Notes under the pieces: model-generated
What the model saw: the letters and a program-made list of their open reading frames with translations, nothing else
Told to the model about the DNA's origin: nothing
Database searches by the model: none
Program-made: the position numbers and the translations under genes
Part shown: positions 1-64,000 of the stretch, piece after piece
How positions within the stretch are numbered: position 1 is the stretch's first letter
How the letters are laid out: each line of letters opens with the position of its first letter
Assembly (NCBI GenBank): GCA_944324255.1
Contig: CALUVM010000009.1
Location: forward strand, 211-64,210
Direction of reading: 5' to 3'
Length of the DNA: 64,000 nucleotides
Source: Candidatus Gastranaerophilales bacterium
GTDB lineage: Bacteria; Cyanobacteriota; Vampirovibrionia; Gastranaerophilales; Gastranaerophilaceae

Positions 1-147
1 CTTCTTTCCGTATAATTTATCGCACATATCCGTATACTATCTATATTCCACATTTTAGAATTTTAATAACGCTTTTGTGAAATATCGTTACAATTATTTA
101 CAAAAAAAACGAATAACATTCTATAAAAATTCTATTAAATCAATTTT

Positions 148-156
148 TGGTATAAT
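148..156 (+). promoter_or_regulatory. extended -10 promoter TGgTATAAT placed 6 nt before the mutL ATG (leaderless candidate)
   Basis: tggtataat at 148-156, then aaaaat, then ATG at 163. There is no purine-rich SD in between. Confidence 0.55.
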
Positions 157-162
157 AAAAAT

Positions 163-1941
163 ATGGGGAGAATAGTTCAACTTTCAAAAAATGTTATAAA
201 TCAGATTGCAGCGGGAGAAGTGATTGAACGTCCTTATTCCGTCGTAAAAGAGCTTGTCGAAAATTCTGTAGATGCAGGAGCTTCTAAAATAAGCATTGAA
301 GCATCCAACGAATGCAGAGATTTAAGAGTGGCTGATAACGGTTCCGGAATCCATCCGGATGATATTATGCTTGCATTTTCTAAGCATGCAACAAGCAAAA
401 TCCATACTAGTGAAGACCTTTTTGATATTCATACAATGGGTTTTAGAGGAGAAGCGCTTGCAAGTATTATTTCTATTTCAAAACTAACCTGCATAACAAG
501 AACTTCTGAATTCGATTACGGCACAAAAGTTGAATGCCAGAATTCCGAGGTTAAGCAAACCCAAACCGGCTGCGCTGTCGGAACAATTATGGATATTAAA
601 GACCTTTTTTACAACCTCCCTGCAAGACTCAAGTTCTTAAAATCTGCTAAAACTGAATTCTCTTATATAAACGAATTTGTGCAATCTATATCTCTTGCCC
701 ATCCGGAAATCTCTTTTGAACTTAAAAATAACGGGAAAACAATGCTCAAAACAACAGGGCAAGGGAATTTGCTCCAGACTGTTAAAGAAGTTTTCAAAGA
801 TGATACAGCTAAGCATTTTAATGAGGTTCTTAAAACAGACCAGCTTTCCGGTCTGAAGATAAGCGGATATGTAAGCACTCCTGATTATACAAGAGCCAGC
901 AAAAAAGATTACTATATGTATGTAAATTCAAGACTTGTAAAATGTTCCGTATTCCAAAAAGCTATTGATACAGTTTACAAAAACCTTACAGGGAATTCCA
1001 GATACCCGTTTATTATTCTTAATCTGGAGATTCCGCCTTCCGAAGTTGATGTCAATGTCCACCCGACAAAAAAAGAAGTTCGATACAAGAATCCAAACCA
1101 GATTTTTAATTTTATATATTCCGCTGTTGATATGGCGCTTAAATCCAGACCGGAGGCTCCCGCAAAATTCTTTACTACATCATCACCTCTAAAAACCCTG
1201 CAAGAAGAGGTAAAGGAGGAAAAACCATCTGTAGACGAACCGGATGATACTATCTGGGTAAACCTGAATGAACCTCAAATGTTTAATCCTCCCCAAGAAA
1301 AAGAACCTGCTCCGAAACCGGCTCTAAAGATTATTCAACCTGAAAAACCGGCACAAACAAAATTCATTGAAACTCCGGAATTTAAGCAAGAAGATATTAT
1401 TATAGGGCAGTATAAAAAAACTTATATCCTTATAGAAAAAGAAGACGGTCTGGAGATTGTTGACCAGCATATAGCAGAAGAACGCTATATTTATGAACAG
1501 TTAAAGAAAAACAAAAACATTGACTGCCAGATACTATTTATCTCTGATGTTATGGAAGTTTCGCCATCTGATAAGGAACTTTTATCAAACAATATGGACA
1601 AATTAAATCGATTTGGCTACGAAATAGATTTTGTATCAGAAAATGAAGTAATTTTCAGGAAAGTTCCGCAAATTCTTTCAAAAGTTCCGCCAAAAGAGAT
1701 TCTGTCTGATATTCTAGAAAATATGAACGGTGATATTAATAATATTGAAGAACAAATTCTTATTACAACCTCCTGTAAGGCGGCGGTTAAAGCAAATACT
1801 TATCTTAACCAGTACCAGATGGAAGAAATTATCAAAAACTGGCGCACATGCGAAAATCCGCATACATGTCCGCACGGAAGACCAATTTCCAAGTTCTTTG
1901 AGCATAAAGAAATTGCAAAATTCTTCCAGAGAAACAAATAA
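163..1941 (+). CDS. mutL: DNA mismatch repair endonuclease MutL
   Basis: N-terminal GHKL ATPase motifs (NQIAAGEVIERP, ELVENSVDAGA). C-terminal endonuclease motif DQHIAEERYIYE and CPHGRP. Confidence 0.95.
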   Translation: MGRIVQLSKNVINQIAAGEVIERPYSVVKELVENSVDAGASKISIEASNECRDLRVADNGSGIHPDDIMLAFSKHATSKIHTSEDLFDIHTMGFRGEALASIISISKLTCITRTSEFDYGTKVECQNSEVKQTQTGCAVGTIMDIKDLFYNLPARLKFLKSAKTEFSYINEFVQSISLAHPEISFELKNNGKTMLKTTGQGNLLQTVKEVFKDDTAKHFNEVLKTDQLSGLKISGYVSTPDYTRASKKDYYMYVNSRLVKCSVFQKAIDTVYKNLTGNSRYPFIILNLEIPPSEVDVNVHPTKKEVRYKNPNQIFNFIYSAVDMALKSRPEAPAKFFTTSSPLKTLQEEVKEEKPSVDEPDDTIWVNLNEPQMFNPPQEKEPAPKPALKIIQPEKPAQTKFIETPEFKQEDIIIGQYKKTYILIEKEDGLEIVDQHIAEERYIYEQLKKNKNIDCQILFISDVMEVSPSDKELLSNNMDKLNRFGYEIDFVSENEVIFRKVPQILSKVPPKEILSDILENMNGDINNIEEQILITTSCKAAVKANTYLNQYQMEEIIKNWRTCENPHTCPHGRPISKFFEHKEIAKFFQRNK

Positions 1942-1943
1942 AA

Positions 1944-3107
1944 TTATAATCTAGGCGGTCTTACAGCTTTTTTAGAAGCCGGGCTTTTACCTCGCTTTGA
2001 CACAATGACTCTATCGCCTTCTTTCAGGAGATTTGTCTTAATTTCCGTATAAGAATCATCACTCACGCCGGTTTGGATATTAATTCGTACAGGCTTAATG
2101 CCTTTTTTAATCCACAAACCTTGCTGTTTGTATTTTTGTCCGTCTGAATACGGAGTAAATTTAAGCGCAAGATTCGGAACGCAGAGTACGTCTTTGTTTT
2201 CAGCAGTAATTATTGATACATTTGCAGTCATACCCGGTTTGAGTTTTAAATCACTGTTATCAACAGTTACAATAACTGAATAGGTTACAACATTTGAAAC
2301 CGTGGTCGGGGAAATTCTTACCTGAGTAACTGTTCCGTAAAATTCGCTGTTCGGATACCCGTCAAGGACATAAATTACCTTCTGACCTTCTTTAACATCA
2401 CCGATATCAGCCTCTGATACATTTACCTCAATCTGCATTTTCTCTAAATCCTGAGCAATCGTAAACAATTCCGGAGCCTGAAAGCTGGCAGCAACCGGCT
2501 GTCCTAAGTCTATTTCACGTGAAATTATCATTCCGCTTACGGGAGCTGTTATCTTTGTATAATTCAGATTAACAACAGATTGATTATATTGAGCTTCTCT
2601 CTGTCTTATGCTTGCACCTGCCGCATTAACCTGAGCCAGTGCAGATTTGTAATCACTTTCTGCTTGATCAAGTTCACTTTTCGGCACAAAGTTTCTTGCA
2701 TAAAGATTCTTATAACGGTTATATGTTTTTGTTGCCATCTCTAAAGTTGCCTGACGGTTTGCTAAATCAGCTTTTGCAGACATCATTGAGGCATAGTTCT
2801 GATCAACGGTTGCCTGAAATGTTCTAGGGTCAATCTCTGCTAATAACTGTCCTTTTGTAACTTTAGAATTAAAATCAACATAAATTGCACTGATAAGACC
2901 GGAAACCGTAGAACCTACACTAACTGTATTCACAGGATTAATAGTACCTGATGCTTCCACCACCTGTGTAATAGTTCTTTTTTCAACAGGTGCTGTAATA
3001 TATCTCACTCTGTTCTTGAACTTTGTGAACGCTACCATTAGAACTATAAAGAGTATAAATCCAATAAGTATAATATATCTTTTCTTTTTTAAATCCTCAA
3101 TTTTCAT
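1944..3107 (-). CDS. HlyD/MacA-type periplasmic adaptor (membrane fusion protein) of an efflux system
   Basis: N-terminal TM anchor, coiled-coil hairpin region and beta-barrel region typical of MFPs. Abuts the TolC-like gene with a 0-nt gap. Confidence 0.85.
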   Translation of the reverse strand: MKIEDLKKKRYIILIGFILFIVLMVAFTKFKNRVRYITAPVEKRTITQVVEASGTINPVNTVSVGSTVSGLISAIYVDFNSKVTKGQLLAEIDPRTFQATVDQNYASMMSAKADLANRQATLEMATKTYNRYKNLYARNFVPKSELDQAESDYKSALAQVNAAGASIRQREAQYNQSVVNLNYTKITAPVSGMIISREIDLGQPVAASFQAPELFTIAQDLEKMQIEVNVSEADIGDVKEGQKVIYVLDGYPNSEFYGTVTQVRISPTTVSNVVTYSVIVTVDNSDLKLKPGMTANVSIITAENKDVLCVPNLALKFTPYSDGQKYKQQGLWIKKGIKPVRINIQTGVSDDSYTEIKTNLLKEGDRVIVSKRGKSPASKKAVRPPRL

Positions 3108-4646
3108 CTAAACATTTTCCTTTTTAGAGTTCTTTTTTAATTTCTTTACCGTTTTTTGGTCTTTTTTATCCTGTTTGAGTTCTTCTTTTTGATAATCCTT
3201 AACATCCTCAACAGTAAGTGTTTCTACCTGCGGAAGAGCAATTTCTCTTTCCAGTGTTGCTCTTGCAACATTATAATTATAAATAGCCTGTACATAAGAG
3301 CTCTGAGCATTATTATAATTCATTCTAGCGTCCTGAAGCTGTATATAATCGCCCAAGCCAACTTCGTATCTCCCGTCTGCAAGCTCAAGATTTTCTAATG
3401 TCTGCCGGACTTTTGTTTCCAGAAGCGGAATTTGTTTTTCAAGCTGAATCATATCCACATAAGCAGATTGTATGTCAAAATAAAGATTCTGATTCAATAA
3501 ATCCACCTGAGTCTTTGCAAGAAGAAGGTTAGAATTTGCAATATCTATCTGGTGTTTTACCTGTTTAATATTAAAATTAGAACTGAGGTTTAACCCGATA
3601 CTCATGCCGGAATCATAGTATCCTCTGTAGTTTGAATAGCCATAACCGACTCCTCCTGTTAATTCCGGAAGGTATTGTCTTTTAGTATAAAGAACATTTT
3701 GCCTCATTGCCTTAACGGTAGCATTTAAAGCTTTTAAATCAGGTCTGTTTTCTTTAGCAATTGTAACAGATTTTTCAAAAGTATAAGGATACTTTTGGAA
3801 CGAATAATTCTTTAAAACATCACTTTTTTCTACCGAGGTTGAATAAACAGCATCTGAAACATCCGGAGGAAGTTCAAGAAGTTTTGTATAGTTATCAATA
3901 TTTCTTAAACTCATAGGAACATAAGGGTTGTCCAGATTAAAAGTTTCAGTATTCTGAATGCTGTATTCAGGGGCATATGCCACATACATTGAGTTATTTA
4001 AATCGACAATTGCATTTTTATAAGTATTTTCAGCCTGTACTAGAGAGATTTTTGAATCGCTTAAATTAGCTTCAGCATTAACAACATCAATTCTGGATCT
4101 TATACCTTCATCATAGTATGCTTGAGTTCTTTGATAATTTCTTTCATTCATCTGAACATTAAGCCTTGCAACTTCCATTAAAGATTTTGCAGCAAGAACT
4201 CCGTAATATTTAAGTTTTACCTCGAAAATCGTACTCAAAACGCTTTCGTCAAAATCGAATTCTGCGGCTATTTTATTGAATTTTTCCATTCTTACATCAG
4301 CCATTGTTTTACCAAAATCCCATAACAGCTGAGAAAGAGAAGCATCAAACCCCGGTAATGTTCTTGTATCATATCCGGCGTGACGTCGTCTGCCAATGCG
4401 CTGATCATATGATACACCTACGCCAATTGTCGGAAAGTAAGCAGATTTTGCAATTCCTACACTGCTGCTTGCAATATTCATATTAAGAATATATTGTTTT
4501 ACGACAGGGCTGTTATTAAGCGCAATTTTAATACAGTCATTAAGTCCTAATGACGCATTTTCTTCTATTTTTATATCTTGTATAGCATCCGCTTTTATAA
4601 CCGTTAAGAACAAGAATAAAAGCAGTAAAATTTTAATTCTTTTCAT
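3108..4646 (-). CDS. TolC-family outer membrane efflux protein
   Basis: Signal peptide, two repeated helical/beta halves with TolC-like sequence character. Operonic with the adaptor. Confidence 0.8.
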   Translation of the reverse strand: MKRIKILLLLFLFLTVIKADAIQDIKIEENASLGLNDCIKIALNNSPVVKQYILNMNIASSSVGIAKSAYFPTIGVGVSYDQRIGRRRHAGYDTRTLPGFDASLSQLLWDFGKTMADVRMEKFNKIAAEFDFDESVLSTIFEVKLKYYGVLAAKSLMEVARLNVQMNERNYQRTQAYYDEGIRSRIDVVNAEANLSDSKISLVQAENTYKNAIVDLNNSMYVAYAPEYSIQNTETFNLDNPYVPMSLRNIDNYTKLLELPPDVSDAVYSTSVEKSDVLKNYSFQKYPYTFEKSVTIAKENRPDLKALNATVKAMRQNVLYTKRQYLPELTGGVGYGYSNYRGYYDSGMSIGLNLSSNFNIKQVKHQIDIANSNLLLAKTQVDLLNQNLYFDIQSAYVDMIQLEKQIPLLETKVRQTLENLELADGRYEVGLGDYIQLQDARMNYNNAQSSYVQAIYNYNVARATLEREIALPQVETLTVEDVKDYQKEELKQDKKDQKTVKKLKKNSKKENV

Positions 4647-4722
4647 CTATATATAGAATCCGCTTACCTATAATTTTAAACGACTGTAATAAAAATAGGT
4701 TCATTTCTTTGTATGAAATATC

Positions 4723-5505
4723 TTAAGACGGACGTGGAGAAATTCCCCAGTGCAATTTATTTCTTAAAACTGTATAAAAACCTTCTTTTTGAATAAATGC
4801 AAGTTTAGCTTTTTTATCAGAAGCTTTAATACAAATATCCTGAACCTGCACGGCTTCTAATCCGTCCGGAGATACAGACAGAAATCCATCCGGAGTTTTA
4901 ACGGATATAACTTCAGTTGCAGGTACAACAAGAGGTCTGGCATTTAGAGTATGCGGACATATAGGAACAATGGTTATTGCATCAAGAGTCGGATAAATTA
5001 CCGGACCGCCTGCTGAAAGTCCGTAAGCAGTTGACCCTGTCGGCGTTGAAATAATTAGCCCGTCTGCTATATAGTCGCAAACACATTTACCGTTGATTTC
5101 AAGAAAGAACTTAGATGTTCTTGCAGGATTGCAGCCCTTTATTACAAAATCATTAAGAGCCAGCTCCTCTCCTGCTTGAAGCATCAACCTCTCTTCCTGA
5201 ACATATTTACCCTCTATAACATTCCTAACAAGCTCCTCTGTCCCCTCTGAACTGGATTGTGACAGAAAACCCAATCTTCCGATATTTATACCAAACACAG
5301 GAACCGAGCTTGCGGAATAGAATCTCGCAGAGTTTAAAAGAGTACCATCACCGCCTATTGCGATAGTAAAATCCCCGAAATTCTTCATCTCAAGTAGTTC
5401 AAAAGACTCAAACTCAACTCCGTTTTTAGAAAGTGTTCTCTCCACATCGGACAAAACCTTTTCAAACCCCTTGATATCATTATTAAAAACAACGTTTATT
5501 TTCAT
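4723..5505 (-). CDS. nadK: NAD kinase
   Basis: GGDGTLL motif and the C-terminal region STPTGSTAYGLSAGGP typical of PpnK/NadK. Confidence 0.9.
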   Translation of the reverse strand: MKINVVFNNDIKGFEKVLSDVERTLSKNGVEFESFELLEMKNFGDFTIAIGGDGTLLNSARFYSASSVPVFGINIGRLGFLSQSSSEGTEELVRNVIEGKYVQEERLMLQAGEELALNDFVIKGCNPARTSKFFLEINGKCVCDYIADGLIISTPTGSTAYGLSAGGPVIYPTLDAITIVPICPHTLNARPLVVPATEVISVKTPDGFLSVSPDGLEAVQVQDICIKASDKKAKLAFIQKEGFYTVLRNKLHWGISPRPS

Positions 5506-5511
5506 ACAAGA

Positions 5512-5520
5512 ATTATATCA
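5512..5520 (-). promoter_or_regulatory. extended -10 promoter TGaTATAAT placed 6 nt before the nadK ATG (leaderless candidate)
   Basis: The minus strand reads aTGaTATAATtcttgtATG. The hexamer is 5512-5517 and the ATG is 5503-5505. Confidence 0.55.
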
Positions 5521-5550
5521 TACAAAACGATTTTACAAAAACTTTATGAA

Positions 5551-5559
5551 TGGTATAAT
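5551..5559 (+). promoter_or_regulatory. extended -10 promoter TGgTATAAT for the bifunctional-nuclease gene (with a leader)
   Basis: tggtataat at 5551-5559. SD aagagg lies about 10 nt before the ATG at 5598. Confidence 0.5.
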
Positions 5560-5597
5560 ATAGGGGACTTAATCAGTTTATATAAGAGGCAGAATTT

Positions 5598-6107
5598 ATG
5601 ATAGAAATGAAAGTAATGGGTATAGCTCTTGATGTCAGAACAAATTCACCCATCGTTGTACTCCATGATTTAGATAACAGAAAAGCCCTTCCAATCTGGA
5701 TAGGCTCTGCAGAAGCAAGTGCAATAATAAGATGTATTGAAGGACTTGTTGTAGCACGTCCTATGACACACGATTTAATAACAAATATTATTGAAAAAAC
5801 CGGTTACACGCTTGAAAAAATTGAGATTAACGATGTTGAAAAAGATACATATTATGCAACGCTTTATCTCGTTAAAGACGGCGAAACTCTTGAAATAGAT
5901 GCCCGTCCTTCCGATGCTATTGCAATAGCAATGAGAGCCGAAGCTCCGATTTATGTAACTGCTAATGTACTTATGAACGGCTCCGTTTCAACAGACTCTG
6001 CTAAAGATGAAGAAGAAGCGCAGGAATTTAAAGACTTTATCCAGAATATTAAACCATCCGATTTTGAAAAAATGATGAAAGGTAAACACGAAGAATCCGA
6101 CCAGTAA
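5598..6107 (+). CDS. bifunctional nuclease family protein (BFN/DUF151)
   Basis: PIVVLHD...LPIWIGSAEASAI and ARPSDAIAIAMR motifs typical of the family. Confidence 0.75.
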   Translation: MIEMKVMGIALDVRTNSPIVVLHDLDNRKALPIWIGSAEASAIIRCIEGLVVARPMTHDLITNIIEKTGYTLEKIEINDVEKDTYYATLYLVKDGETLEIDARPSDAIAIAMRAEAPIYVTANVLMNGSVSTDSAKDEEEAQEFKDFIQNIKPSDFEKMMKGKHEESDQ

Positions 6108-6189
6108 AGGCAAACGGAAGAACAGCAAATTAAGCATACCTGACAGGGAAAAAACACTGTATAAAAATAAATATAAGAAAGAGAAAAAT

Positions 6190-7359
6190 ATGAGAATTAA
6201 CAGCAATTACGAAAATCTTGAACAAAGCTACCTTTTTTCAACTATAGCCAAAAAAGTTAATGACTATATCTCAAATAATCCTGATAAAAAAGTTATAAGA
6301 CTTGGAATAGGAGATGTTACAAGACCTCTTTGTAAAGCTGTTATTACAGCACTGCATAAAGCAGTGGACGAAATGGGTGTTCAGGAAACTTTCCGGGGCT
6401 ACGGACCTGAACAGGGCTATGATTTCTTAAGAGAAGCAGTAAAAAAATATTACTCAAAAAGAAATGTAGAATTGGAGCTTGATGAAATATTTATCTCTGA
6501 CGGGGCAAAAAGTGATGTCGGAAATATTCTGGATTTATTCGACACCTCAAACAGAGTTCTTGTACCGGATCCTGTCTATCCCGTTTATGTAGACACAAAT
6601 GTTATGGCAGGTAGAGAGGTTATTTTTGCAGATGCTAACGGAGATAACGGATTTTTACCTATGCCGGACAAAAAGGTAAAAGCAGATATTATTTATATTT
6701 GCTCGCCTAATAACCCGACCGGAGCAGTCTACGACAAAGAACAATTAAGAGAATGGGTTAAATACGCAAAAGAAAATGAAGCAGTTATTCTATTTGATGC
6801 CGCTTATGAATGTTTTGTTTCAGACGAAAACTTACCGAGAAGTATTTATGAAATAGAAGGAGCCAAAGAATGTGCAATAGAATTCTGCTCGCTCTCTAAA
6901 ACAGCAGGTTTTACAGGTACAAGATGCGGATATACAATTGTACCTCGAGCACTGGGAATCTTAAATAAAATGTGGTTAAGACGACAAACAACGAAATTTA
7001 ACGGAGTTCCTTATATTGTCCAAAAAGGGGCAGAAGCTGTATTTACCGAAGAAGGACAAAAAGAAATTAAAGAGAATATAAATTACTATAAAGAAAACGC
7101 CAGAATTATATCTGAAACACTTACAAAATGCGGAATCTGGCATGTAGGAGGAAAACATTCCCCTTATATCTGGCTTAAATGCCCGAACAATATGAATTCC
7201 TGGGAATTCTTCGACTATCTTTTGAAAGAAGCCCAGATTGTCGGCACACCGGGGGCAGGCTTCGGTAAGAACGGAGAATGCTATTTCAGGCTTACATCAT
7301 TCGGCTCTAAAGAAAATACAAAAGAAGCTATGGAACGGTTTGAAAAATTATTCGGATAA
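6190..7359 (+). CDS. dapL: LL-diaminopimelate aminotransferase (DapL type)
   Basis: N-terminus INSNYENLEQSYLFSTIAKKV and PLP-lysine region SLSKTAGFTGTRCGY match the DapL pattern. Size is 389 aa. Confidence 0.85.
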   Translation: MRINSNYENLEQSYLFSTIAKKVNDYISNNPDKKVIRLGIGDVTRPLCKAVITALHKAVDEMGVQETFRGYGPEQGYDFLREAVKKYYSKRNVELELDEIFISDGAKSDVGNILDLFDTSNRVLVPDPVYPVYVDTNVMAGREVIFADANGDNGFLPMPDKKVKADIIYICSPNNPTGAVYDKEQLREWVKYAKENEAVILFDAAYECFVSDENLPRSIYEIEGAKECAIEFCSLSKTAGFTGTRCGYTIVPRALGILNKMWLRRQTTKFNGVPYIVQKGAEAVFTEEGQKEIKENINYYKENARIISETLTKCGIWHVGGKHSPYIWLKCPNNMNSWEFFDYLLKEAQIVGTPGAGFGKNGECYFRLTSFGSKENTKEAMERFEKLFG

Positions 7360-7361
7360 AA

Positions 7362-7390
7362 AATAGGGGCTTATATAGCCCCTATTTTTT
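7362..7390. terminator. bidirectional intrinsic terminator between convergent dapL and the MCE gene
   Basis: 9-bp stem aataggggc/gcccctatt with a 7-nt loop, a T-run on the plus side and an A-run (T-run on the minus strand) before it. Confidence 0.8.
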
Positions 7391-7412
7391 GCTTTGAAGT
7401 ATTAAATCTAAA

Positions 7413-8765
7413 CTAGAACATCAGTCTGAATAATAGGAATCTCTTATTAAGTTTTTCAGAGAATTTCTTGAGGTTAGCAATTGTATCTGATGTATCCTCT
7501 ACTATCTGTTTAAGGTTTTCTTCATTATCTTCACCATTAATGGTTTCAAGAGCCGTATTAACCTGACACATAGTAGCATTAAAGTTGTCGACAGAATCAA
7601 CAAATTTCTTTTTAAGTTTTTCATCCTTGCTCATTCTGTTAACGGTTGTAGAAAGCTCGTTAAGATTTTTCATAATACTGTTCAAATCTTCGGCAAACTC
7701 TTCTGCATTAATAGAACCTATAATAGGAGCTAGCTGCTTGGACATATTTGAAATTGCTTCTGCTGTTTCATACATAGTCGGTTTGAATTTTTCATCAGTA
7801 ATTATACCGTTAATGTTAACTGCAAGTTTATTGAAGTTGCTGGAAACATCTGTCATCATCCAAACAAGAGCATCCAGATCATTCTTTGAAGAATCTATAA
7901 GTTTTTCAGCTTTTTCTAATGTAGTTGTTGCTTGAGCTGTTAAATTTTTGAAATTAGTTACAGACTGAGTAATTTCTGCAATCATCTGATCATTCAACAA
8001 CTCATTAACAATTTTATTGGTTTCTGTCAGAGATTCTGCCGCTTCATATTGAAGTTCCATAAAGTCAGCAATCCTCATAGGCTCAATAATTGTATAAGGA
8101 GATGTTTGATTCGGGTATGGAAGCGGAGTATTGTCAAGAGGTCTTATTCTTAATTTCTTCACCCCGTCTTTTGTTATAATTTCACCGGACATAAACTTAG
8201 GTAAAATCAAGCCCGGAAGATTAACAACATAATCAACCTTGTATGCATAATTTGTATTTATAAGCTCTTTAACTGAATCCGGAGTCAGCTTGGCAGACAT
8301 TATTTGAGATTTTTTTACTTTGCCGACATCATAATATTTTTCGTCAAGCATAATCTCAACATCAGCATCTTTTGAAAGGATATTATTACCCGTAACAGGA
8401 ATATACACCGAACGTATTCTCGGAGGCGTAATTTCGAGGAACTGTTCTCCGATTAAACCCGATTGCTGAATAGAAAGCATTGAGGCTTTCGGAATAGTTA
8501 TCCCCGGTTCTGTTATAACGAATTTCATTTTTACATAGCTGGACTCATTTTCTACTACAGGAGTAATTTCTTCTACCTGTCCGACTCTCAACCCCATCAT
8601 CTGTACACCTGAGCCGGGACGCATACCGTTAACATCTTTAAAATGGACTTCTATTCTTTCAGCAGAAGAAAAAGAACGCCCTTTTATCCACAATACCGTG
8701 AATAAAAAGATTGCTAATGCTACAAGAGTTAAAACCCCGACTTTAAAAGATGATGAAAGTTTCAT
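7413..8765 (-). CDS. MCE-family (MlaD-like) substrate-binding protein with a long helical C-terminal extension
   Basis: N-terminal TM followed by an MCE domain (GMRPGSGVQMMGLRVGQV). Last gene of an mlaE/mlaF-like operon. Confidence 0.8.
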   Translation of the reverse strand: MKLSSSFKVGVLTLVALAIFLFTVLWIKGRSFSSAERIEVHFKDVNGMRPGSGVQMMGLRVGQVEEITPVVENESSYVKMKFVITEPGITIPKASMLSIQQSGLIGEQFLEITPPRIRSVYIPVTGNNILSKDADVEIMLDEKYYDVGKVKKSQIMSAKLTPDSVKELINTNYAYKVDYVVNLPGLILPKFMSGEIITKDGVKKLRIRPLDNTPLPYPNQTSPYTIIEPMRIADFMELQYEAAESLTETNKIVNELLNDQMIAEITQSVTNFKNLTAQATTTLEKAEKLIDSSKNDLDALVWMMTDVSSNFNKLAVNINGIITDEKFKPTMYETAEAISNMSKQLAPIIGSINAEEFAEDLNSIMKNLNELSTTVNRMSKDEKLKKKFVDSVDNFNATMCQVNTALETINGEDNEENLKQIVEDTSDTIANLKKFSEKLNKRFLLFRLMF

Positions 8766-8779
8766 ATATTATAACCTCA

Positions 8780-9496
8780 TTAATTCATTTTCATTGGTCC
8801 GTCCAGCGAAGCATTCACAAATTGTTTTGTATACTCTGTTTTTTCTTCACAAAGCTCATCCGGCGTACCTTCAAAAACTGCTTTTCCATTATACAACATT
8901 AATACCGAATCTGACGTCCTCCTTATTGTGGACATTTGGTGCGTAACCACAATTGATGCGGCATTTGTTTCATGTTTAAGTCTTACGATATAATCCTCAA
9001 TAAGCGTGGATGATATAGGATCCAAACCTGCTGTCGGCTCATCATAAAGAATGATTTTAGGTTCAGTAACTATCGCACGGGCAAAACTTACACGTTTTTG
9101 CATACCGCCGGAAAGCTCTGAGGGATATTTATCTTCTATACCGGATAACCCCACAAGTTCCAATTTTTCTGCAACGATTCTTTCCAGATCTTTCCTTGTA
9201 TATTTTTTTCTTAAATCTTTTCTCTCTTGAAGAGCAAAAGAAATATTGTCAAAAACATTCAAAGAATCAAACAGAGCAGAGTACTGAAAAACCATTGCAA
9301 TATCTCCGCCTGTTGTATTGATTTCTCCGGAATCTTTCTCCAATAGTCCGCTTATAAGTTTCAACACCGTACTTTTACCGGAGCCGCTAAAACCTATTAT
9401 TGAAAGGATTTTCCCGTCATCTACTTTAAATGACAGATTATCAATAATAGTTTTTTTATCAAATGTTTTTACAAGATTTTTTACTTCTATACTCAT
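8780..9496 (-). CDS. ABC transporter ATP-binding protein (MlaF-like)
   Basis: Walker A GFSGSGKST, signature LSGGMQKRVSFARA, Walker B ILYDEPTAGLD. Confidence 0.85.
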   Translation of the reverse strand: MSIEVKNLVKTFDKKTIIDNLSFKVDDGKILSIIGFSGSGKSTVLKLISGLLEKDSGEINTTGGDIAMVFQYSALFDSLNVFDNISFALQERKDLRKKYTRKDLERIVAEKLELVGLSGIEDKYPSELSGGMQKRVSFARAIVTEPKIILYDEPTAGLDPISSTLIEDYIVRLKHETNAASIVVTHQMSTIRRTSDSVLMLYNGKAVFEGTPDELCEEKTEYTKQFVNASLDGPMKMN

Positions 9497-9507
9497 TTAT
9501 CTATCCT

Positions 9508-10308
9508 TTAATAAAAGTAAACCGCTGCAAAAATTAAATCAAGTATTACAATAGCAACAAAAGACCAGACAACAGCTTTTGTTGTTGCAATACCAACGCC
9601 TTTTGCTCCGTCTTTTGCTCCCATACCGCAGGAACAGCTGATTAAAGATATTGCAAATCCAAAACTTAGTGATTTCAAAACGGAAACATTTAAATCATGC
9701 ATATTTAATCCAAACCATACAGAATCAAAATATGCTTTATAAGTCAAACCGGATGTAACATTGGAAGCAACAGCCGCACCTAAAATACCAAATAAAGCAG
9801 ATACAATTACAACAAGCGGCATCATAACAGTTCCTGCTATAATTCTCGGAGTAAAAAGATATTGTACAGGATTTACTTTTAGAACCCGTATTGCATCAAT
9901 TTGCTCGGTAACTTTCATTGTCGCAATTTCTGATGCCAGAGATGAACCTATCATTGAAATTATCGCAAAACCCGCCATAATAACAGCCTCTTCTCTTACC
10001 ATTAAAATTGCAATAAGCATTCCGACATAATTTCCGCCGCCCTGTTTCACCATTTCCCCCGCAACCTGCATTGAGATAATTATTGATGTCATACCGACAA
10101 TAGAAAGCGTTATCGGTAAGGATGAAACTCCAAAGCGGGAACATTGATCTATAATTTCTTTAAAAGATGTATTGAAGTTCTTAAGCCCTTTTAATACTTC
10201 TATACCGTAAGTCATTATCTCACCTAAAGTAGAAATAAATTCTTTTATTTCTGCTTCAAGAAGTTTGTATAATTTATAAGTATAAGTTGCTTTATAATAT
10301 ATCTTCAT
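9508..10308 (-). CDS. MlaE-family ABC permease
   Basis: Multi-TM protein with MlaE-like sequence character (QIDAIRVLKVNPVQYL). First gene of the operon. Confidence 0.85.
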   Translation of the reverse strand: MKIYYKATYTYKLYKLLEAEIKEFISTLGEIMTYGIEVLKGLKNFNTSFKEIIDQCSRFGVSSLPITLSIVGMTSIIISMQVAGEMVKQGGGNYVGMLIAILMVREEAVIMAGFAIISMIGSSLASEIATMKVTEQIDAIRVLKVNPVQYLFTPRIIAGTVMMPLVVIVSALFGILGAAVASNVTSGLTYKAYFDSVWFGLNMHDLNVSVLKSLSFGFAISLISCSCGMGAKDGAKGVGIATTKAVVWSFVAIVILDLIFAAVYFY

Positions 10309-10325
10309 CTCATCTCTTTTTCTAA

Positions 10326-10334
10326 ATTATACCA
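10326..10334 (-). promoter_or_regulatory. extended -10 promoter TGGTATAAT for the mla-like operon
   Basis: attatacca on the plus strand equals TGGTATAAT on the minus strand, 17 nt upstream of the ATG at 10308. Confidence 0.5.
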
Positions 10335-10429
10335 GAGATTAAATTTATTTAAAATATTTTTATCTCAAATATGATAAATAAATATGTTTATGATAGACTG
10401 TAATAGTGGACATCAGTGAGAGAGGTTGA

Positions 10430-12265
10430 ATGGAAGATTCATTATTAAAGCTAAAAAATACAAACACAAAAGACGCTTTCAGATATAGCTATTTATTAAA
10501 TAAAATGTACCCTTATATAAAAACCGTACTGGGCAGATCAATATTACTAATACTGTTAGCAATTCCTTTAGGGCTGCTGGATGGTGTTGTTGCTTTTTCA
10601 TTAAGACCTTATATGGATTTTGTTGTTAACGGCAATGAGGCTCAGACCTTTGAACTAATGGGTCATACAATCCGGCTGCAAGCCTTTTTTATAAAGCTTA
10701 TCCCTTTTGCAATCATATTTTTTGCTCTCGTACAGGGTTTATTAAAATATATCTGCAACTACCTGACTGAATGGACAGGGAATAAAATGTCCAACCATTT
10801 AAAAATTGATTTATTCAGAAAACTGACTTCTATGGACACTAAGTTTTATGATATCAATTCATCAGGACTTGTTTTGAGCAGGTTTTTAACCGATCCGGAT
10901 CAAGCTTCAAAAAAACTTATAGAAACCTTAAAAAGCTTTATCCTTGCAGCATTTGAACTTGTTGCACTTGTATTTGTTCTTCTGTATAACTCCTGGAAAC
11001 TCGCAATTATTGGTGTCGGGGTTATGGCTATAGCAATTACGCCGGTTACTCTTATCAGAAAAAAAATTAAAGCGGTTTCTAATGCCACAATGGTTGTCGG
11101 CGGAGATATGACAACTAATTTTAATGAAACCTTTGCAGGAAATAAAATTATTACAGCTTACAATTTGCAAGGAAATCAAAACCGTAAATTTGACGGTCAG
11201 ATTCATAAACAGTTTGACCTTGCAATGGCTCTTACAAAACGTGTAGGCTGGATGTCGCCTATAATGTACTTTATATGCTCCATCGGTATTGCCATAGTTA
11301 TGAACTACGGCAACAGCCTTATCTTATCCGGAGAAATGACGGCAGGTAGTTTTGCATCGTTTGTTACTTCACTTCTTCTACTGTACAAACCTACAAAATC
11401 TTTAGGGTTAACTCTTACAAACCTTCAATCAACTTTTGTATCAATGGCAAGAGTCTTTGAATTATTTGATCTTATGCCTGAAATAAAGAACAAACCTGAC
11501 GCTAAAATATTATCTAACGTTGACGGAGGTATTGAATTTAGCCATGTTTATTTTGAATACGAAAAGGATGTTCCGGTACTTAAAGATTTCAACCTGTCTG
11601 TAAGACCTAAAGAAACTATTGCACTTGTCGGAAATTCCGGCGGCGGTAAATCTACTGTTGTAAATCTTATTCCAAGATTTTACGATGTTAAATCCGGCTC
11701 AATCACTATTAACGGAATTGATATAAGAGATTATGATTTAATAAGTTTAAGAAATGCTATATCTTTTGTTTTCCAGGATAATTACTTATTCTCCGGTTCT
11801 ATAAAAGAAAATATTCTTATGGGAAAACCGGATGCGACAGAAGATGAGATATTTAATGCAATAAAGTTAGCGCATCTCGATGAATTTTTAGGTACACTTC
11901 CTGACGGTATTGATACTATTGTCGGAGAAAGAGGTGCTTCACTCTCCGGAGGGCAGAGACAACGTGTTGCCATTGCAAGAGCGCTTGTAAAAAATGCACC
12001 TATCGTTATTCTTGATGAAGCGACTTCTGCTCTGGATAATGAATCCGAAGCAATTGTTCAGCAGGCTATTGATAACCTTATGGAAAACAGAACTGTTTTT
12101 GTTATTGCCCACAGGCTTTCTACAATTCATAATGCTGATAGAATTGCAGTACTTAACGAAGGAGAACTTGTCGAACTCGGAACACATAGTGAGTTAATAT
12201 CCAAAGCCGGCGGAAGATATAAGCATCTCTACGAAATGCAATTCGGAAGCAGCGTCGAAGTATAG
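10430..12265 (+). CDS. ABC exporter, fused permease/ATPase (MsbA/lipid-exporter-like)
   Basis: Six-TM N-terminal half. Walker A GNSGGGKST, LSGGQRQRVAIARAL, ILDEATSALD. Confidence 0.85.
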   Translation: MEDSLLKLKNTNTKDAFRYSYLLNKMYPYIKTVLGRSILLILLAIPLGLLDGVVAFSLRPYMDFVVNGNEAQTFELMGHTIRLQAFFIKLIPFAIIFFALVQGLLKYICNYLTEWTGNKMSNHLKIDLFRKLTSMDTKFYDINSSGLVLSRFLTDPDQASKKLIETLKSFILAAFELVALVFVLLYNSWKLAIIGVGVMAIAITPVTLIRKKIKAVSNATMVVGGDMTTNFNETFAGNKIITAYNLQGNQNRKFDGQIHKQFDLAMALTKRVGWMSPIMYFICSIGIAIVMNYGNSLILSGEMTAGSFASFVTSLLLLYKPTKSLGLTLTNLQSTFVSMARVFELFDLMPEIKNKPDAKILSNVDGGIEFSHVYFEYEKDVPVLKDFNLSVRPKETIALVGNSGGGKSTVVNLIPRFYDVKSGSITINGIDIRDYDLISLRNAISFVFQDNYLFSGSIKENILMGKPDATEDEIFNAIKLAHLDEFLGTLPDGIDTIVGERGASLSGGQRQRVAIARALVKNAPIVILDEATSALDNESEAIVQQAIDNLMENRTVFVIAHRLSTIHNADRIAVLNEGELVELGTHSELISKAGGRYKHLYEMQFGSSVEV

Positions 12266-12292
12266 TTAAAAGGTGTAATTAAAGGGGGTAGA

Positions 12293-13672
12293 ATGTACGG
12301 AATAATTTTAGCAGGCGGCTCAGGCAGCAGACTCTGGCCTTTATCAAGAGAACTTTATCCAAAACACCTTTTGAATATTATTCAGGATTCGGAGAGTCTG
12401 CTTCAATCGACTTTTTCCAGACTAAAAGCCTGCATGCCGGAAGAAAACATTATAAGTATTACGGGCGTTAAACACTTTTCTAATGTTAAGTATCAGCTTT
12501 CTTTTGCGGCGGAAAATCCTGTTGTTTTATCTGAGCCTATTTCTAAAAATACAGCTCCTGCAATAGTTCTGGCGACAAAATATATAACAGAAACTTCAAA
12601 AGAAGATCCTGTTATTCTTGTAGTGCCATCTGATCATTTAATAAAAGACATTACAGCTTTTTCAGAAACTGTCACAGAAGGAGAAAAACTCGCACAGGAA
12701 GGTTATATTGTAACCTTCGGCATAAAACCTTCTTATCCTGAAACCGGGTACGGTTATATTAATTCAATTGACGGGAGAAAGGTTAATAAGTTTGTAGAAA
12801 AACCAAGCGAAGAACTTGCTGAAGAATACCTCGCTGATGGTCATTACTACTGGAATGGCGGAATATTTATGTTCAAAGCTTCCACCCTCTTAAAAGAAAC
12901 TTATAAATGTGCTCCTGACATTTATGAGTTATTAAAGAACTTTGATTTTACAAAATCTTCCGACATTCCGTTCACAGAATTTGATAAAATGCCTAATATT
13001 TCAATAGATTATGCGGTTATGGAAAAATCGGATAAAATTGCGCTTGTAGAATTAAAAAGCGACTGGAACGATTTAGGCAGCTGGAAATCCATTTATGATG
13101 TCAGCAAAAAAGACAGCAACGGGAATGTTATGATAGGACATGTTCTGGATGAAGGTTCAAAAAACTCCCTTGTCTATTCATCCTCCAAACTTGTTTCCAC
13201 TATAGGGCTTGAAGATACCATTCTTGTAGAAACAGAAGATGCTATTCTTGCCTGTAAAATGGATAAATCTCAAGATGTTAAAAAGATTTATGAAACACTA
13301 AAACAACAAAATGATGAAACCCATAAAGTCCACAAAACTGTTTACAGACCCTGGGGATTCTATACTGTTCTTGCGCAGGGTAACGGATTTTTAACCAAAA
13401 TGATTCAAGTTAATCAGGGACAAAAGCTTTCCGTCCAGTCACATAACCACAGAAGCGAACACTGGGTAGTCCTTGAAGGTAAAGCAAAAGTCGTTCTTGA
13501 GGGCAAAGAACTTATTCTGAGTCCTGGACACAGTGTTGATATTCCGGTTAAAGCTATACATTCTTTGCAAAATCCTTTTGAAGAGGTTCTAAAAATCATT
13601 GAAGTCCAAAAAGGCGACCTGCTTATTGAAGAAGATATCATAAGATATGAAGACATGTACGGAAGGGTCTAA
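12293..13672 (+). CDS. manC: mannose-1-phosphate guanylyltransferase / mannose-6-phosphate isomerase
   Basis: LAGGSGSRLWPLSR nucleotidyltransferase motif and a C-terminal cupin (QSHNHRSEHWVVLEG). Confidence 0.85.
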   Translation: MYGIILAGGSGSRLWPLSRELYPKHLLNIIQDSESLLQSTFSRLKACMPEENIISITGVKHFSNVKYQLSFAAENPVVLSEPISKNTAPAIVLATKYITETSKEDPVILVVPSDHLIKDITAFSETVTEGEKLAQEGYIVTFGIKPSYPETGYGYINSIDGRKVNKFVEKPSEELAEEYLADGHYYWNGGIFMFKASTLLKETYKCAPDIYELLKNFDFTKSSDIPFTEFDKMPNISIDYAVMEKSDKIALVELKSDWNDLGSWKSIYDVSKKDSNGNVMIGHVLDEGSKNSLVYSSSKLVSTIGLEDTILVETEDAILACKMDKSQDVKKIYETLKQQNDETHKVHKTVYRPWGFYTVLAQGNGFLTKMIQVNQGQKLSVQSHNHRSEHWVVLEGKAKVVLEGKELILSPGHSVDIPVKAIHSLQNPFEEVLKIIEVQKGDLLIEEDIIRYEDMYGRV

Positions 13673-13688
13673 ATTTTTGCAAGGATAA

Positions 13689-14156
13689 TTACTTATGATA
13701 AGTTTCGCCTTTTAGAATCTTAAACCCTCTGTAAATCTGTTCCACTAAAAGCAGTCTTGCAAACTGGTGAAGAAAAGTCATCTTTGAAAGGCTTAGTTTA
13801 AAATCAGCTCTGGTTGACACAACAGAAGATAATCCACAGGAAGAACCTATTACAAAAACCAGTTCTGATTTGCCAGAAACAATTATTTCATTTATTTTTT
13901 GTGCAAACATCTCCGAAGAGAGTTCTTTCCCTCCGATTTCCAGCGTTATTACATAAGAGTCCGGTTTTATATGAGATAAAATCTTTTCTCCTTCTTCATT
14001 TAATGCCTTATCGATTTGCTCATCTTTTATCTCAACGGGAGAGAGTTCAGTAATCTCAACAGCGCAATACGGAGTAAGCCTCTTTAAAAACTCTTCAATC
14101 CCTTCTTTCAGGAATTTCTCTTTAATTTTTCCAAGTGCAATAATTCTAATTTTCAT
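13689..14156 (-). CDS. rlmH: 23S rRNA (pseudouridine1915-N3)-methyltransferase RlmH
   Basis: MKIRIIALGKIKEKF... and C-terminal SLSKMTFLHQFARLLLVEQIYR match SPOUT RlmH. I use the internal ATG at 14156 (155 aa) rather than the ORF-track start at 14231. Confidence 0.85.
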   Translation of the reverse strand: MKIRIIALGKIKEKFLKEGIEEFLKRLTPYCAVEITELSPVEIKDEQIDKALNEEGEKILSHIKPDSYVITLEIGGKELSSEMFAQKINEIIVSGKSELVFVIGSSCGLSSVVSTRADFKLSLSKMTFLHQFARLLLVEQIYRGFKILKGETYHK

Positions 14157-14991
14157 TTTTTGCCATATAAACACTTGTAGAAGGGAATGCAAACTCAATT
14201 CCTTCTTCACGGTAGCGGTGAATAATTTCACGAATCACTCTGCTTTTTTCTACGACATAATCACCCCAGGAAGCTTTAGTAGTATAACAAACCAGCCTTA
14301 CATCAATTGAGCTTGATGCAAGGTTTTCAATAAAAGCAGTTTCGCCTTCCAAAATTGTTTCATCCCGTCTAGCAATTTCTTTTAAAATTTCTACTGCTCG
14401 GTCAATTTTCTCATTAGAAGTTCCATATTCTATATTAACAGTAATATCTATTCTTCTTCTGTCGGTTTGAGAAACATTGGTAATTTCTTCATTTGCAAGC
14501 AGGTTATTAGGAACATTTATTGCAAACCCTTCCAAACTGCGAACCGTAGTTGATCTCAAATTAATACTCTCTACAGTTCCTTCATATCCGTTAAATTTGA
14601 TATATTCACCTATTTTATAAACCCTGTCAGCTAAAAGTCCAAAAGAGCCAAAAATATTCCCTATAGCCTCTTTAGCGGCAAAACCTACTGCCAAACCTGT
14701 AATTCCGAATCCGGCAATCAGAGAAGCAACATTATAACCAAAGCTTTGTAAGAATCCCGCCAGCAATATAAAAACCACAAGTGCCTTTAATATTTTTGTC
14801 AAAACCGGCATCAAATTTAAAAGCGGCGAATCTGAATTTTTCCTTAAGAGTTTTTTCTCGAGATTATGCTGAAATGCATCAATAAGCTTGCAAAACCCCC
14901 AAATTAAGAATATATTTATAGCAACTCCTATAATAAATTTCATATGAGTAGCCGCAAATTTTCCCATCCATTCCAGCATTCTATCTATCAT
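14146..14991 (-). CDS. mechanosensitive ion channel (MscS family)
   Basis: TM helices followed by an MscS beta-domain (YKIGEYIKFNGYEGTVESINLRSTTVR). Its 3' end overlaps the rlmH start by 11 nt. Confidence 0.85.
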   Translation of the reverse strand: MIDRMLEWMGKFAATHMKFIIGVAINIFLIWGFCKLIDAFQHNLEKKLLRKNSDSPLLNLMPVLTKILKALVVFILLAGFLQSFGYNVASLIAGFGITGLAVGFAAKEAIGNIFGSFGLLADRVYKIGEYIKFNGYEGTVESINLRSTTVRSLEGFAINVPNNLLANEEITNVSQTDRRRIDITVNIEYGTSNEKIDRAVEILKEIARRDETILEGETAFIENLASSSIDVRLVCYTTKASWGDYVVEKSRVIREIIHRYREEGIEFAFPSTSVYMAKNEN

Positions 14992-14993
14992 TT

Positions 14994-16181
14994 TTATCCT
15001 CTCCGTTGTTTAAGTTTCATTAATTCATCTTGATATGGTGAAATTGAAGTTAGTTTCTCCATTATACCAGGAAGTTTTTCTATAACAAAATCAACCTCTT
15101 TTTCAGTCGTAAATCTTGAAAGACTGAATCTTATTGAGCCATGCAGTGCAGTAAAAGGTATTCCCATAGCTCTAAGAACATGGCTCGGCTCAAGAGAGCC
15201 GGATGTACAGGCGCTTCCGGAGCTTGCACAAACACCAATATCGCTCAGGTGAAGAAGGATTAATTCTCCTTCAACATACTCAAAACCTATATTAGAAGTA
15301 TTAGGAACTCTGTTTTTGAGAGAAGAATTTAATCTGGAATTAAAAACATTCTTTAAAATCCCATCTTCCAATTTATCCCTGAGTCTTTTTACTTCTGTCA
15401 TTTCGTAGTTAAGAGAATTTAAAGCAAGTTCTGCGGCTTTTCCTATCCCTGCTATATACGGAACATTTTCTGTTCCGGCTCTTAATCCTCTTTCCTGATG
15501 TCCGCCGTTAATCAGCGGAGTAAGTCTTACGCTCGGTCTTATATATAGAGCACCAACACCTTTCGGAGCGTGAAATTTATGACCGGAAACCCCTAACATA
15601 TCAATTTGGGTATCTTTTACATTAATAGGGATTTTACCCCCTGCCTGCACCGCATCTACGAAAAATATTGTTTCCGGAGATTTTGTTTTAACAATATCTG
15701 CAATTTCTTCAACGGGATTTATAACTCCTGTTTCGTTATTTGCATACATTACGGATACAAGCGCAGTATCTTTTCTTATTTTGCTTTTTAATTCATCAAT
15801 ATCAAGCTGACCTTCCGAGTCGACTGAAATATAATCAGCCTCATACCCCTCTTTTTCAAGTGATTTATAAAGATTTAATACACAGGGGTGCTCAACTTTT
15901 GTTGTAATAATATGTTTTTTACCTTTATTACAATTCAAAGTCCCTTTAATTGCCATATTAGCAGACTCAGAACCACAGGAAGTAAAAAAGATTTCTTTCT
16001 CGTTATTTGCGCCGAGAAAATCTTTCATTTTACCTCTGGCTTCTTTTATAGCTGCGGCAGGCTTTTTAGCAAAATCATACATGCTTGAAGGGTTTGCATA
16101 ATCCTCCTTAAAATAAGGAAGCATTTCCTCAAGCACCCTCTCATCTATTTTTGTAGTGGCATTATTATCAAAATAAATCAT
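14994..16181 (-). CDS. nifS: cysteine desulfurase NifS
   Basis: IYFDNNATT start, PLP-lysine SGHKFHAPKG, catalytic-Cys loop SSGSACTSG. Confidence 0.9.
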   Translation of the reverse strand: MIYFDNNATTKIDERVLEEMLPYFKEDYANPSSMYDFAKKPAAAIKEARGKMKDFLGANNEKEIFFTSCGSESANMAIKGTLNCNKGKKHIITTKVEHPCVLNLYKSLEKEGYEADYISVDSEGQLDIDELKSKIRKDTALVSVMYANNETGVINPVEEIADIVKTKSPETIFFVDAVQAGGKIPINVKDTQIDMLGVSGHKFHAPKGVGALYIRPSVRLTPLINGGHQERGLRAGTENVPYIAGIGKAAELALNSLNYEMTEVKRLRDKLEDGILKNVFNSRLNSSLKNRVPNTSNIGFEYVEGELILLHLSDIGVCASSGSACTSGSLEPSHVLRAMGIPFTALHGSIRFSLSRFTTEKEVDFVIEKLPGIMEKLTSISPYQDELMKLKQRRG

Positions 16182-16201
16182 AGTTTTAACCTCTTTTACC
16201 C

Positions 16202-17038
16202 CTAAACCTGCTCTACAGTCAGATTGGAGTCAACTTTGTCTTTCAAGATTGATTCAACAAAACTTTTAATCGTCATAGAGGCGTTTTTACATCCGCTGCA
16301 CATGCCGGTTAGTTTAACTTTAACCGTATTTCCCTCTACATCAACAAGTTCAATATCACCGCCGTCTTTTTGGAGCTGAGGTGAAACCTGCTGGTCAATA
16401 ACTTTGTTTATTTTAAGAATTTTTTGAGTCGGAGTAAGTTCTTCTGCTGAAGATGTTTTATTCCAGTATTCCTCAAGGATATTTTTAATAGCCCCTTTGC
16501 ATCTTCCGCAAGCGCCGCCGGCTTTTGTATAGTTTGTTACTTCTTCAACAGTTTTCAGTCCGTTAATTTTAACAGCCTCAAGAATCTGCCCTTCTGTTAC
16601 ATTAAAACAGGTGCAGATAACTTTATCCGATTCTTTTTTACCTGACGGGAACTCAATTTCTTCCCAGCCGTCTTCTTTATAATATTTCTTTAGCGCATCC
16701 TCAAGAGCTTCCTGTCCCATAACCGAACAGTGCATTTTTTCTTGCGGAAGCCCGCCTAAAGCATCTGCTATATCTTTATTTGTAATCTTTTTAACTTCAT
16801 CCAGAGTTTTTCCGATAATCATTTCCGTCAAAATGCTTGAACTTGCTACAGCAGAACCGCAGCCAAATGTTTGAAACTTTGCATCTTTAATAACGTTTCC
16901 GTCAAGTTTTATATATAACTTTAATGAGTCGCCGCAAGCAAGTGAGCCTGCTTCTCCAATAATATCCGCATCATCAATTTTGCCGACATTTCTCGGGTTT
17001 CTGTAATGTTCCAGAACCTTTTCAGAATATTCCCACAT
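16202..17038 (-). CDS. nifU: Fe-S cluster assembly scaffold NifU (three-domain form)
   Basis: IscU-like N-terminus (GSLACGDSL, FGCGSAVASS), central CxxC ferredoxin-like region, C-terminal NifU domain (GMCSGC). Confidence 0.9.
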   Translation of the reverse strand: MWEYSEKVLEHYRNPRNVGKIDDADIIGEAGSLACGDSLKLYIKLDGNVIKDAKFQTFGCGSAVASSSILTEMIIGKTLDEVKKITNKDIADALGGLPQEKMHCSVMGQEALEDALKKYYKEDGWEEIEFPSGKKESDKVICTCFNVTEGQILEAVKINGLKTVEEVTNYTKAGGACGRCKGAIKNILEEYWNKTSSAEELTPTQKILKINKVIDQQVSPQLQKDGGDIELVDVEGNTVKVKLTGMCSGCKNASMTIKSFVESILKDKVDSNLTVEQV

Positions 17039-17159
17039 TATATTTCTCCTCGTGTAAGTTGAATTTTATAACTATTATTTTACTACAAAAAGAGGTAAGA
17101 TAAGTAACCGAAAATATTTATCCGGCATTTCTTCATTTACCCCTAAATATTTCCCCCCC

Positions 17160-17492
17160 CTAGTTTTCCAATCGTTTCTGTTCGGCTTTTAGAAACTCGC
17201 AATCAGCTTCCAATCTTTTATCTTCCATAGCATCAATAAGTTCTTTAATATCTTTTATCTGTCCGAGTTCAAACCCGACTTCGGCGTACAAAACGCAATC
17301 GTTACAGAGCCTGTAATCCCCGTATTGAACGGAGCCGGCAAGATCTTTTGTGCTGCCGCAGGCATCACATACAAAGAACTCGTGCTCACAGTCCGGATTT
17401 TCTTCAATATCGTCAAGCCTCATCTGCTCAACAACCTGCTGCATTTCCTGTATTACTTCTTCTTTTGATTTAGGCATTTTATACTCCTTCAC
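17160..17492 (-). CDS. hypothetical small acidic protein with a zinc-ribbon-like Cys pattern
   Basis: Good SD (gaaggag). CDACGS...CNDC pattern. No family recognised. Confidence 0.5.
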   Translation of the reverse strand: MKEYKMPKSKEEVIQEMQQVVEQMRLDDIEENPDCEHEFFVCDACGSTKDLAGSVQYGDYRLCNDCVLYAEVGFELGQIKDIKELIDAMEDKRLEADCEFLKAEQKRLEN

Positions 17493-18195
17493 ACAAAACT
17501 TTCATTTCCTTAACAGCCTGCTCAAGCCCTACAAAAACCGCACGTGCTATAATTGAATGTCCGATATTCAACTCCACAAGATTTGGAATCTCATGCATTC
17601 TGGATACATTTCTATAGTTTAGTCCGTGCCCCGCATTAACTTTTAACCCGAAATTCTGGGCAAATATTGCAGCTCCTTTAAGATCTTCAAAAGCTTTTTC
17701 TTCTTCAGCGGTGCCAAAAGCCTCTGAATACCGCCCTGTATGGAGTTCTATAAACGGAGCACCGGTTTTGGATACCGCAGAAATCTGATGTACATCAGGG
17801 TCAATAAAGAAACTTACTTCAATATTCTTTTCTAAAAGCGGTTTAGTAAACTCTATTGCACGCTGTAATTGTCCTTCAACATCCAGTCCGCCTTCGGTTG
17901 TCAGTTCCTGTCTTTTTTCCGGTACTATACAAACAGCATGAGGTCGAAGTTTTAGCGCAATTTGCTGCATCTCGTCTGTCATTGCCATCTCAAGATTTAA
18001 TCTGACTCTTGGAAGCATTCTTATAGCCTCTACATCGGCATCCTTTATATGCCGTCTGTCCTCTCTTAGATGCGTTGTGATTGAAGCGACTTTACAATCT
18101 TTGCATATTCTTGCCGCAGCTATAACATCAGGGTCTACTCCGCCTCTTGCGTTTCTGAGAGTTGCGACATGGTCTATATTTACTCCTAATAACAT
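17479..18195 (-). CDS. pdxJ: pyridoxine 5'-phosphate synthase
   Basis: LGVNIDHVATLRNARG, HLREDRRHI and the NIGHSIIARAVFVGL motifs. Confidence 0.95.
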   Translation of the reverse strand: MLLGVNIDHVATLRNARGGVDPDVIAAARICKDCKVASITTHLREDRRHIKDADVEAIRMLPRVRLNLEMAMTDEMQQIALKLRPHAVCIVPEKRQELTTEGGLDVEGQLQRAIEFTKPLLEKNIEVSFFIDPDVHQISAVSKTGAPFIELHTGRYSEAFGTAEEEKAFEDLKGAAIFAQNFGLKVNAGHGLNYRNVSRMHEIPNLVELNIGHSIIARAVFVGLEQAVKEMKVLCEGV

Positions 18196-19505
18196 TTCTT
18201 TAACCTCCTGAGTTTATTAATCCTCAACAAAGCTGTGTATGTCGGAAGGATTGTAATATTATTATCTGCCGTTTTGCCGGCATAATCAATAGCTTTTTTT
18301 ATATCCGGAATAATTTTTATATTCTCTATTCCCGCATATTTTAATCTTAAAGCCATATCATTAGCACGAATTCCGGATACAATAATTTCATTTTTTGCAC
18401 CTTTTAAAAATTCAAATTCTGCATCCCAAAGCCAGGAAACATCCCGCCCGTCTGCGTAATTATCGTTTATTGCAATAAGAATCTTAGAATCCAAATCGAC
18501 TGTCTTTAGCACTTCATTAGCCCCTATCGGGTTTTTTATAAGCTGAATCAAGGTTCTGCGTCCGTTTAAGTACTTGACTTCACTTCTGCCAAAAGCAACA
18601 CGGAACGAAGAAAGATTATTTTCTATATCTTTTATCCCGAGTGTTTCCGCAAGAGCTATCGCCCCGAGAGCATTATAAGCATTAAAAAGCCCGATGAGAG
18701 GAACAGTATATTCTTTTCCGTTTATATTCAAAACAGAGCAGTTTTTATGAAGAGTAACAACCGCTTTATACTCCGGCTCCGGTCTTTTATAGCCGCAGTC
18801 GCAATAATAATGTCCCTGCTGGGCAAAAAACTTTTTAGAGTATTTTAAGGGTTCTCCGCAAAGAGGGCAGTTAAAAACTTCTTCCGTTGATGAATGCTGT
18901 TTCATTGTATCATCAGCATAAACTACCTCCTCTATACCGTAAAATAGAGGTTGTTTAGGAGAAGAAAACGTAGACACAAGAGGGTCATCAGCATTCAGAA
19001 AAAGCTGAATTTCAGGTTTCTTATCAATTCCTCTCTGGATAAGTTTCTTTGTTGTTGCAAGTTCGCCATACCTATCCAGCTGGTCACGAAACAGATTAGT
19101 TACCAGAAGATAATCAGCATCGAATTTTTCATAAATCTTTTCAAGATAAGCTTCATCCGATTCTATAACCGAATAACCAGCCTTTTTAAAAAGATTTATA
19201 TCAAGCGCTAATGCATTAACAACCCCTGTAAGCATATTTGCGCCCATAGAGTTATTAATAACTGTCTCTCCGGAAGCCTTAATCAAATGGGTTAATAACC
19301 CCGAAGTAGTTGTCTTGCCGTTTGTACCTGTTACATTAATTTTTGATTTTTCTATATACTCATTTGCAAAACTCAAAAAATCAGGGCAAATTTTCAATAC
19401 CAGCATGCCGATAAAAGAGGTGCCTGATGAAAGTTTTGTAATTTTCAGCCCGAAATATAAAATCTTAGCAATACAAACCGAAAAATAAAAATTCAATTTC
19501 CCCAA
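18186..19505 (-). CDS. murT: MurT-like Mur-ligase-family protein (lipid II isoglutaminyl synthase subunit)
   Basis: TGTNGKTTT P-loop, FRDQLDRYGE, LNADDPLV, Cys4 ribbon CPLCG...CDCG, C-terminal INDNYADGRDVSWLWDAEFE (DUF1727-type). TTG start with GGAGGA 7 nt upstream. Confidence 0.85.
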   Translation of the reverse strand: MGKLNFYFSVCIAKILYFGLKITKLSSGTSFIGMLVLKICPDFLSFANEYIEKSKINVTGTNGKTTTSGLLTHLIKASGETVINNSMGANMLTGVVNALALDINLFKKAGYSVIESDEAYLEKIYEKFDADYLLVTNLFRDQLDRYGELATTKKLIQRGIDKKPEIQLFLNADDPLVSTFSSPKQPLFYGIEEVVYADDTMKQHSSTEEVFNCPLCGEPLKYSKKFFAQQGHYYCDCGYKRPEPEYKAVVTLHKNCSVLNINGKEYTVPLIGLFNAYNALGAIALAETLGIKDIENNLSSFRVAFGRSEVKYLNGRRTLIQLIKNPIGANEVLKTVDLDSKILIAINDNYADGRDVSWLWDAEFEFLKGAKNEIIVSGIRANDMALRLKYAGIENIKIIPDIKKAIDYAGKTADNNITILPTYTALLRINKLRRLKKCY

Positions 19506-19583
19506 AATAATCCTCCAAGCGTATTTTATTTTTAGAGTTTATAAAATATAATCATATAATAATACAAATACGAACTACAGCCT

Positions 19584-19955
19584 ATGATTTTTACAATATT
19601 AATAACAATAGTTTTTATAGCAGAACTCATAATCGGATTTGCTCTTATTATGAATCTCATAAAATTTGATTGCAGAATAAACAAACTGAATCAAGACCTG
19701 CTTCTTATACAGCCATCGTTAGAAGAAGTTTGCGAGCTTGTCAAAGCAATATCTTTCCAGATAAAAGAAATGGCTGCTGAATACAGAGATGAAGTTTTAA
19801 AACGAAGAGAAGAAATGTCCGTAAGACTTATATCAAAACTTCTTGCCGGGATTTTGCTCTGGAAAATAAACCTAAAACTTATAAGAAAAATCAGAAAATC
19901 CAAAATCACAAAAACCCTCGCCAAGGGTTTAACGCTGTTACAAATTATGGTATAA
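19584..19955 (+). CDS. hypothetical membrane protein
   Basis: N-terminal TM and helical remainder. Sits with the YtxH-type genes. No family recognised. Confidence 0.45.
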   Translation: MIFTILITIVFIAELIIGFALIMNLIKFDCRINKLNQDLLLIQPSLEEVCELVKAISFQIKEMAAEYRDEVLKRREEMSVRLISKLLAGILLWKINLKLIRKIRKSKITKTLAKGLTLLQIMV

Positions 19956-19956
19956 T
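19948..19956 (+). promoter_or_regulatory. extended -10 promoter TGgTATAAT upstream of the first YtxH gene
   Basis: tggtataat overlaps the stop codon of the preceding ORF. SD agaggt lies before the ATG at 19984. Confidence 0.45.
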
Positions 19957-19983
19957 ATATAAGCAAAAGAAAGAGGTAGAACC

Positions 19984-20298
19984 ATGAGTAAGGATAAATC
20001 ATCAATAGGATTCGGACTCGGGCTGTTAGCAGGTGTTGTCGGCGGAATAATAGCCGGAATACTCTATGCACCGGCTCCCGGCTCTGAAATGAGAGAAAAA
20101 GTTAAAGAAACAGTCTGCGATTTGGCAGAAAAGCATTCGCCTGCTGTTAATGAAGCTAAAAAACAGGCTCTTGAAACAATCGACCTTTTAAAATATAAGC
20201 TTGAAAGGCAATATAAAAAGTTCGGGAACATGTTAAAATCATCAAAGATGAGAAAAGCAAAAGAATTAGAAGAAATTAACGACTACGATTTTAACTAA
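19984..20298 (+). CDS. YtxH domain-containing protein
   Basis: GLLAGVVGGIIAGILYAPAPGSEMREKVKE is the typical YtxH N-terminal signature. Confidence 0.75.
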   Translation: MSKDKSSIGFGLGLLAGVVGGIIAGILYAPAPGSEMREKVKETVCDLAEKHSPAVNEAKKQALETIDLLKYKLERQYKKFGNMLKSSKMRKAKELEEINDYDFN

Positions 20299-20309
20299 AA
20301 GGGGACTAA

Positions 20310-20681
20310 ATGGAGATTGCACAATTATATCAGGGATTAACTTTTCTGTCATACGCAACAGGAATTATTGTAATACTTGTAGGAGCGATGCTTGTAAAAG
20401 TTCTTTTTGACCTGTCAAAACTTACACGAAATATTGATGAAACAACAACTATTGTAAAAACAGAATTAGAACCTACTCTAAAGAACGTTAATAAGTCTGT
20501 TGAGATTATAAGCGGGTTAATTATTAAAACCGATGAAGGTATAAACAAGGTTAAAAACTTTATGTCCAAAACTCCGCTTAAGTTTTTAGGCAAACTTACA
20601 ACCCTGACCGGTAAAGCTACAAAAGGGTTCTTTTCAGGTTTGTGCATGGCTTTTAAAATGTTTTCCAAAAAGAAAAAGTAA
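20310..20681 (+). CDS. DUF948-like membrane protein
   Basis: N-terminal TM followed by a helical region (LSKLTRNIDETTTIVKTELEPTLKNV). This is the usual neighbour of YtxH genes. Confidence 0.55.
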   Translation: MEIAQLYQGLTFLSYATGIIVILVGAMLVKVLFDLSKLTRNIDETTTIVKTELEPTLKNVNKSVEIISGLIIKTDEGINKVKNFMSKTPLKFLGKLTTLTGKATKGFFSGLCMAFKMFSKKKK

Positions 20682-20756
20682 GCAAATTATTTAGCCTTGT
20701 TTACCGATAAAAATTTTTACAACAAAAGTTAAACTACGAAAGAAGGAGAAAATATT

Positions 20757-21026
20757 ATGTCAGTAATGAGATTTTTAGCAGGCTTTGCAGTAGGAGCAGC
20801 ACTCGGTGCAGTAGCAGGAATCCTTCTTGCACCAAAATCAGGTGAAGAAACAAGAGAAATGCTCGGTGATATGGCTTCTGATATGGCAAAGAAAACCGAT
20901 GCAACAGTAAAAGATATTCAAAAAAGAGCTGACGACATTGTTTCTGATGTACAAGAAAAAAGTGAAGAAATTATGTCAAAACTCCAGGATATGTTGAACA
21001 AACAAAAAGACGGAGCTGAAGCTTAG
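20757..21026 (+). CDS. YtxH domain-containing protein
   Basis: GAALGAVAGILLAPKSGEETREML signature. Confidence 0.75.
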   Translation: MSVMRFLAGFAVGAALGAVAGILLAPKSGEETREMLGDMASDMAKKTDATVKDIQKRADDIVSDVQEKSEEIMSKLQDMLNKQKDGAEA

Positions 21027-21050
21027 AATATTTTTAAACAAGCTTGAAAA

Positions 21051-21079
21051 GGAGATTGCAAGAAGCAGTCTCCTTTTTA
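21051..21079 (+). terminator. intrinsic terminator after the YtxH cluster
   Basis: ggagattgc/gcagtctcc stem (one G-U pair), 5-nt loop, then TTTTT. Confidence 0.75.
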
Positions 21080-21080
21080 T

Positions 21081-21109
21081 TTGACTTCTGGTTTAGTTTA
21101 TATTACTAT
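21081..21109 (+). promoter_or_regulatory. sigma70-like promoter candidate for the tRNA-Leu region
   Basis: TTGACT at 21081-21086, 17-nt spacer, TACTAT at 21104-21109. A TATAAT also sits at 21107-21112. Confidence 0.35.
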
Positions 21110-21146
21110 AATTGATGTTCGCAAGAGAAAGCTCTTTAAGCTTTGT

Positions 21147-21306
21147 GGCAGAACTTGAAAACTAAATAAATTTGCTTATGCCCTTGTGGCACTCTGCCGA
21201 CGGGGAGGTGACTAAATGTCACGTCCACGGAGAGGGGAGGTAGACGCCTCCGACAGTTAATCGGCAGAACTTGAAAACTAAATAAATTTGCTTATGCCCT
21301 TGTGGC
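21147..21306 (+). repeat. two perfect 44-nt direct repeats (21147-21190 and 21263-21306), period 116 nt; the second copy contains the first 11 nt of tRNA-Leu
   Basis: ggcagaacttgaaaactaaataaatttgcttatgcccttgtggc occurs twice. A third partial copy, ttatgcccttgt, is at 21420-21431. Confidence 0.9.
21194..21267 (+). other. GC-rich structured element of unknown function between the two repeats
   Basis: Closing stem ctgccga/tcggcag (21194-21200 with 21261-21267). It encloses hairpins ggaggtgac-taaat-gtcacgtcc and ggagg-tagacg-cctcc. GGGGAGGT occurs twice. Confidence 0.4.
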
Positions 21307-21382
21307 GGAATCGGTAGACGCGTTGGACTTAAAATCCAATCGGGGTTCACCCTCGGTGCCAGTTCAAGTCTGGCCAAGGGCA
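21296..21382 (+). tRNA. tRNA-Leu (anticodon UAA), type II with a long variable arm, no intron, CCA not encoded
   Basis: Acceptor gcccttg/caagggc, anticodon stem ttgga/tccaa with loop ctTAAaa, T-arm gccag-ttcaagt-ctggc, discriminator A. Confidence 0.95.
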
Positions 21383-21392
21383 AATTTAAGAA

Positions 21393-21421
21393 AAGACTTA
21401 CTGAAAAGTAGGTCTTTTTTT
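21393..21421. terminator. hairpin terminator after tRNA-Leu, probably also serving convergent topA
   Basis: aagacttac/gtaggtctt stem, 6-nt loop, T7 run on the plus strand and an A-run upstream. Confidence 0.75.
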
Positions 21422-21495
21422 ATGCCCTTGTTTGTTCGGGCTAAGCCCTCTCTAAACCAGACAGCGGCTGGAAAATCAAAGATTTCTTACATACG

Positions 21496-23796
21496 TTATT
21501 CAGCCGGCTTGTCCTGAGTTATTTCCTGCTTATAAGAACATGTTCTGCTTGAACATACCTCATATAAACCGTTTTTTGTATTCTTTTTAACAAGAAGCTC
21601 CCCGCATTCAGGGCACTTGTTTCCAGTCGGCTCATCCCATAATGCATAAGAGCAATCCGGATAACGATTACATCCATAGAAGATTTTGCCGTGTTTTGAT
21701 TTCTTTTCTATTATAGTTCCTTCACCACATTTAGGACATAGCACACCGGTTGAGCGCACATATTTTTTTCTGTTTTTGCATTCTACACACTCAAGGTATT
21801 TTCCGTATGGACCGGTCTTCATAACCATTGCCCCGCCGCACTTTTCACACTTTTCATCAACTGTTTGTGCAGTGTTTCCTTCGCCGTTATCATTTGCAGA
21901 TTCTAGTTCTACAGAGTTATTCAAAGATATAATTGTTTTACATTCAGGATAACCGGAACAGCCCAGAAACTGGGTTCCAAAACGACTGGTTCTGACCAAC
22001 ATTTTCCTTCCGCAGTTAGGACATAATTTATCACTTTCAATAACGACTTTTTGCGGATTCTTCATAACTGAATTTACAACTTCCATAAACGGAGTATAAA
22101 ATTCTTGCAGAACTACATTCCAGACAGCTTTCTTTTCGGCAATTTTATCAAGTTTTTCTTCCATACCGGCTGTAAATTTATAGTCCATAATTTCGGAAAA
22201 CTGACTTACAAGCTGCTTGCAAACCGTTCTGCCTAACAGGGTAGGAATAAGAGCTTTGTCTTTTTTCTCTACATATTTACGGGTTTGAATAACCGTTATA
22301 ATAGTTGCATAAGTAGACGGACGACCTATTCCATGTTCTTCGAGAGCCTTAACAAGTGAAGCCTCATTGTACCGTGGCGGCGGTTGAGTAAAGTGTTGTT
22401 TTGGTGTTATTTCTTTACATACAACTTTATCGCCGGCTTCTAAATCCGGAATCTTTGAGTCTGCTTCTTTCTCATCTTCTTCAGAGTCATTATAAAGTTT
22501 CAAAAATCCGTCAAACAGAATCTTGCTTGTACCGGCTTTAAGCGAGTAATCGCCCGCAGAAATATCAATAGTTTTATTTGCAATGTTTGCCGGTGCCATC
22601 TGTGAAGACATAAATTTTTCCCAGATTAACTTATAAAGTTTGTACTGGTCTGATGAAAGGTACTGTTTTATACTTTCGGGCGTTCTTTCAGGATATGAAG
22701 GTCGGATCGCTTCGTGTGCATCCTGAACATTTTGTTTTCCTTTAGCATAAATGTTCGGGGTTGATGGATAATATTTCTCGCCGTAATTATTCAGAATAAA
22801 ATCTTTCGCCATAGACTGCGCATCATCCGAAACCCTCACACTATCGGTTCTCATATAAGTAATAAGACCTATGGGAGTACCGTCTATATCTATCCCTTCA
22901 TAAAGCTTCTGGGCAACTTGCATTGTTTTTGATACGCCAAACCCTAATTTTGAACTTGCAGCTCTTTGCAGAGTGGAAGTAATAAAAGGAGCAGTAGGTT
23001 TTCTTTTTGTTTCTTTTTTAGTAACCTTTTCCACCTTAAATTCAGTTTCCGGCGAAAGAAGAGTTTCTTTTATTTTAAGCGCTTCTTCTTCGTTGTTTAC
23101 TTCTATTTTTTTCCCTTTATATTTATTAAGTTCTGCTTCAAAAGTTTTCCCGTCTTTATCCATAAGAGCATGGATTGACCAGTATTCTTTTGGAACAAAT
23201 GCTTCTATTTCTTCTTCTCTTTCGCAAATCATGCGAAGAGCAACAGATTGAACCCTTCCGGCAGACAGGTGATAATTACCCAGCTGTTTCCACAAAACAG
23301 GCGATAACTTGTAACCTACAAGTTTATCCAAAATCTGTCTTGTCTGCTGGGCTTTTACTCTGTCCATATCTATTTGTCTGTAATGCTCAACCGCATATTT
23401 GACAGCCTTCGGAGTAATCTCATTAAACTCAATTCTGAAAACTTTACTGTCATCCACATCTAAAAGTTCTCTTACATGCCAGGCAATAGCTTCTCCTTCT
23501 CTATCAGGGTCGGATGCTAGATAAATCTTATCCGAATGTTTGGCAAGCTCATTTAATTTTGCAACGACTTTCTTTTTTTCTGGTATTACAACATAGGTTG
23601 GCTTAAAATTATTGTGAACATCAAACCCCAGAATATTTTCCGGCAGATTCCTTACATGTCCGAAACTTGCTTCAATCTGATATCCATCCCCGAGAATCTT
23701 TTTTATAGTTTTAGATTTTGCAGGAGACTCAACTATAACAAGAGCTTTCTCTTTTTTGGGTTTCGCTTTTTTTTCCGCTGCTGCTGTATTTGTCAT
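21496..23796 (-). CDS. topA: DNA topoisomerase I
   Basis: Toprim N-terminus (LVIVESPAKSKTI), active-site region ITYMRTDS, several C-terminal CxxC zinc ribbons. Confidence 0.95.
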   Translation of the reverse strand: MTNTAAAEKKAKPKKEKALVIVESPAKSKTIKKILGDGYQIEASFGHVRNLPENILGFDVHNNFKPTYVVIPEKKKVVAKLNELAKHSDKIYLASDPDREGEAIAWHVRELLDVDDSKVFRIEFNEITPKAVKYAVEHYRQIDMDRVKAQQTRQILDKLVGYKLSPVLWKQLGNYHLSAGRVQSVALRMICEREEEIEAFVPKEYWSIHALMDKDGKTFEAELNKYKGKKIEVNNEEEALKIKETLLSPETEFKVEKVTKKETKRKPTAPFITSTLQRAASSKLGFGVSKTMQVAQKLYEGIDIDGTPIGLITYMRTDSVRVSDDAQSMAKDFILNNYGEKYYPSTPNIYAKGKQNVQDAHEAIRPSYPERTPESIKQYLSSDQYKLYKLIWEKFMSSQMAPANIANKTIDISAGDYSLKAGTSKILFDGFLKLYNDSEEDEKEADSKIPDLEAGDKVVCKEITPKQHFTQPPPRYNEASLVKALEEHGIGRPSTYATIITVIQTRKYVEKKDKALIPTLLGRTVCKQLVSQFSEIMDYKFTAGMEEKLDKIAEKKAVWNVVLQEFYTPFMEVVNSVMKNPQKVVIESDKLCPNCGRKMLVRTSRFGTQFLGCSGYPECKTIISLNNSVELESANDNGEGNTAQTVDEKCEKCGGAMVMKTGPYGKYLECVECKNRKKYVRSTGVLCPKCGEGTIIEKKSKHGKIFYGCNRYPDCSYALWDEPTGNKCPECGELLVKKNTKNGLYEVCSSRTCSYKQEITQDKPAE

Positions 23797-24875
23797 ACTC
23801 TCTTATACCTGTCTCCCGCTATTTGCTCAACTAAACCTTTTAACTCCATGCCGGTTAAACATACCAGAAGCTCATCTGAAGAGAGTCCCGTCACAGCAAG
23901 GAGTTCATCAAAACCTTTCGGCTCAACACTTATTATATCAAAAATTATTTTTTCATTCATGTCCATCTCAATCTTACGCTCAGAAGCCTTATTCTGCTGT
24001 ATTTCCCATCCCAGAGCATTCAAGATATCATTACCTGATGTAACCATTGAAGCACCGTCACGCAAAAGCTTATAAACACCTTCCATATTGGAATTTGAAA
24101 TTGCGCCCGGAATACACATCAATTCTCTGCCCTGTTCAAGAGTAAGATTCGCAGTTATTAAAGCTCCGCTTTTTATAGCAGCTTCCGCAATTACAGTCCC
24201 GTATGATAGACCTGAAACAATTCTGTTTCTTTGCGGAAATCTAAACTTTAACGGTTCAAAAGTCGGATAATATTCCGTAACAACAGCCCCTCCGCCTTGC
24301 TCAATCCGCTCATACAAATCTTTGTTAGAGGCAGGATATGTATAATTTAAACCGCTTGCAATAACCCCTATTGTCTTTAATCCGTTATCAAGTGCACTCT
24401 CATGAGAAGTTGAATCAATTCCCGCAGCAAGTCCTGACACAATACAAATATCTGTGCCTGATAAATCTGAGATTATTTTTTTTACACTATCTTTTCCGGT
24501 AAAACTTGCCTTTCTGGAACCGACAAAAGCTACGGTTCTTTCCAGATTGCAGCTGAATAAATCTCCCTTGTAATAAAGACAGGCTGGCGGATCTGATATC
24601 TGACGCAGCATATAAGGATACTTTTCATCATCAAAAGTCAACACCTTAATACCTTTATCCAGTACATAATCTGTTGTTTTATCCAAATCTATTGATTTGC
24701 GTTTTTCAATAAAAGTTTCGGCTTTTTTAATACTCAACCCCTCTACCTGACGGAATTCAGATATCGGAGCATTATAAGCTGTTTCAATATCTCCAAAGTA
24801 ATTATACAATCTCTGTATAAAAGAAGAATCCAGTTGTTCAATTGATGATAAAGCTATCCAATACTTTGTATTCAT
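23793..24875 (-). CDS. dprA: DNA processing protein DprA (Smf)
   Basis: Rossmann-like core VSGLAAGIDSTSHESAL...GTVIAEAAIKSGALITA. 4-nt overlap with topA, the conserved dprA-topA pairing. Confidence 0.9.
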   Translation of the reverse strand: MNTKYWIALSSIEQLDSSFIQRLYNYFGDIETAYNAPISEFRQVEGLSIKKAETFIEKRKSIDLDKTTDYVLDKGIKVLTFDDEKYPYMLRQISDPPACLYYKGDLFSCNLERTVAFVGSRKASFTGKDSVKKIISDLSGTDICIVSGLAAGIDSTSHESALDNGLKTIGVIASGLNYTYPASNKDLYERIEQGGGAVVTEYYPTFEPLKFRFPQRNRIVSGLSYGTVIAEAAIKSGALITANLTLEQGRELMCIPGAISNSNMEGVYKLLRDGASMVTSGNDILNALGWEIQQNKASERKIEMDMNEKIIFDIISVEPKGFDELLAVTGLSSDELLVCLTGMELKGLVEQIAGDRYKRV

Positions 24876-24881
24876 TGTTTT

Positions 24882-24890
24882 ATCATAGCA
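24882..24890 (-). promoter_or_regulatory. extended -10 promoter TGcTATGAT placed 6 nt before the dprA ATG (leaderless candidate)
   Basis: The minus strand reads TGcTATGATaaaacaATG. The ATG is at 24873-24875. Confidence 0.5.
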
Positions 24891-24941
24891 TAAATAAATC
24901 TTTTTTATCGGATAAGTATACTCAATAAAATATTATTTATT

Positions 24942-25712
24942 TTAACCAATCTTCACACGGATTCTGTCAATCAGCTTTCCGACACTATCTTTTTCTTCTT
25001 CCGGAATATCAAAATTAATATAATCTTCAAAATACTCTATTGCATCTTCATAATCGCCTCTTGCCATAAATAGTATTCCGACTTTTTTATACGCAAGTGT
25101 AAATTTATCATTTACGGCAATTGATTTTAAATAATTTGATATAGCTTTATCAATTTCATTGTTCGCTTCATAAGCCTGCGCAAGAGCATAATAAATAAGT
25201 TCATTATTTTCTTTATAGGCAACTACGTTTTCAAAACATGATATAGCGCCTTCATAATCTCCGAGTTCAAAATATACATGCCCTAAATCATAAAAAGCAT
25301 CATAGTTTTCCGGATTATCTTCAAGAACTTTATCCAGTTCTTCTATAGCATCATCCCATCTTTGATCTTCTATATAAACTCTTGCTAACAGGTGAGCTAT
25401 AACCATATTATCAGTTATTTCATAGCTTGCTCTTTGGAGCGTACCTACAGCAGAAGCTAAATCCCCTGCCTTATAATATAAATCAGAAAGGTTTATATAT
25501 GCCTGCGCAAGCTGAGGGTCGAGTTCAATTGCTTTTACATAATAATACTCAGCATGTTCAAAATCTCCAACACAGGAATATGCCACCCCTAAATTGTTAT
25601 ATACATCTGCATTATCAGGCTCGGTTTCTAATACTAAACTAAACGCATCTATAGCTTCTTCATATTTATGTTCTTTAAAAAGGCTCATTGCCTTATCAAT
25701 CTTTTCAGACAT
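24942..25712 (-). CDS. tetratricopeptide (TPR) repeat protein
   Basis: Repeated 34-aa units of the form A..Y..LG.AY...GD...A...Y.KA. The start overlaps the lptA-like stop (TAATG). Confidence 0.8.
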   Translation of the reverse strand: MSEKIDKAMSLFKEHKYEEAIDAFSLVLETEPDNADVYNNLGVAYSCVGDFEHAEYYYVKAIELDPQLAQAYINLSDLYYKAGDLASAVGTLQRASYEITDNMVIAHLLARVYIEDQRWDDAIEELDKVLEDNPENYDAFYDLGHVYFELGDYEGAISCFENVVAYKENNELIYYALAQAYEANNEIDKAISNYLKSIAVNDKFTLAYKKVGILFMARGDYEDAIEYFEDYINFDIPEEEKDSVGKLIDRIRVKIG

Positions 25713-26665
25713 TACAAATCCTCTTCCTTTGTATCAATATTATGGATAATAGTTCTTACGTTACCTTCGGCAACAAAATCCTTAGGTTCCATTGTCATCT
25801 TTATTTTATCAGCAATTATATCTTTATCAGCCTGAACTATTTTAGATCTGCCGACAAAATAAACTTCGTTAGGTTTTCCAGTCGCAGCATCAGGGAATAC
25901 ACTGACTTTTGGACCTTGAGCATAATACTCATCAAACCAGATTTTTACATGTCCGGTCCCTATATAAGAATTCTGTTTTTTATTATATTGTTGAAAATCT
26001 GAATGAATAACAAGTTTTTTACCGTCATCCGAATAAGCTTCTGTTTTAGTATTACCGGAAACACTCATATCCTCAGTTATAGGATTATACACAAAGTGAT
26101 GTCCCTCTGAAGTATTATTCTCCTGCTTTACTTTTGCATTCCCGATAAGATCAATTTTTCTTAACCCGCCTTTTTCATCCGCTATAATTACCGCTTTATC
26201 AGAAAAGCTTTCAATATCTTTATATTTTATAGATACAGCACCTGTTGCAACCATCACACTGCTTTTTGTATCATATTCCTGTTCATCCGCATTAATAACA
26301 ACAATTGGAGTATTACCTTCCATTATTATTGATTGGGAATCCCCTTCAGCTCTTACAACTTTATTAATCAAGGACACCTGCAGGATATTCGCTTTTACCT
26401 CTCTTTTTTTATTTGCGTTTATTTCATATGCATAAGGTTTGTCATAAAATGTGGCAGTATCAAGCTTATTATTACGTCTTATCGAAACATCCGCTCTCGG
26501 ACTCTGAACAGTCAGGTTATCCATCTTAACCGTTACTCCGCCATCAAGTTTGATTTTCTTTTCTTTACCGGAATACGTTTGGGTTTTTGATTCAATAATA
26601 AGATCTGAAGCAAAAACCGACAAGCTTGTTAGTATTAAAAATGAGATTATAAGTATTTTTTTCAT
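25712..26665 (-). CDS. lptA: LptA/OstA-family periplasmic protein (elongated, 317 aa)
   Basis: Signal peptide and repeated OstA-like beta-jellyroll sequence character. Immediately downstream of lptC with a 1-nt overlap. Confidence 0.7.
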   Translation of the reverse strand: MKKILIISFLILTSLSVFASDLIIESKTQTYSGKEKKIKLDGGVTVKMDNLTVQSPRADVSIRRNNKLDTATFYDKPYAYEINANKKREVKANILQVSLINKVVRAEGDSQSIIMEGNTPIVVINADEQEYDTKSSVMVATGAVSIKYKDIESFSDKAVIIADEKGGLRKIDLIGNAKVKQENNTSEGHHFVYNPITEDMSVSGNTKTEAYSDDGKKLVIHSDFQQYNKKQNSYIGTGHVKIWFDEYYAQGPKVSVFPDAATGKPNEVYFVGRSKIVQADKDIIADKIKMTMEPKDFVAEGNVRTIIHNIDTKEEDL

Positions 26666-27273
26666 TATTTCTCCTTATGCTCATATATTTTTGTTTGAGT
26701 TTTTCCAACTATTTTAAATTTATCATACCCTGCTCCAATAATACATTTATCAGCAACAGCATACATATCTTCGTCTTTTTTTATTATTACATTTCCGTCA
26801 GCTATAGTTTCTTTATCAGAACCTGCCCAGGTCAGCTTATCAGTTAATAAAGATGTATTATCTTTTAAAACTATATAAGTATTATCATAAAGAGTAATTA
26901 CACCGGTTTTTTCATTATAAGTACCTTTCGTTGATTGAAAACTCATTGCGACTTCGTTATCTTTATAGAAATTTCCGACAACATTATGAAGGGTGGCTAC
27001 ATTTTCCTCATTACTGTAATTACCTTTTTCGCCATAGATTTCAAAATATTTCTTTCCGTCTTTAGTTTCCGTAATAATAATACCTAAAGCATCAACTTTT
27101 TGTTCATTTTCGGCTCCGCTAAGCTGAGAACGATTAAAATTGCAGGTGATAATTCCGGCTGTGATAAAAGCCCAGCTCATTACCATAACAACCCCTATTA
27201 TCGCTATAAGATAAGACCTTTTTTTCTTATCCATTTCACGTATTTTTTTCAGAAGCCTTCTTAAAATATCCAT
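26665..27273 (-). CDS. lptC: LPS export system protein LptC
   Basis: N-terminal TM anchor plus an LptC-like beta-jellyroll, about 200 aa. Sits upstream of the lptA-like gene. Confidence 0.7.
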   Translation of the reverse strand: MDILRRLLKKIREMDKKKRSYLIAIIGVVMVMSWAFITAGIITCNFNRSQLSGAENEQKVDALGIIITETKDGKKYFEIYGEKGNYSNEENVATLHNVVGNFYKDNEVAMSFQSTKGTYNEKTGVITLYDNTYIVLKDNTSLLTDKLTWAGSDKETIADGNVIIKKDEDMYAVADKCIIGAGYDKFKIVGKTQTKIYEHKEK

Positions 27274-27279
27274 AGAAAT

Positions 27280-27288
27280 ATTTTATCA
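27280..27288 (-). promoter_or_regulatory. extended -10 promoter TGaTAAAAT placed 6 nt before the lptC ATG (leaderless candidate)
   Basis: The minus strand reads TGaTAAAATatttctATG. The ATG is at 27271-27273. Confidence 0.5.
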
Positions 27289-27302
27289 CATAATTTACTA
27301 TC

Positions 27303-28469
27303 TTACGATAATCTGGTAAAATCCTTTGTTTTGAGTTTTAAAATAGTTTGAATTTCAGCTTCATTATCCGTTGAACCGAAAATAACAGCAAATAAAGGAT
27401 TCTTTTTAGGATTAATACGTCTAAGTTCCAGAATATTTGAAAAATATGCCAGATAACCGTCATAATCAAAAGCCCTGATTTTAGTCCTATCAATATTAGA
27501 ATCGACTTCCGCCATTGAAAAATAATAAATTTTGCTTGTTGCAGAAGCTAAAATTTCATTCCAATTCGGCTTTGTCTGATTTAGAAAACTTTCATAAACA
27601 TTTATTCCCCAGGCATATTTTGAAACATCTGTCGTACACCAGCCCGCAAAACGCATTGGATTAACTTCAATCGGAATAATTTTATCGTCTGATGTAATCC
27701 TTAATTCTATATGCAGAGGGAAATTTCTTATATTATTCTTATCACCGATTTGTTTAAGAAGAATGGCAAATTTTGCCATATACTTCATCATAATTTGTGC
27801 AGACATAATATAAATACGGTCACGCACATCTTTTGAATCTAAGAACGGATGATTGAATATATTTAATATGACCGGAACACCATTCGAGTCATAATAAGCA
27901 TCAACAGCATACTCATCACCTGAAATATATTCTTCCAGAATAAATTTAGAAGAATTAATAACGTTCTCCGGATATAGTTCCTGCGCTTCCTTCATTTCAC
28001 GCTCAAGGACAGCTATTACAGTTTTCCAATCTTTATCATCATGCACTGTATGCACACCGAAGCTTAAGAACCCGACGGAAGGTTTGATTACAAAAGGATA
28101 TTTTAACTCCTCAAGCGGTATATTTTTAAGCTCCTCCAGATTTGATTCCTTAAAGAAAAATTCAGGATAAAGCTCACTTAACATTTTTCTAAATTCAATC
28201 TTATCCTTAAATAATTTGATATACCTGCTCAAATTTGAGTCAGGAAGATTCTCTATAACCCAGTTTATGGAATTTTCGGAATTAGAATAAATAAGCGGAT
28301 ACTCTATATCGCTAAAGTATTCAACAGCCTTACCGGTTGTAATCAAATTTAGCGCACCTTCCTCAAACCCTGACATCATAACAGGTTCATTTTCAAGAAC
28401 AAGCCAGTTGTTTTGAACAACAGTATCAATTAAAAACTCCGAAACATACGGTTTTTCTAAAATAATCAA
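27303..28469 (-). CDS. ATP-grasp domain protein, substrate unknown
   Basis: FVIKPSVGFLSFGV, LEEYISGDEYAVDAY, IEVNPMRFAG. TTG start with GGAGG 7 nt upstream. Confidence 0.7.
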   Translation of the reverse strand: MIILEKPYVSEFLIDTVVQNNWLVLENEPVMMSGFEEGALNLITTGKAVEYFSDIEYPLIYSNSENSINWVIENLPDSNLSRYIKLFKDKIEFRKMLSELYPEFFFKESNLEELKNIPLEELKYPFVIKPSVGFLSFGVHTVHDDKDWKTVIAVLEREMKEAQELYPENVINSSKFILEEYISGDEYAVDAYYDSNGVPVILNIFNHPFLDSKDVRDRIYIMSAQIMMKYMAKFAILLKQIGDKNNIRNFPLHIELRITSDDKIIPIEVNPMRFAGWCTTDVSKYAWGINVYESFLNQTKPNWNEILASATSKIYYFSMAEVDSNIDRTKIRAFDYDGYLAYFSNILELRRINPKKNPLFAVIFGSTDNEAEIQTILKLKTKDFTRLS

Positions 28470-28534
28470 AATAAAACCTCCAGAATTTATTATAAAATTT
28501 ATATCTGTATCTGTAAAGAGGCTTAGATTTAATC

Positions 28535-28565
28535 CAAAAAGGAACCGGTCTGATGACCGGTTCCT
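28535..28565 (-). terminator. intrinsic terminator after the TPS-domain gene
   Basis: 10-bp stem ggaaccggtc/gaccggttcc, 4-nt loop, T5 run on the minus strand. Confidence 0.8.
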
Positions 28566-28601
28566 TTATCTTACCATCTTATTTAATTCCCTTACCTATT
28601 A

Positions 28602-30632
28602 CTACTTACCCATAGCGTAGGTTTTAACAACTGTTACAGATCCGTCAACGTTCTTACGAACACCTTTATCAATTTCTTCATCAAGGTCAGCTGCGAATGC
28701 TACCGGAGTGTATACTGAGTTTGCATCAATTGCTGCGTTGATTTGATCTCGCTGAAGGTTATTCAGGATTTTAACGTTATCGTGATCTTCCGGATTTGGA
28801 AGCGGTTCAGGGTCAGGACCAGGCTGGTCGCCGCCGTTTACTACAAGGTATGTAGTGTTGTTTGGTCTGCCGTTTTCGTTAACGTTTAATCCGTTTTCAC
28901 CGTTTGCCATATCATAAGTGATTTCTGTATTACCGTTGATTACAATTTCTTGAGCGTCACGAATATTTGTGTATTTCAAGTCATAATCTCTGCTTGCTGT
29001 TTCAACTGTTAAGTTATCAGTTTTATTGCCTACTCTGATTTGATTTGCGTGAACATCGTTACCTGTGATTTTCATATCATTTTCAGCTTCCAAGTAAACT
29101 TTATCGGCATTAACACCTGTTACATCAAGATTTGATTTAGAACCGATAGCTGCATATTGTGTATCAAGGTTTGTGATTGTACCGCCATCAACATACAGAA
29201 GAGATAATGTTGTCGGAGGAAGTAATTTATATCCTTCCATTGTTCCGATGAATTTTTCAGTTGAATCTAAACCGCCGACATATCCGTCTGCAATGAAGCT
29301 GTATTCATCGGCAGTCAAGGTTGCTTTTCCGTCAGTGATAATATTTAAAGTGCCTGATTCAAGAGCAATTGCTTGAGCTGTAGTATCAACCGATATACCG
29401 ATGCTGCCTTCTCTTGCCAAAGCATCAATAGTACCGTCTACATTTAAACTGCCTGCTGCGATTTGTCCTTCTTCAAAGTTATAACCGCCGATATGAATAT
29501 TATGAATTGAATCAATGTTTAAATTACCACCGATATTATTTTTTCCAACAAGGTGAACGTAATGTTTAATATGGTCATTTACACCTGTTGTAGTTTTTAA
29601 AGATACATTTCCGCCGGTTGTTAAATTACCGACTTCCATAACACCGCCGGCATTTGCTAATTTAACATCGCCGTCAACTTTTGCATTTGCTAAATACACC
29701 ATGCTGCCGAGGTTGTTGCCGGATTCCGCATCAATAATATTTGTTGAAGCGCTTCCTGTTGTTTTAGCATCCAAATTGCCTTTGACTTCAAAAACATTTT
29801 TATCAGGATTTGAGTAATTAAGTGCAATAACACCCTGTGAATCAATCGTTAAATCACCATTGATAGTTCCGCCGTTAACAACTTTAACAATATCTTCACC
29901 TGATAATATGTAAACATCCCCGTTAACACTTACGGTTTCTAATTTAACACCGGCATTAGCAATTTTTTGACCGTCAGCCGGAGCAACTAAATAGTCCTGA
30001 CCGTTTCTTGTAACGAGTTTGAATCCTTGTTCAGCTGTAATAATTGATTTTATAGCATTAACAGAAGGTGAAAGAATATTGAATTCACCGCCTACTGAAA
30101 AATCTGAATTCTGAATTGTTACACCGTTAATTGCAGCTTGATTTAATTTTGAAATATCTAACTGACCGTTAACATAGTTTACGCCGAGAGCTTGAGTTGT
30201 TAACATCAAGTCGCCGGCTGTAGTAAATTTAGCCCCGTCAAATAACATACCGTTCGGGTTAGATATAATTAATTTTGCAATACCATCGTTAGCATTAATA
30301 TTACCATAAATCTGAGACATCCCGCCGTTAACAGTATTAACAACCGTTAAATCGTTTGCTCCGTTTACGGCATTAAAGTTTAAACTTTCACCATTATTAA
30401 TATTTAAGGAACCCCAGTTAACATGAGCATTACCATTAAAATTAAGATCTACATTACCTGTACCGGCACCGTTCATACCGGCAAATCCGCCCTGTGTCGA
30501 GTCAATAACCGCACCGCCGATTCCGCCGCCTAAACCTGTATCCATTGCAGCAAATGAAATCTGCATTGTAGCGAACATTGTACATAGCGCGATGGCTGAT
30601 AGTTTTTTTGCAAAATTTCTCATAATTTTCAA
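28602..30632 (-). CDS. filamentous-haemagglutinin-type exoprotein with an N-terminal TPS (haemagglutination activity) domain
   Basis: Signal peptide, then NFNGNAHVNWGSLNINNGESLNFN ... LIISNPNGMLFDGAKF (NPNG motif). Followed by beta-helix-like G/N/T-rich repeats and a Pro-rich linker near the C-terminus. Confidence 0.75.
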   Translation of the reverse strand: MKIMRNFAKKLSAIALCTMFATMQISFAAMDTGLGGGIGGAVIDSTQGGFAGMNGAGTGNVDLNFNGNAHVNWGSLNINNGESLNFNAVNGANDLTVVNTVNGGMSQIYGNINANDGIAKLIISNPNGMLFDGAKFTTAGDLMLTTQALGVNYVNGQLDISKLNQAAINGVTIQNSDFSVGGEFNILSPSVNAIKSIITAEQGFKLVTRNGQDYLVAPADGQKIANAGVKLETVSVNGDVYILSGEDIVKVVNGGTINGDLTIDSQGVIALNYSNPDKNVFEVKGNLDAKTTGSASTNIIDAESGNNLGSMVYLANAKVDGDVKLANAGGVMEVGNLTTGGNVSLKTTTGVNDHIKHYVHLVGKNNIGGNLNIDSIHNIHIGGYNFEEGQIAAGSLNVDGTIDALAREGSIGISVDTTAQAIALESGTLNIITDGKATLTADEYSFIADGYVGGLDSTEKFIGTMEGYKLLPPTTLSLLYVDGGTITNLDTQYAAIGSKSNLDVTGVNADKVYLEAENDMKITGNDVHANQIRVGNKTDNLTVETASRDYDLKYTNIRDAQEIVINGNTEITYDMANGENGLNVNENGRPNNTTYLVVNGGDQPGPDPEPLPNPEDHDNVKILNNLQRDQINAAIDANSVYTPVAFAADLDEEIDKGVRKNVDGSVTVVKTYAMGK

Positions 30633-30888
30633 TCCTCTAATTACCTATGTACTTATATAAAAAATCTATACTTGTAGAAATTGCCTGTTTGTTAAGAATG
30701 TTTAAGATATTTTTTTTATTCATACACACTTACTCCTTCGGCAAACTTCATTATACTGCTAAAAAAGCCGTAAATAAAAATATTTGCGCTAAACATAAAG
30801 AATATTTAACAAAAATTTACAATTACGATATCCGTGCGCAAAAAATGTTGTTATCATTAAATTAAAATTACTATTGGATATTAAAGAC

Positions 30889-32085
30889 TTATCCTGCAAT
30901 AGCTTTATAAATAAGAGAGGAAGCTTTCACTATAAAGTCTTTACCTTGAGGAGAATTATACGGACGATTTGCCAGTATAACCACAATGTATTTTTTACCG
31001 TTTTGAGCATATACAATACCGGCATCACCAAGCATTGTACCTATATCTCCGGTTTTGTGAATAAATAAAGCATCATCACTCAGCCCGGCTTGAATAAGTC
31101 TGTCATTTTTAACATGACTCATATAATCAATTATGCTTTCTCTTGAATTGATATTCAAAAATCCGGGGTTATCAAGATTGTACAAAATTTTCGCAATATC
31201 GGATGCCGTTGTTTTATTAGTACCGCCCAGATCCGGAAGCCATGTTCTTACATAAGTTTTGGAAATACCCCAATCTCTAAGTCCGATATTAATATCATCC
31301 ATTCCGCCTAATTTTGCCATTATCATATTTGTGGAAGTGTTATCCGAATCCTGTATCATAATTTTAGCAAGGTAGTCCATTGTATAATCTCTGCCTGCCT
31401 GAGAGTACTGGAGATTTCCTGAACCTGACGAGCGGTACTGCTCCAGCATCTTCATTTCGTCATAAATAGTAAATTGATTTGCCTCAATCGCCTTAAACAT
31501 ACGAACAAGAACCGGAAGCTTTATAATACTGGCAGCCGGATAAATTTTATCCGCATTAATATCAACATATTGTCCTTTATCATACTCCCATACATATATC
31601 GCAGGTTTAATAGAAGGATATTGGAGCATTAAGTTCAGGAGCTGTTTTTTTAAACCTGACATTTCAGAAGTATGATACATTGTAGTTACTTCACTATGCA
31701 TTTTTTGTATAGTAGGTGTTAAAAGTAAATTATTGTTATATAAATCATTATTTATATAATTTGTTATCGGATTAGCCAGCATATAAAGATTAACCGCTGT
31801 ATCCAAAGCCGGATTTTGAGTTTTCATATTATTGACAAATGAAGTTCTTACAGGCACGCCGGAATAGAAGAACACCTGCTTAATCAACCTGTGATAACTA
31901 ACAGGAAATATAAACAAGCCAAAAGCTGTCAAAAAAGAAATTACAACAACAAATCTAAACAACGCAACAATAGGGTTAACCTTTTTAACCCTAATCTTTT
32001 TCGGTTGAATTCTCTTCCTTACAATTCGTCTTTCAGGGACAACACGTAAGGTTCGGACTTCTCGTTGCTGATTATATGCGTACAA
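30889..32085 (-). CDS. membrane-anchored serine hydrolase, class A beta-lactamase/PBP-like
   Basis: SxxK (ASIIK), SDN (QDSDNTS) and KTG (HKTGD) motifs in canonical order. N-terminal TM. TTG start with GGAGGG 7 nt upstream. Confidence 0.75.
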   Translation of the reverse strand: MYAYNQQREVRTLRVVPERRIVRKRIQPKKIRVKKVNPIVALFRFVVVISFLTAFGLFIFPVSYHRLIKQVFFYSGVPVRTSFVNNMKTQNPALDTAVNLYMLANPITNYINNDLYNNNLLLTPTIQKMHSEVTTMYHTSEMSGLKKQLLNLMLQYPSIKPAIYVWEYDKGQYVDINADKIYPAASIIKLPVLVRMFKAIEANQFTIYDEMKMLEQYRSSGSGNLQYSQAGRDYTMDYLAKIMIQDSDNTSTNMIMAKLGGMDDINIGLRDWGISKTYVRTWLPDLGGTNKTTASDIAKILYNLDNPGFLNINSRESIIDYMSHVKNDRLIQAGLSDDALFIHKTGDIGTMLGDAGIVYAQNGKKYIVVILANRPYNSPQGKDFIVKASSLIYKAIAG

Positions 32086-32266
32086 AAAACAGCCCTCCGC
32101 TCCCTTTCTATCAGTATGCTAACATTATATTAAGTTTTGTAACATCCTTCAAATAGTTGAATATTGTCAGATAAAGTTAAAAACCCGACAGTTTAGACTA
32201 AGCCGAATGTCTAATGTTAATTAACAAAAACCTCTTACAATAAAGAAGTAACCAAGGAGTATAATT

Positions 32267-32581
32267 ATGAAAAAGCTTTTAATACTAACCGCCATTTTAA
32301 TTTCCATCCCTGCTTTTGCAGCCTGTCCGATTGACGGAACAGGAGAGGCTTGTTCTATTGCACAAATGAGAACACCCATGGCAACTACTTATGATGTTAA
32401 ACCTATGATCCAGGAATACGCAGATTCTCCGGAAGCCAGACTCAACCCTGCACAAAATGAAGCGCCCAAAAAACAATTAAGAGAATTCCGTACGCAAAAT
32501 AGTGATTACAGCTATAACTCAAGTTGTCAATTCGGAATGTGTCTGCAAGACAGAAGTGATACACTGTTTCAAAACAGGTAA
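32267..32581 (+). CDS. small secreted Cys-containing protein (possible lipoprotein), unknown function
   Basis: Signal peptide ending PAFAAC, strong SD aaggag. No family recognised. Confidence 0.55.
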   Translation: MKKLLILTAILISIPAFAACPIDGTGEACSIAQMRTPMATTYDVKPMIQEYADSPEARLNPAQNEAPKKQLREFRTQNSDYSYNSSCQFGMCLQDRSDTLFQNR

Positions 32582-32589
32582 CACACAAA

Positions 32590-32630
32590 GAGATGCTGGG
32601 TTATGGATAAAATCCATAACCCAGCATCTC
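32590..32630. terminator. perfect 18-bp hairpin between convergent genes (bidirectional terminator)
   Basis: gagatgctgggttatgga / tccataacccagcatctc with a 5-nt loop and T-rich flanks. Confidence 0.8.
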
Positions 32631-32650
32631 TTCTTTCTTCAAAATTTTTA

Positions 32651-33040
32651 TTAAAGCATATTCTTTCTGATTTTTTCTTTTGCTTTATCAATTTCTTTAA
32701 TTCGTTTTTCAACAGCTTTTACTTGTTTTTTAAGAGCAGATCTCTCGTTTTTTATCAATTTATACTGAGCATCTACATCAGCATATTTTGTTTTGCAATT
32801 AAGAAGGTCGTTACGTATATCAACCTGAGCATTTTCAAGCTGGGTCAAAGCATTTTGAATATTGCCGTTTCCAACTGCTTCACTTGCTGCAGCATCAACA
32901 GCAGCTCTTCCGTATGCAGTATCGGTTGTTTTTCCGTAACTCGTATCATTAAAGTTTAACGGAGTAAACGCATTACCGTCAGCATAAGCGGCACCGTTCA
33001 GAATCAATAAAGCACTTAAAGCAAAAATTATTTTTTTCAT
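32651..33040 (-). CDS. secreted coiled-coil protein, unknown function
   Basis: I start it at MKKIIFALSALLILNGAAYA (ATG 33040, SD aggaga) rather than at 33076. The C-terminal half is heptad-like and Lys/Glu-rich. Confidence 0.55.
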   Translation of the reverse strand: MKKIIFALSALLILNGAAYADGNAFTPLNFNDTSYGKTTDTAYGRAAVDAAASEAVGNGNIQNALTQLENAQVDIRNDLLNCKTKYADVDAQYKLIKNERSALKKQVKAVEKRIKEIDKAKEKIRKNML

Positions 33041-33200
33041 TAAATCTCTCCTTATATCCAAATTACTAACATACATAATAAACCATTATTTTTAATTTGA
33101 AATCCTTTATTAAATGTAGAGAGTTAATAAATTTTAAACTTTTGTAACAAAAAGTCAATTATTTAAATATTATATACTTTATATATTTACAGGAGAAATT

Positions 33201-33986
33201 ATGAGCTTAGATAAAATAGATTTTAGCAATATAACTTTTACAGGTAATTCTTTACCGGAATTCAAGTTCAACTTTACTACTGTTTCAACCCCATTTTATG
33301 GAGGAAACTGGGGCTGGTATAACTCTCCAATGTTTTTCGGCAATACCATGAATTTATCCGGAGGAATATTTAATTGGGAAAATTTATATAACCCTGAACA
33401 GCCGCAAAAATTCGATTTCTCCAAGTTATGGGAAGCAGTAAGCAGTAACAATAATTCAACAAACCCCTCTTTATTTTCTTTCTCATGGGAAAACTTTAAA
33501 CCTGCCGCAATATGGAATTCCGGCACAAAAAAAAGCAGCGATACAGACTATGCAGCTCTGAGCAGGAGCAGTGCACTGGAAGCCGCAGCCAAAGACCCTA
33601 ATCTGGAAAAATTAACAGGCGGCAAGGGCTGGTCAATCAGTGAGAGTTCTTTTATAAATGATATACCTTATGCCAGAAAAGGCGTTAGTACAATTCTAAC
33701 CAGAGCTGCAGAGCTTACGGGAGAAACCCTTGTTGTAACATCTGCACTCGGAACAAAAGATTCACCGCACGCAAAAGGAACCAGCGAGGCAAGCCACTAT
33801 AACAGCAAAAATCCTAAACTTGATTTCGGCGGCGGCTTAAGCCTTTCTGCGGCAGAAGCATTGAAAAAGAAATTAGATGATACAGGCTTATTCTCCAGAG
33901 TCGATGTTGAAAAAGACGGGGATACGGCACACCTTGATGTCCAAATTGCAAGCAGTGCCTTTGAAAAAATAGATACCCTTGCTTAA
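33201..33986 (+). CDS. hypothetical protein; the C-terminal third weakly resembles the Hedgehog/DD-peptidase (M15-like) zinc-binding fold
   Basis: LVVTSALGTKDSPHAKGTSEASHYNSKNPKLDF ... DTAHLDV resembles the S-x-H...D...H-x-D pattern, but the spacing is non-canonical. Good SD. Confidence 0.45.
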   Translation: MSLDKIDFSNITFTGNSLPEFKFNFTTVSTPFYGGNWGWYNSPMFFGNTMNLSGGIFNWENLYNPEQPQKFDFSKLWEAVSSNNNSTNPSLFSFSWENFKPAAIWNSGTKKSSDTDYAALSRSSALEAAAKDPNLEKLTGGKGWSISESSFINDIPYARKGVSTILTRAAELTGETLVVTSALGTKDSPHAKGTSEASHYNSKNPKLDFGGGLSLSAAEALKKKLDDTGLFSRVDVEKDGDTAHLDVQIASSAFEKIDTLA

Positions 33987-35059
33987 AGAAGAATTTGTGT
34001 ACCTAAAATCACTCTGTGTGAATCATCGAACAAATCATTTTGACAATATACATAATTTAGCATAAGTTTTAGTGCCTGTTCCTTAATAAAATAGTTGAAC
34101 CCGCACGAATATTCTCTTCTTATATCATCAGAATACGCAAGATTAGGGGTAAACTGGTCATATCTCATTAAAAATTGAAGTTTGGTAGTAATTTTATATC
34201 CGAGAGTTGTGTAAAAACCTTCCGCTTCATCCGAAGATATTGCTAAAGCGCCGTTATATCCGTTAGCTCTTGCATACTCAAAATCAAGAGATAAATTCTT
34301 ATATTCATAACCTGCATAAGCACCGGATACAAAATAATCAATCTCATTTTGTCCGGCAGTTATTCCGCCTCCGAGTTTTAGACTTCCCCATTTACCATCT
34401 GTAAAAGCCAATGGCTTTAAGGTTGCCCAACCTGCAAATTCAGCCCCGGGGAAGAATTTTCTAAAATACGTATCAGAGCTGTAACCGCCCAGATCATATT
34501 CTATAAAATCATATTTTCCTTTTACACGAAGCCCCAATTTTCTTGTATTACCAAAAGTTCTTCCGATTTGCGATCTGGCTACAAACGGAATTAAAGCTGT
34601 TGACTGTGCTCCTTCATAACCATTCGGAGTTCTTGTATTACCTAATATTACAGTATGATTGGGAATTGCTGTATTAGCAATATATATATCACTCGGCAAA
34701 TATTGCCAGAAGGAATAATTATTCTGCGGGTCAAATCTTAACCTAGTTTCATAATAAGTTTTACCATCTCTGAATCTGCCATTGACACCGGCACTGATTT
34801 CACTAAACCCGTAATCCGCATCCCCTTCTCCCGGATAAAAGCCGAGTTCCCCCCTGTACAAACCAAAAAAATGCATACTCTCAACAGGAGATTTTGCGAA
34901 ATTTTTTGTTAAAATTTCCTCAAACAAATACTCCGTTTTCCCATCAGGTTTATTACTCAAAAATTCATCATCAACCTTCAAAATAACTTCCTCTATGGAA
35001 AATGCAGGAAGGGCAAATATTATCAATATAAAAAACACTAAAAAAACGGACTTCTTCAT
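33983..35059 (-). CDS. outer-membrane beta-barrel porin (phosphate-porin O/P-like)
   Basis: Signal peptide from the ATG at 35059, alternating beta-strand pattern, GNTRTPNGYEGAQSTALIPFVARSQI resembles the OprO/P core motif. Confidence 0.5.
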   Translation of the reverse strand: MKKSVFLVFFILIIFALPAFSIEEVILKVDDEFLSNKPDGKTEYLFEEILTKNFAKSPVESMHFFGLYRGELGFYPGEGDADYGFSEISAGVNGRFRDGKTYYETRLRFDPQNNYSFWQYLPSDIYIANTAIPNHTVILGNTRTPNGYEGAQSTALIPFVARSQIGRTFGNTRKLGLRVKGKYDFIEYDLGGYSSDTYFRKFFPGAEFAGWATLKPLAFTDGKWGSLKLGGGITAGQNEIDYFVSGAYAGYEYKNLSLDFEYARANGYNGALAISSDEAEGFYTTLGYKITTKLQFLMRYDQFTPNLAYSDDIRREYSCGFNYFIKEQALKLMLNYVYCQNDLFDDSHRVILGTQILL

Positions 35060-35068
35060 TGAATACAA

Positions 35069-35077
35069 ATTATACCA
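35069..35077 (-). promoter_or_regulatory. extended -10 promoter TGGTATAAT placed 9 nt before the porin ATG (very short or no leader)
   Basis: The minus strand reads TGGTATAATttgtattcaATG. The upstream in-frame ATG at 35080 lies inside the promoter itself. Confidence 0.45.
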
Positions 35078-35258
35078 CATAATCCCTGCTCTATACAGAG
35101 TATTTTTAAAAATTTTCTACACTAAATGGATGATTTTTCATTTTTATCATAATAAATTTACAGCTCCCTAATATATAATGATAGTAGGAATATTGACTTC
35201 AAAAAAAAGATTATTAAAAACCATATTAACAACAAATACTAAATAGGAGAATAAGTCT

Positions 35259-36845
35259 ATGGGAATGGCAGCATCTCAAGCCAGATACTTAGCTCTGGTT
35301 GCTAGAAAATCCAATTGCGAATATGAAGGACAGCAAATTAACCAGGCACGGACTGTGCTTTCTAATCAAAGTGCAAATCTGTTTAACCAGATGTTAGGAT
35401 TGTCAGTACCTGTACCTCCTAGTACTCAAGATTATACAAAAGTACAATACTCATATTCAGATGGGTCAAATGATTCAGTTATAGACAGCTGGCAGCAATT
35501 ATCCAGTGCTGATCCTGATTACAACTATGTAGTAACTCATTACTACTATACAGACCGGTATACCGGTTCCATGAAAAGATTATCAGACCCGCAAGTCCAA
35601 TTCTCCGGCGGGACAAATGCAACCATTGCGCAAATTACAGCTGCTCAAAACCTTGTTACACAAACAAAGCAAGCTTATGAAGATGCCGTAGCTGCACGTC
35701 AGGATATGGAAGCTCAAGCAGCAACACTGTCAAATTATACAGACAGAACAACGTATACCGGCATTAACGAAAGCACCTATAATGCCGAAACAGATACATA
35801 TTCATTCAGAACAAGAGATATGACCGCAGGTGAATACCATAACTATACCGGCTATAATTCTCTTGACCCTGATGATCAAGCTTTGGTGCTTGCAGGTATT
35901 CAAAGGCTTATTGATGAAGGCGCACTGGATTTAGATCCAGAAAATCCTGACTTAACAGAAATTTATTATGATGCTGAAACAGGTGACATTGCATTCAGCT
36001 CTGATCTTTCAAGCCTTTATGGCGGCACGAGCGGCGGTTCGCAAACAATATTACCGGTGCTTCATCTAACCGGAGCTCAGTCTATTGGCAATATAGCTAA
36101 TGAATATGATGACCAGATAGATGCCCTTAGAGAAGCTGAAGAGACAGCCAAAGGCGCTTATGATGCAGCCGTATTTGATTATGAATCTTTACAGCGTCCT
36201 ACTTATATCGGAAACAGCGAGTTGACATTGCTGACTTCTTTAACAAAAGATCAGGAAGCTGAAATAAGGCAGGTTGTCGCAGATTTAAAAGAACAGGGCA
36301 TTGATGCCGATATTGTAAACTGCTACAGCGAGGATGGCGGATATCAGGGCGGTATTTATTCATTCCAGCTTAACGGTACAACTTATTATACGACATATCA
36401 AGACCTGTTAAATTCATACTCAAGCGGAACGGGAAATAATCATATTGACGGACAGGCAAAATTGAATTATTACAACGCCAGCTATGTTTCTACAAGAATA
36501 GAAGAAACAGAAAAAGCACTTTTAGAAACTGACGGAAACGGCAGATTCACAAGTGTTCGCTTTGAAAATGATTCTGTAACTTATACCTTAAATATGGAAA
36601 CGGTTACTGATGAAGATGCATATCAGGATGCAATGAACCAGTATTACTATGATAATGCTGTGTATGATAAAACCGTACAAGATATTAATGCACAAACTTC
36701 ATTAATTCAACAACAAGACTTACAACTTGAATTAAGACTTAAACAGCTTGATACAGAACAAAGCGCACTGTCTACAGAAATGGAAGCTGTTAAGAAAGTT
36801 GTTGATGATAACGTTGAAAGTTCATTTAAAACCTTTAACGGATAG
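35259..36845 (+). CDS. hypothetical 528-aa protein with conserved N- and C-terminal helices and a Tyr/Thr/Asp-rich variable middle; no signal peptide
   Basis: Strong SD aggaga. Both termini resemble the 109-aa ORF at 38363. No known family recognised. Confidence 0.7.
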   Translation: MGMAASQARYLALVARKSNCEYEGQQINQARTVLSNQSANLFNQMLGLSVPVPPSTQDYTKVQYSYSDGSNDSVIDSWQQLSSADPDYNYVVTHYYYTDRYTGSMKRLSDPQVQFSGGTNATIAQITAAQNLVTQTKQAYEDAVAARQDMEAQAATLSNYTDRTTYTGINESTYNAETDTYSFRTRDMTAGEYHNYTGYNSLDPDDQALVLAGIQRLIDEGALDLDPENPDLTEIYYDAETGDIAFSSDLSSLYGGTSGGSQTILPVLHLTGAQSIGNIANEYDDQIDALREAEETAKGAYDAAVFDYESLQRPTYIGNSELTLLTSLTKDQEAEIRQVVADLKEQGIDADIVNCYSEDGGYQGGIYSFQLNGTTYYTTYQDLLNSYSSGTGNNHIDGQAKLNYYNASYVSTRIEETEKALLETDGNGRFTSVRFENDSVTYTLNMETVTDEDAYQDAMNQYYYDNAVYDKTVQDINAQTSLIQQQDLQLELRLKQLDTEQSALSTEMEAVKKVVDDNVESSFKTFNG

Positions 36846-36883
36846 TCTGATTAAATTTATTAGAAAATGTATAAGAGGCTACT

Positions 36884-37729
36884 ATGGCATACAAAAACGA
36901 CGGATACCTTGTAATAGCAAACAGATATGGCTCGGCATCATCAGATGCAAAGTCTATGCTGTATGAAACTTATGACAGGTTAAGGGATTTAACTGTTGCA
37001 GGTTCTGTTGGAACAGGTACGGGATTTGAAGCTGCAGGCGGCTTTTTATATCAATTAGCCAGTTTATTTGCACCGTCAGCCTTTATGACAACTTTAGGCG
37101 GAACAACCGCAATGAACATTCCGGGAACATCATACTGGTCGCAATATACAGGCGGCACAGGCGGACTTACCGGCTCTTACTCATCTTTCGGGGTTAACAG
37201 TCTTGGTAATTACTCTGGTTTCCCGAGCGGCTATGCTTCAAGCCTTAGCGGATATACAACAGGCGGAGCATCCTCAATTGGAGATTTACTGTACGGTTAT
37301 GGTTCTTCTTCCGGAACAGCTACCGGATATGCTTCAGGAATCGGAAGTATTGCAGACATTGCAAGCGCTGCAGCATACGGAGTAGGAACCGCAAACGGTT
37401 ACGGAGTCGGTGCTGCTAACATTTTAATGCCATTAGCAGGACTTGTTTCAGGATGGGGCGGAATTATGACAGCAGCTGCGCCTTATTTAGGTGAATTTGG
37501 TCTGCCGGCAGTTGTTATGGGAAACTTAATGCAAGGAACTACCTCTGCTGCCTTATCTGCATACCAATCTGTTTCTCAAAATGTACTATCAAATGCTGAT
37601 ACAATTCTCTCTCAAAAAGTTGCAAACATTGAAACTGTTGTAAAAATGCTTGATACTCAAAGTGATATTGTAAGAAAAATGTTAAAAGACGATCTGGAAA
37701 GCAACAGTCAGGAAATTGAAAACTTATAA
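36884..37729 (+). CDS. hypothetical Gly/Ser/Tyr/Thr low-complexity protein with a hydrophobic Gly-rich segment and a helical C-terminus
   Basis: SD aagagg, 38 nt after the previous gene. SYG/GYG-type repeats across about residues 60-200. Confidence 0.65.
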   Translation: MAYKNDGYLVIANRYGSASSDAKSMLYETYDRLRDLTVAGSVGTGTGFEAAGGFLYQLASLFAPSAFMTTLGGTTAMNIPGTSYWSQYTGGTGGLTGSYSSFGVNSLGNYSGFPSGYASSLSGYTTGGASSIGDLLYGYGSSSGTATGYASGIGSIADIASAAAYGVGTANGYGVGAANILMPLAGLVSGWGGIMTAAAPYLGEFGLPAVVMGNLMQGTTSAALSAYQSVSQNVLSNADTILSQKVANIETVVKMLDTQSDIVRKMLKDDLESNSQEIENL

Positions 37730-38071
37730 TTCTAATACCATGCAAGGACGTACTTTTTTTAGAATAATGATTGACAATCTGCTTGTTAACAATGCTTTAT
37801 GCCGGGCATTGTCCGCTTTCGTAAATTTTTGTAACGAACAGAGGTATTATAATAGAAAAGAATTAAAGTTTTTGAAAAAAATGCCGTTAAATAATATTAA
37901 AGATAATAGTGTTTATTCAAAGAAGTTTATCTTTAATAATACAAAACATTCCGGAGCAAGCTTTAAATAAGATGTTAACATTTGTAACAAAAAAACTGAA
38001 TATACGGCAATTATTAACGTTCACATGTTTTATTATACATGTAGGTTCTTTATGTATAGGAGAAAAAGCCT

Positions 38072-38341
38072 ATGCGTGAGGAAATACAAACAAATATAAA
38101 ACGGTTAGTGAACTTTATGAATTTTGCCCGCTCGTTTTTTGTACGGAAAAATCCATTCAAGGCACTGGCTGTAAGTTTAATTTCAAGCCTCAAGGAAATG
38201 CTCACAATCAGACAAAAGCTGAAAATGGCAAAGTACAGGGTTAACTATCACAAGCACCAGCTGTATAAAATGGAAAGCTTGATAGCAGAAAGTAATGAAC
38301 ACACATTCCTGAAAGGTAAGAACTTAAACGAAACCAGATAA
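38072..38341 (+). CDS. hypothetical small basic helical protein (89 aa)
   Basis: SD aggaga 8 nt upstream. First gene of a tight three-gene unit. Confidence 0.5.
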   Translation: MREEIQTNIKRLVNFMNFARSFFVRKNPFKALAVSLISSLKEMLTIRQKLKMAKYRVNYHKHQLYKMESLIAESNEHTFLKGKNLNETR

Positions 38342-38362
38342 CCAAACCGGAAGGAAAAGTGT

Positions 38363-38692
38363 ATGGGATTAATTACATCAACATATAGAATGATGTACCT
38401 GACAGCCTACAAGCTGACTTTGGAATCAAAGCTTCAGTGGATAGCAACTGCAAAAATGGAATTGGTTGCATCTTCCGATGAAATTTTGTCATTAGGAAAC
38501 GATCTTGATCCGGACAATCCGGCTGTTAAGCAACTGGAAGCCAGACGAGAACGTTTAACTGTACTGGAGAAAAAATTAGATATTCAAATGCAGGAATACC
38601 AGACAAGATTAGACATGGTTAATGCAGAACTCCAATCCTGTAAGAGTGCAGTAGATTCAAGTATACAAAACTCTTTCAGCTATCATTTTTAG
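38363..38692 (+). CDS. hypothetical 109-aa helical-hairpin protein, a minimal paralog of the 528-aa protein
   Basis: By eye, 12 of the first 34 residues are identical to the 528-aa protein without gaps. Shared C-terminal K..VD..(V/I)(E/Q).SF motif. Confidence 0.65.
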   Translation: MGLITSTYRMMYLTAYKLTLESKLQWIATAKMELVASSDEILSLGNDLDPDNPAVKQLEARRERLTVLEKKLDIQMQEYQTRLDMVNAELQSCKSAVDSSIQNSFSYHF

Positions 38693-38699
38693 GAAATAA

Positions 38700-39920
38700 A
38701 TGAAAATTAATGTCATTAATAACTATAGCTTGACTCACAACAATAGAGAAACAAGCTTTCATAAGACCGCAGCTAATCCGGTGTGCAATAATTCGAGAAA
38801 TGAAGCACACCAGAAAGTATTTTCAAGCCATTTAGGTTTTCGGGGCGGAATACCTTTAACCAGTCTGGTTAATGATTATAAGTGGTTTATTAATAATGAC
38901 AAACTTCCGGCAATTAATTCTTTTTTGAAAATTGAAGCCCCTAAAGAATCTTTAAACCAATTATTAAAATATATTTTATCTAATAATGATACAAGCTATG
39001 AGTTTATTGACAGTCTTGTCAACCAGCCAAGAAATATTTCACAAATTTACAGACAACTCAATGAAAAATTACCTTTTGATGCAGATATTCTTGATATGTA
39101 TTCTCCAAATAGTTTGTACTTAAAAGCTTATGAAAAATATATGGATGAACGTTATAAAAATGCTTCATCCGTATCAGAGCTACTAAAAATTCGTCCCGAC
39201 TGGAGAGAAGACGTTCTGCTGAACAAACACAGAGAACTGTATCATAATAATGATTTTGAATTAGGATTCGTTCCTGATAGTATCGGAGCAGAAAACTTTA
39301 ATCAACTGGCAGAGCATCTGCGTAAGTATTGTACAATAGGATTTAAAGTCCAAAAAGAGATTCCGGATTTAAATATTAACGGTAAATGCTTCAAATTTAA
39401 ACAATATATTGACGGAAAATCAGATAAAAATGTATTTAGAATTGATACTCCGGATGGAGAAAAATTCGTTATCAAGATGGCTTCTCCTTCTCAAAACGGA
39501 TTAAATCTTGCAGCCGGATTAGGAACTCTGAGTCTGGTTGATACTTATTTAACACAAAATAAATGCAGAAATGCTGCTCCATTGAGATACTATAACAAAA
39601 ACAACAATATAGCTATATATGATCATATTAATCACAGTACAGTTGAACAAATACGAACATCAATAAGTGATTTATCCGCTAAAATGCCTGATTTTAAAAA
39701 TCTCGGGCTTGAAATTAATGATACTATCGGGGCTAATAATTATTTCAAACTGGAACCGTCACAAAAAGCAATGGAATCGGCTTATGATTTTAACTATGGA
39801 ATTTTGCATGATGAAGTTGTATCGGTTGATAATGACCATTCCACATATAGCCAGATTCTGTTTCCGATAATTGATAAATATCACAAATACCTGCCGAACG
39901 AAATGCACATGTTCTTCTAA
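38700..39920 (+). CDS. hypothetical 406-aa protein; the C-terminal half has possible protein-kinase-like fold signatures
   Basis: GKSDKNVFRIDTPDGEKFVIKM (G-loop/VAIK-like, K259), INDTIGANN (D341-x4-N346), VSVDND (D377). Motifs read by eye only. Confidence 0.6.
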   Translation: MKINVINNYSLTHNNRETSFHKTAANPVCNNSRNEAHQKVFSSHLGFRGGIPLTSLVNDYKWFINNDKLPAINSFLKIEAPKESLNQLLKYILSNNDTSYEFIDSLVNQPRNISQIYRQLNEKLPFDADILDMYSPNSLYLKAYEKYMDERYKNASSVSELLKIRPDWREDVLLNKHRELYHNNDFELGFVPDSIGAENFNQLAEHLRKYCTIGFKVQKEIPDLNINGKCFKFKQYIDGKSDKNVFRIDTPDGEKFVIKMASPSQNGLNLAAGLGTLSLVDTYLTQNKCRNAAPLRYYNKNNNIAIYDHINHSTVEQIRTSISDLSAKMPDFKNLGLEINDTIGANNYFKLEPSQKAMESAYDFNYGILHDEVVSVDNDHSTYSQILFPIIDKYHKYLPNEMHMFF

Positions 39921-40423
39921 GAACTGATTATTTTGTCCATTCTTATGTCAAATTTATCAGGACAGATTGTTTCAACAATCAGCTCTCCGGGGATGCAAAC
40001 GATTTTTACAGCTTTCAAATCCTGTAAAAACCTGTCATAAAATCCCCTGCCGTAGCCTAACCGGTAATTATTTCTGTCACAGACAAGAGCGGGAACTATT
40101 ATTAAATCCATAAGATTCGGATTGCACTCCTCGGTCAGAGGTTCTTTTGTATTAAAGACAGAATCTGAAAGAATTGTATCTTCTGTAAATGGACAACACT
40201 GCAAGCTATCACCGTCAATTCTTGGAAGGTAAAACTTTTTTGTTTTATCTTCAAGTATAGGGAGCAAGTTCACCTCATTATCTTTAGGATAAAAAATCAT
40301 TATATTTCTAGCTCTGCTATATTCTTCTGATTGAAACAGTTTTTCAACAAGTTCAGCACTGATAGATTTCATATCAAGAGAGGCTCTTAAGGTTTTTGCC
40401 CATCTTCTTAAATCATCTTTCAT
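39917..40423 (-). CDS. 5-formyltetrahydrofolate cyclo-ligase
   Basis: EVNLLPIL, LPRI, DLIIVPALVCDRNNYRLGYGRGFYDRFL motif. Confidence 0.85.
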   Translation of the reverse strand: MKDDLRRWAKTLRASLDMKSISAELVEKLFQSEEYSRARNIMIFYPKDNEVNLLPILEDKTKKFYLPRIDGDSLQCCPFTEDTILSDSVFNTKEPLTEECNPNLMDLIIVPALVCDRNNYRLGYGRGFYDRFLQDLKAVKIVCIPGELIVETICPDKFDIRMDKIISS

Positions 40424-42078
40424 CAGACAATAGCTCCATGTGATGCGTCTTGAACCGTCCTTGCATACTTGGCAAGATAACCTGATTTTATTTTAGGAGT
40501 AAAAGGTTTAAGATTTTTTCTGCGCTCTTCCAGAGTCATATCATCAACTAAAAGATTGAGAGAACGTTTATTTATATTAATTTCTATAATATCTCCGTCC
40601 TCAATCAACGCAATTACCCCGCCTGATGCCGCCTCCGGGCATATATGCCCGACACAGATTCCTCTTGTACCGCCGGAAAACCTTCCGTCAGTTATTAGAG
40701 CGGCTTTTGTACCTAAACCTTTTCCTACAAGAAGAGAAGTCGGAGCAAGCATTTCTCTCATACCGGGTCCGCCTTTAGGACCTTCATAGCGAATGACAAT
40801 AACATCGCCTTCTTTAATTTTATTATTCTCAAGAGCTTTCATTGCTTCTTCTTCCGAGTTAAAAGTTTTTGCTTTACCCTTAAATTCATAGCAACTCTCA
40901 TCTACAGCCGAAATTTTTATTACAGAGCCTTCCGGAGAAATATTGCCGTATAAAATTCCGAGTCCGGGTTTTGTGGTAAAAGGCTCGCTGTATTCGTGGA
41001 TAACCGATTTATCAATATATGTATCTTTTACAAGCTCTGAAGTTTTCTTTAGAGTAACACCTTTCAAGTCTTTAAAATCTTTCACACCGTCAAGAAGCAC
41101 TTTTTCAACAGCACTTATACCGCCTGCATTATGGAATCCTGTCATTGTAATAGTGGAGGAAGGTTCCAGCTTTACTATTTGATGTATTTTTGCGCTTAAT
41201 TCTTCAAAATCTTTCAATGTTACATCAACTCCCGCTGCGTTAGCCAGAGCCAGAATATGCAGGAATGAATTTGTAGAGCCTCCCAGTGCTAAATCGGCAA
41301 TAATTGCGTTTCTCAATGAATCTTTAGTAATAATTTCTGACGGTAAAAGATTTTTTCTTACCAGATCAACTATTTGGATACCGCTTTCAAAAGCTATTCT
41401 TCTTTTAAGGGAAGATACTGCAGCTGAAGTTGAACAGAAAGGCAGGCTCATTCCCATAATCTCTGTCAAACATGCCATTGTATTTGCTGTATACATTCCC
41501 TGACAAGCTCCTGCTGACGGACAGGAAGCTTCTTCAAGTTCAAGAAGCCGTTTTTCATTTATAACCCCGTCACGATACTTACCTACAGACTCAAAGGCGC
41601 CTCGAATCATGGTTAATTTTTCACATTTACTTTCCCCGTCAAGCATAGGACCTGCTGTTACAATTACGGCAGGTATATTGATTCTTGCAGCTGCAATAAG
41701 CATGCCGGGAGTAATCTTATCACAATTTGAAAGCAAAACAAGTCCGTCAAGCTGATGCGCATTAGCAACGGTTTCAATACAATCCGCTATCAAATCTCTG
41801 GAAGGAAGGGAATAGCGCATCCCGTCATGTCCCATAGCAATTCCGTCACATACGGCAGGGACACCAAAAATAAAAGACTGTCCGCCTCCGGTATGTATTC
41901 CTTTTTCTATCTGGCGTTCAAGGTCGTGCATTCCGATATGACCGGGGACTAAATCCGAAAAAGAGCTAGCTATCCCTATAAACGGCGAGTTCATATTCTT
42001 TTTACTAACTCCCGTTGCCATTAAAAGACTTCTATGAGGGGTTCTGGCTATCCCTTTTTTTATATTGTCACTTCGCAT
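40423..42078 (-). CDS. ilvD: dihydroxy-acid dehydratase
   Basis: [19 protein letters not shown] start, [16 protein letters not shown]. Start taken at the ATG at 42078, downstream of a TGcTATTAT promoter and a GAGGA SD. Confidence 0.95.
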
Positions 42079-42098
42079 AAAGTAAATCCTCATCTCGT

Positions 42099-42107
42099 AT
42101 AATAGCA
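42099..42107 (-). promoter_or_regulatory. extended -10 promoter TGcTATTAT for ilvD (with a leader and SD)
   Basis: The minus strand reads TGcTATTAT, then 20 nt including gaggat, then ATG. Confidence 0.45.
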
Positions 42108-42156
42108 CAAAATGAGGGGAAAGTGATTAGTTGTCTAAAAGATGTTAAAATGATAA

Positions 42157-43482
42157 TTATGCATATTGAGTAATAATTGTATTAAAAGCTGAAGCTACCT
42201 GCGGGTTGACATCTTTATCTTTTTTAATTATTTGACCAACCTCAAACAGAAGTTCCTGCTGACCCTGCTCGGTTTTTAATTTATTATTAACGTTGATCTG
42301 GTTAGCTATATCATCTCCGACAAGAGCTTTTGTAACTTTTCCGGTGAGCCACATACCAATTGCACCGCCTACCATACCGATAACACCGCCTATTGCAGTT
42401 CCTACACCAGGGCCGAAGAATGTTCCTATTTTAGCACCCAGAGCACCTGCTGCCCAGATACCGGCTGCTTCACCTGCTGCCCAACCTGCTGCGTTGCCTA
42501 AAGCTTTTACGGTTGTCTGTCCTAATTGTTTCATACCATAGTTCTGGGAAGCTTTACCTGCTGCCTTGTCTTCTTTATCTTTTGCAAATGCAGTTTTAAT
42601 ATTACCCATACCGAAGAAGAGTTCTATTCCTGCAAACAGAAGAGATGCGCCAATACCGCCTTTTTTCAAAGCCTGTTTGAATGTCGGGTTAAGCGGCGTT
42701 TTAAGAAGACCTTTAGTATTATTAGCAATTGTTGTTTTATCTGCTATTCTTGAAGCTACTGAAGGAAGTTCATTTTTTGAACCGGTGAAGAAGTTTTTAA
42801 CACCGTTAGTGAATTTGAACCAGCCGCCGTTATTTACATAAGCATGTTTTAATGTTTCGGAAGCTTTTGCTATTTCATCAATATTATTTGATTTTAAAGC
42901 TCGTTCCATTATTTCTTTTAATTGTTTATATTCCTCTGCTGAATATTTCTTTCTGAACAATCCAAGCTTCCAGTATTTACGGCTGGATGCTTTATGCATC
43001 TGGAAATATGCTTCCTGCATTACCTGATAGTTCTTATCCCAGAGAGCTTTAATATTCGGATCTTTGAACATTTTATGAACATCTCCGCTTCCTATTAAAG
43101 AGTTTATCGGGTGTGCTAAATAGCGGGGATTATTCATAACAGCACCCATAACACCCATGCCCATAATCGCACTGCCCAGGCTTTCAGAAGGGCTTAAAGA
43201 CTTAGCGTAATAATTTGCAAGAGTCTGCATATCTTTATTGTTTTGAAGGTTTGCGGAGGTTTGTTCTGCCTGTGCATTTGCTAATGCTGCTGAATTATAA
43301 TCATAAGCTGAATTATAATACATATCAGGATTAAGATATCCGTATGCATTAGCTAAAGAGTCATAAGAATTATAAGGTACGCCTGTATAATTATTAAAAT
43401 AATTCGGAACGGACATATTCAATCCAGGTGCTCCGTAAAGCATTGTTTCCATATTTAAGAGTGATTGAATTGGTGCTACCAT
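42157..43482 (-). CDS. hypothetical 441-aa protein: Tyr/Asn-rich N-terminus, helical middle, C-terminal glycine-zipper membrane segment
   Basis: NYFNNYTGVPYNSYDSLANAYGYLNPDMYYNSAYDYN, and GWAAGEAAGIWAAGALGAKIGTFFGPGVGTAIGGVIGMVGGAIGMWL. No signal peptide. Confidence 0.65.
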   Translation of the reverse strand: MVAPIQSLLNMETMLYGAPGLNMSVPNYFNNYTGVPYNSYDSLANAYGYLNPDMYYNSAYDYNSAALANAQAEQTSANLQNNKDMQTLANYYAKSLSPSESLGSAIMGMGVMGAVMNNPRYLAHPINSLIGSGDVHKMFKDPNIKALWDKNYQVMQEAYFQMHKASSRKYWKLGLFRKKYSAEEYKQLKEIMERALKSNNIDEIAKASETLKHAYVNNGGWFKFTNGVKNFFTGSKNELPSVASRIADKTTIANNTKGLLKTPLNPTFKQALKKGGIGASLLFAGIELFFGMGNIKTAFAKDKEDKAAGKASQNYGMKQLGQTTVKALGNAAGWAAGEAAGIWAAGALGAKIGTFFGPGVGTAIGGVIGMVGGAIGMWLTGKVTKALVGDDIANQINVNNKLKTEQGQQELLFEVGQIIKKDKDVNPQVASAFNTIITQYA

Positions 43483-43629
43483 ACCTAACTAACCCTATAA
43501 AATAATTAACCTTATATATATAAAGTTTTATCCCAGTTAAAAATTGACTTTTTTGTAAAGATATTTTAACAATCTAACAAAATAAATTTTTACCTTATTT
43601 AATTAAAAATATAGGATAAGAGGTAATAA

Positions 43630-46600
43630 ATGAAAGTTGAAAGTATACATTCCAAAGCTAATATTAAATTCGGAAGCAAAAGAACCGCAAGAAATATAAC
43701 AGAGCAGCTGGCTAAAAATAATCAATATTCTTTAACAGAGCCTAATCAAAGACAAATAACAAACTCAATAAAAGAACTCGCAAAGGTTCCGGGAGAAAAA
43801 AATGTAAACTTTCTTCTTGATACAGCATCAAAAGTTAAATATTCTACGAATATAAAACTTAAAAACGCTCCCAAACACAATTGGAAGAATTTGCTTCTTG
43901 CTGCTGCAACGACTGCCGCACTTATTACTCCGGCTATATTAAAAGACTCTTTTAATAAAAAGATAAATGAGATTCAAAATAATAAAAATTTGAGCAATGA
44001 AGAAAAAGAAATCTTAAACCTTAGAAAGAATCTTTTAAAATCAGCCGACCTGAAACAGATAAAAAAAGAAACCGTAGGTTCTATTAAAGATTTTGAAGCC
44101 AATCTTGATTATTTTATAGTATCAAGTGAAACAACAACAGAACATAAAAAGTATGTGCTTGAAAAGCTCAATTATTTTATGAGTGATGATTATCAAATTA
44201 ATCCTCAATTAAAAGATAAAAAGTCTATTGCTCTGGCTGAAATAGTTAACGATATGGCTCTTAACTCACCGGAAGAAAACATCCCTAATATTAAAGCTGT
44301 TAACCAAAAACAACACGGTATGTGTGCCGCAATTTCAATTGTCAGGAAAAAACTTGCATATGAAGATAAGCCTAATTACATAGACGCAATCCTTTCCGAG
44401 CTGGATTCAACCCCTTATCTTACTGTCTATGACAGAAATAAACTTTTTAGCAAAGAAAAAATACAGGTTCAAAAAGTTCCGGTAGACTTTGAAACAGCTC
44501 TTGCAAACGGATACAGGATTATTGATGCTTCAACCATGCACTGGATGCAAGTCGCTCAAATGTCAGGTTCAAGCAGTCTTGCGTATGATGAATACAGACC
44601 GTTTGATAAAGAAAATTTTGATGTAAATAAAGATGCTTTTTATAATGTCGGATTTGATGATCCAAAGCTCCAAAAGACCCAAAATTATTTTCAGGCGCTA
44701 AAAAAAGCTGAATCTGTACTCGCTGATTTAAAAGCTAATTATTTAAAAAAAGAAGAAATTAATAGTGATAAAAGAAATCGCTTTAACAAAAGAATTTCAA
44801 CTCTCCGTCAGATAAACGAAAGTCTGAGCAGAAATATCGCCTCACTAGACACCGGTCTGTCTGCCAATGAAATCCAGACTTTATTATCCGGTATTTTAAA
44901 ACTTAACAAACACTTTTCAGATAAAATTAACCCTGACGACAAATTTTCATATATTCCAAATGAAGAAACATCTGTCAAAAAAAATAAAATTAAAGGATAT
45001 ATAATTGAAAACAGTTCAATAAAAGATATTCCCGATGAAATTCTGGACAAAATTTATGATTTTGTTGAATTTCATTCATCTCTTCAAGGCAATCCGGCGA
45101 ACAAAAATAAAGCTATTACAGAAGCAAGAAGTTTATATAATGCAGCAGCAGCTTTCAGATACCAGATGATAAAAGGTTTAGATGAAGAAACTATGCTTGC
45201 GGGTTTTATCCGCAGTGAAGGTTTGAAGAATAAAGAATCTCTTCTGCTTGATACAGTTGATACGGCGATGTATAAGATTGACACCGACTCAGAGGATTCA
45301 AATGCTATAATAGAAAACCTTCTGACTGTTTTTGACCTTAAAAACCCTTCTAAAGAAAATGTTCTGGCATTACTTGGCGAATTAAAAGATTCCATAAATA
45401 CTATTCTTACTGATGAACTTGATTCAATATATGAAAAATTAACAATCCCCGGGGGAAGACGGGGTGCTTTAATTACCCAGCTTGAAGGCATAAAAAACCA
45501 GGCTCTCGCCGGAGATAAAGAATCCGGCTATGCACTGAAAGAAATTTTAAATATTAAAAAGCATTCAGATATTGAAGAAGCTGTCAGAGATTTGCAAACA
45601 GATATCTCTAATTGTGATGACGAAAGTTTTTTAGAAATATTTGACAATTTACACAATGTTTCACAAATTGAAAATATTGAAAATACATTCAACAATCTTA
45701 TTCAGGCAATGAACGGGGAAAATCAGCAAGAAATTATTTCAAGATTTGCGGAAGTTAATAATATAGCAGAAGGTCTTAGCGAAGATTTATTAAATCAAAT
45801 ACTTAATGAAATCGGAACTCAAATACAAACATACAAAAACTTTATTGAGAACTTGTATAAAGTTTTTACTGTTACGGATAAAGACGGAGAGATTATTATT
45901 TCACCTAACCCTAAAGATATAATTATAAAAAAATGGGAAAATGAAAAAACTATTATCCCTGCAAAAGACCTGAAAGAACTGCAAGAACACTTTACTAAAA
46001 TATCAAAAGACCGTTCGCAGGATGAATTTTCTACAAGGCAGGGAAAATTGCACGACAAAAGTCTGTATCAATTTTCCAGCAATGAAAAAGCTACGCTTAA
46101 TGAAATTAAAAAGAACATCAACCCGATGTTTTCCTATATTCAAAAACAAATACCTGCAGTACAGAAAGAATTAAAAGAACCTTTAGAAGAACTCAAACGC
46201 ATAGTAGGCTTACATAACGGAAGCTACTGGGTTAGAGAAGAAGGGCATTCCGGCTTGACTTCTGAAGAAGAAGTTAGGGTTCTTGAATACATGACAGGAC
46301 GCCCGCATTATGAAACTACAGACTTAAGGTTTGCTATGGAAAAAATTAAGAATTCCCCGTATTCAGGAATTTCCAGCTCTTCTGTCTATGATGATGCAAT
46401 GGGATGGCACGCTCAATATATAGCAGATATAAGACCGGTGAAAATAAAGAATAAGGAAGGCAAGGAAGAAGAAAAAGAAGTCTTGTTCCACGACAACAGC
46501 TGGGGAGCCTCCGAATACGAAAACACCTGGGTTGATTCAAACGGACTTACAAGAACAGACTACAGCGATAATAGAGGAGGCTCACTCGGGTATATTACAA

Positions 46601-49401
46601 ATAATAAATTCCAGAACGGAAACTTCACCGACAGAATTTTGAATGATATGGTTTTAAAAGAAAAACCTGACCTGACCAGAAATAAAATATACAAAAAATT
46701 AAAACATGTCGATAACAACCTTAATAACCTTCCTCAAATGTCAGGCATTATTCTGGAAGGATATTCTCCGAATACAAAATCAATTGCAGCAGAAATCCAC
46801 GATGCAATGTTTATTCCGTCACTTTCATTGATGGGGAAATTGGAAAAACTTGCAAAAGAACTTTCTCCGGAAGAAGTAAAAAATTTAATCAAACAAACCG
46901 AAACCGCTGCTACAGGATGGGAAAAAACTTATAATAACCTTCAAAAGAGATTGTATTCACCTTTTGAGAAGAAAATTCAAACAAAAGAAGATTATGACAA
47001 ACTGCCTGATAATGACTATTTAAAAGTTGTGCTTGAAAAAGTCGCACTTAAATGGAATTATCAGATAAACGGGCTTGAAAATGAACTTGCAAAAGTAAAA
47101 AATACCAAAGACTTATCAAAGTTCCGTTCTGCACAAAAAAACAGAGCTATTAATAGTTTTAAATATGCCTTTTTTAAGGATATTAACGCTATAGATTTTG
47201 TCTGCAACGAGTTTGGAGATAGCGAATACGATAAAATCGATAACATTCTTGATAAATACAACATTAAATTGACCAATAAAGAACTTTATTCAATCGTGAC
47301 AAATTTCGAGCTGGGAACGGAAGATTTTGACGGAAGTGTTAAAAATACTGTTAAACTATTCCTTGACAGTATCAAATCCGATTTGGATAAAGTAGTTGCT
47401 AATGAAGAAGCTAAAAAAGAAATCCTTAATATCTACAAAGAGTTCTTTGAAAAAACAGCTTATTTTAATAACAAAGACATTGCTGACGGAAACCTCAAAA
47501 ATATAATTAATTTTATTGATCGTGAATATTCTCCTAATGATGATGAAGAATTAGTAAATATATACAGAAAACTTCAAGACATGACCACAGAGGAATTCAA
47601 AAAAGAAGTTTTATCCAAGGTTAATAATAAAGATCTCGGAATTAAAAACTATACGGGCTATGACATTTTGAAAAAACTGCAGCGTTATGAAAGCAGTGCC
47701 GATACAGCTTTTATGAATACCATTTATTATGATACATTCTACGCTAACTACGGACAAACCGATTTCAAAAAAGCTTATCGTTACAAACGCTTCGCAAGAG
47801 AAGCTATGTATAATAATAAATATAATGTCAGCTCAATATACAGAGAAATGGCTTATGATTTATCATATCTAACCCTGCCTAAACTCTTTAACAAATATAA
47901 AGACCGCAATCTTGATAAATACGGCGCCTATCCAGCATATCCAAAACTTGAATACTTAAATGAAGATTCTCTCGGATACTCATATAACTCCTTCATAGAC
48001 TCCCTTGACTATAAATACGAAGCTATTAAAGCTTTGCAAGACCAGATAAAATCTTATGAACTTGCAAATCAGCTGTTAAATTATTTAAAGAAATATGATA
48101 ACAGCAAACCCGTTACCGGAGTTCTATACAGGAATTTAAACCTAATCTTCGGCAGCCTCATTTTGAATGCCGATGACAATGACCCGGTAATGGAACCGCT
48201 GATTGATGCGGCGGAAAAGGCAATGGAACTGGGAAAAGGATCTTTATTTAATGAATATAAGCCTTATATTAATACAATAATATCCACAATAGAAGAACTT
48301 AAAAATACAACATCAAAAGAAGCTCTGGAAAATGCTCTCAGAGTTGAAAAAAATTCGCTGCACGAAACTATAAAAGTTTTTGCAAAGAGCCTTATTCAAG
48401 AAAAATACAGAGATGATGTAATTTCTATTGCAAATAAATATATACAGGCACTTATTAAATACAAAAACGAAGATATAGAAACCCTGCCTGACGAACTTTA
48501 TGAGGCTTTCTCTAAATATCATATTTTAAGAAACCCGAAAGAACTGTTGGAAGCTTATATTCTGTCAGTTGCAAAAGATTCTCCTGACAGCAAGTATCTT
48601 GAAACCTACAGGACACTCATGACAAGGGGGCTGCAATATGCACAGCTGGCAAATATTCAAGATATATTAATGGGAGCAGTTTCAAAAGGGGTGGAAACCA
48701 GTGTAAAAGATATGTTTAAAAACTACAAGCTTCACAATGCCTATGGTGAAGAAACATCTATGAACTCTAAGGATATTCTTGCACAGATGATTCATAAGCT
48801 CATCATTGATAACGAAAGAGAAACCGCTCTTATGTTCATTGACAAACTTGGCATAGGAGAAGATTATATCAAATATCTTTCAGAATCGATAGACTTTGAT
48901 AATCTAAAGAATATACTCAAAGAAGCTTTTGATACCGCTAACAACTTCAACGCCTTTACACAGGAATCGGAAACTTATCTTGACGAAGCCAGAGAACTTT
49001 CTATTGAAGAAGAAAATTATGAACAAATTCTTGACCTTGCTAAAAACAAAATACTCAGAACAGCAAAAAAACATAAAATTAACAACAAAGAAATTCTCCC
49101 GCTTATCAATGCATTAGATGCCATTAAAAAGGTCTATGCAGACCATCCGGACGGAAACAGACAAGTTCTGTTTGATTCAGTTATGATGAGTGCCAAAGAA
49201 CAAACAACAAGTCTTGCAACCACTAAGGTTAATAATTTAAATCTTATTCTAAACTCAAATGCAACTATTCTTGACCTTGTAAATCAACTTCTTCTTAAAG
49301 AAGATTCCGAGGCTAATAAGCTCAGAACCGAAATGAATGAAAAATTTAAGAAACTGATTGAATACAAGAGCAGTCTTTCTAATTTGCAACAAGAAGAATA
49401 A
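43630..49401 (+). CDS. giant 1923-aa mostly helical protein with a putative split papain-like (clan CA) cysteine peptidase core
   Basis: SD aagagg. NQKQHGMCAAISIV (Q226/C232), GWHAQYIADI (H927), FHDNSWGAS...GGSLGYI (D955/N956). Hydrophobic segment at about residues 85-104. Confidence 0.75.
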   Translation: MKVESIHSKANIKFGSKRTARNITEQLAKNNQYSLTEPNQRQITNSIKELAKVPGEKNVNFLLDTASKVKYSTNIKLKNAPKHNWKNLLLAAATTAALITPAILKDSFNKKINEIQNNKNLSNEEKEILNLRKNLLKSADLKQIKKETVGSIKDFEANLDYFIVSSETTTEHKKYVLEKLNYFMSDDYQINPQLKDKKSIALAEIVNDMALNSPEENIPNIKAVNQKQHGMCAAISIVRKKLAYEDKPNYIDAILSELDSTPYLTVYDRNKLFSKEKIQVQKVPVDFETALANGYRIIDASTMHWMQVAQMSGSSSLAYDEYRPFDKENFDVNKDAFYNVGFDDPKLQKTQNYFQALKKAESVLADLKANYLKKEEINSDKRNRFNKRISTLRQINESLSRNIASLDTGLSANEIQTLLSGILKLNKHFSDKINPDDKFSYIPNEETSVKKNKIKGYIIENSSIKDIPDEILDKIYDFVEFHSSLQGNPANKNKAITEARSLYNAAAAFRYQMIKGLDEETMLAGFIRSEGLKNKESLLLDTVDTAMYKIDTDSEDSNAIIENLLTVFDLKNPSKENVLALLGELKDSINTILTDELDSIYEKLTIPGGRRGALITQLEGIKNQALAGDKESGYALKEILNIKKHSDIEEAVRDLQTDISNCDDESFLEIFDNLHNVSQIENIENTFNNLIQAMNGENQQEIISRFAEVNNIAEGLSEDLLNQILNEIGTQIQTYKNFIENLYKVFTVTDKDGEIIISPNPKDIIIKKWENEKTIIPAKDLKELQEHFTKISKDRSQDEFSTRQGKLHDKSLYQFSSNEKATLNEIKKNINPMFSYIQKQIPAVQKELKEPLEELKRIVGLHNGSYWVREEGHSGLTSEEEVRVLEYMTGRPHYETTDLRFAMEKIKNSPYSGISSSSVYDDAMGWHAQYIADIRPVKIKNKEGKEEEKEVLFHDNSWGASEYENTWVDSNGLTRTDYSDNRGGSLGYITNNKFQNGNFTDRILNDMVLKEKPDLTRNKIYKKLKHVDNNLNNLPQMSGIILEGYSPNTKSIAAEIHDAMFIPSLSLMGKLEKLAKELSPEEVKNLIKQTETAATGWEKTYNNLQKRLYSPFEKKIQTKEDYDKLPDNDYLKVVLEKVALKWNYQINGLENELAKVKNTKDLSKFRSAQKNRAINSFKYAFFKDINAIDFVCNEFGDSEYDKIDNILDKYNIKLTNKELYSIVTNFELGTEDFDGSVKNTVKLFLDSIKSDLDKVVANEEAKKEILNIYKEFFEKTAYFNNKDIADGNLKNIINFIDREYSPNDDEELVNIYRKLQDMTTEEFKKEVLSKVNNKDLGIKNYTGYDILKKLQRYESSADTAFMNTIYYDTFYANYGQTDFKKAYRYKRFAREAMYNNKYNVSSIYREMAYDLSYLTLPKLFNKYKDRNLDKYGAYPAYPKLEYLNEDSLGYSYNSFIDSLDYKYEAIKALQDQIKSYELANQLLNYLKKYDNSKPVTGVLYRNLNLIFGSLILNADDNDPVMEPLIDAAEKAMELGKGSLFNEYKPYINTIISTIEELKNTTSKEALENALRVEKNSLHETIKVFAKSLIQEKYRDDVISIANKYIQALIKYKNEDIETLPDELYEAFSKYHILRNPKELLEAYILSVAKDSPDSKYLETYRTLMTRGLQYAQLANIQDILMGAVSKGVETSVKDMFKNYKLHNAYGEETSMNSKDILAQMIHKLIIDNERETALMFIDKLGIGEDYIKYLSESIDFDNLKNILKEAFDTANNFNAFTQESETYLDEARELSIEEENYEQILDLAKNKILRTAKKHKINNKEILPLINALDAIKKVYADHPDGNRQVLFDSVMMSAKEQTTSLATTKVNNLNLILNSNATILDLVNQLLLKEDSEANKLRTEMNEKFKKLIEYKSSLSNLQQEE

Positions 49402-49403
49402 TT

Positions 49404-49412
49404 TGATAAAAT
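49404..49412 (+). promoter_or_regulatory. extended -10 promoter TGaTAAAAT placed 6 nt before the TrmB-like gene ATG (leaderless candidate)
   Basis: tttGaTAAAATcaacttATG lies directly after the giant gene's stop. The ATG is at 49419. Confidence 0.5.
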
Positions 49413-49418
49413 CAACTT

Positions 49419-50243
49419 ATGGCAGATTTAGTGGAAAAACTTAAAGAAATAGGCTTCAATTCATATGAAGCAAAGGTGTATATTGCCCTTCTTAAAAAAT
49501 ATCCTATGACAGGCTATGAAACATCAAAATTAGCCAATATCCCGCAAGCCAGAACTTATGACACCCTGAAATCTCTTGAAGAAAAAGGAGTTGTTGCTGC
49601 TGCAAATACAAAACCTGTAACCTATACACCTCTTAAGCCTAAGCAATTGCTGTCAAGCTACCAGCGGAAAATGAACTCCACTATAAACTATCTGGAGAAG
49701 CACCTGCCGGAAGTTAAAGACAGTTATAATGAGCCAATTATAACTATTTCAGGAAAACAAAATATTCAAAATAAAATCCTCGAAGTTATCCAGAATGCTA
49801 AGCGAGAAATTTATATGGAAATCTGGTCACAGGATTTTAAGATTTTTGAACAGGAACTTTTAAACGCATATAACAGAAATGTTGAAATAAGAATTGTAGG
49901 ATATGATAACTTCTCTTCAAAATTCGGTCTTATTTTTGAACACGCTTTTGCAAGAGATATAGAAATGTCCCTCGGCGGCAGGATGGTCATCATAGCCGCT
50001 GATGATTCTGAAGGTATTGTCGGTAAGATTTCATCTTTTAAAAATGACTTATTTGATACAAATATAATCTGGACTCAAAATAAAAGTATCGTTTTTATTA
50101 TAAAAGAATTCATTGTTCATGATATGTACTTAATTGATGTAGAAGAAAACCTCGTTGAGCAGATGAAATACATCTACGGCAAAGGCTTTAAGCGGCTGAA
50201 AGATAAAGTTCTGGGGGCGAATTCACTTTATATGATACATTAA
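49419..50243 (+). CDS. TrmB-family transcriptional regulator
   Basis: The N-terminal winged helix LKEIGFNSYEAKVYIALLKKYPMTGYETSKLANIPQARTYDTLKSLEEKGVV is a typical TrmB HTH. Confidence 0.8.
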   Translation: MADLVEKLKEIGFNSYEAKVYIALLKKYPMTGYETSKLANIPQARTYDTLKSLEEKGVVAAANTKPVTYTPLKPKQLLSSYQRKMNSTINYLEKHLPEVKDSYNEPIITISGKQNIQNKILEVIQNAKREIYMEIWSQDFKIFEQELLNAYNRNVEIRIVGYDNFSSKFGLIFEHAFARDIEMSLGGRMVIIAADDSEGIVGKISSFKNDLFDTNIIWTQNKSIVFIIKEFIVHDMYLIDVEENLVEQMKYIYGKGFKRLKDKVLGANSLYMIH

Positions 50244-51910
50244 ATGAGCTTATATTTCTGTAATAACTCAACAACCGCTTTGATTGCAGCTTTTGTTTTA
50301 TCAATAAAATCTTCAGCCAGAGAAGAGTCAAAATTTCGCTGCAAAACTTTCAGAACATCCGCCTGCATATATTGATAAACAAATACCGACCTTACAATAG
50401 AGGACACCAGAGCCGGAGAAAATACGCCTTTTGAAAGCATAGCAATAATATCGTTAATATGATGAAATTCATCTTGAATAAACTCTTTTAGTTCAAATTT
50501 AAACGGTTCGACATTAGAAATCGGAGAAGTTGAGGAATTACCCCAGAGATTTAACTCTTTAAAAGAACAGTGCTTAACACCATCTATATATGCACCGAAT
50601 GAAGAAAGGTTATAAATCTCTTTATAGTCAAGCTCTCTTACTATTGATTCAATATGATGAATAAATACTTCATAATCTTCTCTTGTGTAAACCCTGCCGC
50701 CATTTACCGATTTTACAGTCACAACATTTTTCTTTTGAGTTCCGACAAGAATCTGTTCGGGAGAAATTCTGTTCATAACTTCACCATCGGCATAGACTAA
50801 ATTGTCTTTAAATGCCAAATCCAAACCTGCGAGTATAATTCTGGAGAAACCGAGTTTAATAGCGGAAATAAGCGCAAGTATAGTTGCAGAACCCCCTGAT
50901 TCATAGAAAATCAGGTCGTTATTAAATTTGGATATTTTATCCATAAGAAAATCTGTATTAGAAAAATTAATAAATACCTTTTTAAACCCGCTGTCCATTA
51001 TGGCAGAATCCGTTCTGATATCCATAATACAGTTCATACGTTCAAAATAGTTTTCAAGTCCGCCCAGTGTTAAATTAATTGAAGCGGCATCAAGGCATAC
51101 GACAAAATCCGGAGTTATTCCGTTTTGCAGCAGGAATTTTAAAGACTTATTTACAGCAAAAATTATAAAACTGTTCCTGTTCGCTTGAATATACTCAATA
51201 TTCTCTTCTAAAGAAGGTCCCGCTCCCGCAATCAATGCAGTTTGTCCTGAAAACTTCTTTTCTAAATCTGACAGCTTGTAGCCGGTTGTTTCATTTACGG
51301 CAGCAATATTTGCCACGGTATTTATAAGCCATCTTTTTGAAAATCTTGTAATAGTATTAATATCTACCATCTTGCTTTTGCAAGTATCATAGACTTTTTG
51401 TGTCAGAAGGAGCAGCTCTCTGTTATGTGAAATTGAATAATTTTTTAGATAAACAATCTCAACTCTGTCTTTAGTAATAAAGACAGTATTGAGTTTCGCA
51501 AGCAGCTCATCTAAATCATTGGTAATATAAACCCTGCCGCTTGCCAGATGCTGAGAAATATCCACATTATTTAATACAAAATGCAAAAAGTTAACATCCG
51601 GCTCATACACAAATATTCTGGATGGATATGTATTAAAAGTTTCATCCAATAAATACCCCAGTCCGATACCAAATGTTATAATAATATCGTTACTATGCAT
51701 CTCATTTTTAATGGTCGCTTTAAGCATCTCACGAATTGCTTCACGAGGGTTATTTAAATCATCAGAAGGAACATCGTCTTTTAAGAGAATGTAGTCATTA
51801 GAAGGTGTAATATAATAAGAAATACCGGCCCTCGACTGTTCAATCGAAATCCGGGAAAGACGCCGCTTTAAAGCCAGGTTGTCTATATACTCCAAGTTTT
51901 TTTCAAACAT
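50240..51910 (-). CDS. Maf-type (motility-associated-factor, DUF115/MptE-like) glycosyltransferase family protein
   Basis: ALIAGAGPSLEENIEYI...IFAVNKSLKFLLQNGITPDFVVCLDA core. Start taken at the ATG at 51910 (MFEKNLEYI), because the ORF-track start at 51982 is a TTG. Confidence 0.7.
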   Translation of the reverse strand: MFEKNLEYIDNLALKRRLSRISIEQSRAGISYYITPSNDYILLKDDVPSDDLNNPREAIREMLKATIKNEMHSNDIIITFGIGLGYLLDETFNTYPSRIFVYEPDVNFLHFVLNNVDISQHLASGRVYITNDLDELLAKLNTVFITKDRVEIVYLKNYSISHNRELLLLTQKVYDTCKSKMVDINTITRFSKRWLINTVANIAAVNETTGYKLSDLEKKFSGQTALIAGAGPSLEENIEYIQANRNSFIIFAVNKSLKFLLQNGITPDFVVCLDAASINLTLGGLENYFERMNCIMDIRTDSAIMDSGFKKVFINFSNTDFLMDKISKFNNDLIFYESGGSATILALISAIKLGFSRIILAGLDLAFKDNLVYADGEVMNRISPEQILVGTQKKNVVTVKSVNGGRVYTREDYEVFIHHIESIVRELDYKEIYNLSSFGAYIDGVKHCSFKELNLWGNSSTSPISNVEPFKFELKEFIQDEFHHINDIIAMLSKGVFSPALVSSIVRSVFVYQYMQADVLKVLQRNFDSSLAEDFIDKTKAAIKAVVELLQKYKLI

Positions 51911-51978
51911 CTCTCTTCCTTCTAATAATTTATAAGTATCATATTTTAGGCAAAAAGTAAAGGATACCGGAGTCAAAA

Positions 51979-52869
51979 TCAACCATTCTCAGTACTTGTC
52001 CCGAGCCTCTTATCAACCGAATTTTCAAAATCCCTAAAAACATCACTGCCGACTAATTGTTCGAGTCTTGAGCGTTTTTCAAAAAACTGACCTCTGGCTT
52101 TCTGCTGTTCATCAAGAGCATCCCTATAAAAAGTATCCGTTATCAATATTACTTCCTTTGAAAGCTTCTGAGAATTTTTATAGTTTCTGTAGCATTTTTC
52201 AACTGTTTCGGACGTCATATCATAAAGCTGCCTTGAGGTCATATAATCATAATACATATCGACAACTTTCTGCTGCAAATCTTCAACTTTTCTGATAAGA
52301 ATAATCATATCGGCATCAGTAACCTGTGTATACTTGTAATTCAAAGCTTTTGAATCCTGTGACATTATGCCTAAAGTATTTCCGCCGATAAGAGCCGCAC
52401 TCGCAAGAACCGGATTTCCCATACCTGCGCCGATAAAGGTTGACATTCCGGCAATTGTTGTAAGAACTTTTTTAACTGCTCCGCTGTCCGGTTTATCTCT
52501 ATCAGGGTTTGATAACTTATATATAGCAAATTTTATTGTATCGCTTTTCATAGCGGCACCCTGCCAGAGGAGAGATAAATCGCTTTGCATTTCGTTATAG
52601 TCTATGTCGATAGATTTTGAAATCTCCATCGCCATCTTTTTTATGCTTAAATCCGCATACGTCAGATTTTGCGTTTCTTTTTGCTCTTCTTTCTGAATAT
52701 TTGGTTTAATAACAGGTTCTATATCATAATTGTATTTTGTTTCAGGCGTATCAGTAGTCCCCATACGGTATAGAATATCTTTAGGCGATTTAACATCCTC
52801 CAGAGTTATAGCCGCTGCATACTGGACAGTCATTAAAAATATTAGACTTAAAGCAATATACTTCTTCAT
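51979..52869 (-). CDS. hypothetical secreted/membrane protein, paralog B of a tandem pair
   Basis: Signal peptide. Shares LSLLWQGAAMKSDTIKFAIYKL, a Gly/Ala-rich hydrophobic segment and a TDADMIILIRKVEDLQ helix with the upstream gene. Confidence 0.65.
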   Translation of the reverse strand: MKKYIALSLIFLMTVQYAAAITLEDVKSPKDILYRMGTTDTPETKYNYDIEPVIKPNIQKEEQKETQNLTYADLSIKKMAMEISKSIDIDYNEMQSDLSLLWQGAAMKSDTIKFAIYKLSNPDRDKPDSGAVKKVLTTIAGMSTFIGAGMGNPVLASAALIGGNTLGIMSQDSKALNYKYTQVTDADMIILIRKVEDLQQKVVDMYYDYMTSRQLYDMTSETVEKCYRNYKNSQKLSKEVILITDTFYRDALDEQQKARGQFFEKRSRLEQLVGSDVFRDFENSVDKRLGTSTENG

Positions 52870-53729
52870 TTTTTCTTCCCTTTCTTCTCAGGGAGCTTAG
52901 TATCGTCTTTATATAACACTGAATTAAAGTCATATTGATACATATCCAGAGAATCTACCGCTTTTTTACCGGCAAGCCGCTGAAGCTGGATATGATACTT
53001 TTTAGCAGACTGCTCAAGACTATATTCCTGAAGCCTCATAGAATCATACAAAGAAGAAGATATAGCAAGCTCAAGCACATCGGAACTATTTGCAGCTTTT
53101 GAATAATTTCTGCTGTACAAAAGCATCTTAGCTCTTGTAGCTTTTAGCTGGGTCAATGTATTTTTGTAGTTATAATAAGAACTGACCAGAGAATCCTGCA
53201 GTTCTTCCACCATACTAGCAAGTTCAATAAGCTCTGTATCAGTGAGCGGAGTTTCCTGCGGTACATTTTTTCTGTTAAGAAGTCCCATTGCAAGCCTGCC
53301 TGCCGAAAAAGCCGAGGTTGAAAGCGTAGGGTCTGCGCCCATTAAATACGGAACGAAAGATGCTCCTGATACAACTGCAGAAAGAGTTTTTGCCATTAAT
53401 GACGAATGAATTCTTCTTTGAGATTCAGGGGTGGCTAACTTTTTGAGCGCAAATTCTATAACTCTGTTATTCTCTACAGTGCCCTGCCAGAGTTTTTCCA
53501 AATCTTTTAAATCGTGTTCTTTCTGTTCTTCTATAATATTCGCTAAAGTTTCCGAATCATTTATCAGAAGTGTACCTTTCAAGGTTGTAGTGTCTTCCGA
53601 TTTCATATACTGGGGCTTTTCTAAATCAGTTTTATCCAGAGTAACCACATCAGATGAAGATGCAAAGACATACCCTGCCGGCATTAGTAATAAAGATAAA
53701 ACTATACTCCCCAACAAACTCTTCTTCAT
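52866..53729 (-). CDS. hypothetical secreted/membrane protein, paralog A of a tandem pair
   Basis: Signal peptide. LEKLWQGTVENNRVIEFALKKL ... TDTELIELASMVEELQ is collinear with the downstream paralog. 4-nt overlap with it. Confidence 0.65.
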   Translation of the reverse strand: MKKSLLGSIVLSLLLMPAGYVFASSSDVVTLDKTDLEKPQYMKSEDTTTLKGTLLINDSETLANIIEEQKEHDLKDLEKLWQGTVENNRVIEFALKKLATPESQRRIHSSLMAKTLSAVVSGASFVPYLMGADPTLSTSAFSAGRLAMGLLNRKNVPQETPLTDTELIELASMVEELQDSLVSSYYNYKNTLTQLKATRAKMLLYSRNYSKAANSSDVLELAISSSLYDSMRLQEYSLEQSAKKYHIQLQRLAGKKAVDSLDMYQYDFNSVLYKDDTKLPEKKGKKK

Positions 53730-53735
53730 ACTATA

Positions 53736-53741
53736 TTTATA
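53736..53741 (-). promoter_or_regulatory. -10 hexamer TATAAA placed 6 nt before the ATG of paralog A (leaderless candidate)
   Basis: The minus strand reads agagTATAAAtatagtATG. No TG extension and no SD. Confidence 0.4.
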
Positions 53742-53807
53742 CTCTAAACTTAAGAAAAAAACAATTTTGATTGGTGAAGCTCAAATGGGAATATTACAAA
53801 ACCAAAT

Positions 53808-53832
53808 GCGAACGGGAGCTATTCCCGTTCGC
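53808..53832 (-). terminator. hairpin terminator after the SIMPL gene
   Basis: gcgaacggga/tcccgttcgc 10-bp stem, 5-nt loop, T-rich tract downstream on the minus strand. Confidence 0.65.
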
Positions 53833-53853
53833 ATTATTCTGGCTGTCAACCGG

Positions 53854-54606
53854 TTATTTTACAAAGAAAGTTGCATTAACATTTGCGTTGATTTTTACAA
53901 CACCGTTAGATATAGTTGTTGCACTTCCTTCAGAAGCAGCAGTGTCTTCTGCAACAGCTGCTAACATATTCTTAGCCATATAAAATCTTGGCGCAGAATA
54001 GTTGTTAGCATTACAGCTTACATCAAATGTTCTTACACCGTCAACCGTTGTTGAAAGAGTTTTAGCGATAACTCCCGCTCTTTTTTGAGCTTTTTCAGAT
54101 GCTATTGAAATTAAATCATTACATTGCGCTTCATAATTAGAAACAGAGAATGTAAGGTTATCAACATTTGTAGCACCTGCAGCTATGGCACTGTCTATCA
54201 TTTTCCCTACTTTATCAATAGATTTTGTATGAACAATTACTCTGTTTGATACTTCGTATCTGTCAAAGTTTTTCTTTGAATTTGTGTAAGTATAAATAGG
54301 AGATGCGCTGAAATCAGCAGTTTTAATATAATCTCCGTTATTTGTATCAATCATTGATTTTAACTGGGCAAAAACTTTATCAGAAATTTCCTTGTTCTGT
54401 GTTGTAGCTTTTTGCATTGACTTAGTATCCGATGTTTGAACCGCAAAGGATATTTCTGCTACATCAGGAGCAACTTCTGTATTTGCAGTTGTGTTAACTG
54501 AAACGTACCCTCTCTCCGGATTGTTTAAAGTAACAGCCTGGCTTGAAAGTGTCGCACAGCCGGCAAATAAGCTTAGTACAGTAATAGCTATTAATGTCTT
54601 TTTCAT
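53854..54606 (-). CDS. SIMPL (DUF541) domain periplasmic protein
   Basis: Lipoprotein-like signal (LFAGC). GYVSVNTTANTEVAPDVAEISFAV...ATTQNKEISDKV is typical of the family. Confidence 0.75.
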   Translation of the reverse strand: MKKTLIAITVLSLFAGCATLSSQAVTLNNPERGYVSVNTTANTEVAPDVAEISFAVQTSDTKSMQKATTQNKEISDKVFAQLKSMIDTNNGDYIKTADFSASPIYTYTNSKKNFDRYEVSNRVIVHTKSIDKVGKMIDSAIAAGATNVDNLTFSVSNYEAQCNDLISIASEKAQKRAGVIAKTLSTTVDGVRTFDVSCNANNYSAPRFYMAKNMLAAVAEDTAASEGSATTISNGVVKINANVNATFFVK

Positions 54607-54684
54607 AAAATTTTCTCCTTCTCACTATCTATATAATCATACCATACATAATATTAACGACAGAAAAGTAAATTTGTTCATTAA

Positions 54685-54693
54685 TGGTATAAT
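54685..54693 (+). promoter_or_regulatory. extended -10 promoter TGgTATAAT placed 6 nt before the ADH ATG (leaderless candidate)
   Basis: tggtataataaaattATG has the same architecture and nearly the same sequence as the mutL promoter. Confidence 0.55.
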
Positions 54694-54699
54694 AAAATT

Positions 54700-55740
54700 A
54701 TGAAAGCTCTTATCTGGAAAAGCAAATCAGAAAAAACTGTAGAACTTTCGGAAAAACCATTTCCGAAAATTATTGACCCTAAAGATGCAATCGTAAAAGT
54801 AACCTTATCAAGTATTTGCACCAGCGACCTGCATATAAAAAACGGTTTTGTACCGGCTTCGCATGAAGGGGTTACACTGGGACATGAATTTGTGGGAGAA
54901 GTTGTCGAAATTGGAAATGAAGTCACAAACTTAAAAATCGGCGACAGGGTAAGTGCGAATTGTGAAACCTTTTGCGGAGAATGTTACTTTTGCAAACGAG
55001 GATTTATTAATAATTGCGAAAAAGGCGGATGGCTGCTGGGCTGTTCTATAGACGGATGTCAGGCAGAATATATCAGAGTTCCTTATGCAGACAACGGTTT
55101 AACCAGAATCCCCGACAATCTTAGCTACAAAAATGCACTCTTTGCCGGAGATATTCTCGCAAGCGGCTATTTTGGAGCAGAACTCTGCGAAGTAACCTCC
55201 GGCGATACTGTTGCAGTAATCGGCTCCGGACCTGTCGGGCTATGCTCCATGATATGTGCCAGAATTTTAGGAGCAGAGAAAGTTATCGCAATTGATACCG
55301 ACCCAGTAAGGCTTAATTTAGCGCAAGAACGGAACCTTGCCGATTATACGATTAATCCGCTTAATTGCAATATAGAAGAAGAGATTAAATCTATAACATC
55401 AAACAGAGGTGCTGACAAAGTCATAGAAGCTGCAGGGGGCAAAAACACTTTTGAAACAGCCTGGAAAATCGCCCGTCCTAACGGGATTATTGCAGTTGTT
55501 GCAATGTATGAAGAAAATCAAATCCTTCCGCTTCCTCAAATGTACGGAAAAAACCTCATCTTTAAAACAGGAGGCGTAGACGGAATCCATTCGGAAAAGC
55601 TTTTGAATCTTATATCCGAAGGTAAAATTAACACCGATTTTCTAATCACGCATACTTATCCGCTTGAAAGAATTGAAGAAGGGTACAAGCTTTTTGAAAC
55701 AAGACCGGAGCCTTGTTTGAAAATCGCTATTGAAAGCTAG
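54700..55740 (+). CDS. zinc-dependent alcohol dehydrogenase (MDR family)
   Basis: CTSDLH, GHEFVGEVVEIG, structural-zinc CGECYFCKRGFINNC, Rossmann GSGPVGL. Confidence 0.9.
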   Translation: MKALIWKSKSEKTVELSEKPFPKIIDPKDAIVKVTLSSICTSDLHIKNGFVPASHEGVTLGHEFVGEVVEIGNEVTNLKIGDRVSANCETFCGECYFCKRGFINNCEKGGWLLGCSIDGCQAEYIRVPYADNGLTRIPDNLSYKNALFAGDILASGYFGAELCEVTSGDTVAVIGSGPVGLCSMICARILGAEKVIAIDTDPVRLNLAQERNLADYTINPLNCNIEEEIKSITSNRGADKVIEAAGGKNTFETAWKIARPNGIIAVVAMYEENQILPLPQMYGKNLIFKTGGVDGIHSEKLLNLISEGKINTDFLITHTYPLERIEEGYKLFETRPEPCLKIAIES

Positions 55741-55747
55741 ATTCTTT

Positions 55748-58546
55748 CTATTTAATTTTCTTTAATGCCGAAATAAAGTTGAAATGCTCAACATCACCGT
55801 CAACAGTGGTCAAGAATACCTGCGCATTCTCTTCATCTCCGGAAGTCAATTCCGGTATAAGCGCAAGCTCTGCCGCATAATAGTTTGCATCGTTAGAATT
55901 CCCCAGAGAACTTCTGTTAGCAAGACTGTTTAGCGAGAAGTTTCTTAAAAAGCCTTCAATACCTTTATTTTTGTTAGTAAATTTAGTATAAATTCTTAAA
56001 GATGCATCTCTTGTTTCCAAATCAAATCTTCCCATAATCAGAGTTGCAAGCTGATCGGCAGAAGATTTAATCATCATTCTTTCAATAACATTGTCTTTTA
56101 TATCCAGCTGTCCGCTAATCTTATCAAACCTTCCTTCCGGAATATTAACAAGGTCAAACAATGTAGACGGACTAATCATTGCCATAGGGTTCCTGAACAA
56201 AGATACAAAGTTCAGAGCATATTCAACCAATCCGACTTTTTGTATTGTTCCGTCATTGATAGCAAATTTCATCATACCATCAAGCTTCATATCTTTATCA
56301 GTTGTTAAATCAATGATACCGCTTGCTTTACCGGTTATTTCCCGTTTAAGGCTGAGGATTGCCGTCGCAATTTTATCAGAGTCAACATCTTTTACTCCGA
56401 GTACAAAATGGAACAAGAAATTAACAAGGTCACAGCGTACTTTTACTGACGAGTGCCCGTCTGCAAAATCAAATCTGTTTGAATCAATACTCAAATTTCC
56501 GTCTTTATCTAAAGAAGCTGTAGCTTTTAAGTTACCAAATTCAATATCTTTGTATTTACCCCTGTCAAGAGTAAACACGGCCTTATTGAGCACTACAAGC
56601 CCCGGAACAAATGCCGGCATTGCTTCATCAGAAGCTGTATCAGTATCGTTTTCCATTGCCTTTACAAAATCTTCTTCCGCTTTAGTCTTTTCGGCTTCTG
56701 CTGCAGCAGGTTGTTTTACAGGAGGCGGAGCCAGAAGTTTTTCAATATCAATTTGGTCTATGCTCAGTTTTACTCCTTCAATTACAATAGGGAAAGTTAT
56801 TTCGTTAAGAATACTTCCGCCAAAGGTATAGTTTGAGCGTCTGAATTTTCCTTTTGAATAGAAAAGCAGTCTGTTTCTTGTTGTTTTAAAGTTGCCTTCT
56901 TTAATAAATAATCTGGCAGACGGGATTATAACCTTTTCCGCTTTAAGATTTCCTTTAAGAACAGGATGTTTGCCTCTGTCAATCCATTCTAAGTTACCCG
57001 AAATTAAACCTTTTCTAAATACCCTCTGTCCTAAAAATACGTTCAAAAACTCACTCGGCAGAGGTTTTGGAATATCAAACCCGAAATCAAGGATTTTGGA
57101 ATTTTGTGCAAGATCAACATTTCCGTTTAATGTAAGTATAGGTTTAATTTTACTGTCTTTATTTATTTGTGAAGCTATATAGTATTTAATATTTTCAATA
57201 TTCAGAATATTTCCTTTTACATGCATATTGCAGACAATAGCTCTGTCATAGTTTACCGGACTCAGCGAAGAGCCTTCCAGCAAAATATCATTCCCTTTAG
57301 TCAAAAGAGCCATATAATTTACATCAATATTATTATATTTTGATAATATTTCAATCCTTGTTCCGGCAGGCTTTTCACCCGTCATCGTTATATTAATTCC
57401 GGCAAGTTTGGAAAGATAGTTCCTTGTAAAATCATCCGTCATAACCGTATCAACAGTTATTTTTGTATCAACGGATTTATAATAATCCGTAACAGTACCG
57501 TATAATTTAAGCTTGTTATTCTTATTTGAACCGTAATATCCCTCAAAATCTTTAAGCGTAATAAGTTCAGGGGTAATCTCTATAGAACCTTTTTCTGCAT
57601 ATACAGGCATCATTGATAATGAGCGCATATTAAAGAACCCGTTCTTGACTTTAATATCCCCATCCAGACCTTTTTTAGTCATTAAAATATCAAAGTCAAC
57701 AAACCCTTTAAGATTCTGAGTTTCCGCTAAAATATCACTCCCGTTTGCAAGAATAAGATTTAGCCCTAAAAGGTCTGCACCGTCCTGGACGTTAAAGTTT
57801 TTAGATTCGGCTTTGACCGCAAAACCTTTTTTGCCTGCAATAGATTTTAGCGTAATTTTTGAATTATTAATATTTATAGGACAATCTTTGATTATTAAGC
57901 GTTTTTTAGCCGTATAAAAACTGTTATTATCATTCAAAGCTATTTTTGTAGTATGGTTTCCTTTGGTTAAGATTGCATCTATATTGAATCTTACATATTT
58001 AGGATTTCTTTTTTCTTCAATCAGCATATTCTTGCCGAGAAGTTTTAGTTTAACATCTTTAGAAAGAGAGGTTAAAACTTCGCAATTATTTATATATAGC
58101 TTGGAATCAAAAATATTAATCTTGAAAGGAAGCGGTTTTACTTCTTCTGTTTTCTTTTCTTCTGCAGGGAAAAGTTTCATCAGATTATCGGCATCAGCAT
58201 AAACAGAATCAATTCCGAGCTCTTTAAAAGTAATATTTCTATCGAAAATCAAACCGTAAGTAAAATCGGTTTTAAAATCCTTTATTACAAGAAGAGTTTC
58301 TTCACCCTTCTTGAGAGTTAAATTATCGCAGCCAATAATTAGCCTCGGCAGAATACTTGTTTTTAAAAGCGGTTTTTCAAGAACTAAATCCACACCCAGA
58401 GTTTTGGAAGTAATTTCTTTTACCTTATTTATCCCAAAATCGCTCATAACGGTTTTTGGCAATATTACTAAATAAAACAACGTCCATAAAGCAACTAAAA
58501 TCACAATAACGGACAAAAATATTTCAAAAAATCTTCTTTTATTCAT
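55748..58546 (-). CDS. AsmA-family (AsmA/TamB-like) envelope protein
   Basis: N-terminal TM anchor followed by about 900 aa of beta-rich sequence with AsmA-like N- and C-terminal character. Confidence 0.55.
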   Translation of the reverse strand: MNKRRFFEIFLSVIVILVALWTLFYLVILPKTVMSDFGINKVKEITSKTLGVDLVLEKPLLKTSILPRLIIGCDNLTLKKGEETLLVIKDFKTDFTYGLIFDRNITFKELGIDSVYADADNLMKLFPAEEKKTEEVKPLPFKINIFDSKLYINNCEVLTSLSKDVKLKLLGKNMLIEEKRNPKYVRFNIDAILTKGNHTTKIALNDNNSFYTAKKRLIIKDCPININNSKITLKSIAGKKGFAVKAESKNFNVQDGADLLGLNLILANGSDILAETQNLKGFVDFDILMTKKGLDGDIKVKNGFFNMRSLSMMPVYAEKGSIEITPELITLKDFEGYYGSNKNNKLKLYGTVTDYYKSVDTKITVDTVMTDDFTRNYLSKLAGINITMTGEKPAGTRIEILSKYNNIDVNYMALLTKGNDILLEGSSLSPVNYDRAIVCNMHVKGNILNIENIKYYIASQINKDSKIKPILTLNGNVDLAQNSKILDFGFDIPKPLPSEFLNVFLGQRVFRKGLISGNLEWIDRGKHPVLKGNLKAEKVIIPSARLFIKEGNFKTTRNRLLFYSKGKFRRSNYTFGGSILNEITFPIVIEGVKLSIDQIDIEKLLAPPPVKQPAAAEAEKTKAEEDFVKAMENDTDTASDEAMPAFVPGLVVLNKAVFTLDRGKYKDIEFGNLKATASLDKDGNLSIDSNRFDFADGHSSVKVRCDLVNFLFHFVLGVKDVDSDKIATAILSLKREITGKASGIIDLTTDKDMKLDGMMKFAINDGTIQKVGLVEYALNFVSLFRNPMAMISPSTLFDLVNIPEGRFDKISGQLDIKDNVIERMMIKSSADQLATLIMGRFDLETRDASLRIYTKFTNKNKGIEGFLRNFSLNSLANRSSLGNSNDANYYAAELALIPELTSGDEENAQVFLTTVDGDVEHFNFISALKKIK

Positions 58547-58564
58547 AACTTAACCCTCAAAAAA

Positions 58565-58573
58565 ATTATAGCA
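58565..58573 (-). promoter_or_regulatory. extended -10 promoter TGcTATAAT for the AsmA-like gene (with a leader and SD)
   Basis: The minus strand reads TGcTATAAT, then 18 nt including gaggg, then ATG. Confidence 0.45.
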
Positions 58574-58623
58574 TAGAGAAATTTAAAGAAGTTATTTTAT
58601 GTTGAAACAGAAAGCCTATATGA

Positions 58624-59841
58624 TTAAGGAGTCTGCTTTTGAGTCAACAATTTATATGTAAAAGTTGTGTATCTGTAAGAAATATATGCTGCAGCAAGTA
58701 AGTACGAAATAGCTGCACCATAAATATTAAACTTGTGAAAAACAGACAATGATATGATAGTGACTAAAGTTGCTTCAAGCTGCATCGGAATTTTCATTTT
58801 CTGGTTACCGCTTGCCGTTATGTAAGCGCCGTAGACACCCGCCTCTCCTACACAAATATTTCCTATAGTCAAAAGCAAAAGCATCCAGTATGCGTTTGTG
58901 TAATAACTTTGTCCATAGAGTAAGAGCAGAATAATTTTACCGAATATTGCTATAAAAATAAAGACTCCGGATGTAATTAAAAGAATAAAAATTAAATTCT
59001 TTTTTATAATAGTTCTAATATTTTCTATTGATCCTTTAATCATTTCAGGCACCATTTTTTGTACTTGAGCTGCAATCAAAAGCCCTATTACATTAGCAAT
59101 TGTAAAAGCTGAAAAGTACAGAGCGGCTTGCGTTTTTTCTAAGAACGTGGAAACATACAGAGATGGAATCTGGGCATACAAAAAATAGGCGACTGTTACA
59201 CCCATATAGGCAAAAATTCCTTTATCAACCATTTTAATAAATCTTCTAATATAGCTAAATACCAGCAGATAATTTATTTTTGCAAAAAACGAGCATTGAA
59301 CAAAATTTATAAACCCTAAAATAATATTCAAGATTAAAAACTTGATTAATGAGAGTTTAAATATAAATGAAATCACTGCAATAAGTGAAATACAGACAGC
59401 ATAGATTATATTAATCACGGCAATTTGATTAAACTTCTTTGCAGCCTGGAAATACGGTAAAACCAGTGCAAAGAAGGTATTATCAAAAAATGTCCTTATA
59501 ACAACCAGCCAGAATAATAAATGACTGTCCAGCTTAAAAAATATAGAAAAGAATCCTATCCAAAAAGCTATCATAACCGCATTGAGCATAAACAGAGATA
59601 TTTTCAGCTTAACCTCTTTTACATTCGCCTGAGAAGATACCAGAATATATTCTCCAAACCCGAGATTTGCAAACATAAAGCAAAAACCCGCAATATTTTT
59701 GTAGCTTGAAAACAATCCGTAATCATAGACCGATAAGTATCTTGCAATAACAAACAATACAATTGTTCCCGCCATCTGTCTTGCGTAGAGGGAGATTGCA
59801 TATAAATTATTATTTATTATGTTTTTTATTATGTTTTTCAT
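58624..59841 (-). CDS. oligosaccharide flippase (Wzx / MOP superfamily)
   Basis: About 12 TM helices and polysaccharide-biosynthesis-protein character. Last gene of the glycan operon. Confidence 0.7.
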   Translation of the reverse strand: MKNIIKNIINNNLYAISLYARQMAGTIVLFVIARYLSVYDYGLFSSYKNIAGFCFMFANLGFGEYILVSSQANVKEVKLKISLFMLNAVMIAFWIGFFSIFFKLDSHLLFWLVVIRTFFDNTFFALVLPYFQAAKKFNQIAVINIIYAVCISLIAVISFIFKLSLIKFLILNIILGFINFVQCSFFAKINYLLVFSYIRRFIKMVDKGIFAYMGVTVAYFLYAQIPSLYVSTFLEKTQAALYFSAFTIANVIGLLIAAQVQKMVPEMIKGSIENIRTIIKKNLIFILLITSGVFIFIAIFGKIILLLLYGQSYYTNAYWMLLLLTIGNICVGEAGVYGAYITASGNQKMKIPMQLEATLVTIISLSVFHKFNIYGAAISYLLAAAYISYRYTTFTYKLLTQKQTP

Positions 59842-61007
59842 TAATTCTTTTTTAATATCTTCTTTTTAATAAAACTTTTAATAAAATTGGGTAATATTCT
59901 ATATACAATTACGTAAAATGGCAGCTTTGTATACTTTTTCATAAGCCTTATATATGATATATTCGGATTCTGTATCTTACTTAAAAATACTTCTTGTTTT
60001 CCTTTAGACTTTATTCGTCCTGTGATATTAGGATTTCCGTTAATTGCGACTTCCAGCGACACAGAAGTTAAGACACAAATATCTTCAATTTGCTTCAAAA
60101 TCTTCTTACCTTTAGTGGAATTGACCAAAATTATTGAAAGCCCCTTTTTATCATTTAAATTTGGATTAAAGTTTTCCACTCCCCAAAAATCACCTATCGT
60201 TACATCACCTGCTCTCGGAATTTTATTAAACTTACACTCGCCGCAGCAATAATTTGCACTAAAATCCATTACTTTAGGATATAAATCATTTTGGATTTTG
60301 TAAGAATGTTTGTTTGTTGTAATTTCTGTACAATACTTTCCCCATCCTTCTATTTTTGAGCGAAAATTAATATTTGTAATAAATTCATCATCATCTTTGT
60401 CCAGCATAAAATTTTGCTTATATTTTTCAAACAACAATCTGGATTGTACGCCATTACATATCAAATCAATTGTAAATAAGTTCTCGTAATCTTTTCTCAA
60501 AAACCCTTTTAGCCCTGCAATTTGACAAGGTGTACCGGTATATAGGACATTTATACCGTTTTCTAAATCAACTTTAACCTCTTTGAATGTATTTTTTGTA
60601 TTACTTTGAACATATTTAGAACCATGCATTTGTTCCAGTTCTTCCAGAGTTGCCGCACGGCTATGAAAAGCTTTTATATTTTCATCCCAAACAACCCCAT
60701 AAACAGCACCGCCGGAAGCAATAAGTTTACTTGCAAAAGCATAAAATGCACCACCTGAAGCACTTTTCAAACGTATAATATCATCTTTATAAATAAGGGC
60801 ATACGCTTGCAAACGCTCTTCTAAACATATTTTAGAGTTAATAACAGGACAAACTGTTTTACAGAGATTACAATTTATGCAGAGTTTGGTATTTACAACT
60901 GGTTTCAAAAAACCATATTTGTCTTCCGTCATTTTGATTGCCCCGTGTGGGCAAATATTGGAGCAAGCCCCGCAGCCTGTACATTTTTTACTTTCTACTA
61001 TTTGCAT
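59841..61007 (-). CDS. FrhB-family (coenzyme F420 hydrogenase beta-like) flavoprotein with two N-terminal 4Fe-4S motifs
   Basis: CTGCGACSNICP and CINCNLCKTVCP. This protein type commonly accompanies pyruvyl transferases in glycan loci. Confidence 0.7.
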   Translation of the reverse strand: MQIVESKKCTGCGACSNICPHGAIKMTEDKYGFLKPVVNTKLCINCNLCKTVCPVINSKICLEERLQAYALIYKDDIIRLKSASGGAFYAFASKLIASGGAVYGVVWDENIKAFHSRAATLEELEQMHGSKYVQSNTKNTFKEVKVDLENGINVLYTGTPCQIAGLKGFLRKDYENLFTIDLICNGVQSRLLFEKYKQNFMLDKDDDEFITNINFRSKIEGWGKYCTEITTNKHSYKIQNDLYPKVMDFSANYCCGECKFNKIPRAGDVTIGDFWGVENFNPNLNDKKGLSIILVNSTKGKKILKQIEDICVLTSVSLEVAINGNPNITGRIKSKGKQEVFLSKIQNPNISYIRLMKKYTKLPFYVIVYRILPNFIKSFIKKKILKKN

Positions 61008-62212
61008 TTTGTCATATTCCTCAATTTTCTGATTATGGTTTTTAACGGTTCCGGTAAAAATTTATAGAAAATAATCAGCCATAAATTCCATAAACTTTTC
61101 TTTATCTGATAAGCTAACGTTGCCTGCTGCTCCAGTTGACAAAGCTTTTCTTCCAGAAACCGTGTTCTTACTTTCTGTTTTTCTTCATACTTTCCGGCAG
61201 GAGCATCAAGAGCCTTTTTCAAAAACACTAAACCACGCTCCCGTTCTTCTGCAATCCTTTTATTAACTTTTTCATAATCAATTTTAAATATACAGTCCTT
61301 GCTATAAATCTCCTCTATTGAATCAATGCTCTGGTTTTCTATCCCTAACATCTCAAACAAAGATTCAAAGCGGGAAGCCGCCCCCATATCTTTTGACAGG
61401 CAAATAAACGGTTTATTAAATATAACTGCAAAACAGATTGCATGGTAAGAATTTGTTATCAAGAATTCACAAGTCTTAATAGTATTTAGCCAATCTTCTA
61501 TTGTATATTTAGAATTATGTAATTCTACGACTCTGTAACCATATTTTTCGGTTAAAAATTTATCTATTTTTTTATCTTTTTTCATAAACATACAACTTGC
61601 AATTAGCGGAGCCTTCTTTTTCTTAGATATTCCCGCTAATTCCTTGTATTTAAATGAATCCAGTATAAACACAGGATCAATTATCCATTCCGCATCAACA
61701 CCAAATAAATCTTTGCAAATTTCAACCCCCTGTTTTTCCCTGACTGAGATACAGTCAAAGGATTTTAAAGATTCTTTCATTCGTTGAATAACTTTGCTAT
61801 CTGTTTCTTTTAAAAAGTTTTCTTTATCAACGCCAAAGCTTGCTGAAAAAGCTATTTTTTTCTTATCAGAAGTTGCAAAATCTAACAAGAAGGTTTCAAA
61901 AGTTCTTTTGTTAATTTGCGGTCTAAATATTTGATCTGAACCAACTATAAATGTATCGCAAGTTTTATTTAAATTCATCAATGAGGATATATATCTACAA
62001 ACAGGGGTTATAGTCAGATATTTGCTTGAAAACTTTAAATGAAATTTTTGTTTTTTATCATTCATCCATTGTGACCAGTCTGAATTATCAACTAAAACAG
62101 AATTGTCAATTATTTGCTGCAGGGCATAAGCGGTCAAATTTGCACCATAATTCGCCGCCCACCAGTAATTTAAAATATATTTATTTTTGGTATCCATTAA
62201 TAACATCCTCAT
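60998..62212 (-). CDS. polysaccharide pyruvyl transferase family protein
   Basis: NYWWAANYGANLTAYAL N-terminus and ITNSYHAICFAVIFNKPF are typical of PS_pyruv_trans. Confidence 0.75.
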   Translation of the reverse strand: MRMLLMDTKNKYILNYWWAANYGANLTAYALQQIIDNSVLVDNSDWSQWMNDKKQKFHLKFSSKYLTITPVCRYISSLMNLNKTCDTFIVGSDQIFRPQINKRTFETFLLDFATSDKKKIAFSASFGVDKENFLKETDSKVIQRMKESLKSFDCISVREKQGVEICKDLFGVDAEWIIDPVFILDSFKYKELAGISKKKKAPLIASCMFMKKDKKIDKFLTEKYGYRVVELHNSKYTIEDWLNTIKTCEFLITNSYHAICFAVIFNKPFICLSKDMGAASRFESLFEMLGIENQSIDSIEEIYSKDCIFKIDYEKVNKRIAEERERGLVFLKKALDAPAGKYEEKQKVRTRFLEEKLCQLEQQATLAYQIKKSLWNLWLIIFYKFLPEPLKTIIRKLRNMTKCK

Positions 62213-63422
62213 ATACTTTCATTAATTCTTTGTAATACCTATCTTCCGTATACTGTGTCACAGCTTTTTGATATCCGTTTTTGCCGTGTTCTACCACAAG
62301 CTGTGGATTATTCCGGTATTTCAATATACATTCTTTTAACTGTTCAACATTACCCGGTTCGAACAATAAACCGCTTACATTGTGTTCAACAATCTCCGGA
62401 ATACCACCGATATTACTTGCAATAACGGGTTTTCCATTAATAAAGGATTCAACGTTAGTCATTCCAAATATTTCAAACCAATTACACGGAAGAATTGTCG
62501 ATATGCAGTTTTGATACTCTTTTTTTATCTCTTCTCTGTTCTTGAACCCTAAAAATTCAACATTATCTAAATTATGCTCTTTTGCATATTCTTTTAAAGA
62601 TTGTTCTTCTTTTCCTGTTCCTACAATATGAAGCTTGATATCTTTAGGCAAATCTTTCATTGCTTCCAGTAAATAATGAACTCCTTTTTCTTTATCCAAA
62701 CGCCCTATATAAAGAAAATATCCTTGATTATTATAATTTGGTATTGTGTTTAGTTCTTGTTTAACCAGAAAATTATTTATAATAATAATTCTATCGGGTT
62801 TAATTCCAATATTAGATTCTAATATCAAATTTCTTAGAGCTTCTGAAGGACTAATAAACTTCATAATATGCTTATCATATCCAGTCATATAATTTACAAA
62901 TGATTGCAATGCAACTCGAAAAGATTGTTCATAGCCTTTGGGTGCACATTTATTAAAGAAGCAATGGAATTTGTTCCATCCTTTACATTTTATACAGTCC
63001 TTACCATTGCCATCTATTAATGTCATCATTGGACAAACTAAATATGCATCATGAAGAGTCATTATGATTGGAATTTTTCTGTCTATGATAGGTTTTAAAA
63101 CCGAATAAGACATTGACGCAAATCTTAAACTATGGACATGAAAAATATCAGGAGAAAATTCTGCTAAAACTCGCTCGATTCCTTTTTGAGATTTCCAATT
63201 ATAGTAATATACCCCAATATTTATCAAATATTTGGATAAAGTACTCATTGTATTGGGAAAATATTTGTAAAATTTGTAATTTTGATTGTTACAATACTCT
63301 TTAGTTGTAAAGTATTCTACATCAAAACCTCGTTGTTTAAAGATTTCATAAGTATTATTTGCAATAATTCCACAACCGGAATCGTTTGTAAATAACCCAT
63401 TAGCATACAGTATTTTCATCAA
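62181..63422 (-). CDS. glycosyltransferase family 4 (GT-B, Glycos_transf_1)
   Basis: C-terminal EIFGMTNVESFINGKPVIASNIGGIPEIV (E-x7-E region). Confidence 0.85.
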   Translation of the reverse strand: MMKILYANGLFTNDSGCGIIANNTYEIFKQRGFDVEYFTTKEYCNNQNYKFYKYFPNTMSTLSKYLINIGVYYYNWKSQKGIERVLAEFSPDIFHVHSLRFASMSYSVLKPIIDRKIPIIMTLHDAYLVCPMMTLIDGNGKDCIKCKGWNKFHCFFNKCAPKGYEQSFRVALQSFVNYMTGYDKHIMKFISPSEALRNLILESNIGIKPDRIIIINNFLVKQELNTIPNYNNQGYFLYIGRLDKEKGVHYLLEAMKDLPKDIKLHIVGTGKEEQSLKEYAKEHNLDNVEFLGFKNREEIKKEYQNCISTILPCNWFEIFGMTNVESFINGKPVIASNIGGIPEIVEHNVSGLLFEPGNVEQLKECILKYRNNPQLVVEHGKNGYQKAVTQYTEDRYYKELMKVYEDVINGYQK

Positions 63423-64000
63423 AAGCCTCCAGTTTTGTGTGAAAATAATTATTTTTTTTCAAATGGTAAATTAACATTATTGAGACAGCAATCATTATAC
63501 ACAAATGCTCACTATATAAATTCAAAGAGTAAAACATTAATAAAAATATTGATGACAATGATACGATGCAAGCCTTTAGAAATATATAGTTAAATGTCTG
63601 CTTACTATTTATCTTCAAATATGTACTTAATGTTTTATATAGTTTGTAATAGAAAAAGATAAATATAGAAAAAACAACAATACCATTTTCAGCCAAAAAA
63701 TGATATATAAAAGCTTTGTTATACCCTAATTTCGTATTTGTTAGTACTGCAGCTTGCAATTTAAAATTAATTTCTTTAGTTAAACTAACAGGAGAATTGC
63801 TCAACTGTTCAAGCATACTATATGGCATATTTCCTAAACCAACACCAGTAAGAGGATGTTTAAAAAAAATAATAAATTCATTAATATAATTAATAACTCT
63901 TGTTGCAAGACTAGGTTCTACAAGAATAAAATCATCAAATGTATGAACTTTTGTTAAAACATTAATAATTCGCGAAATAAAAGTTTCTGAAAAATCTATA
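63400..64000 (-). CDS. O-antigen ligase/polymerase-like (Wzy_C) membrane protein, 5' end outside the window
   Basis: The frame upstream of the annotated Met at 63828 stays open to position 64000. It encodes ...FKHPLTGVGLGNMPYS..., the typical P-x-G-x-G-x-G-N loop, followed by TM helices. Confidence 0.55.
   Translation of the reverse strand, partial: IDFSETFISRIINVLTKVHTFDDFILVEPSLATRVINYINEFIIFFKHPLTGVGLGNMPYSMLEQLSNSPVSLTKEINFKLQAAVLTNTKLGYNKAFIYHFLAENGIVVFSIFIFFYYKLYKTLSTYLKINSKQTFNYIFLKACIVSLSSIFLLMFYSLNLYSEHLCIMIAVSIMLIYHLKKNNYFHTKLEAFDENTVC

Follow-up and report, generated by a model that had tools for sequence, protein, structure and literature searches.

A conserved Gastranaerophilales operon with a sigma-28-type promoter encodes two paralogous helical-hairpin proteins, possible flagellin-like subunits

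Introduction

In a 64-kb stretch of DNA (the window) from a member of the Gastranaerophilales, non-photosynthetic cyanobacteria of the gut, two genes raise a question. Their products, of 528 (A) and 109 (B) amino acids, had been described in a first-pass annotation as paralogues that share both termini, with a design like that of flagellins but without being flagellins. Are the two proteins truly related, and what might such a family do in these bacteria? Both reading frames exist exactly as first given, and they are the outer genes of a five-gene operon, A-C-D-E-B. The Gastranaerophilales are widespread in the gut and have, to our knowledge, no cultured representative. Most of them keep a puzzling flagellar remnant (export gate, ATPase and rod) that has no known product. 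The non-motile members retain FlhA, FlhB, FliP, FliR, FliI, FliJ, FliE and FlgB/C/F/G and are without FliC, FliD, FlgK/L, FlgD/E, FliF/G/M/N and MotAB (Soo 2014 supplementary table; Di Rienzi 2013; preprint), and complete flagella have been reported in only about 25% of the order's genomes (preprint). A secretion role has been postulated for the retained export gate, ATPase and rod genes, and none of these sources names a substrate (Soo 2014; Di Rienzi 2013; preprint).

Results

A and B have both terminal helices in common

Over their first 34 residues, A and B align ungapped with 12 identities, as had been counted by eye. Without Met1 this pairing scores 31 (BLOSUM62; z = 5.1, p ~ 1e-5 in 100,000 shuffles), and B's score against the N terminus of A is the highest among the 66 open reading frames of the window, the runner-up standing at -4. 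The C termini are also alike, scoring 51 over 40 residues with a one-residue offset (z = 5.8). Two other coiled-coil C termini in the window reach 44 and 36 in this comparison; hence the C-terminal match, taken alone, is partly compositional. Full-length A and B gave weak local matches in BLASTP and hhalign (E ~ 1e-3 to 1e-2), yet these were placed correctly, B72-105 on A490-523 (P = 0.004) and B1-38 on A1-38 (P = 0.013).

Perhaps the two proteins are unrelated, and their likeness is due to chance or to generic coiled-coil composition? The weakness of the full-length comparisons would fit this, as would the coiled-coil C termini elsewhere in the window that nearly match B's score. However, when a profile of the A termini (first 50 and last 62 residues of 170 sequences, middle removed) was aligned with a B profile, the match spanned 105 columns from end to end, interrupted by a single 4-residue gap (probability 94.7%, P = 5.7e-8, score 47.0). 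Column-shuffled controls (n = 150) scored 12.3 ± 2.6 with a maximum of 21.5, and a reversed control scored 14.0. Both matches are anchored exactly at the protein ends, and the anchored N-terminal score is an outlier among all open reading frames of the window. In addition, A and B are strictly co-operonic in 76 species, and intermediate sequences exist in a third class of the family, A'. The termini-only alignment and its shuffled controls rule out unrelated proteins, a reading to which we assign next to no probability. We conclude that A and B are paralogues.

A carries a variable domain at the tip of the hairpin

Gene B (38363..38692, forward strand) encodes the family's bare two-helix hairpin, as judged from the profile alignment, its AlphaFold2 model and its homologues. 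The model (pLDDT 91.6, pTM 0.73) has helices at residues 3-46 and 53-105 and places the turn at 47-52, the site of the LGNDLDPDNP motif, in keeping with the helix-turn-helix first read from the sequence. The best 120 of 357 B homologues are 77-94% identical, and dN/dS is 0.09. B is more conserved than A overall, and its conserved residues fall on the same helix face as those of A.

Gene A (35259..36845, forward strand) encodes a member of the same hairpin family with a large inserted domain. Residues 1-50 (MGMAASQARYLALVARKSNCEYEGQQINQARTVL..., 35259..35408) make up the N-terminal helix module common with B, delimited by conservation, dN/dS and the alignment to B 1-38, while alignments and conservation mark residues 467-528 (...LELRLKQLDTEQSALSTEMEAVKKVVDDNVESSFKTFNG, 36657..36845) as the C-terminal module. 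Between them, at the tip of the hairpin, lies the inserted domain (residues 51-466, 35409..36656), bounded by conservation, dN/dS and the model. AlphaFold2 predicts helices at 2-17 and 24-45, alpha/beta domains at 56-450 and a long helix at 452-525, so that about 415 residues separate the helices equivalent to those of B. The alpha/beta model of the inserted domain has a pLDDT of 80-97; residues 1-36, with pLDDT below 50, are helical, and their position relative to the C-terminal helix is not confidently set. The profile alignment and both models agree with the proposal that A's extra residues sit where B has its turn. Foldseek searches of PDB and BFVD with the A model returned nothing below E = 0.6; the highest-ranking entries were MacA and viral fusion proteins, discarded because their TM-scores were at most 0.14.

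Among 82 A orthologues, column conservation reaches 0.91-0.97 over residues 1-48 and 0.83-0.89 over residues 457-528. It falls to 0.36-0.52 at residues 121-312, which hold about 20 indel hot spots; within the insert, roughly residues 116-310 are hypervariable and 311-450 better conserved. Together with middles that are often unrelated between clusters (see below), this profile upholds the description of conserved termini around a hypervariable middle. Is the middle under positive selection? dN/dS is 0.02 at the termini and averages 0.086 in the variable region, with dS near saturation, and positive selection is thus unsupported. We conclude that the variable region is under relaxed purifying selection, diversifying selection not being demonstrated. 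The insert is acidic, with a composition high in S/T/N/Q/G/Y. A Kyte-Doolittle scan found no hydrophobic segment in either A or B. Hence neither has a signal peptide or a transmembrane helix, and the earlier claim on signal peptides holds for both.

A large family with invariant ends

Clustering at 50% identity divides the A family into at least 2,057 groups, and wherever their source is named it is a MAG of the Gastranaerophilales or Melainabacteria. Members have nearly invariant termini, and the middle that these enclose spans about 100 to about 950 residues and often bears no relation from one member to the next. The 150 best clusters listed vary in length between 126 and 1074 amino acids, and the members examined at full length (215-1074 amino acids) are alike at both ends only. 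In other genera the middles, of 100-950 residues, are unrelated. Short A variants are orthologues, sitting in the same operon, and some genomes carry the third class, A', with its intermediate sequences. These comparisons place A and B in a superfamily known to date from MAGs of Gastranaerophilales and Melainabacteria alone. What its members have in common is an antiparallel hairpin of two helices, built from the N-terminal ~50 and the C-terminal ~60 residues, while the insert at the hairpin tip of A is swapped and resized from genus to genus.

The first-pass annotation had recognized no known family, and our searches bear this out: Pfam, NCBIfam and PHROGs gave no match for any of A to E, the A and B profiles found nothing meaningful among PDB sequences (E <= 10), and Foldseek likewise offered no relative. 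Ten long-insert A variants were searched against Pfam, and one alone gave a match, calpain-like and sub-threshold. Another observation, made by eye, is a set of GGxGxD-like (RTX-like) repeats in the insert of one variant. The repeats, the acidic S/T/N/Q/G/Y-rich insert and the weak calpain-like match suggest extracellular display.

The operon A-C-D-E-B

The gene order A-C-D-E-B is kept in 76-82 of 82 species, between flanking genes that differ. Gene C (36884..37729, forward strand, as are all that follow) lies directly 3' of A in 80 of the 82 loci and encodes 281 Gly/Ser/Thr/Tyr-rich amino acids (dN/dS 0.07); residues 177-212 are hydrophobic, and a helix lies at the C terminus. Gene D (37740..37970, 76 amino acids) is small and poorly conserved; its frame is open in 79 of 82 loci (dN/dS 0.30). 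Gene E (38072..38341), present in 79 of 82 loci, encodes a basic, very highly conserved protein of 89 amino acids (dN/dS 0.06) that by inspection is probably helical. All five genes are under purifying selection, as judged by dN/dS. We considered C, D and E as further hairpin paralogues; only the C-terminal helix of C gave a match to A, which was borderline (hhalign P = 0.004) and is not claimed. A 406-amino-acid gene that starts 7 nt past B (38700..39920) is found in only 8 of 82 loci and is a lineage-specific addition outside the core operon.

What surrounds the operon? Neither the operon nor the rest of the window contains a flagellar or type III gene, and type III genes, those of an injectisome cluster included, are likewise missing from the 82 operon neighborhoods. 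Nor is an ABC transporter, membrane-fusion protein or TolC gene linked to it in the 82 contexts. We reject a phage or prophage origin: the operon lies among housekeeping genes, A to E have no PHROGs match, the A model has no BFVD fold match, and no relative was found in IMG/VR contigs. Genes for further surface proteins, such as a TPS-domain protein and a porin, also lie in the window. Elsewhere, canonical flagellin genes recur close to the family, with at least five different arrangements in which the distance is about 6 kb or less.

A sigma-28-type promoter precedes E-B

Inside the 3' part of D, 181 nt before the start codon of E, lies an exact match to the sigma-28 (FliA)-type promoter consensus (PMC2859248; PMC12784957), TAAAGTTT-N11-GCCGTTAA (37864..37890, forward strand). 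It is the only match in the 64-kb window, even with 3 mismatches, where 0.05 matches would be expected at up to 1 mismatch. The exact form TAAAGTTT-N11-GCCG(A/T)TAA occurs once per locus, at one fixed position, in 66 of 84 loci; with mismatches allowed, 70 of 73 loci have the box at E-B, and about 70 species keep it there. The boxes are ~100% conserved, the spacer and flanks 50-80%, and the most conserved peptide of D, ELKFLKKMPL, is the one that the boxes encode. Judged by this consensus match, E-B would stand behind a canonical sigma-28 promoter and would depend on sigma-28 in vivo.

Other members of the family have boxes of their own. In two loci (L083 and L084) a second perfect sigma-28 box lies 5' of a tandem extra A copy, and sigma-28-like boxes lie 5' of A' in four (L052, L060, L085 and L087). 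In the closest relative (L006), a canonical flagellin is preceded by TAAAGTTC-N11-GCCGTTTT; tblastn of this flagellin against the window found no relative. The conserved element 5' of A (35172..35220, forward strand) is different: it consists of TATATAAT (35172-35179), TTGACT (35193-35198), a 16-nt spacer and TAAAAA (35215-35220). In 80 of 83 loci, conservation of TTGACTTT and ATTAAA exceeds 90%, and these stretches mostly lie about 60-70 nt ahead of the A start. In most lineages this element looks like a putative sigma-70-type promoter, not a sigma-28 promoter.

Discussion

What might A and B do? We lean, tentatively and with somewhat less than even confidence, toward lineage-specific, flagellin-like subunits that would co-assemble at the cell surface under sigma-28 control, possibly after export by a reduced flagellar type III apparatus. 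The sigma-28 promoter of E-B and the extra paralogues with boxes of their own point to membership of the late flagellar regulon. The invariant hairpins of A and B would bundle their helices to make the core of an oligomer or filament, with the variable insert of A facing outward, as in flagellin and other axial proteins. Without a signal peptide, the subunits might exit via the export gate and rod of the flagellar type III system, parts that Gastranaerophilales retain even after loss of flagellin, hook and motor genes. C (Gly-rich and partly hydrophobic), D and E might act as membrane anchor, chaperone or regulator. The A/B family may thus be what the leftover flagellar export machinery builds or secretes. 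Several observations count against a flagellin-like, exported product: in Pfam, PDB profiles and Foldseek, flagellin, rod, hook, HAP, FliD and needle proteins all failed to match by sequence or by fold; the element 5' of A is sigma-70-like in most lineages; the window is without flagellar or type III genes; the N-terminal helix of A is unplaced in the model; and dN/dS in the variable region is 0.086. A bolder version, which we think unlikely, is that the operon supplies the missing distal part of the reduced apparatus of gut Melainabacteria. Hairpins of the B type would build a core, similar to a needle or filament, on top of the rod and export gate that were kept, and A would add swappable surface domains. 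This would be a third type III-secretion-dependent surface structure, next to the injectisome needle and the flagellar filament, derived from a flagellum that lost motility.

Could A and B instead stay inside the cell? They might join in a four-helix bundle, as a heterodimer or lattice in the cytoplasm or at a membrane, and act as an intracellular coiled-coil scaffold or regulator in a process under sigma-28 control such as chemotaxis, motility control or cell separation, with the middle of A as a weakly constrained adaptor and no export. We consider this possible, if on the doubtful side. The missing signal peptides, an operon free of secretion genes and purifying selection throughout A, its middle included, all agree with it; the hydrophobic Gly-rich segment of C could tether such a complex to the inner membrane. 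Sigma-28 regulons also include many proteins that are cytoplasmic or otherwise not exported, among them autolysins and proteins of chemotaxis and the motor. However, swaps of the whole middle (100-950 residues) beside invariant termini are unusual for scaffolds and typical of displayed domains. The acidic S/T/N/Y-rich insert and the RTX-like repeats seen by eye in one variant fit a scaffold poorly, as does the recurrence of canonical flagellin genes near family members.

Export by another route, for example type I secretion of A as a surface adhesin or effector that uses its conserved C terminus, would leave the sigma-28 link regulatory only. That C terminus, the lack of an N-terminal signal peptide, the variant with GGxGxD-like repeats and the presence of other surface proteins in the window are compatible with such a route. 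Still, none of the 82 contexts links the operon to the ABC transporter, membrane-fusion protein or TolC gene it calls for, and a C-terminal signal leaves both the invariant N terminus and the bare-hairpin paralogue B unexplained; we find it decidedly improbable. We rate only a little higher, and still as improbable, a non-structural B that mimics the A hairpin, pairs with the terminal helices of A and keeps A monomeric or export-competent, as a dedicated chaperone or assembly inhibitor. B is exactly the termini of A and nothing more, is more conserved than A overall, and lies at the operon end, co-transcribed behind the late (sigma-28) promoter. Yet its conserved residues lie on the same helix face as those of A, which also fits co-polymerization. 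Moreover, the flagellar and type III chaperones known to us (FliS, FlgN and FliT; PscE/G for needles) are not paralogues of their own substrates, which counts against B as a chaperone.

The preferred reading, flagellin-like co-assembling subunits, bears on the flagellar remnant of these bacteria. The A/B family is large and wholly unannotated, and it combines an axial-protein building plan with a late-gene promoter consensus and retention in at least 76 of the 82 species analyzed. This makes the family a concrete and testable candidate for the product, or an exported cargo, of that remnant. If the inserts are surface displayed, they would be prime candidates for interaction with host or phage, and also for use in typing strains. 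Even if cytoplasmic, the family is a clean natural case of domain insertion at a helical hairpin tip.

How do A and B compare with known systems? Needle and filament proteins of the injectisome (PrgI, MxiH, YscF, EspA) are, like B, two-helix hairpins of about 100 residues; the AlphaFold2 model puts B in the 80-100-residue range of that type, a hairpin alone not being diagnostic. They have a P-(S/D)-(D/N)-P turn and an IIQNFR end, which the DPDNP turn and conserved IQNSF end of B resemble, and the needle/EspA or needle/tip relation parallels that of B to the larger A with its added domain. However, A and B gave no Pfam match to the needle family (PF09392) at E <= 1, and the B profile found among PDB sequences at E <= 10 six unrelated chains and no needle protein. 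The resemblance, having failed the sequence tests, is a lead and not a demonstrated kinship.

Flagellin and the other axial proteins (FliC, FlgK, FlgL, FliD and FlgE, with FliE and FlgB as minimal forms) offer the closer parallel. Like A and B, they are paralogues with common terminal helices and inserts of very different size, and they have no signal peptide. Like A, they pair highly conserved termini with a hypervariable middle; in A, the terminal helices enclose a hypervariable central domain of surface type. The enzyme-like insert of one A variant brings proteolytic flagellins to mind. In contrast, no solved flagellar protein is matched by sequence profile or fold. At Pfam E <= 1, hmmscan found no Flagellin_N (PF00669) or Flagellin_C (PF00700) match in A or B. 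Pfam at this threshold and NCBIfam likewise gave no Flg_bb_rod (PF00460) or Flg_bbr_C (PF06429) match, Pfam gave no FliD model, and the A profile retrieved no flagellin from PDB sequences at E <= 10. None of the proteins encoded by C, D and E resembles a flagellar protein, and the family occurs in many species, although complete flagella are reported in only about 25% of the order's genomes. Nevertheless, flagellin genes are often near family members, and the operon has, upstream of E-B, a match to the consensus of sigma-28 (late flagellar) promoters, while A itself follows a sigma-70-like element in most lineages. Because this putative sigma-28 promoter is conserved, the flagellin analogy is stronger than the first-pass annotation could know. 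Finally, the reduced flagellar gene sets, not adjacent to the operon, occur in the same organisms, the non-motile Gastranaerophilales. A sigma-28-linked family without signal peptides would be a plausible cargo, or distal structure, of that relic apparatus.

Shared termini of A and B

The genes for A (35259-36845, + strand, 528 aa), which carries a large insert, and for its bare-hairpin paralogue B (38363-38692, + strand, 109 aa) lie exactly where the first-pass annotation placed them, at the lengths it gave. It had also reported that the first 34 residues of the two proteins align without gaps, with 12 identities. We confirmed this match against shuffled sequences (z=5.1, p~1e-5), and among the 66 ORFs of the window A-B was by far the best anchored N-terminal pair. 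The C-terminal match described at the same time stood only in part: it reached z=5.8 with a one-residue offset, but the coiled-coil C-termini of two further window ORFs scored almost equally. Hence, the C-terminal end alone is not convincing as evidence of homology.

Full-length comparison of A with B was weak both by BLASTP and by profile-profile alignment, yet the two top local hhalign matches (82 A and 66 B sequences) were precisely the two anchored ends, B72-105/A490-523 and B1-38/A1-38. We built a termini-only profile from 170 A-family sequences by joining the first 50 residues to the last 62 and discarding the middle. Its alignment to B ran end to end, covering 105 columns and broken by a lone 4-residue gap at the turn (probability 94.7%, P=5.7e-8, score 47.0). 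Column-shuffled profiles scored 12.3±2.6 (n=150, maximum 21.5) and the reversed profile 14.0, while swapping the halves recovered one half alone; the profile was designed with the hypothesis already in view, and these three controls guard against that. AlphaFold2 predicted B confidently as a two-helix hairpin (helices 3-46 and 53-105; pLDDT 91.6, pTM 0.73). In the model of A, helices 2-17 and 24-45 precede well-folded alpha/beta domains (56-450) and a single 74-residue helix (452-525), with a mean pLDDT of 80.5 and values below 50 for residues 1-36. The two families are bridged by divergent B sequences (MGVVSTIFRTQMLVARQHDLE...) and by A' (MGMAASQVRLLQLTSRKN... ...IESVRDKNVETNFSIFS), which forms a third class of paralogues. 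We conclude that chance similarity is excluded and that B corresponds to the termini of A minus the middle, as had been proposed.

Invariant termini and exchangeable inserts

Close homologues of A number more than 4,145. An exhaustive search placed at least 2,057 clusters (50% identity) in its family at E<=1e-3, 1,091 of them at E<=1e-10, and none of these clusters carries a name or a Pfam domain. Where sources are named, they are 'Cyanobacteria bacterium SIG28/SIG30', 'Candidatus Gastranaerophilales' or 'Candidatus Spyradomonas', that is, gut or rumen non-photosynthetic Melainabacteria/Vampirovibrionia. IMG/VR viral contigs yielded no relatives. Many representatives align to the A profile only at about 1-95/120 and 400-527, with different sequence in between, and members read at full length range from 215 to 1074 aa. 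Both ends follow almost invariant consensus sequences, MGMAASQAR(Y/F)L.L.ARK.N.E(Y/F)EGQQ(I/V)NQ.R..L.N.S..L(F/Y)N at the N-terminus and D..AY..AMN.Y.Y......Y.K.I.DINAKT..IQ..D..LELRLKQLDTEQ.A...E..AV.KV(I/V)..N.E..FKTF at the C-terminus.

The first-pass description of conserved ends around a hypervariable middle was borne out in 82 orthologues: column conservation was 0.91-0.97 over residues 1-48 and 0.83-0.89 over 457-528, as against 0.36-0.52 over 121-312, where some 20 indel hot spots occur. The dN/dS of A was 0.02 at each terminus and 0.086 in the variable part, with dS near saturation in many of the pairs used. The middle is thus under relaxed yet still purifying selection, and its large differences are due to indels and domain replacement, not to measurable positive selection. 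Over the first 48 codons of A (35259-35402) median dS was about half that elsewhere (0.78 versus 1.2-1.6), which, for a short segment and non-independent pairs, hints at an RNA-level constraint.

In another genus, the same operon contains a 326-aa variant; short and long forms of A are therefore orthologues with swapped inserts. The insert of A in the window is acidic (D+E 0.16, K+R 0.05) and 48% S/T/N/Q/G/Y. That of a 1074-aa metagenomic variant, P0279, has GGxGxD-like repeats, spotted by eye, and matches calpain (Peptidase_C2) below threshold; by analogy with proteolytic flagellins, the variable region may here display an enzyme domain. Some lineages carry a second, 341-aa tandem copy of A (locus L083:8748-9773 and 10001-10981). 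Class A' comprises 303 proteins of 474-540 aa, encoded mostly immediately upstream of ffh (e.g., L052:10050-11516 and L085:10001-11446). A, A' and B thus form a hairpin superfamily in which B is bare and A and A' bear inserts, the inserts being exchangeable between invariant termini. Only A and B represent it in the window.

A fixed five-gene operon

Between A and B lie C (36884-37729, 281 aa, Gly/Ser/Thr/Tyr-rich), the small D (37740-37970, 76 aa) and E (38072-38341, 89 aa), all on the + strand. The order A-C-D-E-B on a single strand was fixed across 82 loci of species-representative genomes, with A present in 82, C in 80, D and E in 79 each and B in 76; the missing genes look like contig ends. 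The flanking genes vary by lineage, and the 406-aa gene that follows B (38700-39920, + strand) is present in only 8 of the 82 loci. All five operon genes are under purifying selection (dN/dS 0.07 for C, 0.30 for D, 0.06 for E and 0.09 for B). C opens with a conserved segment and ends in a helix, and its Gly/Ser/Tyr-rich region contains a hydrophobic stretch (177-212). The resemblance of the C-terminal helix to that of A is weak (P=0.004), and we do not claim homology.

A conserved putative sigma-28-type promoter within the operon

Inspection of upstream regions revealed an element that the first-pass annotation had not noticed. Positions 37864-37890, upstream of E-B, read TAAAGTTT-TTGAAAAAAAT-GCCGTTAA, and the sigma-28 (FliA) promoter consensus is TAAAGTTT-N11-GCCGATAA (PMC2859248; PMC12784957). 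This was the sole sigma-28 site in the window (G+C about 35%) even with 3 mismatches allowed; 0.05 matches at <=1 mismatch are expected there by chance. An exact TAAAGTTT-N11-GCCG(A/T)TAA occurred as a single copy at constant position in 66 of 84 loci, and with mismatches permitted the box was found in 70 of 73, mostly 160-190 nt before the E start. The boxes are conserved at about 100% and the spacer and flanks at 50-80%, the signature of a DNA-level element. From consensus and conservation we assign the site as a putative sigma-28-type promoter. It falls within the 3' part of D, and the -35 and -10 boxes encode the best-conserved peptide of that ORF, ELKFLKKMPL. D is open in 79 of 82 species with a dN/dS of 0.30; therefore, some of its apparent protein conservation is promoter conservation.

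Similar boxes accompany other family members. The extra tandem A copy in the lineage of loci L083 and L084 is preceded by a second perfect box, TAAAGTTT-N12-GCCGATAA, and A' in four (L052, L060, L085 and L087) by TAAAGTTT-N11/12-GCCGATAT or GCCGTAA(A/T). The region upstream of A itself bears a different conserved element in most lineages, TATATAAT followed by TTGACTTT...ATTAAA (80 of 83 loci), which may be a promoter or an operator. In the window it spans 35172-35220; it is not a sigma-28 site, and its second part, which here reads TTGACT-N16-TAAAAA (35193-35220), looks sigma-70-like.

Flagellar context

Complete flagellar sets occur in about 25% of Gastranaerophilales genomes, according to the literature. 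Four non-motile members retain FlgB, C, (F), G, FliE, FlhA, FlhB, FliI, FliJ, FliP and FliR and lack FlgD/E/H/I/K/L, FliC/D/F/G/M/N and MotAB (PMC4040986, supplementary table). Of the 82 loci, 7 have a canonical flagellin gene no more than about 6 kb from the operon, arranged in three ways (L006; L070/73/79/80/81; L066); in L085 and L087, Pfam Flagellin_N/C matches place such genes at a distance of 3-6 kb from A'. In L006, the closest relative (A 93% identical), the flagellin gene has a similar sigma-28-like box, TAAAGTTC-N11-GCCGTTTT, upstream. That gene (L006:441-1565) adjoins a beta-lactamase-like gene; at its place the window encodes a 676-aa TPS-domain (filamentous-haemagglutinin-type) protein (28602-30632, - strand), as, apparently, do L003-L005. 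Upstream of the flagellin genes of the rumen lineage (L073, L080, L081, L087 and others) lies a shared conserved block, GGATATGTGATGTATATATAA...GAAAGGTTAGGGAATG, but no sigma-28 box. Hence, flagellin regulation differs among Gastranaerophilales lineages.

We found no flagellin or other flagellar gene in the 64-kb window. It does encode a 580-aa homologue of Maf-type (motility-associated factor) glycosyltransferases (50240-51982, - strand; MptE-like, E=5e-34), syntenic with the operon in L001 and followed by two conserved ORFs (51979-52869 and 52866-53729) that match no family. Its product has a weak Maf_flag10_N match and hits PDB 5MU5 at 3.6e-10, an entry titled 'Uncharacterized protein' that we take to be the Magnetospirillum flagellin glycosyltransferase Maf. 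Since the window lacks a flagellin gene, A is conceivable as the substrate of this enzyme.

Two further neighbors deserve mention. A 441-aa protein (42157-43482, - strand), Tyr/Asn-rich at its N-terminus and with a glycine-zipper region at its C-terminus, weakly matches tail tape-measure PHROGs (E=5e-9); synteny of its gene with the operon was seen in 21 of 82 loci. A 1923-aa protein (43630-49401, + strand) is unmatched in Pfam and NCBIfam; by-eye motifs such as QHGMCAA and HDNSWG suggest a candidate papain-like cysteine peptidase core.

Possible roles of the A/B family

The N-termini of A and B have S6, R9, L13, A15, K17, E21, Q25, I27, A30 and L34 in common, and the C-termini L..L....E...V/A..V....I/V..SF. 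The 3-4 residue spacing of these polar and hydrophobic positions would place them on one helix face, which suggests that the two hairpins pack together as a helical-bundle core. Termini that are near-invariant across the order while inserts have diverged beyond recognition point to packing with several partners, for which flagellin D0 and pilin alpha-1 helices offer a model. The inserts of A would then face outward. As the first-pass annotation had indicated, A and B have no signal peptide, neither containing a hydrophobic segment. Because of this, of the putative late-flagellar promoter and of the export gate and rod that these bacteria retain, export would most economically proceed by the flagellar type III pathway. 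We put forward this whole chain, from common core to export, tentatively, as a possible account.

The main rival keeps A and B inside the cell, as a cytoplasmic or membrane-associated coiled-coil complex within the sigma-28 regulon; we regard this as rather unlikely. B might instead be a chaperone of A that mimics its hairpin, which we consider improbable, and we give still less credence to secretion by another route.

Relation to known families

The earlier failure to recognize a family held on broader searching: A-E were unmatched in Pfam, NCBIfam and PHROGs, A and B in PDB sequence profiles, and Foldseek of the A model against PDB and BFVD returned no known fold. Sequence and fold hallmarks of flagellin, rod/hook/HAP proteins, FliD and needle proteins were each sought in the A/B family and none was found; we therefore do not file it under any of these. 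It is an unannotated family with an architecture of a known kind and, apparently, regulation of a known kind. It resembles flagellin and flagellar axial proteins in its paralogous terminal helices, very unequal inserts, variable middle, absent signal peptide and putative sigma-28 link, and, through B as a bare hairpin, it resembles injectisome needle subunits.

What the first reader, a model, noticed from the sequence alone, without database searches (positions are those of the whole stretch)
35259..39920. Five-gene block of unassignable proteins (two tight transcription units) is a candidate undescribed structural or assembly system
Unit 1 contains the 528-aa terminal-helix protein and, 38 nt later, a 281-aa Gly/Ser/Tyr low-complexity protein. 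After a 340-nt gap, unit 2 contains an 89-aa basic helical protein, the 109-aa minimal paralog and a 406-aa protein with kinase-like motifs, with gaps of 21 and 7 nt. All five have good SD sequences and none has a signal peptide. There are no mobile-element genes, and the flanks are ordinary genes (porin, 5-formyl-THF cyclo-ligase, ilvD), so this looks like a lineage-specific chromosomal module rather than an island. A variable and a minimal subunit of one family, a low-complexity protein and a putative regulatory enzyme together suggest a filament, matrix or secreted-substrate system. This is a hypothesis only.
Basis: inference. Interest (0 to 1): 0.75.

Follow-up and report, generated by a model that had tools for sequence, protein, structure and literature searches.

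The report
Conserved hairpin-protein cassette of Vampirovibrionia

Summary
All five ORFs exist at exactly the stated coordinates. None matches Pfam, NCBIfam, PHROGs, PADLOC or PDB sequences.

Comparison of about 170 related loci redraws the unit. The kinase-like E follows D only in the window's own clade (5 loci), so it is a neighbour, not a member.

A and D belong to one undescribed superfamily. They share an N-terminal helix (MGLxASQxRL..L..RK.DLE) and a C-terminal helix (..SVKKVIDKNIE..FKTF). Any insertion sits at the hairpin tip and ranges from 0 to about 650 aa. In Vampirovibrio-like genomes the A position holds a 109-aa minimal hairpin, still followed by B. B, C and D are under strong purifying selection; the middle of A is hypervariable.

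The cassette lies among core housekeeping genes, and no real phage or plasmid record carries it.

Function is not established. My best reading (about 0.4) is a self-assembling structural polymer. The terminal helices would form its core and the tip insertions would decorate it. It is probably exported without a signal peptide, with B as a partner and X and C as cytoplasmic helpers. A cytoplasmic scaffold is the main rival.

The parts
35157..35185 (+). Weak sigma-70-like promoter match (TTTACA-17-GATAGT) upstream of A. It is only a candidate.
   Evidence: The region holds fewer promoter-like matches than shuffled sequence, so this is not evidence of function.
35259..36845 (+). A: the A-type hairpin-superfamily protein, 528 aa, pI 4.1. 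Residues 1-120 and 300-528 are conserved; residues 121-300 are hypervariable with indels.
   Evidence: ORF. More than 4145 homologs without a Pfam domain or name. Conservation profile. AF2 mean pLDDT 79, with the N-terminal 45 residues at about 35 and a 75-residue C-terminal helix. No Foldseek match in PDB or BFVD.
35619..36158 (+). Hypervariable insertion at the hairpin tip of A (aa 121-300). It is absent from the minimal 109-aa A-type members and runs to about 650 aa in others.
   Evidence: dN is about 3 times that of the termini but still far below dS, so no positive selection is shown.
36884..37729 (+). B: a 281-aa Gly/Ser/Tyr-rich partner that always follows an A-type gene. It has a conserved N-terminal domain (MAYKNDGYLVIAN..YETYDRLRDLTVSG), a hydrophobic Gly-rich stretch at residues 176-212 and a conserved C-terminal helix.
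   Evidence: It is 38% identical (E=2e-64) to the Vampirovibrio-like homolog. 109 of 112 B genes with upstream DNA have an A-type gene directly upstream. dN/dS 0.07.
37740..37970 (+). It fills most of the '340-nt gap' and has no Shine-Dalgarno sequence.
   Evidence: The ORF is open in 39 of 44 loci with a conserved start. dN/dS 0.36. Gene callers called it in L081 and L082. An ORF of about 72-107 aa holds the same position in other orders.
38072..38341 (+). C: an 89-aa basic protein (pI 10.4), predicted helical. Its C-terminal half is nearly invariant (RQKLKMAKYRVNYHKHQL.KMESLIAESNEHTFLKGKNLNE.R).
   Evidence: dN/dS 0.056. Weak homologs follow B in Vampirovibrio-like loci.
38363..38692 (+). 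D: the D-type minimal member of the hairpin superfamily, 109 aa, with a DLDPDNP loop between two helices.
   Evidence: There are 236 clusters at 50% identity in 1.84 billion proteins. The tail of that search reaches long A-type proteins through their extreme N- and C-termini.
38700..39920 (+). E: a 406-aa clade-specific neighbour with a divergent protein-kinase-like fold. It is not part of the conserved cassette.
   Evidence: 136 homologs without a Pfam domain. AF2 pLDDT 85.6. Foldseek hits are BubR1, RIOK2, Vps34, PRPF4B, DYRK1A, MPS1 and YihE. It is present after D in 5 loci only.

Best explanation
The cassette [A-type hairpin protein(s)] - B - X - C - [D-type hairpin protein] encodes a self-assembling structural polymer specific to class Vampirovibrionia.

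In this model the nearly invariant N- and C-terminal helices of the A-type and D-type proteins pack into the core of a filament or lattice. The domain inserted at the hairpin tip (0 to about 650 aa, different in each paralog) points outwards and decorates the surface. A-type proteins would be the major, multi-copy subunit and D the minor one. B, with its Gly/Ser/Tyr-rich and hydrophobic Gly-rich segments, would be the matrix, anchor or membrane-active partner. The small basic proteins X and C would stay in the cytoplasm as assembly helpers or regulators. A and B are probably exported without a signal peptide.

Shown: the gene set, its conservation, the paralogy, the position of the insertion, and the lack of any known relative. 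Inferred: polymerisation, the roles of B, X and C, and the location.
For: (1) One superfamily with conserved termini and a free tip. D-profile hits run from 105-aa proteins to 535-650-aa proteins matched only at their two ends. Alignment A6 shows a continuum. A-type lengths upstream of B range from 109 to 771 aa.
(2) The termini are nearly invariant from Vampirovibrio-like (GC 53%) to Gastranaerophilales (GC 35%) genomes, while the middle is hypervariable.
(3) Genomes carry several A-type paralogs, in tandem or scattered, with different middles, but one B, C and D.
(4) The A-B adjacency is almost obligate: 109 of 112 loci.
(5) The cassette holds only small non-enzymatic proteins, and B, C and D are under strong purifying selection.
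(6) AF2 folds the middle of A confidently but leaves the N-terminal 45 residues (pLDDT about 35) and the 75-residue C-terminal helix (about 60) unplaced. This is expected if they pack between subunits.
(7) A and B have the composition of this genome's exported proteins. The TSNGQY/KRE ratio is 3.8 for A and 8.4 for B, against 1.1-1.7 for cytoplasmic and 1.6-4.3 for exported proteins. X and C (1.6 and 1.0) look cytoplasmic.
(8) Only about 25% of Gastranaerophilales have a full flagellar gene set; the rest keep flhB, fliI and flgG, which have been proposed to act in secretion (bioRxiv 10.64898/2026.04.24.720558; PMC4040986). A signal-peptide-independent export route is therefore plausible in this lineage.
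Against: No polymer has been observed or modelled, and no multimer prediction could be run. No secretion or assembly ATPase, usher or membrane channel is linked to the cassette in any of about 170 loci. None of the proteins has a signal peptide, which most simply means cytoplasmic. The composition argument is a heuristic. The low pLDDT of the A termini may only reflect a shallow alignment of 33 sequences with invariant termini. The middle of A shows relaxed constraint, not positive selection. No similarity to flagellin, needle, pilin or any other filament protein was found by sequence profile or fold.
Confidence: 0.4

Rival explanations
1. It is a cytoplasmic scaffold or cytoskeletal or membrane-remodelling system. 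The hairpins would assemble under the inner membrane, as ESCRT-III/PspA-type or coiled-coil scaffolds do. B would attach to the membrane through its hydrophobic Gly-rich segment. The variable tip domains would recruit lineage-specific clients.
For: No protein of the cassette has a signal peptide (sequence). The cassette is core-genomic, class-wide and strongly conserved, like cell-biology housekeeping genes. No export machinery is linked to it. The best, non-significant, PDB sequence hit of the D profile is an ESCRT-III Vps20 fragment (E=0.052). B has one moderately hydrophobic stretch (KD19 1.48).
Against: A and B have the composition of exported proteins rather than cytoplasmic ones. Multiple paralogs with freely varying, acidic, Thr/Ser/Asn/Tyr-rich tip domains are more typical of surface subunits. 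There is no Pfam match to PspA_IM30, Snf7, DivIVA or any cytoskeletal family. The 109-aa hairpin lacks helices 3-5 of ESCRT-III.
Confidence: 0.3
2. It is a secreted effector or pore-forming toxin set. A-type proteins would be alpha-helical toxins or effectors whose variable middle binds targets. B would be a membrane-inserting partner, and X and C would be immunity proteins or chaperones.
For: The central domain is variable between conserved helices and paralogs are multiple. B has a hydrophobic Gly-rich segment. V. chlorellavorus is a predator (PMC4451040, listed; its predatory habit is taken from the abstract).
Against: The cassette is universal and vertically conserved in core-genome contexts. 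B, C and D are strongly conserved, unlike fast-evolving, patchy toxin-immunity loci. The minimal A-type proteins have no middle domain at all. PADLOC and PHROGs give nothing. The cassette occurs equally in gut fermenters.
Confidence: 0.08
3. It is a prophage remnant or mobile element cargo.
For: The only 'phage' record with a homolog is MW495066.1, Microcystis phage MaAM05.
Against: That record carries secDF, smc, scpAB and acpS, and its proteins cluster with Vampirovibrio chlorellavorus proteins. It is almost certainly bacterial DNA. There are no hits in IMG/VR, in 72,556 plasmids or in PHROGs. The base composition of the block matches its surroundings.
Confidence: 0.02

Closest known systems
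Flagellin and other flagellar axial proteins (FliC, FlgE, FlgK, FlgL)
   Same: They share the architecture. Conserved N- and C-terminal helices come together, a hypervariable domain of very variable size is inserted between them, there is no signal peptide, several paralogs occur per genome, and the proteins are acidic and rich in Thr, Ser and Asn. The terminal helices are unplaced in the monomer model.
   Different: There is no sequence or fold similarity: no Pfam Flagellin_N or Flagellin_C hit at E<=1, no PDB profile hit, and the best Foldseek match to a flagellin has E=3.1. The minimal unit is 109 aa, far smaller than any flagellin. The conserved partners B, X and C have no flagellar counterpart. 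V. chlorellavorus, which carries the cassette, is reported to have flagellar genes of its own (the paper is listed; the flagellar detail is from my own knowledge of it).
Type III secretion needle and filament proteins (SctF: PrgI, MxiH, YscF; EspA)
   Same: Both are small helix-loop-helix hairpins of about 80-190 aa without a signal peptide. The D loop 'DLDPDNPA' and C-terminus '..IQNSF' recall YscF 'KPDNPALL' and PrgI 'IIQNFR'. That comparison is from my memory and is a lead, not a test.
   Different: No Pfam or PDB profile match at E<=10. The Pro-x-x-Pro loop is not conserved across D-type members. No injectisome genes were seen in any locus.
WXG100/Esx and PE/PPE helical-hairpin pairs of type VII secretion
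   Same: Both are hairpins of about 100 aa, encoded next to a partner, in multi-paralog families without a signal peptide. PE_PGRS proteins likewise combine a hairpin with Gly-rich sequence (general knowledge).
   Different: There is no WXG or YxxxD/E motif and no Pfam hit. LXG/Lap chains appear only in the noise, at E about 0.3 to 1.6. The host is a diderm cyanobacterial relative, and no EssC/EccC ATPase is nearby. The extra domain is at the hairpin tip, not at the C-terminus.
ESCRT-III / PspA / Vipp1 superfamily
   Same: Both have a long alpha1-alpha2 hairpin that polymerises on membranes and a conserved N-terminal amphipathic start. Cyanobacteria have Vipp1.
   Different: The only hit is a non-significant match to a Vps20 fragment (E=0.052). 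There is no Pfam Snf7 or PspA_IM30 hit. Helices 3-5 are absent.
Protein-kinase-like fold (RIO, Bub1/BubR1, YihE, PI3K) - for E only
   Same: The AF2 model of E (pLDDT 85.6) finds only kinase-fold proteins with Foldseek. The invariant residues K259, D341-x4-N346/N347 and D377-N-D-H380 fit the beta3 Lys, the catalytic loop and the metal-binding Asp (the assignment is my inference).
   Different: No Pfam or NCBIfam kinase model matches. TM-scores are only 0.25-0.35. E has an extra N-terminal helical domain (residues 53-208). It is not part of the conserved cassette.

Membership tests
Flagellin (Pfam Flagellin_N / Flagellin_C) | Significant match to the flagellin N- and C-terminal domain models | tested here: not met
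   hmmscan against Pfam at E<=1 gives no flagellin family for A or D, nor for ten other superfamily members.
Flagellin (Pfam Flagellin_N / Flagellin_C) | D0/D1 fold similarity to solved flagellins | tested here: not met
   Foldseek of the A model against PDB: the best flagellin match is 3k8v at E=3.1, TM 0.11. PDB profile searches find no flagellin.
Flagellin (Pfam Flagellin_N / Flagellin_C) | Export by the flagellar type III apparatus and assembly on a hook | not testable with these tools
   Only about 10 kb around each locus is held, and no flagellar genes lie in those flanks.
T3SS needle protein SctF | Match to needle protein models or solved needle subunits | tested here: not met
   Pfam gives no hit for D. 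The D and superfamily profiles against PDB find no PrgI, MxiH or YscF at E<=10.
T3SS needle protein SctF | Conserved P-(S/D)-(D/N)-P turn | tested here: inconclusive
   The window D has DPDNP, but other D-type members have DPDSD, DDNSP or ADDSP.
WXG100 / type VII substrates | WXG turn motif and a WXG100 model match | tested here: not met
   No W-x-G at the turn and no Pfam hit.
ESCRT-III / PspA / Vipp1 | Match to Snf7 or PspA_IM30 models, and a five-helix core | tested here: not met
   No Pfam hit. The only hit is a Vps20 fragment at E=0.052. Minimal members are 105-115 aa, which leaves room for two helices only.
Phage structural or defence-system proteins | Match to PHROGs or PADLOC models, or presence in phage genomes | tested here: not met
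   PHROGs and PADLOC give nothing at E<=0.01 for A, B, X, C, D or E; only a few hits at 0.02-0.08 for X, C and D. IMG/VR gives none. The single INPHARED hit is a mis-deposited bacterial contig.
Protein-kinase-like superfamily (E only) | Bilobal kinase fold | tested here: met
   The protein-kinase and RIO matches have probabilities of 0.85-1.0 (BubR1, RIOK2, PRPF4B, DYRK1A, MPS1, YihE) and the Vps34/PI3K matches about 0.3-0.6; a few top hits are not kinases at all. TM-scores are low, 0.25-0.35.
Protein-kinase-like superfamily (E only) | Catalytic Lys, the D-x4-N catalytic loop and a metal-binding Asp | tested here: inconclusive
   Invariant K259, D341, N347, D377 and D379 lie in the expected order. 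They were not mapped residue by residue onto a template. No sequence model matches.

The most novel reading that the evidence does not exclude
The A-type and D-type hairpins are the subunits of a previously unseen kind of bacterial surface filament, analogous to flagellin or needle filaments but unrelated to them. It would be exported without a signal peptide, possibly through the flagellar type III export core (FlhB, FliI, rod) that most non-flagellated Gastranaerophilales unaccountably retain. B would be its tip, base or membrane-inserting partner.
Probability: 0.12. Interest if true: 0.9.

Novelty: categorically new. Interest (0 to 1): 0.62.

Why it matters
Gastranaerophilales are widespread, uncultured members of human and animal gut communities, and Vampirovibrio is an algal predator. 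Their cell biology is known almost only from gene lists.

Here is a five-gene cassette that appears throughout the class. It sits in the core genome and is under strong purifying selection. It has thousands of homologs in public data and no annotation of any kind.

It also defines a new helical-hairpin superfamily, in which a 109-aa core tolerates insertions of up to about 650 aa at its tip. That design is so far known mainly from flagellins and related axial proteins.

If the cassette builds a surface structure, the variable tip domains would be prime candidates for interaction with hosts, phages or prey, and for recognition by the immune system. If it is cytoplasmic, it would be a new bacterial scaffold system. 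Either way, the 109-aa minimal proteins of Vampirovibrio give a small and tractable starting point for experiments.

Tried and rejected
Family and structure searches that found nothing:
- Pfam, NCBIfam, PHROGs and PADLOC scans of all six proteins gave nothing usable.
- A Pfam scan of ten distant superfamily members gave nothing.
- PDB sequence-profile searches with the A, D, B and superfamily alignments gave only coiled-coil noise.
- Foldseek of the A model against PDB and BFVD found no match.
- A literature search for the N-terminal motif strings found 0 papers. Searches on Melainabacteria or Vampirovibrionia ultrastructure found nothing relevant.

Ideas tested and dropped:
- B and the neighbouring 441-aa Gly-rich protein (42157-43482) are not related.
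- Positive selection on the middle of A is not shown. dS is saturated even between the closest relatives and dN/dS is about 0.07.
- The neighbours of solitary A paralogs are housekeeping genes (murA, kdsA, lysC, lysA, recJ, dxs, by inspection), so they give no functional lead.
- The recurrent neighbours in other clades are tig-clpP-clpX, rpsA, purH and ilvC, which also give no lead.
- Phage or plasmid origin is rejected.

Attempts that failed:
- The taxonomy of contigs carrying solitary distant members (L083, L087, L088) could not be established. Spread beyond Vampirovibrionia is therefore undetermined.

Full report
**1. What is in the sequence**

- A: 35259-36845, 528 aa
- B: 36884-37729, 281 aa
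- C: 38072-38341, 89 aa
- D: 38363-38692, 109 aa
- E: 38700-39920, 406 aa

All are on the + strand. The gaps are 38, 342, 21 and 7 nt. A, B, C and D have recognisable Shine-Dalgarno sequences; E has a weak one. Base composition does not differ from the surroundings.

The flanks are a phosphate-porin-like protein, 5-formyl-THF cyclo-ligase and ilvD. The rest of the window is ordinary chromosome: mutL, topA, murT, a TolC/HlyD pair, an ABC exporter and polysaccharide genes.

The organism is a member of Gastranaerophilales (class Vampirovibrionia, also called Melainabacteria). The closest locus, at 89% identity for A, lies in a Candidatus Gastranaerophilales MAG. Most of the 80 best genome hits carry Gastranaerophilales, Melainabacteria or Vampirovibrio labels; many are unlabelled ('uncultured bacterium') and three carry other labels (Muribaculaceae, Acinetobacter).

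**2. None of the proteins has a known relative**

Pfam, NCBIfam, PHROGs and PADLOC give nothing usable for A, B, C, D, E or the extra ORF X. Profile searches of all PDB sequences with alignments of A, D, B and the wider superfamily return only coiled-coil noise.

An AlphaFold2 model of A (33-sequence alignment, mean pLDDT 79) has a confident mixed alpha/beta middle. Its N-terminal 45 residues are poorly placed (pLDDT about 35) and it ends in a 75-residue C-terminal helix. Foldseek finds nothing for it in PDB (best E=0.54) or in BFVD.

**3. The real unit**

I compared 80 genome loci found with A by tblastn and by all-against-all clustering of their ORFs. About 44 species-level genomes share the order A > B > X > C > D.

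It is open in 39 of 44 loci and its start is conserved. Its pairwise dN/dS has a median of 0.36. Independent gene callers also called it. In DNA of 35% GC, a random 75-codon frame stays open with a probability of about 0.004 (my arithmetic). X is therefore a gene.

E follows D only in the window, L001, L013, L016 and L043. An E profile finds it in none of the other loci. E has 136 homologs of its own, but it is a clade-specific neighbour.

Median dN/dS values are 0.28 for A, 0.07 for B, 0.056 for C and 0.088 for D. B and C are thus the most constrained proteins, not A. B is not unconstrained low complexity: its whole length aligns at 64-99% identity across the order.

**4. A and D are one superfamily, with the insertion at the hairpin tip**

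Direct comparison of A and D is weak: BLASTP gives E=1e-3 at the C-terminus, and hhalign of the family alignments gives E=8.6e-5 over residues 1-42.

The decisive result is a D-family profile searched against 1.84 billion representative proteins. It finds 236 clusters. Most are 105-115 aa. The tail contains proteins of 189, 249, 287, 300, 535 and 650 aa that match only at their extreme N- and C-termini.

Their sequences share MGL[AS]ASQxRL..L..RK.DLE...Q.I at the start and ..TE[IM][DE]SVKK.I.KNIE..FK.F at the end. Some 109-aa members (P0482, for example) combine an A-like N-terminus with a D-like DLDPDS loop.

Within the A family, residues 1-120 and 300-528 are conserved, while residues 121-300 are hypervariable with indels. 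Lengths run from 419 to 764 aa.

**5. The cassette is class-wide**

A tblastn search of A against phage records hit only MW495066.1, 'Microcystis phage MaAM05'. That 274-kb record carries secDF, smc, scpAB and acpS. Its hairpin protein clusters at 90% or more with a Vampirovibrio chlorellavorus protein. It is almost certainly bacterial DNA.

In that record, a 109-aa A-type hairpin is followed by a 314-aa B homolog (38% identity, E=2e-64) and then by a weak C homolog.

A metagenome scan with a B alignment gave 80 more loci, with GC from 30 to 59%. Local HMMs show the following over all loci held:
- 109 of 112 B genes with upstream DNA are directly preceded by an A-type gene.
- Eight of them are preceded by two A-type genes in tandem.
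- A-type lengths include 109, 117, 140-155, 179, 249, 322-347, 416-449, 505-602 and 764-771 aa.
- Downstream come (X), C and D in most loci.

In Vampirovibrio-like genomes the D-type gene lies elsewhere. A divergent lineage keeps the X-C-D sub-unit.

The flanks differ between clades and are housekeeping genes: tig-clpP-clpX, rpsA, purH, ilvC. About 40 further A paralogs lie alone among housekeeping genes. No homolog occurs in 72,556 plasmids or in IMG/VR.

**6. What it probably does**

The anatomy has these features:
- a two-helix core whose ends are nearly invariant across a whole class
- a tip that accepts anything from 0 to about 650 residues
- several A-type paralogs per genome but a single B, C and D
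- no enzymes in the cassette

This is the anatomy of a self-assembling structural subunit. Flagellins are the best-known example of the design.

A and B also have the composition of the exported proteins of this same genome. The TSNGQY/KRE ratio is 3.8 for A and 8.4 for B, against 1.1-1.7 for cytoplasmic and 1.6-4.3 for exported proteins. X and C (1.6 and 1.0) look cytoplasmic.

The literature records that only about a quarter of Gastranaerophilales have complete flagellar sets. The rest keep flhB, fliI and flgG, proposed to act in secretion. A route for export without a signal peptide may therefore exist.

I therefore favour, at about 0.4, a structural polymer with a core of terminal helices and outward-facing tip domains. 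It is probably extracytoplasmic, with B as a matrix, anchor or membrane partner and X and C as cytoplasmic helpers.

All functional steps are inference. None of the following was found:
- an observed or modelled polymer
- a linked export machine
- positive selection in the middle of A

A cytoplasmic scaffold (about 0.3) explains the missing signal peptides and the core-genome status equally well. Toxin or effector and phage readings fit poorly.

**7. E**

The model of E is good (pLDDT 85.6, pTM 0.83). Its Foldseek matches are mostly protein-kinase-fold proteins (BubR1 at E=9.5e-4, RIOK2, Vps34, PRPF4B, DYRK1A, MPS1, YihE), with low TM-scores of 0.25-0.35.

Invariant K259, D341...N347 and D377-N-D-H380 fit the catalytic positions. 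Nothing ties E to the cassette beyond adjacency in one clade.

**8. Verdict**

It is wrong about membership (E out, X in) and about the two operons. Its functional hypothesis remains untested.

The cassette and the hairpin superfamily lie outside every family and fold library I could search. I rate the finding as categorically new in kind, with moderate to high interest (0.62).

Noticed in passing
window 50240-51982 (-): A 580-aa protein has an MptE-like domain (E=5e-34) and a weak Maf_flag10_N match. This resembles the Maf glycosyltransferases that decorate flagellins. It lies about 10 kb downstream of the cassette, next to two paralogous ORFs with no Pfam match (51979-52869, 52866-53729). 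Its substrate is unknown, and A would be a speculative candidate.
   Followed up: partly
window 43630-49401 (+): A 1923-aa protein has no Pfam, PHROGs or PADLOC match. It is conserved next to the 441-aa protein in several relatives (L001, L005, L039).
   Followed up: no
window 42157-43482 (-): A 441-aa protein has a Tyr/Asn-rich N-terminus and a Gly-rich hydrophobic C-terminal region. That region matches only the Gly-rich segment of phage tape-measure proteins (phrog_794, E=5e-9), which is probably a compositional match. It is not related to B. It stays syntenic with ilvD in the window's clade.
   Followed up: partly
L090 = MW495066.1 124602-140925: The GenBank/INPHARED record 'Microcystis phage MaAM05' (273,876 bp) carries secDF, secF, acpS, smc, scpA and scpB. 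Its proteins cluster with Vampirovibrio chlorellavorus proteins. It looks like a bacterial (Vampirovibrio-like) contig deposited as a phage.
   Followed up: partly
window 28602-30632 (-) and relatives (cluster c13 in L001, L004, L006, L008, L044): A 676-aa protein has a TPS (two-partner secretion) domain. One or two copies are conserved upstream of the beta-lactamase-like gene in the window's clade. It shows that large exported adhesin-like proteins are encoded close by.
   Followed up: no
window 33201-33986 (+) and cluster c8 in relatives: The 261-aa ORF upstream of the porin is replaced in many relatives by a protein of about 240-320 aa. That protein has a Phe/Asn/Ser-rich low-complexity N-terminus and a conserved C-terminal domain. 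Neither has a Pfam match.
   Followed up: no
window 55748-58546 (-): A 932-aa ORF has no Pfam match. It lies between an alcohol dehydrogenase gene and a polysaccharide-synthesis gene cluster.
   Followed up: no
L103, L104, L106, L109, L111, L112, L114, L119: In several lineages the A-type gene is tandemly duplicated upstream of B. The two copies are of similar length (about 140-155, 326-344 or 434-435 aa) but have diverged in sequence.
   Followed up: partly

Follow-up and report, generated by a model that had tools for sequence, protein, structure and literature searches.

Gene organisation of the locus

Within the window (the whole stretch of DNA analysed here, 64,000 nucleotides long), the longest open reading frame by a wide margin is found at positions 43630–49401 of the forward strand. 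According to the ORF list and the translation, it is a complete gene with a stop codon, coding for a protein of 1923 residues, and an AAGAGG ribosome-binding site is located 8 nt upstream of it. The extent of this gene had been predicted from the DNA beforehand, together with its two neighbours, a divergent gene on one side and a TrmB-type regulator starting 17 nt after it on the other, and all three were confirmed. The features of the locus are the following, with the parts of the giant protein numbered by residue.

42157–43482, reverse strand: divergent gene for a protein of 441 residues with a glycine-zipper C-terminal region, without a Pfam family
43630–49401, forward strand: gene for the giant protein, 1923 residues
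43630–44241, forward strand: residues 1–204, N-terminal conserved helical domain (AF2 pLDDT of about 90 for residues 21–210)
43882–43941, forward strand: residues 85–104, Ala-rich hydrophobic stretch (AF2 helices 85–99 and 102–117, pLDDT 82–92)
44242–44661, forward strand: residues 205–344, putative clan CA Cys lobe, with Q226 at 44305–44307 and C232 at 44323–44325
44662–46242, forward strand: residues 345–871, all-helical insertion (DSSP of the AF2 model, pLDDT mostly 80–92)
46243–46779, forward strand: residues 872–1050, putative clan CA His/Asn beta lobe, with H927, N956 and W958 (46501–46503)
46780–49398, forward strand: residues 1051–1923, C-terminal region of about 870 residues without an assignable domain (1051–1200 modelled as helical)
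49419–50243, forward strand: TrmB-type transcriptional regulator (PF01978, E 8.7e-20; PF11495, E 3.7e-10)

The original prediction described the giant protein as carrying what resembles a papain-like catalytic core split by a helical insertion of about 690 residues. The strings on which it was built (NQKQHGMCAAISIVRKK, AMGWHAQYIADIRPV, EVLFHDNSWGAS and GGSLGYI) are all found in the translation, and the proposed catalytic residues are encoded where it had placed them, C232 as listed above, H927 at 46408–46410 and N956 at 46495–46497. The distance between the Cys and the His is indeed 695 residues, but because this span takes in about 110 residues of the Cys lobe, the inserted helical module itself amounts to just about 527 residues (345–871). 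The protein contains three cysteines in its 1923 residues, C232 among them. It was also said to have no signal peptide, which agrees with the translation, where no N-terminal hydrophobic signal, and hence no Sec signal, is present.

Distribution and conservation of the family

Zero matches were obtained for the full protein in Pfam, NCBIfam, PADLOC and PHROGs. At 50% identity, its family, which is without annotation, comprises about 155 clusters, with members 1.8–2.5 kaa long. The species genomes that carry them number at least 138 and almost all bear the label Gastranaerophilales, Melainabacteria or ‘Vampirovibrio’. The family is lineage-restricted. A set of 234 homologues sharing words with the protein (1.9–2.2 kaa) does not contain a single one with a Pfam domain. 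Length and domain order are rigidly kept across the family.

Conservation was assessed in a 22-sequence alignment which takes in the most distant relatives, whose lobes are as low as 27–35% identical. No more than 26 of the 1923 positions (1.35%) are invariant in it, and six of these are Q226, G230, C232, H927, N956 and W958, which do not vary in the 37- and 82-sequence alignments either. Across the family, G959 joins Q226, C232, H927, N956 and W958 in being unchanged or almost unchanged. The original prediction had proposed comparing C232, H927 and N956 between orthologs, and all three are kept even in the most distant members. As the residues were chosen without any homologue in view, their conservation constitutes an independent test. 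The most conserved blocks of the protein are the two lobes, that of the Cys lobe being the single most conserved, while the helical parts drift (conservation of 0.33–0.5 for the insertion).

The split between the lobes is universal: no member of the family lacks the helical insertion, and the Cys-to-His spacing ranges from 465 to 721 residues. A phmmer search with an insertion-deleted chimera against 1.84 billion representative proteins returned the family itself and no contiguous, unsplit relative. No internal repeats or duplications were found among the insertion and the N- and C-terminal regions.

The N-terminal domain has its own set of invariant positions (F14, R18, L27, Y71, W85, L89, D160, F162, Y188 and K198), the first of which lies within residues 1–15, modelled as disordered by AF2. 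The hydrophobic stretch at residues 85–104 had been suggested to be a membrane anchor. The stretch is real, with a maximum Kyte-Doolittle mean over 19 residues of 1.46 in this sequence, but the anchor is not conserved: the equivalent region is polar in the clade of about 2050 residues (KLKNATKESLAHSN), and the anchor was rejected on this basis. The stretch is probably a buried helix pair rather than a transmembrane segment. The C-terminal region gave zero matches in Pfam, NCBIfam, PDB, PADLOC and PHROGs, and its conservation is concentrated in islands at residues 1111–1140, 1291–1350 and 1411–1440, the last of which contains KYGAYPAYPK.

Predicted structure and fold matches

Residues 1–1200 were modelled with AF2 (mean pLDDT 82.3, pTM 0.72). 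A second model was made for an insertion-deleted version of the protein, an artificial construct for which full-length homologues were aligned to a chimeric first row. In the first model, C232 opens helix 232–245, and Q226 lies six residues before C232, in a loop. H927 takes the second position of strand 926–940, and the hairpin partner of this strand (946–954) is followed by D955-N956-S-W958-G959. The insertion-deleted model has the same Cys/His/Asn layout. [quoted passage not shown] The model further shows a beta hairpin after the second helix of the Cys lobe, and a 62-residue helix (345–406) with which the insertion begins. The pLDDT falls below 50 at the Gln loop (223–228) and at the loop beside the beta lobe (862–870).

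When the insertion-deleted model was compared by Foldseek with 350,542 PDB chains, the first match was the protease core of calpain-3 (6bkj_C), with an E-value of 0.037, a probability of 0.80, 323 aligned columns, TM-scores of 0.36/0.37 and an rmsd of 9.1 Å. It is followed by IdeS (E 0.063), and SERA5 and a C39-like peptidase are within the top 50 matches. None of the PDB matches of this model reached an E-value of 0.001 or below. A TM-score of about 0.37 and an rmsd of about 9 Å are compatible with superposition of one lobe only. For the model of residues 1–1200, the list is dominated by non-significant alpha-solenoid matches, and the calpain-3 core (probability 0.77) and staphopain, which are among its few specific matches, were matched in the region of the beta lobe. 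Nothing informative came from searching BFVD with the insertion-deleted model.

These results bear on the possibility that the resemblance is a coincidence, in which case the Cys, His and Asn would be structural or metal-binding residues of a novel fold, and the protein a non-enzymatic helical scaffold. The lack of a statistically significant peptidase match in any of the searches and the poor modelling of the loops near the putative active site would fit such an explanation. We nevertheless consider it very unlikely, as the four residues of the original prediction, chosen blind, are all within the invariant 1.35% of the protein, and their positions at helix and strand ends in the AF2 model match clan CA exactly. 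In addition, the two best fold neighbours in the PDB are clan CA cysteine peptidases, and a metal site would normally call for at least two ligands of the Cys or His kind, while there is one conserved Cys here.

Relation to peptidase families C1 and C2

The original prediction assigned the protein to the papain family (C1), with an insertion. Membership of C1 was taken to mean a significant match to PF00112 (Peptidase_C1) or PF03051 (Peptidase_C1_2). Neither PF00112 nor Peptidase_C2 (PF00648) matched the full protein or any of 25 insertion-deleted constructs, the former at E-values up to 10, and the Pfam matches of these constructs were scattered noise with zero peptidase families. Sequence and profile searches of the PDB with the protein, a 37-sequence profile and an insertion-deleted profile also gave zero matches.

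Direct comparisons were made using hhalign. Against papain, Q19/C25 are paired with Q226/C232 over 16 columns (P 0.065). The calpain alignment consisted of 22 sequences, obtained as database matches to a CAPN1 core which is 97% identical to a real calpain-1. The best local alignment with it (score 20.1, P 0.074) pairs H with H, N with N, W with W, G with G, E with E, W with W and DS with DS, and it is only in the His/Asn segment that residues can be aligned reliably with calpain. Neither comparison is above shuffles, and 19 out of 150 controls with shuffled columns attain the score of 20.1 for calpains.

NSWG, G-Y-I and the Q-x5-C spacing are all in the sequence, and together with the pairing of the Gln and Cys by hhalign they speak for a C1 enzyme. 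This assignment is all the same extremely unlikely. Apart from the absence of a Peptidase_C1 match and the shortness of the papain alignment, the signal peptide and the I29 propeptide are missing, and the best fold match is calpain, not a C1 enzyme. The hairpin following the second helix of the Cys lobe and the distance from the Asn to GYI (31 residues, against 10) are both closer to calpain, a likeness that draws in part on the known structures of calpain and papain. By its fold and by the motif N-x-W-G-x-x-E-...-W-x-D-S, the predicted core probably has its nearest neighbour in the core of calpain (C2) and not in papain.

Genomic context and localisation

The 441-residue gene is found in 21 of the 82 related loci, always directly upstream and divergent, and is a neighbour within the clade of about 1925 residues only. 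The TrmB-type regulator is downstream of the giant gene in 18 related loci, with 80–91% identity, and is possibly co-transcribed with it. Beyond this clade-specific synteny, no conserved genomic partner was found across the 82 loci, and the neighbourhood carries no functional hint. An origin in a defence system or a prophage was considered and rejected, since there are zero PADLOC or PHROG matches and the region is a normal stretch of chromosome with topA, dprA and ilvD.

An alternative is that the protein is exported. As an effector, a toxin or a surface component, it could leave the cell by a route other than Sec, for instance the flagellar-type export apparatus kept by many Gastranaerophilales, with the conserved disordered N-terminus acting as the signal. 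A Maf/MptE-like flagellin-modification gene is present 0.8 kb downstream, and in one related locus (L002) a protein of 2176 residues with FliD_N and FliD_C domains is encoded upstream. Although the protein lacks a Sec signal, two positions in or near its disordered extreme N-terminus, F14 and R18, never vary in the alignment. The giant gene also diverges faster than others of the same loci (40–70% identity, against 80–97% for ilvD and TrmB), and proteins facing a host or the environment often evolve fast. Furthermore, most Gastranaerophilales are reported to retain flhB, fliI and flgG, for which a role in secretion has been postulated (preprint of 2026, 10.64898/2026.04.24.720558).

On the other hand, the Maf and FliD surroundings are limited to one clade, while in the other clade the neighbours are unrelated housekeeping genes, among them ftsZ, dnaJ, clpB and panK. 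A small immunity-like gene is not consistently adjacent in the 82 loci, and length and domain order are rigid. A profile of the N-terminal domain, searched against 5.8 billion proteins, found fragments of the same family only. Since the domain is found in no other protein architecture, a modular trafficking domain like that of polymorphic toxins was rejected. Export is on the whole unlikely. The protein has neither a signal peptide nor a conserved transmembrane segment, and is probably soluble and located in the cytoplasm.

Proposed function

We regard it as fairly likely that the giant protein is a very divergent, split Cys-His-Asn hydrolase of the calpain/papain type within clan CA, embedded in a helical scaffold, and most likely a cysteine endopeptidase. 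It would probably represent a candidate new protease family rather than a member of C1. The core of this protein, which appears specific to gut Gastranaerophilales, would be assembled from two distant stretches, the Cys lobe (205–344) providing the oxyanion Gln226 and the nucleophile Cys232, and the beta lobe (872–1050) providing His927, Asn956 and Trp958. The lobes would pack against each other as in papain, with a helical module of about 530 residues between them and regions of about 200 and 870 residues on the N- and C-terminal sides of the core. The insertion and the flanking helical regions may serve as a scaffold binding a substrate or a regulator, and activity could be set by bringing the lobes into register, as in calpains.

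A papain-like fold could also be used for a different reaction, that of a deubiquitinase-like isopeptidase, deamidase, transglutaminase or acyltransferase, and evidence at the level of the fold does not separate the Cys-His-(Asn/Asp/Gln) chemistries. A scaffold of this size points away from bulk proteolysis and towards a very specific substrate, and IdeS, which is highly substrate-specific, is among the top structural matches. However, a Gln six residues before the Cys combined with Asn-x-Trp-Gly after the His is typical of C1 and C2 peptidases, and this combination is not known from transglutaminases, NAT enzymes or Cif-type deamidases. The match to the calpain motif also favours a peptidase. 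Gastranaerophilales are extracellular gut bacteria, and no ubiquitin-bearing target is known for them. A different chemistry on the same fold is for these reasons improbable.

A bolder extension of the endopeptidase proposal, which we hold to be doubtful, is that the protein founds a new peptidase family within clan CA, one by which the Gastranaerophilales lineage is defined, with the arm of about 500 residues as an obligatory allosteric or mechanical switch between the lobes. The enzyme would then be competent only after a partner binds the arm and the flanking scaffold, aligning Cys232 and His927, and would be a calcium-independent bacterial counterpart of calpain on a scaffold the size of separase.

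The Gastranaerophilales (Melainabacteria) are uncultured, non-photosynthetic relatives of Cyanobacteria, and almost nothing is known of their cell biology. They occur widely in the guts of animals and are enriched among human populations that are not industrialised (10.64898/2026.04.24.720558). The giant gene ranks among the largest of the group and is wholly without annotation in the species genomes that carry it. If the proposed function is correct, clan CA gains a new family, the papain fold is seen to accept an obligatory module of 500 residues between its lobes in bacteria, and C232 and H927 provide a testable handle on a lineage-defining protein. If it is not, the family is still that of a conserved giant protein, the most invariant residues of which need another explanation.

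Comparison with known systems

A papain-like fold accommodating insertions of hundreds of residues between the Cys box and the His box is known from the USP-type deubiquitinases (MEROPS C19). These are eukaryotic or viral and have N-x5-C without NxWG, and the giant protein does not match them in sequence or fold. Separase, with about 2000 residues, has a large helical scaffold which carries one cysteine-protease domain and controls access to it. The likeness is one of analogy only, since the domain of separase is an unsplit, C-terminal, caspase-like one of clan CD and no homology to the giant protein was detected.

Two of the fold matches, IdeS/Mac-1 (MEROPS C66) and staphopain (C47), are bacterial clan CA peptidases. 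Both are small, secreted, single-domain proteins without sequence similarity to the giant protein, and IdeS has Cys-His-Asp where the giant protein has Cys-His-Asn. The papain family (C1) shares the clan CA layout, as well as Q-x5-C, the His, N-S-W-G and a later G-Y-I. It is defined by PF00112, which the giant protein does not match, and is usually characterised by a signal peptide, a propeptide and disulfide cysteines, none of which are present here (three Cys in all). Papain is a contiguous domain of about 220 residues with about 130 between Cys and His, while the lobes of the giant protein are about 530 residues apart and its segment from NSWG to GYI is longer.

Calpain is probably the closest of the known systems, although its core is separated from the giant protein in several respects. 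Membership of family C2 is defined by the Peptidase_C2/CysPc domain (PMC4631099, PMC9380684), that is PF00648, for which the giant protein has no match and a profile-profile score within shuffles. The distance from Cys to His is about 157 residues in calpain, compared to 695, and the CBSW/C2L, EF-hand and PPC domains of calpains are absent from the giant protein. The calcium sites of the protease core are often absent from bacterial calpains (PMC4631099). The calpain core (MEROPS C2, CysPc, subdomains IIa/IIb) comes out as the nearest fold match in the PDB for both models, with a TM-score of about 0.37 for the insertion-deleted one. The two proteins share the order Gln, Cys, His and Asn. As far as the model of the giant protein shows, the Cys opens a helix in one lobe, the His and Asn lie on a beta hairpin in the other, and the motif N-x-W-G-x-x-E-...-W-x-D-S aligns between them. 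Most calpains are, like the giant protein, multidomain and without a signal peptide, and their activity depends on the alignment of their two lobes.

The giant gene and its neighbourhood

The giant gene (43630-49401, plus strand) is an ORF of 5772 nt translating into 1923 residues, according to the ORF list of the window and the translation, and its ATG is preceded by a ribosome-binding site (AAGAGG). The window is a low-GC chromosome of the ordinary kind (35% GC), carrying ilvD, topA, dprA and polysaccharide genes. The original prediction had read a papain-like catalytic core from this one sequence; its codons for C232 (44323-44325), H927 (46408-46410) and N956 (46495-46497) are all right on translation, every motif string it cited is present in the translated ORF, which holds 3 cysteines in total, and the absence of a signal peptide was confirmed. 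An antisense ORF of 135 aa within the gene (45084-45491, minus strand) is without support and probably a by-product of AT-rich sequence.

42157-43482, minus strand: gene for a 441-aa protein, upstream of the giant gene and divergent from it

This gene, and a TrmB-type regulator (PF01978, E 8.7e-20) 17 nt 3' of the giant gene, lie as first described. About 20 loci of the window's own clade (proteins of ~1925 aa) preserve the gene order ilvD, 441-aa gene, giant gene, TrmB, Maf-like gene; in this clade the 441-aa gene is divergent from the giant gene in every case (21 loci, 33-74% identity). The 441-aa protein has no Pfam family, a Met/Tyr/Asn-rich N-terminus and a membrane-like, glycine-zipper C-terminal third; its PHROG "tape measure" matches (E 5e-9), located on the Gly-rich segment, are probably compositional. 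Adjoining the TrmB gene is a Maf/MptE-like gene (50240-51982, minus strand), matching PF01973 at E 5e-34 and, weakly, Maf_flag10_N. At a related locus (L002, 1-6217, minus strand), the 439-aa neighbour has upstream of it a protein of 2176 aa whose ends are FliD_N and FliD_C. This would be a flagellar-cap-like protein of giant size, in a lineage of which only some genomes possess full flagellar sets. In other clades the neighbours are housekeeping genes such as ftsZ (convergent), dnaJ, clpB and panK. In the ~2050-aa clade (L028 and 14 other loci) the synteny is wholly unlike the window's: ftsZ, together with a conserved gene for 119 aa, follows the giant gene in convergent orientation. No partner gene conserved across the whole giant-protein family was found.

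Other genes in the window

51979-52869 and 52866-53729, minus strand: tandem genes with a 4-nt overlap
35259-36845, plus strand: gene for a 528-aa protein
38363-38692, plus strand: gene for a 109-aa protein
28602-30632, minus strand: gene for a 676-aa protein

The tandem genes, kept in 9 related loci, encode paralogous products of ~290 aa (27% identity, E 2e-15) with signal-peptide-like N-termini and without Pfam family. The 528-aa and 109-aa proteins, also without Pfam assignment, resemble each other (BLASTP E 0.001): both have a similar N-terminal pattern (MG..A/T S..R..YL..A.K) and, at the C-terminus, a coiled coil that ends in ..SF. Across eight related loci the 109-aa protein keeps 80-96% identity, an unusual degree of conservation for a protein lacking annotation. 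The 676-aa protein may be a TpsA-like exoprotein, given a sub-threshold match to the two-partner secretion (TPS) domain (E 7.8e-7; 29.7 bits, the cutoff being 33.5).

Predicted structure of the putative split catalytic region

The AlphaFold2 model of residues 1-1200, built from 37 aligned sequences (mean pLDDT 82.3, pTM 0.72), comprises the following parts.

aa 18-209: helical N-terminal domain
aa 220-340: mixed alpha/beta lobe
aa 345 to about 870: all-helical module, its first element a 62-residue helix
aa 878-1045: beta-rich lobe

Helix 232-245 begins at C232, with Q226 in the loop just before it, H927 occupies the second position in strand 926-940 and, past a hairpin, strand 946-954 leads directly into D955-N956-S-W958-G959; pLDDT falls below 50 in the Gln loop (223-228) and in loop 862-870. 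Clan CA is defined, as papain and calpain structures show, by how the nucleophile, the general base and the orienting Asn are placed, and the predicted layout of the giant protein has this placement. A chimeric query (205-344 joined to 872-1050), to which full-length homologues were aligned so that insert columns were dropped, gave the same secondary-structure layout (mean pLDDT 73.4, pTM 0.76). A helical module separates the lobes, as proposed, with a length of about 527 residues (345-871) instead of ~690, which is an overstatement because the 695 residues from Cys to His also cover the remainder of the Cys lobe. The hydrophobic segment at 85-104, originally considered a possible membrane anchor, is not conserved as one: it is Ala-rich in the ~1925-aa clade only (Kyte-Doolittle maximum 1.4-2.0), polar in the ~2050-aa clade (KLKNATKESLAHSN), and modelled as a confident helix pair within the N-terminal domain.

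Conservation and distribution

Q226, G230, C232, H927, D955, N956, W958 and G959 are invariant in alignments of 37 and 82 sequences. In a 22-sequence alignment including the most divergent members, 26 of the 1923 positions are invariant, among them Q226, G230, C232, H927, N956 and W958. Since the catalytic candidates had been picked from a single sequence, their conservation in the family is an independent test, and that the four specified residues all fall within this 1.35% class is beyond chance. A coincidental resemblance to clan CA is accordingly quite unlikely. The Cys-to-His spacing is variable (465-721 residues) and never collapsed.

The best-conserved blocks are the two lobes and residues 151-210, where column identity averages 0.7-0.8; in the helical insert and the C-terminal half it is 0.3-0.5. 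Where synteny is kept, ilvD and TrmB share 80-97% identity with the window copies, compared with 40-70% for the giant protein, which therefore evolves comparatively fast outside the catalytic and N-terminal blocks. The extreme N-terminus (aa 1-24, 43630-43700) is predicted to be disordered (pLDDT 40), with F14 and R18 invariant down to the remotest relatives; it may serve for docking, inhibition or export. As an export signal is absent, we infer a cytoplasmic location. A rival and rather unlikely reading is an effector exported by a non-Sec route; the N-terminus, disordered yet conserved, the fast evolution and the clade-specific flagellar-related neighbours suggest it weakly.

Searching 5.8 billion proteins by word index returned 234 relatives. 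Among the 120 listed, nearly all are 1.9-2.2 kaa long, none has Pfam domains, and those named are "hypothetical protein" of "Cyanobacteria bacterium SIG28/RUI128" or "Candidatus Gastranaerophilales". Scanning one genome per GTDB species, relatives were present in 138 genomes. The 80 listed among these are gut MAGs, either unlabelled or bearing one of the labels Gastranaerophilales, Gastranaerophilaceae, Melainabacteria and "Vampirovibrio sp.". Two gene-carrying records have odd labels (L053, "uncultured Brachyspira sp. RUG745", and L054, "Acutalibacteraceae bacterium"); their contigs are probably mis-binned, as the distribution is otherwise exclusively Gastranaerophilales. With the insertion-deleted catalytic region as query, phmmer run exhaustively over 1.84 billion representatives matched 155 proteins. 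Every full-length one matched in two stretches (about 205-345 and about 870-1050), single-stretch matches were fragments, and neither a contiguous, unsplit relative nor a bridge to a known peptidase was found in this set. The remotest members (1823-2478 aa, 27-35% identity within the lobes) are encoded in low-GC chromosomal loci adjoining clpB, dprA/topA or panK. The N-terminal domain was found in no other architecture, and no internal repeats were found in the giant protein. Literature and database searches returned no publication or annotation of the family.

Comparison with known peptidases

The full giant protein has no match in Pfam or NCBIfam, 25 insertion-deleted constructs matched no Pfam peptidase family at E up to 10, and PDB sequence and profile searches were empty. 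A profile match is the operational definition of families C1 and C2 (PMC4631099, PMC9380684), and the giant protein therefore falls outside both as so defined. The C1 assignment originally made was thus not borne out, and true membership of C1 is very improbable. With hhalign, the insertion-deleted alignment paired Q19/C25 of papain with Q226/C232 (P 0.065). Against a calpain alignment assembled from real database matches, the best local alignment (40 columns, P 0.074) paired H-A-Q-Y...D-N-S-W-G-A-S-E-Y-E-N-T-W-V-D-S with H-A-Y-S...R-N-P-W-G-E-V-E-W-T-G-A-W-S-D-S, a score attained by 19 of 150 column-shuffled controls.

Compared with the PDB, the whole 1-1200 model gave alpha-solenoid matches, all non-significant, and two specific fold matches, the calpain-3 protease core (prob 0.77) and staphopain. 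Among 350,542 PDB chains, the insertion-deleted model was closest to the calpain-3 protease core (E 0.037, prob 0.80, 323 columns, TM 0.36/0.37), followed by IdeS (E 0.063, 315 columns), both covering the entire domain, with SERA5 and a C39-like peptidase ranking lower. All four are clan CA cysteine peptidases; none of these matches reached E <=0.001, and the TM-scores would also fit a superposition of a single lobe. A viral structure library yielded no further information.

The reading with most support is a Cys-His-Asn hydrolase of the calpain/papain type, highly divergent, a catalytic assignment that is plausible though not secured by statistics. Its two lobes would be kept apart by an obligatory helical module and set within a large helical scaffold. 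The enzyme is most probably an endopeptidase, and we infer a peptidase over related acyl-transfer chemistry; the same fold with a different chemistry is rather unlikely. The helical parts may have a scaffold or regulatory role, as lobe alignment in calpains and scaffolds of the separase type suggest by analogy. If active, the family would be a new one in clan CA whose split architecture is unusual; its host lineage is understudied and of growing interest. Between calpain and papain, both the motif pattern and the fold neighbours of the giant protein lean to calpain.
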